Below, in pieces: positions 1 to 64,000 of a stretch of 64,000 nt of DNA (positions are counted from its first letter, which is position 1; each line of letters begins with the position of its first letter). Origin of the DNA: the human T2T-CHM13v2.0 reference genome, Homo sapiens; assembly GCF_009914755.1 (NCBI RefSeq), contig NC_060925.1. One strand, 5' to 3'. The translations under genes and the position numbers were made by a program. The notes beneath the pieces were generated by a model, which had not been told where the DNA came from, made no database searches, and saw only the letters and a list, made by a program, of their open reading frames with translations.

Positions 1-154
1 ACGCACACATCACAAAAGATTTTCTGAGAATCATTCTGTCTAGTCTTTATATGAAGATAGTATCCTTTTCTACCATTGACCTCAAAGCGGCTGAAATCTC
101 CACTTGCAAATTCCACAAAAAGAGTGTTTCAAGTCTGCTCTGTGTAAAGGATCG

Positions 155-173
155 TTCAACTCTGTGAGTTGAA
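155..173. other. Dyad symmetry element TTCAACTC-TGT-GAGTTGAA (representative; present in most dimers)
   Basis: 8-bp perfect stem with a 3-nt loop. A weaker version (AACTC-TGT-GAGTT) sits in the partner monomer. Confidence 0.8.
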
Positions 174-199
174 TACAAACAACACAAGGAAGTTACTGA

Positions 200-1220
200 G
201 AATTCTTCTGTCTAGCAGAATATGAAGAAATCCCGTTTCCAACGAAGGCCACAAGATGTCAGAATATCCACTTGCAGACTTTACAAACAGAGTGTTTCCT
301 AACTGCTCTATGAACAGAAAGGTTAAACTCTGTGAGTTGAACGAACTCATCACAACGCAGTTTGTGGGAATGATTCTGTCTAGTTTTGAAACGAAGATAT
401 TTCCTTTTCTGCCGTTGACCTTAAAGCGCTTGAAATCTACACTTGCAAATTGCACAAATAGAGTGTTTCAAATCTGCTCTGTCTAAGGGAACGTTCAACT
501 CTGTGAGTTGAATGCACACAACACAAGGAAGTTACTGGGAATTCTTCTGTCTAGCCTTACATGAAAAAACCCGTTTCCAACGAAGGCCTCTAAGTGGTCA
601 AAATATTCACGTGCAGACTTTACAAACAGAGTGTTTCCAAACCGCTGAATGAAGAGAAAAGTTAAACTCTGAGAGTTGAACGCACACATCACGCAGCAGT
701 TTCTGAGAATGATTCTGTCTAGTTTTTATACGAAGATATTTCCTTTTCTGCCTTTGGCCCCAAAGCGCTTGAAATCTCCACTTGCAAATTCCACAAAAAC
801 AGTGTTTCAAATCTGCTCTCTCTAAATGAAAGTTCAACTCTGTCAGTTGAATACACACAACACAAGGAAGTTACTGAGAATTCTTCTGTCTAGCATAATA
901 TGAAGAAATCCCGTTTCCAACGAAGGCCTCAAAGGGGTCTGAATATCCACTTGCAGACTTCATAAACAGAGTGTTTACTAACTGCTCTATGAAAAGAAAG
1001 GTTAAACTCTGTGAGTTGAACACACACATCACAAAGGAGTTTCTGAGAATCATTCTGTCTAGTTTTTCTACGAAGATATTTCCTTTTCTACTATTGACCT
1101 CAAAGCGGCTGAAATCTCCACTTGCAAATTCCACAAAAAGAGTGTTTCAAGTCTGCTCTGTGTAAAGGATCGTTCAACTCTGTGAGTTGAATACACACAA
1201 CACAAGGAAGTTACTGAGAA
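200..1220 (-). repeat. Representative HOR anchor block of three distinguishable dimers (X-Y-Z), recurring about 32 times in the left arm
   Basis: X: GGCCACAAGATGTCAG...ACAACGCAGTTTGTGGGAATG...TCTAAGGGAACG. Y: CCTTACATG...TAAGTGGTC...CTTTGGCCCC...TAAATGAAAG. Z: AAAGGGGTCTG...TTTACTAAC...CTACTATTG. The block is followed by a variable number of near-identical dimers. Confidence 0.85.
231..247 (-). promoter_or_regulatory. CENP-B box (first of about 178 box positions in the left arm, one per dimer)
   Basis: The reverse complement CTTCGTTGGAAACGGGA matches the established 17-bp CENP-B box with core nTTCGnnnnAnnCGGGn. The count is estimated from arm length divided by 340. Confidence 0.95.
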
Positions 1221-3459
1221 TTCTTCTGTCTAGCAGAATATGAAGAAATCCCGTTTCCAACGAAGGCCTCAAGGAGGTCTGAATATCCACTTGCAGACTT
1301 TACAAACAGAGTGTTTCCTAACTGCTCTATGAAAAGAAAGGTTAAACTCTGTGAGTTGGACGCACACATCACAAAGGAGTTTATGAGAATCATTCTGTCT
1401 AGTTTCTATAAGAAGATATTTCCTCTTCTACCATTGACCTCAAAGCGGCTGAAATCTCCATTTGCAAATTCGACAAAAAGAGTGTTTCAAGCCTGCTCTC
1501 TGTAAAGGATCCTTCAACTCTGTGAGTTGAATACACACAACACAAGGAAGTTACTGAGAATTCTTCTGTCTAGCAGAATATGAAGAAATCCCGTTTCCAA
1601 CGAAGGCCTCAAAGAGGTATGCATATCCACTTGCAGACTTTACAAACAGAGTGTTTCCTAACTGCTCTATGAGAAGAAAAGTTAAACTCTGTGAGTTGAA
1701 CGCACACATCACAAAAGATTTTCTGAGAATCATTCTGTCTAGTCTTTATATGAAGATAGTTTCCTTTTCTACCATTGACCTCAAAGCGGCTGAAATCTCC
1801 ACTTGCAAATTCCACAAAAAGAGTGTTTCAAGTCTGCTCTGTGTAAAGGATCGTTCAACTCTGTGAGTTGAATACACACAACACAAGGAAGTTACTGAGA
1901 ATTCTTCTGTCTAGCAGAATATGAAGAAATCCCGTTTCCAACGAAGGCCACAAGATGTCAGAATATCCACTTACAGACTTTACAAACAGAGTGTTTCCTA
2001 ACTGCTCTATGAACAGAAAGGTTAAACTCTGTGAGTTGAACGAACACATCACAACGCAGTTTGTGGGAATGATTCTGTCTAGTTTTGAAACGAAGATATT
2101 TCCTTTTCTGCCGTTGACCTTAAAGAGCTTGAAAACTACACTTGCAAATTGCACAAATAGAGTGTTTCAAATCTGCTCTGTCTAAGGGAACGTTCAACTC
2201 TGTGAGTTGAATGCACACAACACAAGGAAGTTACTGGGAATTCTTCTGTCTAGCCTTACATGAAAAAAACCCGTTTCCAACGAAGGCCTCTAAGTGGTCA
2301 AAATTTCCACGTGCAGACTTTACAAACAGAGTGTTTCCAAACCGCTGAATGAAAAGAAAAGTTAAACTCTGAGAGTTGAAAGCACACATCACGCAGCAGT
2401 TTCTGAGAATGATTCTGTCTAGTTTTTATACGAAGATATTTCCTTTTCTGCCTTTGGCCCCAAACCGCTTGAAATCTCCACTTGCAAATTCCACAAAAAC
2501 AGTGTTTCAAATCTGCTCTCTCTAAATGAAAGTTCAACTCTGTCAGTTGAATACACACAACACAAGGAAGTTACTGAGAATTCTTCTGTCTAGCATAATA
2601 TGAAGAAATCCCGTTTCCAACGAAGGCCTCAAAGGGGTCTGAATATCCACTTGCAGACTTTATAAACAGAGTGTTTACTAACTGCTCTATGAAAAGAAAG
2701 GTTAAACTCTGTGAGTTGAACACACACATCACAAAGGAGTTTCTGAGAATCATTCTGTCTAGTTTTTCTACGAAGATATTTCCTTTTCTACTATTGACCT
2801 CAAAGCGGCTGAAATCTCCACTTGCAAATTCCACAAAAAGAGTGTTTCAAGTCTGCTCTGTGTAAAGGATCGTTCAACTCTGTGAGTTGAATACACACAA
2901 CACAAGGAAGTTACTGAGAATTCTTCTGTCTAGCAGAATAGGAAGAAATCCCGTTTCCAACGAAGGCCTCAAAGAGGTCTGAATATCCACTTGCAGACTT
3001 TACACACAGAGTGTTTCCTAACTGCTGTATGAAAAGAAAGGTTAAACTCTGTGAGTTGAACACACACATCACAAAGGAGTTTCTGAGAATCGTTCTGTCT
3101 AGTTTCTATAGGAAGATATTTCCTATTCTACCATTGACCTCAAAGCGGCTGAAATCTCCACTTGCAAATTCCACAAAAAGAATGTTTCAAGTCTGCTCTG
3201 TGTAAAGGATCGTTCAACTCTGTGAGTTGAATACACACAACACAAGGAAGTTACTGAGAATTATTCTGTCTAGCAGAATATGAAGAAATCCCGTTTCCAA
3301 CGAAGGCCTCAAAGAGGTCTGAATATCCACTTGCAGACTTTACAAACAGAGTGTTTCCTAACTGCTCTATGAAAAGAAAAGTTAAACTCTGTGAGTTGAA
3401 CGCACACATCACAAAGGAGTTTCTGAGGATCATTCTGTCTAGTCTTTATACGAAGATAT

Positions 3460-3476
3460 TTCCTTTTCTACCATTG
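3460..3476 (-). promoter_or_regulatory. pJalpha-like (A-type) box, representative copy; occupies the box position in alternate monomers
   Basis: The reverse complement CAATGGTAGAAAAGGAA lies 171 bp from the CENP-B box at 3289-3305, at the homologous monomer position. It resembles the A-type monomer pJalpha motif. Confidence 0.65.
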
Positions 3477-6400
3477 ACCTCAAAGCGGCTGAAATCTCCA
3501 CTTGCAAATTCCACAAAAAGAGTGTTTCAAGTCTGCTCTGTGTAAAGGATCGTACAACTCTGTGAGTTGAATACACACAACACAAGGAAGTTACTGAGAA
3601 TTCTTCTGTCTAGCAGAATATGAAGAAATCCCGTTTCCAACGAAGGCCTCAAGGAGGTCTGAATATCCACTTGCAGACTGTACAAACAGAGTGTTTCCTA
3701 ACTGCTCTATGAACAGAAAGGTTAAACTCTGTGAGTTGAACGAACACATCACAACGCAGTTTGTGGGAATGATTCTGTCTAGTTTTGAAACGAAGAAATT
3801 TCCTTTTCTGCCATTGACCTTAAAGCGCTTGAAATCTACACTTGCAAATTGCACAAATAGAGTGCTTCAAATCTGCTCTGTCTAAGGGAACGTTCAACTC
3901 TGTGAGTTGAATGCACACAACACAAGGAAGTTACTGGGAATTCTTCTGTCTAGCCTTACATGAAGAAAACCCGTTTCCAACGAAGGCCTCTAAGTGGTCA
4001 AAATATCCACGTGCAGACTTTACAAAGAGAGTGTTTCCAAACCGATGAATGAAAAGAAAAGTTAAACTCTGAGAGTTGAACGCACACATCACGCAGCAGT
4101 TTCTGAGAATGATTCTGTCTAGTTTTTATACGAAGATATTTCCTTTTCTGCCTTTGGCCCCAAAGCGCTTGAAATCTCCTCTTGCAAATTCCACAAAAAC
4201 AGTGTTTCAAATCTGCTCTCTCTAAATGAAAGTTCAACTCTGTCAGTTGAATACACACAACACAAGGAAGTTACTGACAATTCTTCTGTCTAGCATAATA
4301 TGAAGAAATCCCGTTTCCAAAGAAGGCCTCAAAGGGGTCTGAATATCCACTTGCAGACTTTATAAACAGAGTGTTTACTAACTGCTCTATGAAAAGAAAG
4401 GTTAAACTCTGTGAGTTGAACACACACATCACAAAGGAGTTTCTGAGAATCATTCTGTCTAGTTTTTCTACGAAGATATTTCCTTTTCTACTATTGACCT
4501 CAAAGCGGCTGAAATCTCCACTTGCAAATTCCACAAAAAGAGTGTTTCAAGTCTGCTCTGTGTAAAGGATCGTTCAACTCTGTGAGTTGAATACACACAA
4601 CACAAGGAAGTTACTGAGAATTCTTCTGTCTAGCAGAATAGGAAGAAATCCCGTTTCCAACGAAGGCCTCAAAGAGGTCTGAATATCCACTTGCAGACTT
4701 TACAAACAGAGTGTTTCCTAACTGCTCTATGAAAAGAAAGGTTAAACTCTGTGAGTTGAACGCACACATCACAAAGGAGTTTCTGAGAATCGTTCTGTCT
4801 AGTTTCTATAGGAAGATATTTCCTATTCTACCATTGACCTCAAAGCGGCTGAAATCTCCACTTGCAAATTCCACAAAAAGAATGTTTCAAGTCTGCTCTG
4901 TGTAAAGGATCGTTCAACTCTGTGAGTTGACTACACACAACACAAGGAAGTTACTGAGAATTCTTCTGTCTAGCATAATATGAAGAAATCCCGTTTCCAA
5001 CGAAGGCCTCAAAGAGGTCTGAATATCCACTTGCAGACTTTACAAACAGAGTGTTTCCTAACTGCTCTATGAAAAGAAAAGTTAAACTCTTTGAGTTGAA
5101 CGCACACATCACAAAGGAGTTTCTGAGAATCATTCTGTCTAGTCTTTATACGAAGATATTTCCTTTTCTACCATTGACCTCAAAGCGGCTGAAATCTCCA
5201 CTTGCAAATTCCACAAAAAGAGTGTTTCAAGTCTGCTCTGTGTAAAGGATCGTTCAACTCTGTGAGTTGAATACACACAACACAAGGAAGTTACTGAGAA
5301 TTCTTCTGTCTAGCAGAATATGAAGAAATCCCGTTTCCAACGAAGGCCTCAAGGAGGTCTGAATATCCACTTGCAGACTTTACAAACAGAGTGTTTCCTA
5401 ACTGCTCTATGAAAAGAAAGGTTTAACTCTGTGAGTTGAACGCACACATCACAAAGGAGTTTCTGAGAATCATTCTGTCTCGTCTTTATACGAAGATATT
5501 TACTTTTCTACCATTGACCTCAAAGCGGCTGAAATCTCCACTTTCAAATTCGAGAAGAAGAGTGTTTCAAGCCTGCTCTCTGTAAAGGATCCTTCAAATC
5601 TGTGAGTTGAATACACACAACACAAGGAAGTTACTGAGAATTATTCTGTCTAGCAGAATATGAAGAAATCCCGTTTCCAACGAAGGCATCAAAGAGGTCT
5701 GAATATCCACTTGCAGACTTTACAAACAGAGTGTTTCCTAACTGCTCTATGAGAAGAAAAGTTAAACTCTGTGAGTTGAACGCACACATCACAAAAGATT
5801 TTCTGAGAATCATTCTGTCTAGTCTTTATATGAAGATAGTTTCCTTTTCTACCATTGACCTCAAAGCGGCTGAAATCTCCACTTGCAAATTCCACAAAAA
5901 GAGTGTTTCAAGTCTGCTCTGTGTAAAGGATCGTTCAACTCTGTGAGTTGAATACACACAACACAAGGAAGTTACTGAGAATTCTTCTGTCTAGCAGAAT
6001 ATGAAGAAATCCCGTTTCCAACGAAGGCCACAAGATGTCAGAATATCCACTTGCAGACTTTACAAACAGAGTGTTTCCTAACTGCTCTATGAACAGAAAG
6101 GTTAAACTCTGTGAGTTGAACGAACACATCACAACGCAGTTTGTGGGAATGATTCTGTCTAGTTTTGAAACGAAGATATTTCCTTTTCTGCCGTTGACCT
6201 TAAAGCGCTTGAAATCTACACTTGCAAATTGCACAAATAGAGTGTTTCAAATCTGCTCTGTCTAAGGGAACGTTCAACTCTGTGAGTTGAATGCACACAA
6301 CACAAGGAAGTTACTGGGAATTCTTCTGTCTAGCCTTACATGAAAAAACCCGTTTCCAACGAAGGCTTCTAAGTGGTCAAAATATCCACGTGCAGACTTT

Positions 6401-9400
6401 ACAAACAGAGTGTTTCCAAACCGCTGAATGAAAAGAAAAGTTAAACTCTGAGAGTTGAACGCACACATCACGCAGCAGTTTCTGAGAATGATTCTGTCTA
6501 GTTTTTATACGAAGATATTTCCTTTTCTGCCTTTGGCCCCAAAGCGCTTGAAATCTCCACTTGCAAATTCCACAAAAACAGTGTTTCAAATCTGCTCTCT
6601 CTAAATGAAAGTTCAACTCTGTCAGTTGAATACACACAACACAAGGAAGTTACTGAGAATTCTTCTGTCTAGCATAATATGAAGAAATCCCGTTTCCAAC
6701 GAAGGCCTCCAAGGGGTCTGAATATCCACTTGCAGACTTTATAAACAGAGTGTTTACTAACTGCTCTATGAAAAGAAAGGTTAAACTCTGTGAGTTGAAC
6801 ACACACATCACAAAGGAGTTTCTGAGAATCATTCTGTCTAGTTTTTCTACGAAGATATTTCCTTTTCTACTATTGACCTCAAAGCGGCTGAAATCTCCAC
6901 TTGCAAATTCCACAAAAAGAGTGTTTCAAGTCTGCTCTGTGTAAAGGATCGTTCAACTCTGTGAGTTGAATACACACAACACAAGGAAGTTACTGAGAAT
7001 TCTTCTGTCTAGCAGAATATGAAGAAATCCCGTTTCCAACGAAGGCCTCAAGGAGGTCTGAATATCCACTTGCAGACTTTACAAACAGAGTGTTTCCTAA
7101 CTGCTCTATGAAAAGAAAGGTTAAACTCTGTGAGTTGGACGCACACATCACAAAGGAGTTTATGAGAATCATTCTGTCTAGTTTCTATAAGAAGATATTT
7201 CCTCTTCTACCATTGACCTCAAAGCGGCTGAAATCTCCATTTGCAAATTCGACAAAAAGAGTGTTTCAAGCCTGCTCTCTGTAAAGGATCCTTCAACTCT
7301 CTGAGTTGAATACACACAACACAAGGAAGTTACTGAGAATTCTTCTGTCTAGCAGAATATGAAGAAATCCCGTTTCCAACGAAGGCCTCAAAGAGGTCTG
7401 CATATCCACTTGCAGACTTTACAAACAGAGTGTTTCCTAACTGCTCTATGAGAAGAAAAGTTAAACTCTGTGAGTTGAACGCACACATCACAAAAGATTT
7501 TCTGAGAATCATTCTGTCTAGTCTTTATATGAAGATAGTTTCCTTTTCTACCATTGACCTCAAAGCGGCTGAAATCTCCACTTGCAAATTCCACAAAAAG
7601 AGTGTTTCAAGTCTGCTCTGTGTAAAGGATCGTTCAACTCTGTGAGTTGAATACACACAACACAAGGAAGTTACTGAGAATTCTTCTGTCTAGCAGAATA
7701 TGAAGAAATCCCGTTTCCAACGAAGGCCACAAGATGTCAGAATATCCACTTACAGACTTTACAAACAGAGTGTTTCCTAAGTGCTCTATGAACAGAAAGG
7801 TTAAACTCTGTGAGTTGAACGAACACATCACAACGCAGTTTGTGGGAATGATTCTGTCTAGTTTTGAAACGAAGATATTTCCTTTTCTGCCGTTGACCTT
7901 AAAGAGCTTGAAAACTACACTTGCAAATTGCACAAATAGAGTGTTTCAAATCTGCTCTGTCTAAGGGAACGTTCAACTCTGTGAGTTGAATGCACACAAC
8001 ACAAGGAAGTTACTGGGAATTCTTCTGTCTAGCCTTACATGAAAAAAACCCGTTTCCAACGAAGGCCTCTAAGTGGTCAAAATTTCCACGTGCAGACTTT
8101 ACAAACAGAGTGTTTCCAAACCGCTGAATGAAAAGAAAAGTTAAACTCTGAGAGTTGAAAGCACACATCACGCAGCAGTTTCTGAGAATGATTCTGTCTA
8201 GTTTTTATACGAAGATATTTCCTTTTCTGCCTTTGGCCCCAAACCGCTTGAAATCTCCACTTGCAAATTCCACAAAAACAGTGTTTCAAATCTGCTCTCT
8301 CTAAATGAAAGTTCAACTCTGTCAGTTGAATACACACAACACAAGGAAGTTACTGAGAATTCTTCTGTCTAGCATAATATGAAGAAATCCCGTTTCCAAC
8401 GAAGGCCGCAAAGGGGTCTGAATATCCACTTGCAGACTTTATAAACAGAGTGTTTACTAACTGCTCTATGAAAAGAAAGGTTAAACTCTGTGAGTTGAAC
8501 ACACACATCACAAAGGAGTTTCTGAGAATCATTCTGTCTAGTTTTTCTACGAAGATATTTCCTTTTCTACTATTGACCTCAAAGCGGCTGAAATCTCCAC
8601 TTGCAAATTCCACAAAAAGAGTGTTTCAAGTCTGCTCTGTGTAAAGGATCGTTCAACTCTGTGAGTTGAATACACACAACACAAGGAAGTTACTGAGAAT
8701 TCTTCTGTCTAGCAGAATATGAAGAAATCCCGTTTCCAACGAAGGCCTCAAGGAGGTCTGAATATCCACTTGCAGACTTTACAAACAGAGTGTTTACTAA
8801 CTGCTCTATGAAAAGAAAGGTTAAACTCTGTGAGTTGAACACACACATCACAAAGGAGTTTCTGAGAATCATTCTGTCTAGTTTTTCTACGAAGATATTT
8901 CCTTTTCTACTATTGACCTCAAAGCGGCTGAAAGCTCCACTTGCAAATTCCACAAAAAGAGTGTTTCAAGTCTGCTCTGTGTAAAGGATCGTTCAACTCT
9001 GTGAGTTGAATACACACAACACAAGGAAGTTACTGAGAATTCTTCTGTCTAGCAGAATATGAAGAAACCCCGTTTCCAACGAAGGCCTCAAGGAGGTCTG
9101 AATATCCACTTGCAGACTTTACAAACAGAGTGTTTCTTAACTGCTCTATGAAAAGAAAGGTTAAACTCTGTGAGTTGGACGCACACATCACAAAGGAGTT
9201 TATGAGAATCATTCTGTCTAGTTTCTATAAGAAGATATTTCCTATTCTACCATTGACCTCAAAGCGGCTGAAATCTCCACTTGCAAATTCGACAAAAAGA
9301 GTGTTTCAAGCCTGCTCTCTGTAAAGGATCGTTCAACTCTGTGAGTTGAATACACACAACACAAGGAAGTTACTGAGAATTCTTCTGTCTAGCAGAATAT

Positions 9401-12400
9401 GAAGAAATCCCGTTTCCAACGAAGGCCTCAAAGAGGTCTGAATATCCACTTGCAGACTTTACAAACAGAGTGTTTCCTAACTGCTCTATGAAAAGAAAAG
9501 TTAAACTCTGTGAGTTGAACGCACACATCACAAAGGAGTTTCTGAGAATCATTCTGTCTAGTCTTTATACGAAGATATTTCCTTTTCTACCATTGACCTC
9601 AAAGCGGCTGAAATCTCCACTTGCAAATTCCACAAAAAGAGTGTTTCAAGTCTGCTCTGGGTAAAGGATCGTACAACTCTGTGAGTTGAATACACACAAC
9701 ACAAGGAAGTTTCTGAGAATTCTTCTGTCTAGCAGAATATGAAGAAATCCCGTTTCCAACGAAGGCCTCAAGGAGGTCTGAATATCCACTTGCAGACTGT
9801 ATAAACAGAGTGTTTCCTAACTGCTCTATGAACAGAAAGGTTAAACTCTGTGAGTTGAACGAACACATCACAACGCAGTTTGTGGGAATGATTCTGTCTA
9901 GTTTTGAAACGAAGAAATTACCTTTTCTGCCATTGACCTTAAAGCGCTTGAAATCTACACTTGCAAATTGCACAAATGGAGTGTTTCAAATCTGCTCTGT
10001 CTAAGGGAACGTTCAACTCTGTGAGTTGAATGCACACAACACAAGGAAGTTACTGGGAATTCTTCTGTCTAGCCTTACATGAAGAAAACCCGTTTCCAAC
10101 GAAGGCCTCTAAGAGGTCAAAATATCCACGTGCAGACTTTACAAAGAGAGTGTTTCCAAACCGCTGAATGAAAAGAAAAGTTAAACTCTGAGAGTTGAAC
10201 GCAGACATCACGCAGCAGTTTCTGAGAATGATTCTGTCTAGTTTTTATACGAAGATATTTCCTTTTCTGCCTTTGGCCCCAAAGCGCTTGAAATCTCCAC
10301 TTGCAAATTCCACAAAAACAGTGTTTCAAATCTGCTCTCTCTAAATGAAAGTTCAACTCTGTCAGTTGAATACACACAACACAAGGAAGTTACTGAGAAT
10401 TCTTCTGTCTAGCATAATATGAAGAAATCCCGTTTCCAACGAAGGCCTCAAAGGGGTCTGAATATCCACTTGCAGACATTATAAACAGAGTGTTTACTAA
10501 CTGCTCTATGAAAAGAAAGGTTAAACTCTGTGAGTTGAACACACACATCACAAAGGAGTTTCTGAGAATCATTCTGTCTAGTTTTTCTACGAAGATATTT
10601 CCTTTTCTACTATTGACCTCAAAGCGGCTGAAATCTCCACTTGCAAATTCCACAAAAAGAGTGTTTCAAGTCTGCTCTGTGTAAAGGATCGTTCAACTCT
10701 GTGAGTTGAATACACACAACACAAGGAAGTTACTGAGAATTCTTCTGTCTAGCAGAATATGAAGAAATCCCGTTTCCAAAGAAGGCCTCAAGGAGGTCTG
10801 AATATCCACTTGCAGACTTTACAAACAGAGTGTTTCCTAACTGCTCTATGAACAGAAAGGTTAAACTCTGTGAGTTGAACGCACACATCACAAAGGAGTT
10901 TCTGAGAATCATTCTGTCTAGTCTTTATACGAAGATATTTACTTTTCTACCATTGACCTCAAAGCGGCTGAAATCTCCACTTGCAAATTCCACAAAAAGA
11001 GTGTTTCAAGTCTGCTCTGTGTAAAGGATCCTTCAACTCTGTGAGTTGAATACACACAACACAGGGAAGTTACTGAGAATTCTTCTGTCTAGCAGAATAT
11101 GAAGAAATCCCGTTTCCAACGAAGGCCTCAAAGAGGTTTGCATATCCACTTGCAGACTTTACAAACAGAGTGTTTCCTAACTGCTCTATGAGAAGAAAAG
11201 TTAAACTCTGTGAGTTGAACGCACACATCACAAAAGATTTTCTTAGAATCATTCTGTCTAGTCTTTATATGAAGATAGTTTCCTTTTCTACCATTGACCT
11301 CAAAGCGGCTGAAATCTCCACTTGCAAATTCCACAAAAAGAGTGTTTCAAGTCTGCTCTGTGTAAAGGATCGTTCAACTCTGTGAGTTGAATACACACAA
11401 CACAAGGAAGTTACTGAGAATTCTTCTGTCTAGCAGAATATGAAGAAATCCCGTTTCCAACGAAGGCCTCAAAGAGGTCTGAATATCCACTTGCAGACTT
11501 TACAAACAGAGTGTTTCCTAACTGCTCTATGAAAAGAAAGGTTAAACTCTGTGAGTTGAACGCACACATCACAAAGGAGTTTCTGAGAATCGTTCTGTCT
11601 AGTTTCTATAGGAAGATGTTTCCTATTCTACCATTGACCTCAAAGCGGCTGAAATCTCCACTTGCAAATTCCACAAAAAGAATGTTTCAAGTCTGCTCTG
11701 TGTAAACGATCGTTCAACTCTGTGAGTTGAATACACACAACACAAGGAAGTTACTGAGAATTCTTCTGTCTAGCAGAATATGAAGAAATCCCGTTTCCAA
11801 CGAAGGCCTCAAGGAGGTCTGAATATCCACTTGCAGACTTTACAAACAGAGTGTTTCCTAACTGCTCTATGAACAGAAAGGTTAAACTCTGTGAGTTGAA
11901 CGCACACATCACAAAGGAGTTTATGAGAATCATTCTGTCTAGTTTCTATAAGAAGATATTTCCTATTCTACCATTGACCTCAAAGCGGCTGAAATCTCCA
12001 CTTGCAAATTCGACAAACAGAGTGTTTCAAGCCTGCTCTCTGTAAAGGATCCTTCAACTCTGTGAGTTGAATACACACAACACAAGGAAGTTACTGAGAA
12101 TTATTCTGTCTAGCATAATATGAAGAAATCCCGTTTCCAACGAAGGCCTCAAAGAGGTCTGAATATCCACTTGCAGACTTTACAAACAGAGTGTTTCCTA
12201 ACTGCTCTATGAGAAGAAAAGTTAAACTCTGTGAGTTGAACGCACACATCACAAAAGATTTTCTGAGAATCATTCTGTCTAGTCTTTATATGAAGATAGT
12301 TTCCTTTTCTACCATTGACCTCAAAGCGGCTGAAATCTCCACTTGCAAATTCCACAAAAAGAGTGTTTCAAGTCTGCTCTGTGTAAAGGATCGCTCAACT

Positions 12401-15400
12401 CTGTGAGTTGAATACACACAACACAAGGAAGTTACTGAGAATTCTTCTGTCTAGCAGAATATGAAGAAATCCCGTTTCCAACGAAGGCCACAAGATGTCA
12501 GAATATCCACTTACAGACTTTACAAACAGAGTGTTTCCTAACTGCTCTATGAACAGAAAGGTTAAACTCTGTGAGTTGAACGAACACATCACAACGCAGT
12601 TTGTGGGAATGATTCTGTCTAGTTTTGAAACGAAGAAATTTCCTTTTCTGCCGTTGACCTTAAAGCGCTTGAAATCTACACTTGAAAATTGCACAAATAG
12701 AGTGTTTCAAATCTGCTCTGTCTAAGGGAACTTTCAACTCTGTGAGTTGAATGCACACAACACAAGGAAGTTACTGGGAATTCTTCTGTCTAGCCTTACA
12801 TGAAGAAAACCCGTTTCCAACGAAGGCCTCTAAGTGGTCAAAATATCCACGTGCAGACTTTACAAAGAGAGTGTTTCCAAACCGCTGAATGAAAAGAAAA
12901 GTTAAACTCTGAGAGTTGAACGCACACATCACGCAGCAGTTTCTGAGAATGATTCTGTCTAGTTTTTATACGAAGATATTTCCTTTTCTGCCTTTGGCCC
13001 CAAAGCGCTTGAAATCTCCACTTGCAAATTCCACAAAAACAGTGTTTCAAATCTGCTCTCTCTAAATGAAAGTTCAACTCTGTCAGTTGAATACACACAA
13101 CACAAGGAAGTTACTGAGAATTCTTCTGTCTAGCATAATATGAAGAAATCCCATTTCCAACGAAGGCCTCAAAGGGGTCTGAATATCCACTTGCAGACTT
13201 TATAAACAGAGTGTTTACTAACTGCTCTATGAAAAGAAAGGTTAAACTCTGTGAGTTGAACACACACATCACAAAGGAGTTTCTGAGAATCATTCTGTCT
13301 AGTTTTTCTACGAAGATATTTCCTTTTCTACTATTGACCTCAAAGCGGCTGAAATCTCCACTTGCAAATTCCACAAAAAGAGTGTTTCAAGTCTGCTCTG
13401 TGTAAAGGATCGTTCAACTCTGTGAGTTGAATACACACAACACAAGGAAGTTACTGAGAATTCTTCTGTCTAGCAGAATATGAAGAAATCCCGTTTCCAA
13501 CGAAGGCATCAAAGAGGTCTGAATATCCACTTGCAGACTTTACAAACAGAGTGTTTCCTAACTGCTCTATGAAAAGAAAGGTTAAACTCTGTGAGTTGAA
13601 CGCACACATCACAAAGGAGTTTCTGAGAATCGTTCTGTCTAGTTTCTATAGGAAGATATTTCCTATTCTACCATTGACCTCAAAGCGGCTGAAATCTCCA
13701 CTTGCAAATTCCACAAAAAGAATGTTTCAAGTCTGCTCTGTGTAAACGATCGTTCAACTCTGTGAGTTGAATACACACAACACAAGGAAGTTACTGAGAA
13801 TTCTTCTGTCTAGCATAATATGAAGAAATCCCGTTTCCAACGAAGGCCTCAAAGAGGTCTGAATATCCACTTGCAGACTTTACAAACAGAGTGTTTCCTA
13901 ACTGCTCTATGAAAAGAAAAGTTAAACTCTGTGATTTGAACGCACACATCACAAAGGAGTTTCTGAGAATCATTCTGTCTGGTCTTTATACGAAGATATT
14001 TCCTTTTCTACCATTGACCTCAAAGCGGCTGAAATCTCCACTTGCAAATTCCACAAAAAGAGTGTTTCAAGTCTGCTCTGTGTAAAGGATCGTTCAACTC
14101 TGTGAGTTGAATACACACAACACAAGGAAGTTACTGAGAATTCTTCTGTCTAGCAGAATATGAAGAAATCCCGTTTCCAACGAAGGCCTCAAGGAGGTCT
14201 GAATATCCACTTGCAGACTTTACAAACAGAGTGTTTCCTAACTGCTCTATGAACAGAAAGGTTCAACTCTGTGAGTTGAACGCACACATCACAAAGGAGT
14301 TTCTGAGAATCATTCTGTCTAGTCTTTATACGAAGATATTTACTTTTCTACCATTGACCTCAAAGCGGCTGAAATCTCCACTTGGAAATTCCACAAAAAG
14401 AGTGTTTCAAGTCTGCTCTGTGTAAAGGATCATTCAACTCTGTGAGTTGAATAAACACAACACAAGGAAGTTACTGAGAATTCTTCTGTCTAGCAGAATA
14501 TGAAGAAATCCCGTTTCCAACGAAGGCCTCAAGGAGGTCTGAATATCCACTTGCAGACTTTACAAACAGAGTGTTTCCTAACTGCTCTATGAAAAGAAAG
14601 GTTAAACTCTGTGAGTTGAACGCACACATCACAAAGGAGTTTATGAGAATCATTCTGTCTAGTTTCTATAAGAAGATATTTCCTATTCTACCATTGACCT
14701 CAAAGCGGCTGAAATCTCCACTTGCAAATTCGACAAACAGAGTGTTTCAAGCCTGCTCTCTGTAAAGGATCCTTCAACTCTGAGAGTTGAATACACACAA
14801 CACAAGGAAGTTACTGAGAATTATTCTGTCTAGCATAATATGAAGAAATCCCGTTTCCAACGAAGGCCTCAAAGAGGTCTGAATATCCACTTGCAGACTT
14901 TACAAACAGAGTGTTTCCTAACTGCTCTATGAGAAGAAAAGTTAAACTCTGTGAGTTGAACGCACACATCACAAAAGATTTTCTGAGAATCATTCTGTCT
15001 AGTCTTTATATGAAGATAGTTTCCTTTTCTACCATTGACCTCAAAGCGGCTGAAATCTCCACTTGCAAATTCCACAAAAAGAGTGTTTCAAGTCTGCTCT
15101 GTGTAAAGGATCGTTCAACTCTGTGAGTTGAATACACACAACACAAGGAAGTTACTGAGAATTCTTCTGTCTAGCAGAATAGGAAGAAATCCCGTTTCCA
15201 ACGAAGGCCACAAGATGTCAGAATATCCACTTACAGACTTTACAAACAGAGTGTTTCCTAACTGCTCTATGAACAGAAAGGTTAAACTCTGTGAGTTGAA
15301 CGAACACATCACAACGCAGTTTGTGGGAATGATTCTGTCTAGTTTTGAAACGAAGATATTTCCTTTTCTGCCGTTGACCTTAAAGAGCTTGAAAACTACA

Positions 15401-18400
15401 CTTGCAAATTGCACAAATAGAGTGTTTCAAATCTGCTCTGTCTAAGGGAACGTTCAACTCTGTGAGTTGAATGCACACAACACAAGGAAGTTACTGGGAA
15501 TTCTTCGGTCTAGCCTTACATGAAAAAATCCCGTTTCCAACGAAGGCCTCTAAGTGGTCAAAATTTCCACGTGCAGACTTTACAAACAGAGTGTTTCCAA
15601 ACCGCTGAATGAAAAGAAAAGTTAAACTCTGAGAGTTGAACGCACACATCACGCAGCAGTTTCTGAGAATGATTCTGTCTAGTTTTTATACGAAGATATT
15701 TCCTTTTCTGCCTTTGGCCCCAAAGCGCTTGAAATCTCCACTTGCAAATTCCACAAAAACAGTGTTTCCAATCTGCTCTCTCTAAATGAAAGTTCAACTC
15801 TGTCAGTTGAATACACACAACACAAGGAAGTTACTGAGAATTCTTCTGTCTAGCATAATATGAAGAAATCCCGTTTCCAACGAAGGCCTCAAAGGGGTCT
15901 GAATATCCACTTGCAGACTTTATAAACAGAGTGTTTACTAACTGCTCTATGAAAAGAAAGGTTAAACTCTGTGAGTTGAACACACACATCACAAAGGATT
16001 TTGTGGGAATCGTTCTGTCTAGTCTTTATACGAAGATAGTTTCCTTTTCTACCATTGACCTCAAAGCGGCTGAAATCTCCACTTGCAAATTCCACAAAAG
16101 GAGTGTTTCAAGTCTGCTCTGTGTAAAGGATCGTTCATCTCTGTGAGTTGAATACACACAACACAAGGAAGTTACTGAGAATTCTTCTATCTAGCAGAAT
16201 ATGAAGAAATCCCGTTTCCAACGAAGGCCTCAAAGAGGTCTGAATATCCACTTGCAGACTTTACAAACAGAGTGTTTCCTAACTGCTCTATGAAAAGAAA
16301 GGTTAAACTCTGTGAGTTGAACGCACACATCACAAAGGAGTTTCTGAGAATCATTCTGTCTAGTTTCTATAGGAAGATATTTCCTATTCTACCATTGACC
16401 TCAAAGCGGCTGAAATCTCCACTTGCAAATTCCACAAAAAGAGTGTTTCAAGTCTGCTCTGTGTAAAGGATCGTTCAACTCTGTGAGTTGAATACACACA
16501 ACACAAGGAAGTTACTGAGAATTCTTCTGTCTAGCAGAATATGAAGAAATCCCGTTTCCAACGAAGGCCTCAAGGAGGTCTGAATATCCACTTGCAGACT
16601 TTACAAACAGAGTGTTTCCTAAGTGCTCTATGAACAGAAAGGTTAAACTCTGTGAGGTGAACGCACACATCACAAAGGAGTTTCTGAGAATCATTCTGTC
16701 TAGTCTTTATACGAAGATATTTCCTTTTCTACCATTGACCTCAAAGCGGCTGAAATCTCCACTTGCAAATTCCACAAAAAGAGTGTTTCAAGTCTGCTCT
16801 GTGTAAAGGATCGTTCAACTCTGTGAGTGGAATACACACAACACAAGGAAGTTACGGAGAATTCTTCTGTCTAGCAGAATATGAAGAAATCCCGTTTCCA
16901 ACGAAGGCCACAAGATGTCAGAGTATCCACTTACAGACTTTACAGAGTGTTTCCTAACTGCTCTATGAACAGAAAGGTTAAACTCTGTGAGTTGAACGAA
17001 CACATCACAACGCAGTTTGTGGGAATGATTCTGTCTAGTTTTGAAACGAAGATATTTCCTTTTCTGCCGTTGACCTTAAAGCGCTTGAAATCTACACTTG
17101 CAAATTGCACAAATAGAGTGTTTCAAATCTGCTCTGTCTAAGGGAACGTTCAACTCTGTGAGTTGAATGCACACAACACAAGGAAGTTACTGGGAATTCT
17201 TCTGTCTAGCCTTACATGAAAAAAAACCCGTTTCCAACGAAGGCCTCTAAGTGGTCAAAATATCCACGTGCAGACTTTACAAACAGAGTGTTTCCAAACC
17301 GCTGAATGAAAAGAAAAGTTAAACTCTGAGAGTTGAACGCACACATCACGCAGCAGTTTCTGAGAATGATTCTGTCTAGTTTTTATACGAAGATATTTCC
17401 TTTTCTGCCTTTGGCCCCAAAGCGCTTGAAATCTCCACTTGCAAATTCCACAAAAACAGTGTTTCAAATCTGCTCTCTCTAAATGAAAGTTCAACTCTGT
17501 CAGTTGAATACACACAACACAAGGAAGTTACTGAGAATTCTTCTGTCTAGCATAATATGAAGAAATCCCGTTTCCAACGAAGGCCTCAAAGGGGTCTGAA
17601 TATCCACTTGCAGACTTTATAAACAGAGTGTTTACTAACTGCTCTAGGAAAAGAAAGGTTAAACTCTGTGAGTTGAACACACACATCACAAAGGAGTTTC
17701 TGAGAATCATTCTGTCTAGTTTTTCTACGAAGATATTTCCTTTTCTACTATTGACCTCAAAGCGGCTGAAATCTCCACTTGCAAATTCCACAAAAAGAGT
17801 GTTTCAAGTCTGCTCTGTGTAAAGGATCGTTCAACTCTGTGAGTTGAATACACACAACACAAGGAAGTTACTGAGAATTCTTCTGTCTAGCAGAATATGA
17901 AGAAATCCCGTTTCCAACGAAGGCCTCAAAGAGGTCTGAATATCCACTTGCAGACTTTACAAACAGAGTGTTTCCTAACTGCTCTATGAAAAGAAAGGTT
18001 AAACTCTGTGAGTTGAACGCACACATCACAAAGGAGTTTCTGAGAATCGTTCTGTCTAGTTTCTATAGGAAGATATTTCCTATTCTACCATTGACCTCAA
18101 AGCGGCTGAAATCTCCACTTGCAAATTCCACAAAAAGAGTGTTTCAAGTCTGCTCTGTGTAAAGGATCGTTCAACTCTGTGAGTTGAATACACACAACAC
18201 AAGGAAGTTACTGAGAATTATTCTGTCTAGCATAATATGAAGAAATCCCGTTTCCAACGAAGGCCTCAAAGAGGTCTGAATATCCACTTGCAGACTTTAC
18301 AGAGTGTTTCCTAACTGCTCTATGAACAGAAAAGTTAAACTCTGTGATTTGAACGCACACATCACAAAGGAGTTTATGAGAATCATTCTGTCTAGTCTTT

Positions 18401-20299
18401 ATACGAAGATATTTCCTTTTCTACCATTGACCTCAAAGCGGCTGAAATCTCCACTTGCAAATTCCACAAAAAGAGTGTTTCAAGTCTGCTCTGTGTAAAG
18501 GATCGTTCAACTCTGTGAGTTGAATACACACAACACAAGGAAGTTACTGAGAATTCTTCTGTCTAGCAGAATATGAAGAAATCCCGTTTCCAACGAAGGC
18601 CTCAAGGAGGTCTGAATATCCACTTGCAGACTTTACAAACAGAGTGTTTCCTAACTGCTCTATGAACAGAAAGGTTAAACTCTGTGAGTTGAACGCACAC
18701 ATCACAAAGGAGTTTCTGAGAATCATTCTGTCTAGTCTTTATACGATGATATTTACTTTTCTACCATTGACCTCAAAGTGGCTGAAATCTCCACTTGCAA
18801 ATTCCACAAAAAGAGTGTTTCAAGTCTGCTCTGTGTAAAGGATCATTCAACTCTGTGAGTTGAATAAACACAACACAAGGAAGTTACTGAGAATTCTTCT
18901 GTCTAGCAGAATATGAAGAAATCCCGTTTCCAACGAAGGCCTCAAGGAGGTCTGAATATCCACTTGCAGACTTTACAAACAGAGTGTTTCCTAACTGTTC
19001 TATGAACAGAAAGGTTAAACTCTGTGAGTTGAACGCACACATCACAAAGGAGTTTATGAGAATCATTCTGTCTTGTTTCTATAAGAAGATATTTCCTATT
19101 CTACCATTGACCTCAAAGCGGCTGAAATCTCCACTTGCAAATTCGACAAACAGAGTGTTTCAAGCCTGCTCTCTGTAAAGGATCCTTCAACTCTGTGAGT
19201 TGAATACACACAACACAAGGAAGTTACTGAGAATTATTCTGTCTAGCATAATATGAAGAAATCCCGTTTCCAACGAAGGCCTCAAAGAGGTCTGAATATC
19301 CACTTGCAGACTTTACAAACAGAGTGTTTCCTAACTGCTCTATGAGAAGAAAAGTTAAACTCTGTGAGTTGAACGCACACATCACAAAAGATTTTCTGAG
19401 AATCATTCTGTCTAGTCTTTATATGAAGATAGTTTCCTTTTCTACCATTGACCTCAAAGCGGCTGAAATCTCCACTTGCAAATTCCACAAAAAGAGTGTT
19501 TCAAGTCTGCTCTGTGTAAAGGATCGTTCAACTCTGTGAGTTGAATACACACAACACAAGGAAGTTACTGAGAATTCTTCTGTCTAGCAGAATAGGAAGA
19601 AATCCCGTTTCCAACGAAGGCCACAAGATGTCAGAATATCCACTTACAGACTTTACAAACAGAGTGTTTCCTAACTGCTCTATGAACAGAAAGGTTAAAC
19701 TCTGTGAGTTGAACGAACACATCACAACGCAGTTTGTGGGAATGATTCTGTCTAGTTTTGAAAGGAAGATATTTCCTTTTCTGCCGTTGACCTTAAAGCG
19801 CTTGAAATCTACACTTGCAAATTGCACAAATAGAGTGTTTCAAATCTGCTCTGTCTAAGGGAACGTTCAACTCTGTGAGTTGAATGCACACAACACAAGG
19901 AAGTTACTGGGAATTCTTCTGTCTAGCCTTACATGAAAAAAACCCGTTTCCAACGAAGGCCTCTAAGTGGTCAAAATATCCACGTGCAGACTTTACAAAC
20001 AGAGTGTTTCCAAACCGCTGAATGAAAAGAAAAGTTAAACTCTGAGAGTTGAACGCACACATCACGCAGCAGTTTCTGAGAATGATTCTGTCTAGTTTTT
20101 ATACGAAGATATTTCCTTTTCTGCCTTTGGCCCCAAAGCGCTTGAAATCTCCACTTGCAAATTCCACAAAAACAGTGTTTCAAATCTGCTCTCTCTAAAT
20201 GAAAGTTCAACTCTGTCAGTTGAATACACACAACACAAGGAAGTTACTGAGAATTCTTCTGTCTAGCAGTATATGAAGAAATCCCGTTTCCAACGAAGG

Positions 20300-23000
20300 C
20301 CTCAAAGGGGTCTGAATATCCACTTGCAGACTTTATAAACAGAGTGTTTACTAACTGCTCTATGAAAAGAAAGGTTAAACTCTGTGAGTTGAACACACAC
20401 ATCACAAAGGAGTTTCTGAGAATCATTCTGTCAAGTTTTTCTACGAAGATATTTCCTTTCCTACTATTGACCTCAAAGCGGCTGAAATCTCCACTTGCAA
20501 ATTCCACAAAAAGAGTGTTTCAAGTCTGCTCTGTGTAAAGGATCGTTCAACTCTGTGAGTTGAATACACACAACACAAGGAAGTTACTGAGAATTCTTCT
20601 GTCTAGCAGAATAGGAAGAAATCCCGTTTCCAACGAAGGCCTCAAAGAGGTCTGAATATCAACGTGCAGACTTTTCAAACAGAGTGTTTCCTAACTGCTC
20701 TATGAAAAGAAAGGTTAAACTCTGTGAGTTGAACGCACACATCACAAAGGAGTTTCTGAGAATCGTTCTGTCTGGTTTCTATAGGAAGATATTTCCTATT
20801 CTACCATTGACCTCAAAGCGGCTGAAATCTCCACTTGCAAATTCCACAAAAAGAGTGTTTCAAGTCTGCTCTGTGTAAAGGATCGTTCAACTCTGTGAGT
20901 TGAATACACACAACACAAGGAAGTTACTGAGAATTCTTCTGTCTAGCAGAATATGAAGAAATCCCGTTTCCAACGAAGGCCTCAAGGAGGTCTGAATATC
21001 CACTTGCAGACTTTACAAACAGAGTGTTTCCTAACTGCTCTATGAACAGAAAGGTTAAACTCTGTGAGTTGAACGCACACATCACAAAGGAGTTTCTGAG
21101 AATCATTCTGTCTAGTCTTTATACGAAGATATTTACTTTTCTACCATTGACCTCAAAGCGGCTGAAATCTCCACTTGCAAATTCCACAAAAAGAGTGTTT
21201 CAAGTCTGCTCTGTGTAAAGGATCATTCAACTCTGTGAGTTGAATACACACAACACAAGGAAGTTACTGAGAATTCTTCTGTCTAGCAGAATATGAAGAA
21301 ATCCCGTTTCCAACGAAGGCCTCAAGGAGGTCTGAATATCCACTTGCAGACTTTACAAACAGAGTGTTTCCTAACTGCTCTATGAACAGAAAGGTTAAAC
21401 TATGTGAGTTGAACGCACACATCACAAAGGAGTTTATGAGAATCATTCTGTCTAGTTTCTATAAGAAGATATTTCCTATTCTACCATTGACCTCAAAGCG
21501 GCTGAAATCTCCACTTGCAAATTCGACAAACAGAGTGTTTCAAGCCTGCTCTCTGTAAAGGATCCTTCAACTCTGTGAGTTGAATACACACAACACAAGG
21601 AAGTTACTGAGAATTATTCTGTCTAGCAGAATATGAACAAATCCCGTTTCCAACGAAGGCCTCAAAGGGGTCTGAATATCCACTTGCAGACTTTATAAAC
21701 AGAGTGTTTACTAACTGCTCTATGAAAAGAAAGGTTAAACTCTGTGAGTTGAACACACACATCACAAAGGAGTTTCTGAGAATCATTCTGTCTAGTTTTT
21801 CTACGAAGATATTTCCTTTTCTACTATTGACCTCAAAGCGGCTGAAATCTCCACTTGCAAATTCCACAAAAAGAGTGTTTCAAGTCTGCTCTGTGTAAAG
21901 GATCGTTCAACTCTGTGAGTTGAATACACACAACACAAGGAAGTTACTGAGAATTCTTCTGTCTAGCAGAATAGGAAGAAATCCCGTTTCCAACGAAGGC
22001 CTCAAAGAGGTCTGAATATCCACGTGCAGACTTTTCAAACAGAGTGTTTCCTAACTGCTCTATGAAAAGAAAGGTTAAACTCTGTGAGTTGAACGCACAC
22101 ATCACAAAGGAGTTTCTGAGAATCGTTCTGTCTAGTTTCTATAGGAAGATATTTCCTATTCTACCATTGACCTCAAAGCGGCTGAAATCTCCACTTGCAA
22201 ATTCCACAAAAAGAGTGTTTCAAGTCTGCTCTGTGTAAAGGATCGTTCAACTCTGTGAGTTGAATACACACAACACAAGGAAGTTACTGAGAATTCTTCT
22301 GTCTAGCAGAATATGAAGAAATCCCGTTTCCAACGAAGGCCTCAAGGAGGTCTGAATATCCACTTGCAGACTTTACAAACAGAGTGTTTCCTAACTGCTC
22401 TATGAACAGAAAGGTTAAACTCTGTGAGTTGAACGCACACATCACAAAGGAGTTTCTGAGAATCATTCTGTCTAGTCTTTATACGAAGATATTTACTTTT
22501 CTACCATTGACCTCAAAGCGGCTGAAATCTCCACTTGCAAATTCCACAAAAAGAGTGTTTCAAGTCTGCTCTGTGTAAAGGATCATTCAAATCTGTGAGT
22601 TGAATAAACACAACACAAGGAAGTTACTGAGAATTCTTCTGTCTAGCAGAATATGAAGAAATCCCGTTTCCAACGAAGGCCTCAAGGAGGTCTGAATATC
22701 CACTTGCAGACTTTACAAACAGAGTGTTTCCTAACTGCTCTATGAACAGAAAGGTTAAACTCTGTGAGTTGAACGCACACATCACAAAGGAGTTTATGAG
22801 AATCATTCTGTCTAGTTTCTATAAGAAGATATTTCCTATTCTACCATTGACCTCAAAGCGGCTGAAATCTCCACTTGCAAATTCGACAAAAAGAGTGTTT
22901 CAAGCCTGCTCTCTGTAAAGGATCCTTCAACTCTGTGAGTTGAATACACACAACACAAGGAAGTTACTGAGAATTATTCTGTCTAGCATAATATGAAGAA
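20300..23000 (-). repeat. Tandem 1360-bp (8-monomer) duplication inside one HOR unit
   Basis: Dimer types repeat at +1360 (ORF starts 20344/21704, 20684/22044, 21024/22384, 21364/22724). The rare variant ACGTGCAGACTTTTCAAAC is shared at ~20662 and ~22022. Confidence 0.8.
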
Positions 23001-26000
23001 ATCCCGTTTCCAACGAAGGCCTCAAAGAGGTCTGAATATCCACTTGCAGACTTTACAAACAGAGTGTTTCCTAACTGCTCTATGAGAAGAAAAGTTAAAC
23101 TCTGTGAGTTGAACGCACACATCACAACGCAGTTTGTGGGAATGATTCTGTCTAGTTTTGAAAGGAAGATATTTCCTTTTCTGCCGTTGACCTTAAAGCG
23201 CTTGAAATCTACACTTGCAAATTGCACAAATAGGCTGTTTCAAATCTGCTCTGTCTAAGGGAACGTTCAACTCTGTGAGTTGAATGCACACAACACAAGG
23301 AAGTTACTGGGAATTCTTCTGCCTAGCCTTACATGAAAAAAACCCGTTTCCAACGAAGGCCTCTAAGTGGTCAAAATATCCACGTGCAGACTTTACAAAC
23401 AGAGTGTTTCAGAACCGCTGAATGAAAAGAAAAGTTAAACTCTGAGAGTTGAACGCACACATCACGCAGCAGTTTCTGAGAATGATTCTGTCTAGTTTTT
23501 ATACGAAGATATTTCCTTTTCTGCCTTTGGCCCCAAAGCGCTTGAAATCTCCACTTGCAAATTCCACAAAAACAGTGTTTCAAATCTGCTCTCTCTAAAT
23601 GAAAGTTCAACTCTGTCAGTTGAATACACACAACACAAGGAAGTTACTGAGAATTCTTCTGTCTAGCATAATATGAAGAAATCCCGTTTCCAACGAAGGC
23701 CTCCAAGGGGTCTGAATATCCACTTGCAGACTTTATAAACAGAGTGTTTACTAACTGCTCTATGAAAAGAAAGGTTAAACTCTGTGAGTTGAACACACAC
23801 ATCACAAAGGAGTTTCTGAGAATCATTCTGTCTAGTTTTTCTACGAAGATATTTCCTTTTCTACTATTGACCTCAAAGCGGCTGAAATCTCCACTTGCAA
23901 ATTCCACAAAAAGAGTGTTTCAAGTCTGCTCTGTGTAAAGGATCGTTCAACTCTGTGAGTTGAATACACACAACACAAGGAAGTTACTGAGAATTCTTCT
24001 GTCTAGCAGAATAGGAAGAAATCCCGTTTCCAACGAAGGCCTCAAAGAGGTCTGAATATCCACTTGCAGACTTTACAAACAGAGTGTTTCCTAACTGCTC
24101 TATGAAAAGAAAAGTTAAACTCTGTGAGTTGAACGCACACATCACAAAGGAGTTTCTGAGAATCGTTCTGTCTAGTTTCTATAGGAAGATATTTCCTATT
24201 CTACCATTGACCTCAAAGCGGCTGAAATCTCCAGTTGCAAATTCCACAAAAAGAATGTTTCAAGTCTGCTCTGTGTAAAGGATCGTTCAACTCTGTGAGT
24301 TGAATACACACAACACAAGGAAGTTACTGAGAATTCTTCTGTCTAGCAGAATATGAAGAAATCCCGTTTCCAACGAAGGCCTCAAGGAGGTCTGAATATC
24401 CACTTGCAGACTTTTCAAACAGAGTGTTTCCTAACTGCTCTATGAAAAGTAAGGTTAAACTCTGTGAGTTGAACGCACACATCACAAAGGAGTTTATGAG
24501 AATCATTCTGTCTAGTTTCTATAAGAAGCTATTTCCTATTCTACCATTGACCTCAAAGCGGCTGAAATCTCCACTTGCAAATTCGACAAAAAGAGTGTTT
24601 CAAGCCTGCTCTCTGTAAAGGATCCTTCAACTCTGTGAGTTGAATACACACAACACAAGGAAGTTACTGAGAATTATTCTGTCTAGCATAATATGAAGAA
24701 ATCCCGTTTCCAACGAAGGCCTCAAAGAGGTCTGAATATCCACTTGCAGACTTTACAAACAGAGTGTTTCCTAACTGCTCTATGAGAAGAAAAGTTAAAC
24801 TCTGTGAGTTGAACGCACACATCACAAAAGATTTTCTGAGAATCATTCTGTCTAGTCTTTATATGAAGATAGTTTCGTTTTCTACCATTGACCTCAAAGC
24901 GGCTGAAATCTCCACTTGCAAATTCCACAAAAAGAGTGTTTCAAGTCTGCTCTGTGTAAAGGATCGTTCAACTCTGTGAGTTGAATACACACAACACAAG
25001 GAAGTTACTGAGAATTCTTCTGTCTAGCAGAATATGAAGAAATCCCGTTTCCAAAGAAGGCCACAAGATGTCAGAATATCCACTTACAGACTTTACAAAC
25101 AGAGTGTTTCCTAACTGCTCTATGAACAGAAAGGTTAAACTCTGTGAGTTGAACGAACACATCACAACGCAGTTTGTGGGAATGATTCTGTCTAGTTTTG
25201 AAACGAAGATATTTCCTTTTCTGCCGTTGACCTTAAAGCGCTTGAAATCTACACTTGCAAATTGCACAAATAGAGTGTTTCAAATCTGCTCTGTCTAAGG
25301 GAACGTTCAACTCTGTGAGTTGAATGCACACAACACAAGGAAGTTACTGGGAATTCTTCTGTCTAGCCTTACATGAAAAAAACCCGTTTCCAACGAAGGC
25401 CTCTAAGTGGTCAAAATTTCCACGTGCAGACTTTACAAACAGAGTGTTTCCAAACCGCTGAATGAAAAGAAAAGTTAAACTCTGAGAGTTGAACGCACAC
25501 ATCACGCAGCAGTTTCTGAGAATGATTCTGTCTAGTTTTTATACGAAGATATTTCCTTTTCTGCCTTTGGCCCCAAAGCGCTTGAAATCTCCACTTGCAA
25601 ATTCCACAAAAACAGTGTTTCAAATCTGCTCTCTCTAAATGAAAGTTCAACTCTGTGAGTTGAATACACACAACACAAGGAAGTTACTGAGAATTCTTCT
25701 GTCTAGCATAATATGAAGAAATCCCGTTTCCAACGAAGGCCTCAAAGGGGTCTGAATATCCACTTGCAGACTTTATAAACAGAGTGTTTACTAACTGCTC
25801 TATGAAAAGAAAGGTTAAACTCTGTGAGTTGAACACACACATCACAAAGGAGTTTCTGAGAATCATTCTGTCTAGTTTTTCTACGAAGATATTTCCTTTT
25901 CTACTATTGACCTCAAAGCGGCTGAAATCTCCACTTGCAAATTCTACAAATAGAGTGTTTCAAGTCTGCTCTGTGTAAAGGATCGTTCAACTCTGTGAGT

Positions 26001-27683
26001 TGAATACACACAACACAAGGAAGTTACTGAGAATTCTTCTGTCTAGCAGAATAGGAAGAAATCCCGTTTCCAACGAAGGCCTCAAAGAGGTCTGAATATC
26101 CACTTGCAGACTTTACAAACAGAGTGTTTCCTAACTGCTCTATGAAAAGAAAAGTTAAACTTTGTGAGTTGAACGCACACATCAGAAAGGAGTTTATGAG
26201 AATCATTCTGTCTAGTCTTTATATGAAGATAGTTTCCTTTTCTACCATTGACCTCAAAGCGGCTGAAATCTCCACTTGCAAATTCCACAAAAAGAGTGTT
26301 TCAGGTCTGCTCTGCGTAAAGGATCGTTCAACTCTGTGAGTTGAATACACACAACACAAGGAAGTTACTGAGAATTATTCTGTCTAGCAGAATATGAAGA
26401 AATCCCGTTTCCAACGAAGGCCTCAAGGAGGTCTGAATATCCACTTGCAGAATTTACAAACAGAGTGTTTCCTAACTGCTCTATGAACAGAAAGGTTAAA
26501 CTCTGTGAGTTGAACGAACGCATCACAACGCAGTTTGTGGGAATGATTCTGTCTAGTTTTGAAACGAAGATATTTCCTTTTCTGCCATTGACCTTAAAGC
26601 GCTTGAAATCTACACTTGCAAATTGCACAAATAGAGTGTTTCAAATCTGCTCTAAGGGAACGTTCAACTCTGTGAGTTGAATGCACACAACACAAGGAAG
26701 TTACTGGGAATTCTTCTGTCTAGCCTTACATGAAAAAAACCCGTTTCCAACGAAGGCCTCTAAGTGGTCAAAATATCCACGTGCAGACTTTACAAACAGA
26801 GTGTTTCCAAACCGCTGAATGAAAAGAAAAGTTAAACTCTGAGAGTTGAACGCACACATCACGCAGCAGTTTCTGAGAATGATTCTGTCTAGTTTTTATA
26901 CGAAGATATTTCCTTTTCTGCCTTTGGCCCCAAAGCGCTTGAAATCTCCAATTGCAAATTCCACAAAAACAGTGTTTCAAATCTGCTCTCTCTAAATGAA
27001 AGTTCAACTCTGTCAGTTGAATACACACAACACAAGGAAGTTACTGAGAATTCTTCTGTCTAGCATAATATGAAGAAATCCCGTTTCCAACGAAGGCCTC
27101 AAAGGGGACTGAATATCCACTTGCAGACTTTATAAACAGAGTGTTTACTAACTGCTCTATGAAAAGAAAGGTTAAACTCTGTGAGTTGAACACACACATC
27201 ACTAAGGACTTTCTGAGAATCATTCTGTCTAGTTTTTCTACGAAGATATTTCCTTTTCTACTATTGACCTCAAAGCGGCTGAAATCTCCACTTGCAAATT
27301 CCACAAAAAGAGTGTTTCAAGTCTGCTCTGTGTAAAGGATCGTTCAACTCTGTGAGTTGAATACACACAACACAAGGAAGTTACTGAGAATTCTTCTGTC
27401 TAGCAGAATATGAAGAAATCCCGTTTCCAACGAAGGCCTCAAAGAGGTCTGAATATCCACTTGCAGACTTTACAAACAGAGTGTTTCCTAACTGCTCTAT
27501 GAACAGAAAGGTTAAACTCTGTGAGTTGAACGCACACATCACAAAGGAGTTTCTGAGAATCGTTCTGTCTAGTTTCTATAGGAAGATATTTCCTATTCTA
27601 CCATTGACCTCAAAGCGGCTGAAATCTCCACTTGCAAATTCCACAAAAAGAGTGTTTCAAGTCTGCTCTGTGTAAAGGATCGT

Positions 27684-30600
27684 TCAACTCTGTGAGTTGA
27701 ATACACATAACACAAGGAAGTTACTGAGAATTCTTCTGTCTAGCAGAATATGAAGAAATCCCGTTTCCAACGAAGGCCACAAGATGTCTGAATATCCACT
27801 TACAGACTTTACAAACAGAGTGTTTCCTAACTGCTCTATGAACAGAAAGGTTAAACTCTGTGAGTTGTACGAACACATCACAACGCAGTTTGTGGGAATG
27901 ATTCTGTCTAGTTTTGAAACGAAGATATTTCCTTTTCTGCCGTTGACCTTAAAGAGCTTGAAAACTACACTTGCAAATTGCACAAATAGAGTGTTTCAAA
28001 TCTGCTCTGTCTAAGGGAACGTTCAACTCTGTGAGTTGAATGCACACAACACAAGGAAGTTACTGGGAATTCTTCTGTCTAGCCTTACATGAAAAAAACC
28101 CGTTTCCAACGAAGGCCTCTAAGTGGTCAAAATTTCCACGTGCAGACTTTACAAACAGAGTGTTTCCAAACCGCTGAATGAAAAGAAAAGTTAAACTCTG
28201 AGAGTTGAACGCACACGTCACGCAGCAGTTTCTGAGAATGATTCTGTCTAGTTTTTATACGAAGATATTTCCTTTTCTGCCTTTGGCCCCAAAGCGCTTG
28301 AAATCTCCACTTGCAAATTCCACAAAAACAGTGTTTCAAATCTGCTCTCTCTAAATGAAAGTTCAACTCTGTGAGTTGAATACACACAACACAAGGAAGT
28401 TACTGAGAATTCTTCTGTCTAGCATAATATGAAGAAATCCCGTTTCCAACGAAGGCCTCAAAGGGGTCTGAATATCCACTTGCAGACTTTATAAACAGAG
28501 TGTTTACTAACTGCTCTATGAAAAGAAAGGTTAAACTCTGTGAGTTGAACACACACATCACAAAGGAGTTTCTGAGAATCATTCTGTCTAGTTTTTCTAC
28601 GAAGATATTTCCTTTTCTACTATTGACCTAAAAGCGGCTGAAATCTCCACTTGCAAATTCTACAAATAGAGTGTTTCAAGTCTGCTCTGTGTAAAGGATC
28701 GTTCAACTCTGTGAGTTGAATACACACAACACAAGGAAGTTACTGAGAATTCTTCTGTCTAGCAGAATAGGAAGAAATCCCGTTTCCAACGAAGGCCTCA
28801 AAGAGGTCTGAATATCCACTTGCAGACTTTACAAACAGAGTGTTTCCTAACTGCTCTATGAAAAGAAAGGTTAAACTCTGTGAGTTGAACGCACACATCA
28901 CAAAGGAGTTTCTGAGAATCGTTCTGTCTAGTTTCTATAGGAAGATATTTCCTATTCTACCATTGACCTCAAAGCGGCTGAAATCTCCACTTGCAAATTC
29001 CACAAAAAGAATGTTTCAAGTCTGCTCTGTGTAAAGGATCGTTCAACTCTGTGAGTTGAATACACACAACACAAGGAAGTTACTGAGAATTCTTCTGTCT
29101 AGCATAATATGAAGAAATCCCGTTTCCAACGAAGGCCTCAAAGAGGTCTGAATATCCACTTGCAGACTTTACAAACAGAGTGTTTCCTAACTGCTCTATG
29201 AAAAGAAAAGTTAAACTCTGTGAGTTGAACGCACACATCACAAAGGAGTTTCTGAGAATCATTCTGTCTAGTCTTTATACGAAGATATTTCCTTTTCTAC
29301 CATTGACCTCAAAGCGGCTGAAATCTCCACTTGCAAATTCCACAAAAAGAGTGTTTCAAGTCTGCTCTGTGTAAAGGATCGTTCAACTCTGTGAGTTGAA
29401 TACACACAACACAAGGAAGTTACTGAGAATTCTTCTGTCTAGCAGAATATGAAGAAATCCCGTTTCCAACGAAGGCCTCAAGGAGGTCTGAATATCCACT
29501 TGCAGACTTTACAAACAGAGTGTTTCCTAACTGCTCTATGAACAGAAAGGTTAAACTCTGTGAGTTGAACGAACACATCACAACGCAGTTTGTGGGAATG
29601 ATTCTGTCTAGTTTTGAAACGAAGATATTTCCTTTTCTGCTGTTGACCTTAAAGCGCTTGAAATCTACACTTGCAAATTGCACAAATAGAGTGTTTCAAA
29701 TCTGCTCTGTCTAAGGGAACGTTCAACTCTGTGTGTTGAATGCACACAACACAAGGAAGTTACTGGGAATTCTTCTGTCTAGCCTTACATGAAAAAAACC
29801 CGTTTCCAACGAAGGCCTCTAAGTGGTCAAAATATCCACGTGCAGACTTTACAAACAGAGTGTTTCCAAACCGCTGAATGAAAAGAAAAGTTAAACTCTG
29901 AGAGTTGAACGCACACATCACGCAGCAGTTTCTGAGAATGATTCTGTCTAGTTTTTATACGAAGATATTTCCTTTTCTGCCTTTGGCCCCAAAGCGCTTG
30001 AAATCTCCACTTGCAAATTCCACAAAAACAGTGTTTCAAATCTGCTCTCTCTAAATGAAAGTTCAACTCTGTCAGTTGAATACACACAACACAAGGAAGT
30101 TACTGAGAATTCTTCTGTCTAGCATAATATGAAGAAATCCCGTTTCCAACGAAGGCCTCAAAGGGGTCTGAATATCCACTTGCAGACTTTATAAACAGAG
30201 TATTTACTAACTGCTCTATGAAAAGAAAGGTTAAACTCTGTGAGTTGAACACACACATCACAAAGGAGTTTCTGAGAATCGTTCTGTCTAGTTTCTATAG
30301 GAAGATATTTCCTATTCTACCATTGACCTCAAAGCGGCTGAAATCTCCACTTGCAAATTCCACAAAAAGAGTGTTTCAAGTCTGCTCTGTGTAAAGGATC
30401 GTTCAACTCTGTGAGTTGAATACACATAACACAAGGAAGTTACTGAGAATTCTTCTGTCTAGCAGAATATGAAGAAATCCCGTTTCCAACGAAGGCCACA
30501 AGATGTCTGAATATCCACTTACAGACTTTACAAACAGAGTGTTTCCTAACTGCTCTATGAACAGAAAGGTTAAACTCTGTGAGTTGTACCAACACATCAC

Positions 30601-33600
30601 AACGCAGTTTGTGGGAATGATTCTGTCTAGTTTTGAAACGAAGATATTTCCTTTTCTGCCGTTGACCTTAAAGAGCTTGAAAACTACACTTGCAAATTGC
30701 ACAAATAGAGTGTTTCAAATCTGCTCTGTCTAAGGGAACGTTCAACTCTGTGAGTTGAATGCACACAACACAAGGAAGTTACTGGGAATTCTTCTGTCTA
30801 GCCTTACATGAAAAAAACCCGTTTCCAACGAAGGCCTCTAAGTGGTCAAAATTTCCACGTGCAGACTTTACAAACAGAGTGTTTCCAAACCGCTGAATGA
30901 AAAGAAAAGTTAAACTCTGAGAGTTGAACGCACACATCACGCAGCAGTTTCTGAGAATGATTCTGTCTAGTTTTTATACGAAGATATTTCCTTTTCTGCC
31001 TTTGGCCCCAAAGCGCTTGAAATCTCCACTTGCAAATTCCACAAAAACAGTGTTTCAAATCTGCTCTCTCTAAATGAAAGTTCAACTCTGTCAGTTGAAT
31101 ACACACAACACAAGGAAGTTACTGAGAATTCTTCTGTCTAGCATAATATGAAGAAATCCCGTTTCCAACGAAGGCCTCAAAGGGGTCTGAATATCCACTT
31201 GCAGACTTTATAAACAGAGTGTTTACTAACTGCTCTATGAAAAGAAAGGTTAAACTCTGTGAGTTGAACACACACATCACAAAGGAGTTTCTGAGAATCA
31301 TTCTGTCTAGTTTTTCTACGAAGATATTTCCTTTTCTACTATTGACCTCAAAGCGGCTGAAATCTCCACTTGCAAATTCTACAAATAGAGTGTTTCAAGT
31401 CTGCTCTGTGTAAAGGATCGTTCAACTCTGTGAGTTGAATACACACAACACAAGGAAGTTACTGAGAATTCTTCTGTCTAGCAGAATAGGAAGAAATCCC
31501 GTTTCCAATGAAGGCCTCAAAGAGGTCTGAATATCCACTTGCAGACTTTACAAACAGAGTGTTTCCTAACTGCTCTATGAAAAGAAAGGTTAAACTCTGT
31601 GAGTTGAACGCACACATCACAAAGGAGTTTCTGAGAATCGTTCTGTCTAGTTTCTATAGGAAGATATTTCCTATTCTACCATTGACCTCAAAGCGGCTGA
31701 AATCTCCACTTGCAAATTCCACAAAAAGAATGTTTCAAGTCTGCTCTGTGTAAAGGATCGTTCAACTCTGTGAGTTGAATACACACAACACAAGGAAGTT
31801 ACTGAGAATTCTTCTGTCTAGCATAATATGAAGAAATCCCGTTTCCAACGAAGGCCTCAAAGAGGTCTGAATATCCACTTGCAGACTTTACAAACAGAGT
31901 GTTTCCTAACTGCTCTATGAAAAGAAAAGTTAAACTCTGTGAGTTGAACGCACACATCACAAAGGAGTTTCTGAGAATCATTCTGTCTAGTCTTTATACG
32001 AAGATATTTCCTTTTCTACCATTGACCTCAAAGCGGCTGAAATCTCCACTTGCAAATTCCACAAAAAGAGTGTTTCAAGTCTGCTCTGTGTAAAGGATCG
32101 TTCAACTCTGTGAGTTGAATACACACAACACAAGGAAGTTACTGAGAATTCTTCTGTCTAGCAGAATATGAAGAAATCCCGTTTCCAACGAAGGCCTCAA
32201 GGAGGTCTGAATATCCACTTGCAGACTTTACAAACAGAGTGTTTCCTAACTGCTCTATGAACAGAAAGGTTAAACTCTGTGAGTTGAACGAACACATCAC
32301 AACGCAGTTTGTGGGAATGATTCTGTCTAGTTTTGAAACGAAGATATTTCCTTTTCTGCCGTTGACCTTAAAGAGCTTGAAAACTACACTTGCAAATTGC
32401 ACAAATAGAGTGTTTCAAATCTGCTCTGTCTAAGGGAACGTTCAACTCTGTGAGTTGAATGCACACAACACAAGGAAGTTACTGGGAATTCTTCTGTCTA
32501 GCCTTACATGAAAAAAACCCGTTTCCAACGAAGGCCTCTAAGTGGTCAAAATTTCTACGTGCAGACTTTACAAACAGAGTGTTTCCAAACCGCTGAATGA
32601 AAAGAAAAGTTAAACTCTGAGAGTTGAACGCACACATCACGCAGCAGTTTCTGAGAATGATTCTGTCTAGTTTTTATACGAAGATATTTCCTTTTCTGCC
32701 TTTGGCCCCAAAGCGCTGGAAATCTCCACTTGCAAATTCCACAAAAACAGTGTTTCAAATCTGCTCTCTCTAAATGAAAGTTCAACTCTGTCAGTTGAAT
32801 ACACACAACACAAGGAAGTTACTGAGAATTCTTCTGTCTAGCATAATATGAAGAAATCCCGTTTCCAACGAAGGCCTCAAAGGGGTCTGAATATCCACTT
32901 GCAGACTTTACAAACAGAGTGTTTCCTAACTGCTCTATGAACAGAAAGGTTAAACTCTGTGAGTTGAACGCACACATCACAAAGGAGTTTCTGAGAATCG
33001 TTCTGTCTAGTTTCTATAGGAAGATATTTCCTATTCTACCATTGACCTCAAAGCGGCGGAAATCTCCACTTGCAAATTCCACAAAAAGAGTGTTTCAAGT
33101 CTGCTCTGTGTAAAGGATCGTTCAACTCTGTGAGTTGAATACACATAACACAAGGAAGTTACTGAGAATTCTTCTGTCTAGCAGAATATGAAGAAATCCC
33201 GTTTCCAACGAAGGCCACAAGATGTCTGAATATCCACTTACAGACTTTACAAACAGAGTGTTTCCTAACTGCTCTATGAACAGAAAGGTTAAACTCTGTG
33301 AGTTGTACGAACACATCACAACGCAGTTTGTGGGAATGATTCTGTCTAGTTTTGAAACGAAGATATTTCCTTTTCTGCCGTTGACCTTAAAGAGCTTGAA
33401 AACTACACTTGCAAATTGCACAAATAGAGTGTTTCAAATCTGCTCTGTCTAAGGGAACGTTCAACTCTGTGAGTTGAATGCACACAACACAAGGAAGTTA
33501 CTGGGAATTCTTCTGTCTAGCCTTACATGAAAAAAACCCGTTTCCAACGAAGGCCTCTAAGTGGTCAAAATTTCCACGTGCAGACTTTACAAACAGAGTG

Positions 33601-35840
33601 TTTCCAAACCGCTGAATGAAAAGAAAAGTTAAACTCTGAGAGTTGAACGCACACATCACGCAGCAGTTTCTGAGAATGATTCTGTCTAGTTTTTATACGA
33701 AGATATTTCCTTTTCTGCCTTTGGCCCCAAAGCGCTTGAAATCTCCACTTGCAAATTCCACAAAAACAGTGTTTCAAATCTGCTCTCTCTAAATGAAAGT
33801 TCAACTCTGTCAGTTGAATACACACAACACAAGGAAGTTACTGAGAATTCTTCTGTCTAGCATAATATGAAGAAATCCCGTTTCCAACGAAGGCCTCAAA
33901 GGGGTCTGAATATCCACTTGCAGACTTTATAAACAGAGTGTTTACTAACTGCTCTATGAAAAGAAAGGTTAAACTCTGTGAGTTGAACACACACATCAAA
34001 AGGAGTTTCTGAGAATCATTCTGTCTAGTTTTTCTACGAAGATATTTCCTTTTCTACTATTGACCTCAAAGCGGCTGAAATCTCCACTTGCAAATTCTAC
34101 AAATAGAGTGTTTCAAGTCTGCTCTGTGTAAAGGGTCGTTCAACTCTGTGAGTTGAATACACACAACACAAGGAAGTTACTGAGAATTCTTCTGTCTAGC
34201 AGAATAGGAAGAAATCCCGTTTCCAACGAAGGCCTCAAAGAGGTCTGAATATCCACTTGCAGACTTTACAAACAGAGTGTTTCCTAACTGCTCTATGAAA
34301 AGAAAGGTTAAACTCTGTGAGTTGAACGCACACATCACAAAGGAGTTTCTGAGAATCGTTCTGTCTAGTTTCTATAGGAAGATATTTCCTATTCTACCAT
34401 TGACCTCAAAGCGGCTGAAATCTCCACTTGCAAATTCCACAAAAAGAATGTTTCAAGTCTGCTCTGTGTAAAGGATCGTTCAACTCTGTGAGTTGAATAC
34501 ACACAACACAAGGAAGTTACTGAGAATTCTTCTGTCTAGCATAATATGAAGAAATCCCGTTTCCAACGAAGGCCTCAAAGAGGTCTGAATATCCACTTGC
34601 AGACTTTACAAACAGAGTGTTTCCTAACTGCTCTATGAAAAGAAAAGTTAAACTCTGTGAGTTGAACGCACACATCACAAAGGAGTTTCTGAGAATCATT
34701 CTGTCTAGTCTTTATACGAAGATATTTCCTTTTCTACCATTGACCTCAAAGCGGCTGAAATCTCCACTTGCAAATTCCACAAAAAGGGTGTTTCAAGTCT
34801 GCTCTGTGTAAAGCATCGTTCAACTCTGTGAGTTGAATACACACAACACAAGGAAGTTACTCAGAATTCTTCTGTCTAGCAGAATATGAAGAAATCCCGT
34901 TTCCAACGAAGGCCTCAAGGAGGTCTGAATATCCACTTGCAGACTTTACAAACAGAGTGTTTCCTAACTGCTCTATGAACAGAAAGGTTAAACTCTGTGA
35001 GTTGAACGAACACATCACAACGCAGTTTGTGGGAATGATTCTGTCTAGTTTTGAAACGAAGATATTTCCTTTTCTGCCGTTGACCATAAAGCGCGTGAAA
35101 TCTACACTTGCAAATTGCACAAATAGAGTGTTTCAAATCTGCTCTGTCTAAGGGAACGTTCAACTCTGTGAGTTGAATGCACACAACACAAGGAAGTTAC
35201 TGGGAATTCTTCTGTCTAGCCTTACATGAAAAAAACCCGTTTCCAACGAAGGCCTCTAAGTGGTCAAAATATCCACGTGCAGACTTTACAAACAGAGTGT
35301 TTCCAAACCGCTGAATGAAAAGAAAAGTTAAACTCTGAGAGTTGAACGCACACATCACGCAGCAGTTTCTGAGAATGATTCTGTCTAGTTTTTATACGAA
35401 GATATTTCCTTTTCTGCCTTTGGCCCCAAAGCGCTTGAAATCTCCACTTGCAAATTCCATAAAAACAGTGTTTCAAATCTGCTCTCTCTAAATGAAAGTT
35501 CAACTCTGTCAGTTGAATACACACAACACAAGGAAGTTACTGAGAATTCTTCTGTCTAGCATAATATGAAGAAATCCCGTTTCCAACGAAGGCCTCAAAG
35601 GGGTCTGAATATACACTTGCAGACTTTATAAACAGAGTATTTACTAACTGCTCTATGAAAAGAAAGGTTAAACTCTGTGAGTTGAACACACACATCACAA
35701 AGGAGTTTCTGAGAATCATTCTGTCTAGTTTTTCTACGAAGATATTTCCTTTTCTACTATTGACCTCAAAGCGGCTGAAATCTCCACTTGCAAATTCCAC
35801 AAAAAGAGTGTTTCAAGTCTGCTCTGTGTAAAGGATCATT
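27684..35840 (-). repeat. Three tandem copies of a ~2719-bp (16-monomer) super-repeat
   Basis: The linked private variants ACACATAAC, GATGTCTGAA and GAGTTGTAC recur at ~27700-27870, ~30420-30590 and ~33140-33310. Confidence 0.8.
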
Positions 35841-38800
35841 CAACTCTGTGAGTTGAATACCCACAACACAAGGAAGTTACTGAGAATTCTTCTGTCTAGC
35901 AGAATAGGAAGAAATCCCGTTTCCAACGAAGGCCTCAAAGAGGTCTGAATATCCACTTGCAGACTTTACAAACAGAGTGTTTCCTAACGGCTCTATGAAA
36001 AGAAAAGTTAAACTCTGTGAGTTGAACGCACACATCACAAAGGAGTTTCTGAGAATCGTTCTGTCTAGTTTCTATAGGAAGATATTTCCTATTCTACCAT
36101 TGACCTCAAAGCGGCTGAAATCTCCACTTGCAAATTCCACAAAAAGAGTGTTTCAAGTCTGCTCTGTGTAAAGGATCGTTCAACTCTGTGAGTTGAATAC
36201 ACACAACACAAGGAAGTTACTGAGAATTCTTCTGTCTAGCAGAATATGAAGAAATCCCATTTCCAACGAAGGCCACAAGATGTCAGAATATCCACTTACA
36301 GACTTTACAAACAGAGTGTTTCCTAACTGCTCTATGAACAGAAAGGTTAAACTCTGTGAGTTGAACGAACACATCACAACGCAGTTTGTGGGAATGATTC
36401 TGTCTAGTTTTGAAACGAAGATATTTCCTTTTCTGCCGTTGACCTTAAAGAGCTTGAAAACTACACTTGCAAATTGCACAAATAGAGTGTTTCAAATCTG
36501 CTCTGTCTAAGGGAACGTTCAACTCTGTGAGTTGAATGCACACAACACAAGGAAGTTACTGGGAATTCTTCTGTCTAGCCTTACATGAAAAAAACCCGTT
36601 TCCAACGAAGGCCTCTAAGTGGTCAAAATTTCTACGTGCAGACTTTACAAACAGAGTGTTTCCAAACCGCTGAATGAAAAGAAAAGTTAAACTCTGAGAG
36701 TTGAACGCACACATCACGCAGCAGTTTCTGAGAATGATTCTGTCTAGTTTTTATACGAAGATATTTCCTTTTCTGCCTTTGGCCCCAAAGCGCTGGAAAT
36801 CTCCACTTGCAAATTCCACAAAAACAGTGTTTCAAATCTGCTCTCTCTAAATGAAAGTTCAACTCTGTCACTTGAATACACACAACACAAGGAAGTTACT
36901 GAGAATTCTTCTGTCTAGCATAATATGAAGAAATCCCGTTTCCAACGAAGGCCTCAAAGGGGTCTGAATATCCACTTGCAGACTTTATAAACAGAGTGTT
37001 TACTAACTGCTCTATGAAAAGAAAGGTTAAACTCTGTGAGTTGAACACACACATCACAAAGGAGTTTCTGAGAATCATTCTGTCTAGTTTTTCTACGAAG
37101 ATATTTCCTTTTCTACTATTGACCTCAAAGCGGCTGAAATCTCCACTTGCAAATTCTACAAATAGTGTGTTTCAAGTCTGCTCTGTGTAAAGGATCGTTC
37201 AACTCTGTGAGTTGAATACACACAACACAAGGAAGTTACTGAGAATTCTTCTGTCTAGCAGAATATGAAGAAATCCCGTTTCCAACGAAGGCCTCAAAGA
37301 GGTCTGAATATCCACTTGCAGACTTTACAAACAGAGTGTTTCCTAACTGCTCTATGAAAAGAAAGGTTAAACTCTGTGAGTTGAACGCACACATCACAAA
37401 GGAGTTTCTGAGAAACGTTCTGTCTAGTTTCTATAGGAAGATATTTCCTATTCTACCATTGACCTCAAAGCGGCTGAAATCTCCCCTTGCAAATTCCACA
37501 AAAAGAATGTTTCAAGTCTGCTCTGTGTAAAGGATCGTTCAACTCTGTGAGTTGAATACACACAACACAAGGAAGTTACTGAGAATTCTTCTGTCTAGCA
37601 TAATATGAAGAAATCCCGTTTCCTACGAAGGCCTCAAAGAGGTCTGAATATCCACTTGCAGACTTTACAAACAGAGTGTTTCCTAACTGCTCTATGAAAA
37701 GAAAAGTTAAACTTTGTGAGTTGAACGCACACATTAGAAAGGAGTTTATGAGAATCATTCTGTCTAGTCTTTATATGAAGATAGTTTCCTTTTCTACCAT
37801 TGACCTCAAAGCGGCTGAAATCTCCACTTGCAAATTCCACAAAAAGAGTGTTTCAAGTCTGCTCTGTGTAAAGGATCGTTCAACTCTGTGAGTTGAATAC
37901 ACACAACACAAGGAAGTTACTGAGAATTCTTCTGTCTAGCAGAATATGAAGAAATCCCGTTTCCAACGAAGGCCTCAAGGAGGTCTGAATATCCACTTGC
38001 AGACTTTACAAACAGAGTGTTTCCTAACTGCTCTATGAACAGAAAGGTTAAACTCCGTGAGTTGAACGAACACATCACAACGCAGTTTGTGGGAATGATT
38101 CTGTCTAGTTTTGAAACGAAGATATTTCCTTTTCTGCCATTGACCTTAAAGCGCTTGAAATCTACACTTGCAAATTGCACAAATAGAGTGTTTCAAATCT
38201 GCTCTAAGGGAACGTTCAACTCTGTGAGTTGAATGCACACAACACAAGGAAGTTACTGGGAATTCTTCTGTCTAGCCTTACATGAAAAAAACCCGTTTCC
38301 AACGAAGGCCTCTAAGTGGTCAAAATATCCACGTGCAGACTTTACAAACAGAGTGTTTCCAAACCGCTGAATGAAAAGAAAAGTTAAACTCTGAGAGTTG
38401 AACGCACACATCACGCAGCAGTTTCTGAGAATGATTCTGTCTAGTTTTTATACGAAGATATTTCCTTTTCTGCCCTTGGCCCCAAAGCGCTTGAAATCTC
38501 CAATTGCAAATTCCACAAAAACAGTGTTTCAAATCTGCTCTCTCTAAATGAAAGTTCAACTCTGTCAGTTGAATACACACAACACAAGGAAGTTACTGAG
38601 AATTCTTCTGTCTAGCATAATATGAAGAAATCCCGTTTCCAACGAAGGCCTCAAAGGGGTCTGAATATCCACTTGCAGACTTTATAAACAGAGTGTTTAC
38701 TAACTGCTCTATGAAAAGAAAGGTTAAACTCTGTGAGTTGAACACACACATCACAAAGGAGTTTCTGAGAATCATTCTGTCTAGTTTTTCTACGAAGATA

Positions 38801-41800
38801 TTTCCTTTTCTACTATTGACCTCAAAGCGGCTGAAATCTCCACTTGCAAATTCTACAAATAGAGTGTTTCAAGTCTGCTCTGTGTAAAGGATCGTTCAAC
38901 TCTGTGAGTTGAATACACACAACACAAGGAAGTTACTGAGAATTCTTCTGTCTAGCAGAATAGGAAGAAATCCCGTTTCCAACGAAGGCCTCAAAGAGGT
39001 CTGAATATCCACTTGCAGACTTTACAAACAGAATGTTTCCTAACTGCTCTATGAAAAGAAAGGTTAAACTCTGTGAGTTGAACGCACACATCACAAAGGA
39101 GTTTCTGAGAATCGTTCTGTCTAGTTTCTATAGGAAGATATTTCCTATTCTACCATTGACCTCAAAGCGGCTGAAATCTCCACTTGCAAATTCCACAAAA
39201 AGAATGTTTCAAGTCTGCTCTGTGTAAAGGATCGTTCAACTCTGTGAGTTGAATACACACAACACAAGGAAGTTACTGAGAATTCTTCTGTCTAGCATAA
39301 TATGAAGAAATCCCGTTTCCAACGAAGGCCTCAAAGAGGTCTGAATATCCACTTGCAGACTTTACAAACAGAGTGTTTCCTAACGGCTCTATGAAAAGAA
39401 AAGTTAAACTCTGTGAGATGAACGCACACATCACAAAGGAGTTTCTGAGAATCATTCTCTCTAGTCTTTATACGAAGATATTTCCTTTTCTACCATTGAC
39501 CTCAAAGCGGCTGAAATCTCCACTTGCAAATTCCACAAAAAGAGTGTTTCAAGTCTGCTCTGTGTAAAGGATCGTTCAACTCTGTGAGTTGAATACACAC
39601 AACACAAGGAAGTTACTGAGAATTCTTCTGTCTAGCAGAATAGGAAGAAATCCCGTTTCCAACGAAGGCCTCAAAGAGGTCTGAATATCCACTTGCAGAC
39701 TTTACAAACAGAGTGTTTCCTAACGGCTCTATGAAAAGAAAAGTTAAACTCTGTGAGTTGAACGCACACATCACAAAGGAGTTTCTGAGAATCGTTCTGT
39801 CTAGTTTCTATAGGAAGATATTTCCTATTCTACCATTGACCTCAAAGCGGCTGAAATCTCCACTTGCAAATTCCACAAAAAGAATGTTTCAAGTCTGCTC
39901 TGTGTAAAGGATCGTTCAACTCTGTGAGTTGAATACACACAACACAAGGAAGTTACTGAGAATTCTTCTGTCTAGCATAATATGAAGAAATCCCGTTTCC
40001 AACGAAGGCCTCAAAGAGGTCTGAATATCCACTTGCAGACTTTACAAACAGAGTGTTTCCTAACTGCTCTATGAAAAGAAAAGTTAAACTTTGTGAGTTG
40101 AACGCACACATTAGAAAGGAGTTTATGAGAATCATTCTGTCTAGTCTTTATATGAAGATAGTTTCCTTTTCTACCATTGACCTCAAAGCGGCTGAAATCT
40201 CCACTTGCAAATTCCACAAAAAGAGTGTTTCAAGTCTGCTCTGTGTAAAGGATCGTTCAACTCTGTGAGTTGAATACACACAACACAAGGAAGTTACTGA
40301 GAATTATTCTGTCTAGCAGAATATGAAGAAATCCCGTTTCCAACGAAGGCCTCAAGGAGGTCTGAATATCCACTTGCAGACTTTACAAACAGAGTGTTTC
40401 CTAACTGCTCTATGAACAGAAAGGTTAAACTCTGTGAGTTGAACGAACACATCACAACGCAGTTTGTGGGAATGATTCTGTCTAGTTTTGAAACGAAGAT
40501 ATTTCCTTTTCTGCCATTGACCTTAAAGCGCTTGAAATCTACACTTGCAAATTGCACAAATAGAGTGTTTCAAATCTGCTCTAAGGGAACGTTCAACTCT
40601 GTGAGTTGAATGCACACAACACAAGGAAGTTACTGGGAATTCTTCTGTCTAGCCTTACATGAAAAAATCCCGTTTCCAACGAAGGCCTCTAAGTGGTCAA
40701 AATATCCACGTGCAGACTTTACAAACAGAGTGTTTCCAAACCGCTGAATGAAAAGAAAAGTTAAACTCTGAGAGTTGAACGCACACATCACGCAGCAGTT
40801 TCTGAGAATGATTCTGTCTAGTTTTTATACGAAGATATTTCCTTTTCTGCCTTTGGCCCCAAAGCGCTTGAAATCTCCAATTGCAAATTCCACAAAAACA
40901 GTGTTTCAAATCTGCTCTCTCTAAATGAAAGTTCAACTCTGTCAGTTGAATACACACAACACAAGGAAGTTACTGAGAATTCTTCTGTCTAGCATAATAT
41001 GAAGAAATCCCGTTTCCAACGAAGGCCTCAAAGGGGACTGAATATCCACTTGCAGACTTTATAAACAGAGTGTTTACTAACTGCTCTATGAAAAGAAAGG
41101 TTAAACTCTGTGAGTTGAACGCACACATCACTAAGGACTTTCTGAGAATCATTCTGTCTAGTTTTTCTACGAAGATATTTCCTTTTCTACTATTGACCTC
41201 AAAGCGGCTGAAATCTCCACTTGCAAATTCCACAAAAAGAGTGTTTCAAGTCTGCTCTGTGTAAAGGATCGTTCAACTCTGTGAGTTGAATACACACAAC
41301 ACAAGGAAGTTACTGAGAATTCTGCTGTCTAGCAGAATAGGAAGAAATCCCGTTTCCAACGAAGGCCTCAAAGAGGTCTGAATATCCACTTGCAGACTTT
41401 ACAAACAGAGTGTTTCCTAACTGCTCTATGAACAGAAAGGTTAAACTCTGTGAGTTGAACGCACACATCACAAAGGAGTTTCTGAGAATCGTTCTGTCTA
41501 GTTTCTATAGGAAGATATTTCCTATTCTACCATTGACCTCAAAGCGGCTGAAATCTCCACTTGCAAATTCCACAAAAAGAGTGTTTCAAGTCTGCTCTGT
41601 GTAAAGGATCGTTCAACTCTGTGAGTTGAATACACATAACACAAGGAAGTTACTGAGAATTCTTCTGTCTAGCAGAATATGAAGAAATCCCGTTTCCAAC
41701 GAAGGCCACAAGATGTCAGAATATCCACTTACAGACTTTACAAACAGAGTGTTTCCTAACTGCTCTATGAACAGAAAGGTTAAACTCTGTGAGTTGTACG

Positions 41801-44800
41801 AACACATCACAACGCAGTTTGTGGGAATGATTCTGTCTAGTTTTGAAACGAAGATATTTCCTTTTCTGCCGTTGACCTTAAAGAGCTTGAAAACTACACT
41901 TGCAAATTGCACAAATAGAGTGTTTCAAATCTGCTCTGTCTAAGGGAACGTTCAACTCTGTGAGTTGAATGCACACAACACAAGGAAGTTACTGGGAATT
42001 CTTCTGTCTAGCCTTACATGAAAAAAACCCGTTTCCAACGAAGGCCTCTAAGTGGTCAAAATTTCCACGTGCAGACTTTACAAACAGAGTGTTTCCAAAC
42101 CGCTGAATGAAAAGAAAAGTTAAACTCTGAGAGTTGAACGCACACATCACGCAGCAGTTTCTGAGAATGATTCTGTCTAGTTTTTATACGAAGGTATTTC
42201 CTTTTCTGCCTTTGGCCCCAAAGCGCTTGAAATCTCCACTTGCAAATTCCACAAAAACAGTGTTTCAAATCTGCTCTCTCTAAATGAAAGTTCAACTCTG
42301 TCAGTTGAATACACACAACACAAGGAAGTTACTGAGAATTCTTCTGTCTAGCATAATATGAAGAAATCCCGTTTCCAACGAAGGCCTCAAAGGGGTCTGA
42401 ATATCCACTTGCAGACTTTATAAACAGAGTGTTTACTAACTGCTCTATGAAAAGAAAGGTTAAACTCTGTGAGTTGAACACACACATCACAAACGAGTTT
42501 CTGAGAATCATTCTGTCTAGTTTTTCTACGAAGATATTTCCTTTTCTACTATTGACCTCAAAGCGGCTGAAATCTCCACTTGCAAATTCTACAAATAGAG
42601 TGTTTCAAGTCTGCTCTGTGTAAAGGATCGTTCAACTCTGTGAGTTGAATACACACAACACAAGGAAGTTACTGAGAATTCTTCTGTCTAGCAGAATAGG
42701 AAGAAATCCCGTTTCCAACGAAGGCCTCAAAGAGGTCTGAATATCCACTTGCAGACTTTACAAACAGAGTGTTTCCTAACTGCTCTATGAAAAGAAAGGT
42801 TAAACTCTGTGAGTTGAACGCACACATCACAAAGGAGTTTCTGAGAATCGTTCTGTCTAGTTTCTATAGGAAGATATTTCCTATTCTACCATTGACCTCA
42901 AAGCGGCTGAAATCTCCACTTGCAAATTCCACAAAAAGAATGTTTCAAGTCTGCTCTGTGTAAAGGATCGTTCAACTCTGTGAGTTGAATACACACAACA
43001 CAAGGAAGTTACTGAGAATTCTTCTGTCTAGCATAATATGAAGAAATCCCGTTTCCAACGAAGGCCTCAAAGAGGTCTGAATATCCACTTGCAGACTTTA
43101 CAAACAGAGTGTTTCCTAACTGCTCTATGAAAAGAAAAGTTACACTCTGTGAGTTGAACGCACACATCACAAAGGAGTTTCTGAGAATCATTCTGTCTAG
43201 TCTTTATACGAAGATATTTCCTTTTCTACCATTGACCTCAAAGCGGCTGAAATCTCCACTTGCAAATTCCACAAAAAGAGTGTTTCAAGTCTGCTCTGTG
43301 TAAAGGATCGTTCAACTCTGTGAGTTGAATACACACAACACAAGGAAGTTACTGAGAATTCTTCTGTCTAGCAGAATATGAAGAAATCCCGTTTCCAACG
43401 AAGGCCTCAAGGAGGTCTGAATATCCACTTGCAGACTTTACAAACAGAGTGTTTCCTAACTGCTCTATGAACAGAAAGGTTAAACTCTGTGAGTTGAACG
43501 AACACATCACAACGCAGTTTGTGAGAATGATTCTGTCTAGTTTTGAAACGAAGATATTTCCTTTTCTGCCGTTGACCTTAAAGCGCTTGAAATCTACACT
43601 TGCAAATTGCACAAATAGAGTGTTTCAAATCTGCTCTGTCTAAGGGAACGTTCAACTCTGTGAGTTGAATGCACACAACACAAGGAAGTTACTGGGAATT
43701 CTTCTGTCTAGCCTTACATGAAAAAAACCCGTTTCCAACGAAGGCCTCTAAGTGGTCAAAATATCCACGTGCAGACTTTACAAACAGAGTGTTTCCAAAC
43801 CGCTGAATGAAAAGAAAAGTTAAACTCTGAGAGTTGAACGCACACATCACGCAGCAGTTTCTGAGAATGATTCTGTCTAGTTTTTATACGAAGATATTTC
43901 CTTTTCTGCCTTTGGCCCCAAAGCGCTTGAAATCTCCACTTGCAAATTCCACAAAAACAGTGTTTCAAATCTGCTCTCTCTAAATGAAAGTTCAACTCTG
44001 TCAGTTGAATACACACAACACAAGGAAGTTACTGAGAATTCTTCTGTCTAGCATAATATGAAGAAATCCCGTTTCCAACGAAGGCCTCAAAGGGGTCTGA
44101 ATATCCACTTGCAGACTTTATAAACAGAGTATTTACTAACTGCTCTATGAAAAGAAAGGTTAAACTCTGTGAGTTGAACACACACATCACAAAGGAGTTT
44201 CTGAGAATCATTCTGTCTAGTTTTTCTACGAAGATATTTCCTTTTCTACTATTGACCTCAAAGCGGCTGAAATCTCCACTTGCAAATTCCACAAAAAGAG
44301 TGTTTCAAGTCTGCTCTGTGTAAAGGATCATTCAACTCTGTGAGTTGAATACCCACAACACAAGGAAGTTACTGAGAATTCTTCTGTCTAGCAGAATAGG
44401 AAGAAATCCCGTTTCCAACGAAGGCCTCAAAGAGGTCTGAATATCCACTTGCAGACTTTACAAACAGAGTGTTTCCTAACGGCTCTATGAAAAGAAAAGT
44501 TAAACTCTGTGAGTTGAACGCACACATCACAAAGGAGTTTCTGAGAATCGTTCTGTCTAGTTTCTATAGGAAGATATTTCCTATTCTACCATTGACCTCA
44601 AAGCGGCTGAAATCTCCACTTGCAAATTCCACAAAAAGAATGTTTCAAGTCTGCTCTGTGTAAAGGATCGTTCAACTCTGTGAGTTGAATACACACAACA
44701 CAAGGAAGTTACTGAGAATTCTTCTGTCTAGCATAATATGAAGAAATCCCGTTTCCAAAGAAGGCCTCAAAGAGGTCTGAATATCCACTTGCAGACTTTA

Positions 44801-47800
44801 CAAACAGAGTGTTTCCTAACTGCTCTATGAAAAGAAAGGTTAAACTCTGTGAGTTGAACGCACACATCACAAAGGAGTTTATGAGAATCATTCTGTCTAG
44901 TCTTTATATGAAGATAGTTTCCTTTTCTACCATTGACCTCAAAGCGGCTGAAATCTCCACTTGCAAATTCCACAAAAAGAGTGTTTCAAGTCTGCTCTGT
45001 GTAAAGGATCGTTCAACTCTGTGAGTTGAATACACACAACACAAGGAAGTTACTTAGAATTCTTCTGTCTAGCAGAATATGAAGAAATCCCGTTTCCAAC
45101 GAAGGCCACAAGATGTCAGAATATCCACTTACAGACTTTACAAACAGAGTGTTTCCTAACTGCTCTATGAACAGAAAGGTTAAACTCTGTGAGTTGAACG
45201 AACACATCACAACGCAGTTTGTGGGAATGATTCTGTCTAGTTTTAAAACGAAGATATTTCCTTTTCTGCCATTGACCTTAAAGCGCTTGAAATCTACACT
45301 TGCAAATTGCACAAATAGAGTGTTTCAAATCTGCTCTGTCTAAGGGAACGTTCAACTCTGTGAGTTGAATGCACACAACACAAGGAAGTTACTGGGAATT
45401 CTTCTGTCTAGCCTTACATGAAAAAAACCCGTTTCTAACGAAGGCCTCTAAGTGGTCAAAATTTCCACGTGCAGACTTTACAAACAGAGTGTTTCCAAAC
45501 CGCTGAATGAAAAGAAAAGTTAAACTCTGAGAGTTGAACGCACACATCACGCAGCAGTTTCTGAGAATGATTCTGTCTAGTTTTTATACGAAGATATTTC
45601 CTTTTCTGCCTTTGGCCCCAAAGCGCTTGAAATCTCCACTTGCAAATTCCACAAAACACTGTTTCAAATCTGCTCTCTCTAAATGATAGTTCAACTCTGT
45701 CAGTTGAATACACACAACACAAGGAAGTTACTGAGAATTCTTCTGTCTAGCATAATATGAAGAAATCCCGTTTCCAACGAAGGCCTCAAAGGGGTCTGAA
45801 TATCCACTTGCAGACTTTATAAACAGAGTGTTTACTAACTGCTCTATGAAAAGAAAGGTTAAACTCTGTGAGTTGAACACACACATCACAAAGGAGTTTC
45901 TGAGAATCATTCTGTCTAGTTTTTCTACGAAGATATTTCCTTTTCTACTATTGACCTCAAAGCGGCTGAAATCTCCACTTGCAAATTCCACAAAAAGAGT
46001 GTTTCAAGTCTGCTCTGTGTAAAGGATCGTTCAACTCTGTGAGTTGAATACACACAACACAAGGAAGTTACTGAGAATTCTTCTGTCTAGCAGAATATGA
46101 AGAAATCCCGTTTCCAACGAAGGCCTCAAAGAGGTCTGAATATCCACTTGCAGACTTTACAAACAGAGTGTTTCCTAACTGCTCTATGAAAAGAAAGGTT
46201 AAACTCTGTGAGTTGAACGCACACATCACAAAGGAGTTTCTGAGAATCATTCTGTCTAGTTTCTATAGGAAGATATTTCCTATTCTACCATTGACCTCAA
46301 AGCGGCTGAAATCTCCAGTTGCAAATTCCACAAAAAGAGTGTTTCAAGTCTGCTCTGTGTAAAGGATCGTTCAACTCTGTGAGTTGAATACACACAACAC
46401 AAGGAAGTTACTGAGAATTATTCTGTCTAGCAGAATATGAAGAAATCCCGTTTCCAACGAAGGCCTCAAGGAGGTCTGAATATCCACTTGCAGACTTTAC
46501 AAACAGAGTGTTTCCTAACTGCTCTATGAACAGAAAGGTTAAACTCTGTGAGTTGAACGAACACATCACAACGCAGTTTGTGGGAATGATTCTGTCTAGT
46601 TTTGAAACGAAGATATTTCCTTTTCTGTCATTGACCTTAAAGCGCTTGAAATCTACACTTGCAAATTGCACAAATAGAGTGTTTCAAATCTGCTCTGTCT
46701 AAGGGAACGTTCAACTCCGTGAGTTGAATGCACACAACACAAGGAAGTTACTGGGAATTCTTCTGTCTAGCCTTACATGAAAAAAACCCGTTTCCAACGA
46801 AGGCCTCTAAGTGGTCAAAATTTCCACGTGCAGACTTTACAAACAGAGTGTTTCCAAACCGCTGAATGAAAAGAAAAGTTAAACTCTGAGAGTTGAACGC
46901 ACACATCACGCAGCAGTTTCTGAGAATGATTATGTCTAGTTTTTATACGAAGATATTTCCTTTTCTGCCTTTGGCCCCAAAGCGCTTGAAATCTCCACTT
47001 GCAAATTCCACAAAAACAGTGTTTCAAATCTGCTCTCTCTAAATGATAGTTCAACTCTGTCAGTTGAATACACACAACACAAGGAAGTTACTGAGAATTC
47101 TTCTGTCTAGCATAATATGAAGAAATCCCGTTTCCAACGAAGGCCTCAAAGGGGTCTGAATATCCACTTGCAGACTTTATAAACAGAGTGTTTACTAACT
47201 GCTCTATGAAAAGAAAGGTTAAACTCTGTGAGTTGAACGCACACATCACAAAGGAGTTTCTGAGAATCATTCTGTCTAGTTTCTATAGGAAGATATTTCC
47301 TATTCTACCATTGACCTCAAAGCGGCTGAAATCTCCACTTGCAAATTCCACAAAAAGAGTGTTTCAAGTCTGCTCTGTGTAAAGGATCGTTCAACTCTGT
47401 GAGTTGAATACACACAACACAAGGAAGTTACTGAGAATTATTCTGTCTAGCAGAATATGAAGAAATCCCGTTTCCAACGAAGGCCTCAAGGAGGTCTGAA
47501 TATCCACTTGAAGACTTTACAAACAGAGTGTTTCCTAACTGCTCTATGAACAGAAAGGTTAAACTCTGTGAGTTGAACGAACACATCACAACGCAGTTTG
47601 TGGGAATGATTCTGTCGAGTTTTGAAACGAAGATATTTCCTTTTCTGCCATTGACCTTAAAGAGCTTGAAAACTACACTTGCAAATTGCACAAATAGAGT
47701 GTTTCAAATCTGCTCTGTCTAAGGGAACGTTCAACTCTGTGAGTTGAATGCACACAACACAAGGAAGTTACTGGGAATTCTTCTGTCTAGCCTTACATGA

Positions 47801-48750
47801 AAAAAACCCGTTTCCAACGAAGGCCTCTAAGTGGTCAAAATTTCCACGTGCAGACTTTACAAACAGAGTGTTTCCAAACCGCTGAATGAAAAGAAAAGTT
47901 AAACTCTGAGAGTTGAACGCAGACATCACGCAGCAGTTTCTGAGAATGATTCTGTCTAGTTTTTATACGAAGATATTTCCTTTTCTGCCTTTGGCCCCAA
48001 AGCGCTTGAAATCTCCACTTGCAAATTCCACAAAAACAGTGTTTCAAATCTGCTCTCTCTAAATGAAAGTTCAACTCTGTCAGTTGAATACACACAACAC
48101 AAGGAAGTTACTGAGAATTCTTCTGTCTAACATAATATGAAGAAAACCCGTTTCCAACGAAGGCCTCAAAGGGGTCTGAATATCCACTTGCAGACTTTAT
48201 AAACAGCGTGTTTACTAACTGCTCTATGAAAAGAAAGGTTAAACTCTGTGAGTTGAACACACACATCAGAAAGGAGTTTCTGAGAATCATTCTGTCTAGT
48301 TTTTCTACGAAGATATTTCCTTTTCTACTATTGACCTCAAAGCGGCTGAAATCTCCACTTGCAAATTCCACAAAAAGAGTGTTTCAAGTCTGCTCTGTGT
48401 AAAGGATCGTTCAACTATGTGAGTTGAATACACACAACACAAGGAAGTTACTGAGAATTCTTCTGTCTAGCAGAATATGAAGAAATCCCGTTTCCAACGA
48501 AGGCCTCAAAGAGGTCTGAATATCCACTTGCAGACTTTACAAACAGAGTGTTTCGTAACTGCTCTATGAAAAGAAAGGTTAAACTCTGTGAGTTGAACGC
48601 ACACATCACAAAGGAGTTTCTGAGAATCGTTCTGTCTAATTTCTATAGGAAGATATTTCCTATTCTACCATTGACCTCAAAGCGGCTGAAATCTCCACTT
48701 GCAAATTCCACAAAAAGAATGTTTCAAGTCTGCTCTGTGTAAAGGATCGT

Positions 48751-51700
48751 TCAACTCTGTGAGTTGAATACACACAACACAAGGAAGTTACTGAGAATTC
48801 TTCTGTCTAGCAGAATATGAAGAAATCCCGTTTCCAACGAAGGCCACAAGATGTCAGAATATCCACTTACAGACTTTACAAACAGAGTGTTTCCTAACTG
48901 CTCTATGAACAGAAAGGTTAAACTCTGTGAGTTGAACGAACACATCACAACGCAGTTTGTGGGAATGATTCTGTCTAGTTTTGAAACGAAGATATTTCCT
49001 TTTTGCCGTTGACCTTAAAGAGCTTGAAAACTACACTTGCAAATTGCACAAATAGAGTGTTTCAAATCTGCTCTGTCTAAGGGAACGTTCAACTCTGTGA
49101 GTTGAATGCACACAACACAAGGAAGTTACTGGGAATTCTTCTGTCTAGCCTTACATGAAAAAAACCCGTTTCCAACGAAGGCCTCTAAGTGGTCAAAATT
49201 TCCACGTGCAGACTTTACAAACAGAGTGTTTCCAAACCGCTGAATGAAAAGAAAAGTTAAACTCTGAGAGTTGAACGCACACATCACGCAGCAGTTTCTG
49301 AGAATGATTCTGTCTAGTTTTTATACGAAGATATTTCCTTTTCTACTATTGACCTCAAAGCGGCTGAAATCTCCACTTGCAAATTCTACAAATAGAGTGT
49401 TTCAAGTCTGCTCTGTGTAAAGGATCGTTCAACTCTGTGAGTTGAATACACACAACACAAGGAAGTTACTGAGAATTCTTCTGTCTAGCAGAATATGAAG
49501 AAATCCCGTTTCCAACGAAGGCCTCAAAGAGGTCTGAATATCCACTTGCAGACTTTACAAACAGAGTGTTTCCTAACTGCTCTATGAAAAGAAAGGTTAA
49601 ACTCTGTGAGTTGAACGCACACATCACAAAGGAGTTTCTGAGAATCGTTCTGTCTAGTTTCTATAGGAAGATATTTCCTATTCTACCATTGACCTCAAAG
49701 CGGCTGAAATCTCCACTTGCAAATTCCACAAAAAGAATGTTTCAAGTCTGCTCTGTGTAAAGGATCGTTCAACTCTGTGAGTTGAATACACACAACACAA
49801 GGAAGTTACTGAGAATTCTTCTGTCTAGCATAATATGAAGAAATCCCGTTTCCAACGAAGGCCTCAAAGAGGTCTGAATATCCACTTGCAGACTTTACAA
49901 ACAGAGTGTTTCCTAACTGCTCTATGAAAAGAAAAGTTAAACTCTGTGAGTTGAACGCACACATCACAAAGGAGTTTCTGAGAATCATTCTGTCTAGTCT
50001 TTATACGAAGATATTTCCTTTTCTACCATTGACCTCAAAGCGGCTGAAATCTCCACTTGCAAATTCCACAAAAAGAGTGTTTCAAGTCTGCTCTGTGTAA
50101 AGGATTGTTCAACTCTGTGAGTTGAATACACACAACACAAGGAAGTTACTGAGAATTCTTCTGTCTAGCAGAATATGAAGAAATCCCGTTTCCAACGAAG
50201 GCCTCAAGGAGGTCTGAATATCCACTTGCAGACTTTACAAAGAGAGTGTTTCCTAACAGCTCTATGAACAGAAAGGTTAAACTCTGTGAGTTGAACGCAC
50301 ACATCACAAAGGAGTTTCTGAGAATCATTCTGTCTAGTCTTTATACGAAGATATTTACTTTTCTACCATTGACCTCAAAGCGGCTGAAATCTCCACTTGC
50401 AAATTCCACAAAAAGAGTGTTTCAAGTCTGCTCTGTGTAAAGGATCATTCAACTCTGTGAGTTGAATAAACACAACACAAGGAAGTTACTGAGAATTCTT
50501 CTGTCTAGCAGAATATGAAGAAATCCAGTTTCCAACGAAGGCCTCAACGAGGTCTGAATATCCACTTGCAGACTTTACAAACAGAGTGTTTCCTAACTGC
50601 TCTATGAAAAGAAAGGTTAAACTCTGTGAGTTGAACACACACATCACAAAGGAGTTTCTGAGAATCATTCTGTCTAGTTTCTCTACGAAGATATTTCCTT
50701 TTCTACTATTGACCTCAAAGCGGCTGAAATCTCCACTTGCAAATTCCACAAAAAGAGTGTTTCAAGTCTGCTCTGTGTAAAGGATCGTTCAACTCTGTGA
50801 GTTGAATACACACAACACAAGGAAGTTACTGAGAATTCTTCTGTCTAGCAGAATATGAAGAAATCCCGTTTCCAACGAAGGCCTCAAAGAGGTCTGAATA
50901 TCCACTTGCAGACTTTACAAACAGAGTGTTTCCTAACTGCTCTATGAAAAGAAAGGTTAAACTCTGTGAGTTGAACGCACACATCACAAAGGAGTTTCTG
51001 AGAATCGTTCTGTCTAGTTTCTATAGGAAGATATTTCCTATTCTACCATTGACCTCAAAGCGGCTGAAATCTCCACTTGCAAATTCCACAAAAAGAATGT
51101 TTCAAGTCTGCTCTGTGTAAAGGATCGTTCAACTCTGTGAGTTGAATACACACAACACAAGGAAGTTACTGAGAATTCTTCTGTCTAGCAGAATATGAAG
51201 AAATCCCGTTTCCAACGAAGGCCACAAGATGTCAGAATATCCACTTACAGACTTTACAAACAGAGTGTTTCCTAACTGCTCTATGAACAGAAAGGTTAAA
51301 CTCTGTGAGTTGAACGAACACATCACAACGCAGTTTGTGGGAATGATTCTGTCTAGTTTTGAAATGAAGATATTTCCTTTTCTGCCGTTGACCTTAAAGA
51401 GCTTGAAAACTACACTTGCAAATTGCACAAATAGAGTGTTTCAAATCTGCTCTGTCTAAGGGAACGTTCAACTCTGTGAGTTGAATGCACACAACACAAG
51501 GAAGTTACTGGGAATTCTTCTGTCTAGCCTTACATGAAAAAAACCCGTTTCCAACGAAGGCCTCTAAGTGGTCAAAATTTCCACGTGCAGACTTTACAAA
51601 CAGAGTGTTTCCAAACCGCTGAATGAAAAGAAAAGTTAAACTCTGAGAGTTGAACGCACACATCACGCAGCAGTTTCTGAGAATGATTCTGTCTAGTTTT

Positions 51701-54700
51701 TATACGAAGATATTTCCTTTTCTGCCTTTGGCCCCAAAGCGCTTGAAATCTCCACTTGCAAATTCCACAAAAACAGTGTTTCAAATCTGCTCTCTCTAAA
51801 TGAAAGTTCAACTCTGTCAGTTGAATACACACAACACAAGGAAGTTACTGAGAATTCTTCTGTCTAGCAGAATATGAAGAAATCCCGTTTCCAACGAAGG
51901 CCTCAAAGGGGTCTGAATATCCACTTGCAGACTTTATAAACAGAGTGTTTACTAACTGCTCCATGAAAAGAAAGGTTAAACTCTGTGAGTTGAACACACA
52001 CATCACAAAGGAGTTTCTGAGAATCATTCTGTCTAGTTTTTCTACGAAGATATTTCCTTTTCTACTATTGACCTCAAAGCGGCTGAAATCTCCACTTGCA
52101 AATTCTACAAATAGAGTGTTTCAAGTCTGCTCTGTGTAAAGGATCGTTCAACTCTGTGAGTTGAATACAAAAAACACAAGGAAGTTACTGAGAATTCTTC
52201 TGTCTAGCAGAATATGAAGAAATCCCGTTTCCAACGAAGGCCTCAAAGAGGTCTGAATATCCACTTGCAGACGTTACAAACAGAGTGTTTCCTAACTGCT
52301 CTATGAAAAGAAAGGTTAAACTCTGTGAGTTGAACGCACACATCACAAAGGAGTTTCTGAGAATCGTTCTGTCTAGTTTCTATAGGAAGATATTTCCTAT
52401 TCTACCATTGACCTCAAAGCGGCTGAAATCTCCACTTGCAAATTCCACAAAAAGAATGTTTCAAGTCTGCTCTGTGTAAAGGATCGTTCAACTCTGTGAG
52501 TTGAATACACACAACACAAGGAAGTTACTGAGAATTCTTCTGTCTAGCATAATATAAAGAAATCCCGTTTCCAACGAAGGCCTCAAAGAGGTCTGAATAT
52601 CCACTTGCAGACTTTACAAACAGAGTGTTTCCTAACTGCTCTATGAAAAGAAAAGTTAAACTCTGTGAGTTGAACGCACACATCACAAAGGAGTTTCTGA
52701 GAATCATTCTGTCTAGTCTTTATACGAAGATATTTCCTTTTCTACAATTGACCTCAAAGCGGCTGAAATCTCCACTTGCAAATTCCACAAAAAGAGTGTT
52801 TCAAGTCTGCTCTGTGTAAAGGATTGTTCAACTCTGTGAGTTGAATACACACAACACAAGGAAGTTACTGAGAATTCTTCTGTCTAGCAGAATATGAAGA
52901 AATCCAGTTTCCAACGAAGGCCTCAACGAGGTCTGAATATCCACTTGCAGACTTTACAAACAGAGCGTTTCCTAACTGCTCTATGAAAAGAAAGGTTAAA
53001 CTCTGTGAGTTGAACACACACATCACAAAGGAGTTTCTGAGAATCATTCTGTCTAGTTTCTCTACGAAGATATTTCCTTTTCTACTATTGACCTCAAAGC
53101 GGCTGAAATCTCCACTTGCAAATTCCACAAAAAGAGTGTTTCAAGTCTGCTCTGTGTAAAGGATCGTTCAACTCTGTGAGTTGAATACACACAACACAAG
53201 GAAGTTACTGAGAATTCTTCTGTCTAGCAGAATATGAAGAAATCCCGTTTCCAACGAAGGCCTCAAAGAGGTCTGAATATCCACTTGCAGACTTTACAAA
53301 CAGAGTGTTTCCTAACTGCTCTATGAAAAGAAAGGTTAAACTCTGTGAGTTGAACGCACACATCACAAAGGAGTTTCTGAGAATCGTTCTGTCTAGTTTC
53401 TATAGGAAGATATTTCCTATTCTACCATTGACCTCAAAGCGGCTGAAATCTCCACTTGCAAATTCCACAAAAAGAATGTTTCAAGTCTGCTCTGTGTAAA
53501 GGATCGTTCAACTCTGTGAGTTGAATACACACAACACAAGGAAGTTACTGAGAATTCTTCTGTCTAGCAGAATATGAAGAAATCCCGTTTCCAACGAAGG
53601 CCACAAGATGTCAGAATATCCACTTACAGACTTTACAAACAGAGTGTTTCCTAACTGCTCTATGAACAGAAAGGTTAAACTCTGTGAGTTGAACGAACAC
53701 ATCACAACGCAGTTTGTGGGAATGATTCTGTCTAGTTTTGAAATGAAGATATTTCCTTTTCTGCCGTTGACCTTAAAGAGCTTGAAAACTACACTTGCAA
53801 ATTGCACAAATAGAGTGTTTCAAATCTGCTCTGTCTAAGGGAACGTTCAACTCTGTGAGTTGAATGCACACAACACAAGGAAGTTACTGGGAATTCTTCT
53901 GTCTAGCCTTACATGAAAAAAACCCGTTTCCAACGAAGGCCTCTAAGTGGTCAAAATTTCCACGTGCAGACTTTACAAACAGAGTGTTTCCAAACCGCTG
54001 AATGAAAAGAAAAGTTAAACTCTGAGAGTTGAACGCACACATCACGCAGCAGTTTCTGAGAATGATTCTGTCTAGTTTTTATACGAAGATATTTCCTTTT
54101 CTGCCTTTGGCCCCAAAGCGCTTGAAATCTCCACTTGCAAATTCCACAAAAACAGTGTTTCAAATCTGCTCTCTCTAAATGAAAGTTCAACTCTGTCAGT
54201 TGAATACACACAACACAAGGAAGTTACTGAGAATTCTTCTGTCTAGCAGAATATGAAGAAATCCCGTTTCCAACGAAGGCCTCAAAGGGGTCTGAATATC
54301 CACTTGCAGACTTTATAAACAGAGTGTTTACTAACTGCTCCATGAAAAGAAAGGTTAAACTCTGTGAGTTGAACACACACATCACAAAGGAGTTTCTGAG
54401 AATCATTCTGTCTAGTTTTTCTACGAAGATATTTCCTTTTCTACTATTGACCTCAAAGCGGCTGAAATCTCCACTTGCAAATTCTACAAATAGAGTGTTT
54501 CAAGTCTGCTCTGTGTAAAGGATCGTTCAACTCTGTGAGTTGAATACAAAAAACACAAGGAAGTTACTGAGAATTCTTCTGTCTAGCAGAATATGAAGAA
54601 ATCCCGTTTCCAACGAAGGCCTCAAAGAGGTCTGAATATCCACTTGCAGACGTTACAAACAGAGTGTTTCCTAACTGCTCTATGAAAAGAATGGTTAAAC

Positions 54701-57700
54701 TCTGTGAGTTCAACGCACACATCACAAAGGAGTTTCTGAGAATCGTTCTGTCTAGTTTCTATAGGAAGATATTTCCTATTCTACCATTGACCTCAAAGCG
54801 GCTGAAATCTCCACTTGCAAATTCCACAAAAAGAATGTTTCAAGTCTGCTCTGTGTAAAGGATCGTTCAACTCTGTGAGTTGAATACACACAACACAAGG
54901 AAGTTACTGAGAATTCTTCTGTCTAGCATAATATAAAGAAATCCCGTTTCCAACGAAGGCCTCAAAGAGGTCTGAATATCCACTTGCAGACTTTACAAAC
55001 AGAGTGTTTCCTAACTGCTCTATGAAAAGAAAAGTTAAACTCTGTGAGTTGAACGCACACATCACAAAGGAGTTTCTGAGAATCATTCTGTCTAGTCTTT
55101 ATACGAAGATATTTCCTTTTCTACAATTGACCTCAAAGCGGCTGAAATCTCCACTTGCAAATTCCACAAAAAGAGTGTTTCAAGTCTGCTCTGTGTAAAG
55201 GATCGTTCAACTCTGTGAGTTGAATACACACAACACAAGGAAGTTACTGAGAATTCTTCTGTCTAGCAGAATATGAAGAAATCCCGTTTCCAACGAAGGC
55301 CTCAAGGAGGTCTGAATATCCACTTGCAGACTTTACAAACAGAGTGTTTCCTAACAGCTCTATGAACAGAAAGGTTAAACTCTGTGAGTTGAACGCACAC
55401 ATCACAAAGGAGTTTCTGAGAATCATTCTGTCTAGTCTTTATACGAAGATATTTACTTTTCTACCATTGACCTCAAAGCGGCTGAAATCTCTACTTGCAA
55501 ATTCCACAAAAAGAGTGTTTCAAGTCTGCTCTGTGTAAAGGATCATTCAACTCTGTGAGTTGAATAAACACAACACAAGGAAGTTACTGAGAATTCTTCT
55601 GTCTAGCAGAATATGAAGAAATCCCGTTTCCAACGAAGGCCTCAAAGGGGTCTGAATATCCACTTGCAGACTTTACAAACAGAGTGTTTCCTAACTGCTC
55701 TATGAAAAGAAAGGTTAAACTCTGTGAGTTGAACACACACATCACAAAGGAGTTTCTGAGAATCATTCTGTCTAGTTTTTCTACGAAGATATTTCCTTTT
55801 CTACTATTGACCTCAAAGCGGCTGAAATCTCCACTTGCAAATTCCACAAAAAGAGTGTTTCAAGTCTGCTCTGTGTAAAGGATCGTTCAACTCTGTGAGT
55901 TGAATACACACAACACAAGGAAGTTACTGAGAATTCTTCTGTCTAGCAGAATATGAAGAAATCCCGTTTCCAACGAAGGCCTCAAAGAGGTCTGAATATC
56001 CACTTGCAGACTTTACAAACAGAGTGTTTCCTAACTGCTCTATGAAAAGAAAGGTTAAACTCTGTGAGTTGAACGCACACATCACAAAGGAGTTTCTGAG
56101 AATCGTTCTGTCTAGTTTCTATAGGAAGATATTTCCTATTCTACCATTGACCTCAAAGCGGCTGAAATCTCCACTTGCAAATTCCACAAAAAGAATGTTT
56201 CAAGTCTGCTCTGTGTAAAGGATCGTTCAACTCTGTGAGTTGAATACACACAACACAAGGAAGTTACTGAGAATTCTTCCGTCTAGCAGAATATGAAGAA
56301 ATCCCGTTTCCAACGAAGGCCACAAGATGTCAGAATATCCACTTACAGACTTTACAAACAGAGTTTTTCCTAACTGCTCTATGAACTGAAAGGTTAAACT
56401 CTGTGAGTTGAACGAACACATCACAACGCAGTTTGTGGGAATGATTCTGTCTAGTTTTGAAACGAAGATATTTCCTTTTCTGCCGTTGACCTTAAAGAGC
56501 TTGAAAACTACACTTGCAAATTGCACAAATAGAGTGTTTCAAATCTGCTCTGTCTAAGGGAACGTTCAACTCTGTGAGTTGAATGCACACAACACAAGGA
56601 AGTTACTGGGAATTCTTCTGTCTAGCCTTACATGAAAAAAACCCGTTTCCAATGAAGGCCTCTAAGTGGTCAAATTTCCACGTGCAGACTTTACAAACAG
56701 AGTGTTTCCAAACCGCTGAATGAAAAGAAAAGTTAAACTCTGAGAGTTGAACGCACACATCACGCAGCAGTTTCTGAGAATGATTCTGTCTAGTTTTTAT
56801 ACGAAGATATTTCCTTTTCTGCCTTTGGCCCCAAAGCGCTTGAAATCTCCACTTGCAAATTCCAAAAAAACAGTGTTTCAAATCTGCTCTCTCTAAATGA
56901 AAGTTCAACTCTGTCAGTTGAATACACACAACACAAGGAAGTTACTGAGAATTCTTCTGTCTAGCATAATATGAAGAAATCCCGTTTCCAATGAAGGCCT
57001 CAAAGGGGTCTGAATATCCACTTGCAGACTTTATAAACAGAGTGTTTCCTAACTGCTCTATGAAAAGAAAGGTTAAACTCTGTGAGTTGAACGCACACAT
57101 CACAAAGGAGTTTTTGAGAATCGTTCTGTCTAGTTTCTATAGGAAGATATTTCCTATTCTACCATTGACCTCAAAGCGGCTGAAATCTCCACTTGCAAAT
57201 TCCACAAAAAGAATGTTTCAAGTCTGCTCTGTGTAAAGGATCGTTCAACTCTGTGAGTTGAATACACACAACACAAGGAAGTTACTGAGAATTCTTCTGT
57301 CTAGCATAATATGAAGAAATCCCGTTTCCAACGAAGGCCTCAAAGAGGTCTGAATATCCACTTGCAGACTTTACAAACAGAGTGTTTCCTAACTGCTCTA
57401 TGAAAAGAAAAGTTAAACTCTGTGAGTTGAACGCACACATCACAAAGGAGTTTCTGAGAATCATTCTGTCTAGTCTTTATACGAAGATATTTCCTTTTCT
57501 ACCATTGACCTCAAAGCGGCTGAAATCTCCACTTGCAAATTCCACAAAAAGAGTGTTTCAAGTCTGCTCTGTGTAAAGGATCGTTCAACTCTGTGAGTTG
57601 AATACACACAACACAAGGAAGTTACTGAGAATTCTTCTGTCTAGCAGAATATGAAGAAATCCCGTTTCCAACGAAGTCCTCAAGGAGGTCTGAATATCCA

Positions 57701-60690
57701 CTTGCAGACTTTACAAACAGAGTGTTTCCTAACAGCTCTATGAACAGAAAGGTTAAACTCTGTGAGTTGAACGCACACATCACAAAGGAGTTTCTGAGAA
57801 TCATTCTGTCTAGTCTTTATACGAAGATATTTACTTTTCTACCATTGACCTCAAAGCGGCTGAAATCTCCACTTGCAAATTCCACAAAAAGAGTGTTTCA
57901 AGTCTGCTCTGTGAAAAGGATCATTCAACTCTGTGAGTTGAATAAACACAACACAAGGAAGTTACTGAGAATTCTTCTGTCTAGCAGAATATGAAGAAAT
58001 CCCGTTTCCAACGAAGGCCTCAACGAGGTCTGAATATCCACTTGCAGACTTTACAAACAGAGTGTTTCCTAACTGCTCTATGAAAAGAAAGGTTAAACTC
58101 TGTGAGTTGAACACACACATCACAAAGGAGTTTCTGAGAATCATTCTGTCTAGTTTTTCTACGAAGATATTTCCTTTTCTACTATTGACCTCAAAGCGGC
58201 TGAAATCTCCACTTGCAAATTCCACAAAAAGAGTGTTTCAAGTCTGCTCTGTGTAAAGGATCGTTCAACTCTGTGAGTTGAATACACACAACACAAGGAA
58301 TTTACTGAGAATTCTTCTGTCTAGCAGAATATGTAGAAATCCCGTTTCCAACGAAGGCCTCAAAGAGGTCTGAATATCCACTTGCAGACTTTACAAACAG
58401 AGTGTTTCCTAACTGCTCTATGAAAAGAAAGGTTAAACTCTGTGAGTTGAACGCACACATCACAAAGGAGTTTCTGAGAATCGTTCTGTCTAGTTTCTAT
58501 AGGAACATATTTCCTATTCTACCATTGACCTCAAAGCGGCTGAAATCTCCACTTGCAAATTCCACAAAAAGAATGTTTCAAGTCTGCTCTGTGTAAAGGA
58601 TCGTTCAACTCTGTGAGTTGAATACACACAACACAAGGAAGTTACTGAGAATTCTTCTGTCTAGCAGAATATGAAGAAATCCCGTTTCCAACGAAGGCCA
58701 CAAGATGTCAGAATATCCACTTACAGACTTTACAAACAGAGTGTTTCCTAACTGCTCTATGAACAGAAAGGTTAAACTCTGTGAGTTGAACGAACACATC
58801 ACAACGCAGTTTGTGGGAATGATTCTGTCTAGTTTTGAAACGAAGATATTTCCTTTTCTGCCGTTGACCTTAAAGAGCTTGAAAACTACACTTGCAAGTT
58901 GCGCAAATAGAGTGTTTCAAATCTGCTCTGTCTAAGGGAACGTTCAACTCTGTGAGTTGAATGCACACAACACAAGGAAGTTACTGGGAATTCTTCTGTC
59001 TAGCCTTACATGAAAAAAACCCGTTTCCAACGAAGGCCTCTAAGTGGTCAAAATTTCCACGTGCAGACTTTACAAACAGAGTGTTTCCAAACCGCTGAAT
59101 GAAAAGAAAAGTTAAACTCTGAGAGTTGAACGCACACATCACGCAGCAGTTTCTGAGAATGATTCTGTCTAGTTTTTATACGAAGATATTTCCTTTTCTG
59201 CCTTTGGCCCCAAAGCGCTTGAAATCTCCACTTGCAAATTCCACAAAAACAGTGTTTCAAATCTGCTCTCTCTAAATGAAAGTTCAACTCTGTCAGTTGA
59301 ATACACACAACACAAGGAAGTTACTGAGAATTCTTCTGTCTAGCATAATATGAAGAAATCCCGTTTCCAACGAAGGCCTCAAAGGGGTCTGAATATCCAC
59401 TTGCAGACTTTATAAACAGAGTGTTTACTAACTGCTCCATGAAAAGAAAGGTTAAACTCTGTGAGTTGAACACACACATCACAAAGGAGTTTCTGAGAAT
59501 CATTCTGTCTAGTTTTTCTACGAAGATATTTCCTTTTCTACTATTGACCTCAAAGCGGCTGAAATCTCCACTTGCAAATTCTACAAATAGAGTGTTTCAA
59601 GTCTGCTCTGTGTAAAGGATCGTTCAACTCTGTGAGTTGAATACACACAACACAAGGAAGTTACTGAGAATTCTTCTGTCTAGCAGAATATGAAGAAATC
59701 CCGTTTCCAACGAAGGCCTCAAAGAGGTCTGAATATCCACTTGCAGACTTTACAAACAGAGTGTTTCCTAACTGCTCTATGAAAAGAAAGGTTAAACTCT
59801 GTGAGTTGAACGCACACATCACAAAGGAGTTTCTGAGAATCGTTCTGTCTAGTTTCTATAGGAAGATATTTCCTATTCTACTATTGACCTCAAAGCGGCT
59901 GAAATCTCCACTTGCAAATTCCACAAAAAGACTGTTTCAAGTCTGCTCTGTGTAAAGGATCGTTCAACTCTGTGAGTTGAATACACACAACACAAGGAAG
60001 TTACTGAGAATACTTCTGTCTAGCATAATATGAAGAAATCCCGTTTCCAACGAAGGCCTCAAAGAGGTCTGAATATCCACTTGCAGACTTTACAAACAGA
60101 GTGTTTCCTAACTGCTCTATGAAAAGAAAAGTTAAACTCTGTGAGTTGAACGTACACATCACAAAGGAGTTTCTGAGAATCATTCTGTCTAGTCTTTATA
60201 CGAAGATATTTCCTTTTCTACCATTGACCTCAAAGCGGCTGAAATCTCCACTTGCAAATTCCACAAAAAGAGTGTTTCAAGTCTGCTCTGTGTAAAGGAT
60301 CGTTCAACTCTGTGAGTTGAATACACACAACACAAGGAAGTTACTGAGAATTCTTCTGTCTAGCAGAATATGAAGAAATCCCTTTTCCAACGAAGGCCTC
60401 AAGGAGGTCTGAATATCCACTTGCAGACTTTACAAACAGAGTGTTTCCTAACAGCTCTATGAACAGAAAGGTTAAACTCTGTGAGTTGAACGCACACATC
60501 ACAAAGGAGTTTCTGAGAATCATTCTGTCTAGTCTTTATACGAAGATATTTACTTTTCTACCATTGACCTTAAAGCGGCTGAAATCTCCACTTGCAAATT
60601 CCACAAAAAGAGTGTTTCAAGTCTGCTCTGTGTAAAGCATCGTTCAACTCTGTGAGTTGAATACACACAACACAAGGAAGTTACAGAGAA
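48751..60690 (-). repeat. Local expansion of five related 14-16-monomer units, ending at the inversion
   Basis: X-dimer ORF markers at 48751, 51129, 53508, 56227 and 58605 (spacings 2378, 2379, 2719, 2378). The marker CCTAACAGCTC is shared near 50252, 55350, 57728 and 60447. Confidence 0.8.
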
Positions 60691-60731
60691 TTCCTTGTGT
60701 TGTGTGTATTCAACTCACAGAGTTGAACGAT
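60639..60731. other. Inversion breakpoint: 41-bp perfect inverted repeat with 11-nt spacer
   Basis: ATCGTTCAACTCTGTGAGTTGAATACACACAACACAAGGAA (60639-60679), spacer GTTACAGAGAA (60680-60690), then the exact reverse complement (60691-60731). TTC at 60691-60693 fits both orientations. Confidence 0.95.
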
Positions 60732-63700
60732 CCTTTACAGAGAGCAGACTTGAAACACTCTTTTTGTGGAATTTGCAAGTGGAGATTTCAGCCGCTTTGA
60801 GGTCTATGGTAGAAAAGGAAACTATCTTCGTATAAAGACTAGACAGAATGATTCTCAGAAAATCCTTTGTGATGTGTGCGTTCAACTCACAGAGTTTAAC
60901 TTTTCTTTTCATAGAGCAGTTAGGAAACACTCTGTTTGTAAAGTCTGCAAGTGGATATTCAGACCTCTTTGAGGCCTTCGTTGGAAACGGGATTTCTTCA
61001 TATTCTGCTAGACAGAAGAATTCTCAGTAACTTCCTTGTGTTGTGTGTATTCAACTCACAGAGTTGAACGATCCTTTACACAGAGCAGACTTGAAACACT
61101 CTTTTTGTGGAATTTGCAAGTGGAGATTTCAGCCGCTTTGAGGTCAATAGTAGAAAAGGAAATATCTTCGTAGAAAAACTAGACAGAATGATTCTCAGAA
61201 ACTCCTTTGTGATGTGTGTGTTCAACTCACAGAGTTTAACCTTTCTTTTCATAGAGCAGTTAGTAAACACTCTGTTTATAAAGTCTGCAAGTGGATATTC
61301 AGACCCCTTTGAGGTCTTCGTTGGAAACGGGATTTCTTCATATTATGCTAGACAGAAGAATTCTCAGCAACTTCCTTGTGTTGTGTGTATTCAACTGACA
61401 GAGTTGAACTTTCATTTAGAGAGAGCAGATTTGAAACACTGTTTTTGTGGAATTTGCAAGTGGAGATTTCAAGCGCTTTGGGGCCAAAGGCAGAAAAGGA
61501 AATATCTTCGTATAAAAACTAGACAGAATCATTCTCAGAAACTGCTGCGTGATGTGTGCGTTCAACTCTCAGAGTTTAACTTTTCTTTTCATTCAGCGGT
61601 TTGGAAACACTCTGTTTCTAAAGTCTGCACGCGGATATTTTGACCACTTAGAGGCCTTCGTTGGAAACGGGTTTTTTTCATGTAAGGCTAGACAGAAGAA
61701 TTCCCAGTAACTTCCTTGTGTTGTGTGCATTCAACTCACAGAGTTGAACGTTCCCTTAGACAGAGCAGATTTGAAACACTCTATTTGTGCAATTTGCAAG
61801 TGTAGATTTCAAGCGCTTTAAGGTCAATGGCAGAAAAGGAAATATCTTCGTTTCAAAACTAGACAGAATCATTCCCACAAACTGCGTTGTGATGTGTTCG
61901 TTCAACTCACAGAGTTTAACCTTTCTGTACATAGAGCAGTTAGGAAACACTCTGTTTGTAAAGTCTGTAAGTGGATATTCTGACATCTTGTGGCCTTCGT
62001 TGGAAACGGGATTTCTTCATATTCTGCTAGACAGAAGAATTCTCAGTAACTTCCTTGTGTAGTGTGTATTCAACTCACAGAGTTGAACGATCCTTTACAC
62101 AGAGCAGACTTGAAACACTCTTTTTGTGGAATTTGCAAGTGGAGATTTCAGCCGCTTTGAGGTCAATGGTAGAAAAGGAAATATCTTCGTATAAAGACTA
62201 GACAGAATGATTCTCAGAAACTCCTTTGTGATGTGTGCGTTCAACTCACAGAGTTTAACCTTTCTTTTCATAGAGCAGTTAGGAAACACTCTGTTTGTAA
62301 AGTCTGCAAGTGGATATTGAGACCTCTTTGAGGCCTTCGTTGGAAACGGGATTTCTTCATATTCTGTTACACAGAAGAATTCTCAGTAACTTCCTTGTGT
62401 TGTGTGTATTCAACTCACAGAGTTGAACGATCCTTTACACAGAGCAGACTTGAAACACTCTTTTTGTAGAATTTGCAAGTGGAGATTTCAGCCGCTTTGA
62501 GGTCAATAGTGGAAAAGGAAATATCTTCGTAGAAAAACTAGACAGAATGATTCTCAGAAACTCCTTTGTGATGTGTGTGTTCAACTCACAGAGTTTAACC
62601 TTTCTTTTCATAGAGCAGTTAGTAAACACTCTGTTTGTAAAGTCTGAAAGTGGATATTCAGACCCCTTTGAGGCCTTCGTTGGAAAAGGGATTTCTTCAT
62701 ATTATGCTAGACAGAATAATTCTCAGTAACTTCCTTGTGTTGTGTGTATTCAACTCACAGAGTTGAACGATCCTTTACAGAGAGCAGACTTGAAACACTC
62801 TTTTTGTGGAATTTGCAAGTGGAGATTTCAGCCGCTTTGAGGTCAATGGTAGAATAGGAAATATCTTCCTATAGAAACTAGACAGAATCATTCTCATAAA
62901 CTCCTTTGTGATGTGTGCGTTCAACTCACAGAGTTTAACCTTTCTTTTCATAGAGCAGTTAGGAAACACTCTGTTTGTAAAGTCTGCAAGTGGATATTCA
63001 GACCCCTTTGAGGCCTTCGTTGGAAACGGGATTTCTTCATATTCTGCTAGACAGAAGAATTCTCAGTAACTTCCTTGTGTTGTGTGTATTCAACTGACAG
63101 AGTTGAACTTTCATTTAGAGAGAGCAGATTTGAAACACTGTTTTTGTGGAATTTGCAAGTGGAGATTTCAAGCGCTTTGGGGCCAAAGGCAGAAAAGGAA
63201 ATATCTTCGTATAAAAACTAGACAGAATCATTCTCAGAAACTGCTGCGTGATGTGTGCGTTCAACTCTCAGAGTTTAGCTTTTCTTTTCATTCAGCGGTT
63301 TGGAAACACTCTGTTTGTAAAGTCTGCACGTGGATATTTTGACCACTTAGAGGCCTTCGTTGGAAACGGGTTTTTTGCATGTAAGGCTAGACAGAAGAAT
63401 TCCCAGTAACTTCCTTGTGTTGTGTGCATTCCACTCACAGAGTTGAACGTTCCTTTAGACAGAGCAGATTTGAAACACTCTATTTGTGCAATTTGCAAGT
63501 GTAGATTTCAAGCGCTTTAAGGTCAATGGCAGAAAAGGAAATATCTTCGTTTCAAAACTAGACAGAATCATTCCCACAAACTGCGTTGTGATGTGTTCGT
63601 TCAACTCGCAGAGTTTAACCTTTCTGTTCATAGAGCAGTTAGGAAACACTCTGTTTGTAAAGTCTGTAAGTGGATATTCTGACATTTTGTGGCCTTCGTT

Positions 63701-64000
63701 GGAAATGGGATTTCTTCATATTCTCCTATACAGAAGAATTCTCAGTAACTTCCTTGTGTTGTGTGTATTCAACTAACAGAGTTGAACGATCCTTTACACA
63801 GAGCAGACTTGAAACACTCTTTTTGTGGAATTTGCAAGTGGAGATTTCAGCCGCTTTGAGGTCAATGGTAGAAAAGGAAACTATGTTCGTATAAAGACTA
63901 GACAGAATGATTCTCAGAAACTCCTTTGTGATGTGTGCGTTCAACTCACAGAGTTTAACTTTTCTTTTCATAGAGCAGTTAGGAAACACTCTGTTTGTAA
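60691..64000 (+). repeat. Alpha-satellite HOR array, same family, inverted orientation (right arm); CENP-B boxes on the plus strand
   Basis: From 60691 the sequence is the reverse complement of the left-arm repeat, with CTTCGTTGGAAACGGGA at 60976-60992 and about every 340 bp after. The repeated ORF translations switch strand at this point. Confidence 0.97.
60976..60992 (+). promoter_or_regulatory. CENP-B box (first in the inverted arm)
   Basis: CTTCGTTGGAAACGGGA read directly on the plus strand. Confidence 0.95.

What the first reader, a model, noticed from the sequence alone, without database searches (positions are those of the whole stretch)
60671..60700. Breakpoint is almost perfectly in phase: palindrome centre with 11-nt loop and TTC microhomology in an EcoRI site
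Seen: both arms break within about 11-14 bp of the same position of the 340-bp dimer, which gives a multi-kb quasi-palindrome with only an 11-nt spacer. The left arm runs ...GAGAATTC, the right arm begins TTCCTTGTG, and they share TTC (60691-60693). A T>A change (TTACAGAG vs consensus TTACTGAG, 60685) lies within the loop. Inference: two random breaks would rarely match phase this closely. This suggests a hairpin, template-switch or microhomology-mediated origin, or a phase-specific fragile site. The structure could extrude a cruciform.
Basis: partly seen in the sequence, partly recalled or inferred. Interest (0 to 1): 0.7.

Follow-up and report, generated by a model that had tools for sequence, protein, structure and literature searches.

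The report
Palindromic scar at centromere 1 inversion
This is one end of a known, common 1.7-Mb inversion inside the chromosome 1 centromere repeat; the join forms a near-palindrome with an 11-base loop that likely records how the break was repaired, while the other end shows no such symmetry.

Summary
The sequence description is right: 41-bp perfect arms, an 11-nt loop (60680-60690), shared TTC, and T>A at 60685. This is the q-side junction of the published 1.73-Mb D1Z7 inversion, reported as identical in 40 haplotypes. The inference is overstated. A spacer of 11 or less has a 6.8% chance per junction (13% for either of two). The reciprocal junction (chr1:124,130,517) is about 69 bp out of phase with 1-bp microhomology. 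Of 42 other alpha-satellite strand switches, 7 lie within 11 bp of phase (5.6 expected). The arms are not copies of each other beyond 41 bp. Three post-hoc clues point to a repair scar. The loop abuts the axis of the dimer's only 8-bp palindrome (AGAATTCT). The T>A creates an exact 9-mer found 44 bp into the right arm (best of 33 possible substitutions). The left dimer lacks two markers of its subtype inside the stem (2 of 30 background). Best reading (0.4): a join at AGAATTCT made a perfect palindrome that was then centre-cut and repaired by polymerase-theta-type joining. A phase-specific fragile site is not supported.

The parts
1..60693 (-). Inverted segment of the D1Z7 alpha-satellite array (340-bp dimers, reverse to the rest of the array); forms the left arm
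   Evidence: one orientation from window 1 to 60693, and at every place sampled back to chr1:124,130,517
60639..60679 (-). Inner left arm, 41 bp perfectly complementary to 60691-60731; lacks two markers (window 60664 and 60642) that its dimer subtype normally carries
60680..60690 (.). 11-nt loop (dimer phases 13 to 3, in left-arm orientation)
60685..60685 (+). T>A change in the loop; makes loop bases 60681-60689 identical to 60735-60743
60687..60693 (.). Seven of the eight bases of AGAATTCT, the dimer's only 8-bp perfect palindrome (contains the EcoRI site 60688-60693); its axis lies between 60690 and 60691, at the loop's right edge
60691..60693 (.). TTC microhomology, assignable to either arm
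60691..60731 (+). Inner right arm (41-bp perfect stem)
60735..60743 (+). Candidate template for the loop patch; this 9-mer is present in 77 of 506 dimers
60691..64000 (+). Non-inverted q-side flank of D1Z7; shares rare variants with the far end of the inverted segment, not with the mirror arm

Best explanation
This is the q-side junction of the known 1.73-Mb inversion in the chromosome 1 alpha-satellite array D1Z7, and it likely formed in two steps: two broken ends were likely joined at the dimer's only 8-bp self-complementary word, giving a perfect palindrome that would then have been cut near its centre and re-joined with loss of 11 bp from one side. Shown: the identity and size of the inversion; that the two junctions are not reciprocal (sequence was lost or gained, modulo 340, at both breaks); that the arms come from dimers about 1.7 Mb apart; that the loop is exactly what remains if 11 bp are removed from the right of the AGAATTCT axis, between two TTC repeats; and that the T>A matches a 9-mer in the right arm. 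Inferred: (1) two double-strand breaks and resection leave two tails of the same strand polarity, which can pair only at inverted microhomologies; (2) pairing at AGAATTCT gives a zero-spacer palindrome; (3) cruciform or hairpin formation, cleavage, and polymerase-theta-type repair with a short templated patch and a final 3-bp TTC alignment; (4) heteroduplex in the extruded stem overwrites left-arm markers. The product is likely a selectively neutral, fairly stable scar, not a functional element.
For: Only 7 inverted microhomologies of 8 bp or more exist in the dimer; 2 of the 7 give a spacer of 11 or less, against 6.9% of all junctions. The loop edge coincides with the single 8-bp axis (chance about 2.4%; about 7% for any of the three palindromes of 6 bp or more). 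Of 33 possible loop substitutions the observed one has the longest flank match within 60 and 100 bp, and the second longest within 170 bp. It is 1 of 1-2 that right-flank segments with 3-bp overlaps can rebuild, and 1 of 4 when any strand or flank is allowed. A rare variant in 11 nt is expected about 1-2% of the time. All five nearest dimers of the left unit carry one or both of two markers inside the stem region, and the left unit has neither; background 2 of 30 and 2 of 24. Mouse perfect palindromes are revised mostly by small central deletions (review PMC8701086, passages). Templated insertions within 50 bp define polymerase-theta joining (PMC7165422, passages).
Against: All three clues were found post hoc, and each is only p about 0.02-0.12. 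No precursor or alternative centre was seen; all 40 published carrier haplotypes are said to share one junction, which a one-step event explains more simply. The template lies 44-52 bp from the right-arm start, beyond the typical 30 bp. The T>A allele exists in 10 other D1Z7 positions, and the other two alleles at that site occur 13 and 4 times on chr1, so ordinary mutation or conversion can make it. The matching anomaly I suspected in the right dimer did not hold up in the nearest-neighbour test. A 41-bp perfect stem is unremarkable here: 224 of 506 dimers match the right arm over that stretch. Other switches show no significant in-phase excess.
Confidence: 0.4

Rival explanations
1. One-step, multi-round polymerase-theta joining: the left end (ending at 60684) primed on the right end three times, with 4-, 3- and 3-bp overlaps. 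No perfect palindrome ever existed, and the close phase of the two ends is chance.
For: The whole loop can be rebuilt without mismatch from two right-flank segments; one identical junction in all carriers; multi-round templated insertions are described.
Against: Leaves the phase match (about 7%) and the missing left-arm markers unexplained. It needs right-flank sequence upstream of phase 14 that I inferred from the dimer majority; the first template would be about 60 nt from the end.
Confidence: 0.22
2. Plain microhomology join at TTC between two random breaks; the phase match, the axis match and the T>A are unrelated coincidences in a fast-mutating array.
For: Phase chance 6.8-13%; microhomology of 3 bp or more arises in 6.5% of random pairs; 7 of 42 other switches within 11 bp against 5.6 expected; the reciprocal junction is an ordinary 1-bp join; T>A exists elsewhere; D1Z7 has the highest reported array mutation rate (PMC12822586).
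Against: Needs four modest coincidences at once (phase, axis, best-templated substitution, missing markers).
Confidence: 0.18
3. Snap-back (fold-back) plus homology capture: the left 3' end folded on itself through 3 bp, copied under 42 bp of its own arm, and this new sequence annealed to a homologous dimer at the far break. The phase match then follows by necessity.
For: Explains the phase with no coincidence; the loop is in left-arm orientation, as required; short fold-back insertions and homology-mediated resolution are described in yeast (PMC11724301; PMC7467729); one clear fold-back-like copy exists at another alpha locus (L044).
Against: A 3-bp stem is below the 4-bp minimum seen in yeast. 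T>A lies in old, not newly made, strand. If the left dimer was typical of its subtype, its two markers should have been copied into the right arm, and they are in neither. Copying beyond 41 bp is excluded.
Confidence: 0.15
4. A phase-specific fragile site at the EcoRI region of the dimer (for example linker DNA near the CENP-B box) breaks repeatedly, so junctions fall in phase.
For: Two of four ends lie within 17 bp of the EcoRI site, about 26 bp from the CENP-B box.
Against: The other two ends lie at phases 80 and 149; other junctions scatter over the monomer; single ancestral origin.
Confidence: 0.03
5. Assembly or sequencing artefact (a fold-back read).
For: Palindromic junctions are a known long-read artefact (own knowledge).
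Against: The arms differ at 11 sites in the first dimer; a matching second junction exists; the same junction is reported in 40 assemblies, and junction k-mers in 1,649 of 1,660 carriers.
Confidence: 0.01

Closest known systems
Polymorphic D1Z7 active-array inversion (bioRxiv 10.1101/2021.07.12.452052; junctions in bioRxiv 10.1101/2025.07.26.666712, Extended Data Fig. 4a legend)
   Same: Same event. Span 1,728,173 bp against the published 1.7 Mb. The published piece lengths (92+77 bp q-side, 158+56 bp p-side) all fit my four phases with one monomer boundary near phase 92 (my arithmetic).
   Different: The passages I saw do not mention the near-palindrome, the 11-nt loop, the palindromic 8-mer, the microhomologies or a mechanism; figures and supplements were not visible.
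Centre-break revision of long palindromes in mouse (as summarised in review PMC8701086; the primary papers were not held)
   Same: Small deletion that breaks central symmetry and leaves a more stable quasi-palindrome.
   Different: Here the precursor is inferred, the arms are 96.5% rather than 100% identical, and the site is a natural centromere array.
Polymerase-theta-mediated end joining with templated insertion (PMC7165422)
   Same: 3-4 bp microhomologies and a 5-nt net patch repeated in the flank.
   Different: The template is 44-52 bp away (typical under 30); it joins ends 1.7 Mb apart in inverted orientation; a single substitution explains the same bases.
Fold-back inversion / inverted duplication (PMC7467729, PMC11724301)
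   Same: Short loop between inverted arms, with short microhomology closing it.
   Different: The arms are not copies beyond 41 bp; 3-bp stem; part of a two-junction inversion.
Yeast Alu quasi-palindromes with 5-12 bp spacers (PMC8053094, PMC10164571)
   Same: Similar spacer (11) and arm identity (96.5%); such repeats still raise rearrangement rates in yeast (94% identity: about 15-fold below perfect arms).
   Different: No instability is evident in people: intact in all 40 haplotypes. Spacers of 9 or more escape fork pausing and Mre11 attack in yeast.

Membership tests
Known D1Z7 inversion, q-side junction | Strand switch inside D1Z7 with a partner switch about 1.7 Mb proximal | tested here: met
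   four motif scans found no other switch between the two
Known D1Z7 inversion, q-side junction | 92-bp inverted plus 77-bp forward monomer piece (q side); 158 plus 56 bp (p side) | tested here: met
   phases fit the lengths with one monomer boundary (inferred, not read from their annotation)
Known D1Z7 inversion, q-side junction | Base-identical junction in other carriers, T>A included | not testable with these tools
   only one human assembly is held; the paper's junction sequences are not in its text
Balanced reciprocal inversion | Junction phases reciprocal, with no loss or gain | tested here: not met
   ends at phases 80 | 0-3 and 149 | 14-17
Fold-back inversion | Short loop between inverted arms | tested here: met
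   11 nt
Fold-back inversion | Priming stem of 4 bp or more | tested here: not met
   3 bp against a minimum of 4 bp in yeast
Fold-back inversion | One arm is a copy of the other | tested here: not met
   11 differences in the first dimer, 40 of 178 left-side dimers are closer; rare-variant sharing 38 per 1000 pairs with the far end of the segment against 8 with the mirror arm. A copy under 42 bp cannot be excluded.
Polymerase-theta end-joining scar | Microhomology of 2 bp or more at the join | tested here: met
   TTC
Polymerase-theta end-joining scar | Templated insertion of 5 bp or more from within 50 bp | tested here: inconclusive
   9-mer match, 5 nt net, 44-52 bp away; rank 1 of 33; also explicable as one substitution
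Polymerase-theta end-joining scar | Dependence on POLQ | not testable with these tools
   historical germline event
Centre-break-revised palindrome | Small deletion that touches the symmetry axis of a possible perfect palindrome | tested here: met
   11 bp, one-sided, starting at the AGAATTCT axis
Centre-break-revised palindrome | Precursor or sibling revision products | not testable with these tools
   needs population haplotypes; the literature reports one junction in 40
Centre-break-revised palindrome | Marker exchange between arms near the centre | tested here: inconclusive
   left dimer lacks 2 of 2 predicted markers, background 2 of 30; right dimer not anomalous
Recurrently breaking palindrome (PATRR type) | Recurrent breaks or deletions at the centre | not testable with these tools
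   no population data here; the literature shows the q-side junction in all 40 haplotypes and the one deletion on the non-palindromic p side
Recurrently breaking palindrome (PATRR type) | Extremely AT-rich centre (threshold recalled, not from a call) | tested here: not met
   loop 36% GC, first 20 bp of arm 35% GC

The most novel reading that the evidence does not exclude
About a fifth to a quarter of human chromosomes 1 carry, inside the active centromere array, the fossil of a cruciform that extruded and was cut in the germ line. The residual 11-nt-spaced palindrome still forms structure under replication stress and biases where D1Z7 breaks in somatic whole-arm rearrangements of carrier haplotypes.
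Probability: 0.12. Interest if true: 0.65.

Novelty: new member of a known kind. Interest (0 to 1): 0.33.

Why it matters
The inversion is common (55 haplotypes at 20.3%; 93 of 385; about a quarter), and how inversions arise in arrays that are otherwise single-orientation is unexplained in the passages read. If the two-step reading holds, it gives a general rule: same-polarity satellite ends can pair only at inverted microhomologies, so palindromic words seed near-palindromic junctions, and only centre-revised ones survive. The junction is also a natural, genotypable test site for cruciform formation in centromeric chromatin, with non-carriers as controls. If it is chance, it is a marker k-mer already in use.

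Tried and rejected
Long fold-back copy: rejected. Reciprocal symmetry at the partner junction: rejected. T>A as unique to the junction: rejected genome-wide; the 13 other carriers of it that I read (of 24 on chr1 and chr19) are other dimer subtypes, 11-44 differences away. Loss of markers in the right dimer: looked strong by context (8 of 8) but was not supported by nearest neighbours, so it was dropped. Fold-back signature at other near-phase switches: only L044 stood out (1-2% of same-phase windows); 14 others were not convincing. k-mer Jaccard between flanks was weakly informative; left-flank continuity is not shown by rare variants. L041 and L067 were motif hits without a strand switch. 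Rfam: 0 matches in 57000-64000. The three unmasked gaps are ordinary satellite. The journal version of the T2T centromere paper and two primary mouse palindrome papers could not be read, so those claims rest on the preprint and a review. Preprint supplements and all figures were not seen, and may describe the junction's symmetry.

Full report
Observation. The window is D1Z7-type alpha satellite in one orientation from 1 to 60693 and in the other from 60691 to the end. The left arm ends at 60679, an 11-nt loop follows, and the right arm begins at 60691. TTC at 60691-60693 fits both orientations and the EcoRI site survives. The stem is perfect for 41 bp, 96.5% over each of the first two dimers, then 87-97%. 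T>A at 60685 is in 1 of 179 left-side dimers.

Identity. Sampling the assembly placed a second switch between chr1:124,100,700 and 124,200,000, and then at 124,130,517. The span is 1,728,173 bp. This is the 1.7-Mb inversion in the active chr1 array described in bioRxiv 10.1101/2021.07.12.452052 (passages; 11 of 24 haplotypes). Later preprints give about a quarter of individuals (PMC12822586, passages), 20.3% (10.64898/2026.07.22.740206, passages and section 6), and 93 of 385 haplotypes in a single lineage (PMC13684623, passages). bioRxiv 10.1101/2025.07.26.666712 (passages; figures and supplements not seen) reports identical junctions in 40 haplotypes, with pieces of 92+77 bp on the q side and 158+56 bp on the p side. 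These fit my four phases with one monomer boundary near phase 92. It reports one p-side deletion and none on the q side. 10.1101/2025.06.15.659631 (passages) counts 15 inversion events in 32 assemblies without junction detail. A search for D1Z7 + inversion + junction + palindrom returned 0 papers; searches listed no title on the junction's symmetry. Subscription papers and preprint supplements were not searched.

Anatomy of the event. With phase 0 at the EcoRI G, the left flank ends at phase 80, the segment starts at 0-3, the segment ends at 149, and the right flank starts at 14-17. The proximal junction is thus about 69 bp out of phase with 1 bp of microhomology, and the two junctions are not reciprocal: each break lost or gained sequence modulo 340. 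The arms are not mirror copies. The first dimers differ at 11 sites and 40 of 178 left-side dimers are closer to the right one. Rare variants are shared between the right flank and the far end of the segment (38 per 1000 dimer pairs) much more than between the arms (8 per 1000). The same test does not show continuity for the left flank and the segment start (3 per 1000).

Is the phase match more than chance? A spacer of 11 or less has probability 23/340 = 6.8%, or 13% for either of two junctions. As a control I scanned the assembly for conserved alpha motifs in opposed orientation (3, 31, 44, 30 and 31 forward matches). I collapsed overlapping hits and segmental-duplicate copies by eye, dropped non-alpha hits, read the rest and phased them against a 172-column monomer profile. 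Dropped after reading: two loci with no switch (L041, L067), two with more than 100 bp of foreign DNA between the arms (L087, L096), and seven duplicates (L049, L052, L054, L056, L059, L072, L076). Of the 42 remaining junctions, excluding this one, 7 lie within 11 bp of monomer phase (5.6 expected, p 0.33), 11 within 14 (7.1, p 0.08) and 13 within 17 (8.5, p 0.07); KS p 0.61. The set is incomplete, some junctions are two ends of one event, and the phasing is loose (it gave 19 for this junction). At most there is a mild excess. A phase-specific fragile site is not supported.

Clues to mechanism, all post hoc. (a) AGAATTCT is the only 8-bp perfect palindrome in the dimer, and one of 7 inverted microhomologies of 8 bp or more. 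Two resected ends that join head to head expose tails of the same polarity, which can pair only at such words (inference). The observed junction equals a zero-spacer join at this word, less 11 bp on the right, starting at the axis and bounded by TTC repeats. Chance of touching this axis is about 2.4%, or 7% for any palindrome of 6 bp or more. (b) The T>A makes 60681-60689 identical to 60735-60743, a 9-mer carried by only 77 of 506 dimers. Of 33 possible loop substitutions it ranks first within 60 and 100 bp and second within 170 bp; 1-2 of 33 can be rebuilt from the right flank with 3-bp overlaps, and 4 of 33 from any strand. Singleton variants occur at 0.0006-0.0016 per bp near the breaks. 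Against this, the allele exists at 10 other D1Z7 positions, the ten read being other subtypes, and the other alleles at the site are about as frequent. (c) The left junction dimer lacks both markers that its nearest neighbours carry inside the stem; background 2 of 30. The mirror-image suspicion for the right dimer failed.

Mechanism. One route covers all three clues: a join at the palindromic word, extrusion and cleavage at the centre, then polymerase-theta-type repair with a short patch and a final TTC alignment (0.40). A review reports that a perfect 15.4-kb mouse palindrome was rearranged in about 35% of offspring, and that in cells 93% of 118 rearrangements were deletions, mostly small and central (PMC8701086, passages). 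Templated insertions are typically within 30 bp and defined within 50 bp (PMC7165422, passages). Rivals are one-step multi-round joining (0.22), plain coincidence (0.18), snap-back with homology capture (0.15; PMC7467729 and PMC11724301, passages), a fragile site (0.03) and artefact (0.01). The final sequence alone cannot separate them.

Present-day structure. The centre folds into a long hairpin in silico, which any inverted repeat does. In yeast, spacers of 9 bp or more cut breaks by about 80% and escape fork pausing and Mre11 attack (PMC8053094, passages), and 94% identity lowers rearrangements about 15-fold without abolishing them (PMC10164571, passages). A 12-bp-spaced Alu pair did stall forks in primate cells (review PMC7999016, passages). 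Human alpha satellite is otherwise reported as depleted of dyads (PMC5889037, passages). The q-side junction is intact in all 40 published haplotypes, so strong germline fragility is unlikely; somatic fragility is untested.

Verdict. A real, already catalogued junction whose near-palindromic geometry and repair clues I did not find in print. The phase match alone is weak. The mechanistic reading is plausible and testable with existing pangenome data. Interest 0.33.

Noticed in passing
L044:1860-2040 (chr2:95,002,560-95,002,740): A 133-bp inverted copy of the adjacent alpha satellite (97% mirror identity, 20-nt insert at the centre) sits at the edge of what looks like a LINE-1 (label recalled): a clear short fold-back-type duplication.
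   Followed up: partly
L058 (chr5:46,667,7xx) and L046 (chr5:46,616,8xx): Two opposed switches 51 kb apart with phases 85/81 and 80/56: possibly one inversion with both breaks near phase and short duplications; L058 has a 26-bp perfect stem with a 4-nt loop.
   Followed up: partly
L064 (chr10:39,491,9xx) and L092 (chr5:50,464,76x): Both switches fall at the intrinsic short dyad of the alpha monomer (phases 41-49); L064 also has a short tandem re-copy at the join.
   Followed up: partly
L080 (chr10:39,459,37x) and L064: Opposed switches 32 kb apart, each near phase (21 and 8) but at different phases, so not reciprocal; would fit two fold-back-type joins of an inverted duplication.
   Followed up: no
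L048, L049, L052, L054, L056, L076: One alpha strand-switch junction (phases 68/164) recurs on chr7, 13, 14 and 20, and by printed sequence on 15, 21 and 22, as expected of segmental duplication.
   Followed up: no
L057 (chr1:126,300,50x): The q end of D1Z7 abuts older alpha satellite in opposite orientation directly (phases 106/161).
   Followed up: no
window 60379-60395: The left junction dimer has no intact CENP-B box (motif recalled); the nearest intact boxes start at 60040 and 60977.
   Followed up: no
window 16865-17199, 18221-18556, 26378-26713, 37930-38265, 40307-40642: Five dimers of 335-336 bp with 4-5 bp deletions; 61 of 179 left-side dimers are of the two divergent types.
   Followed up: no
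L063, L071, L079: Short internal inverted pieces of 57, 63 and 240 bp inside diverged alpha satellite.
   Followed up: no
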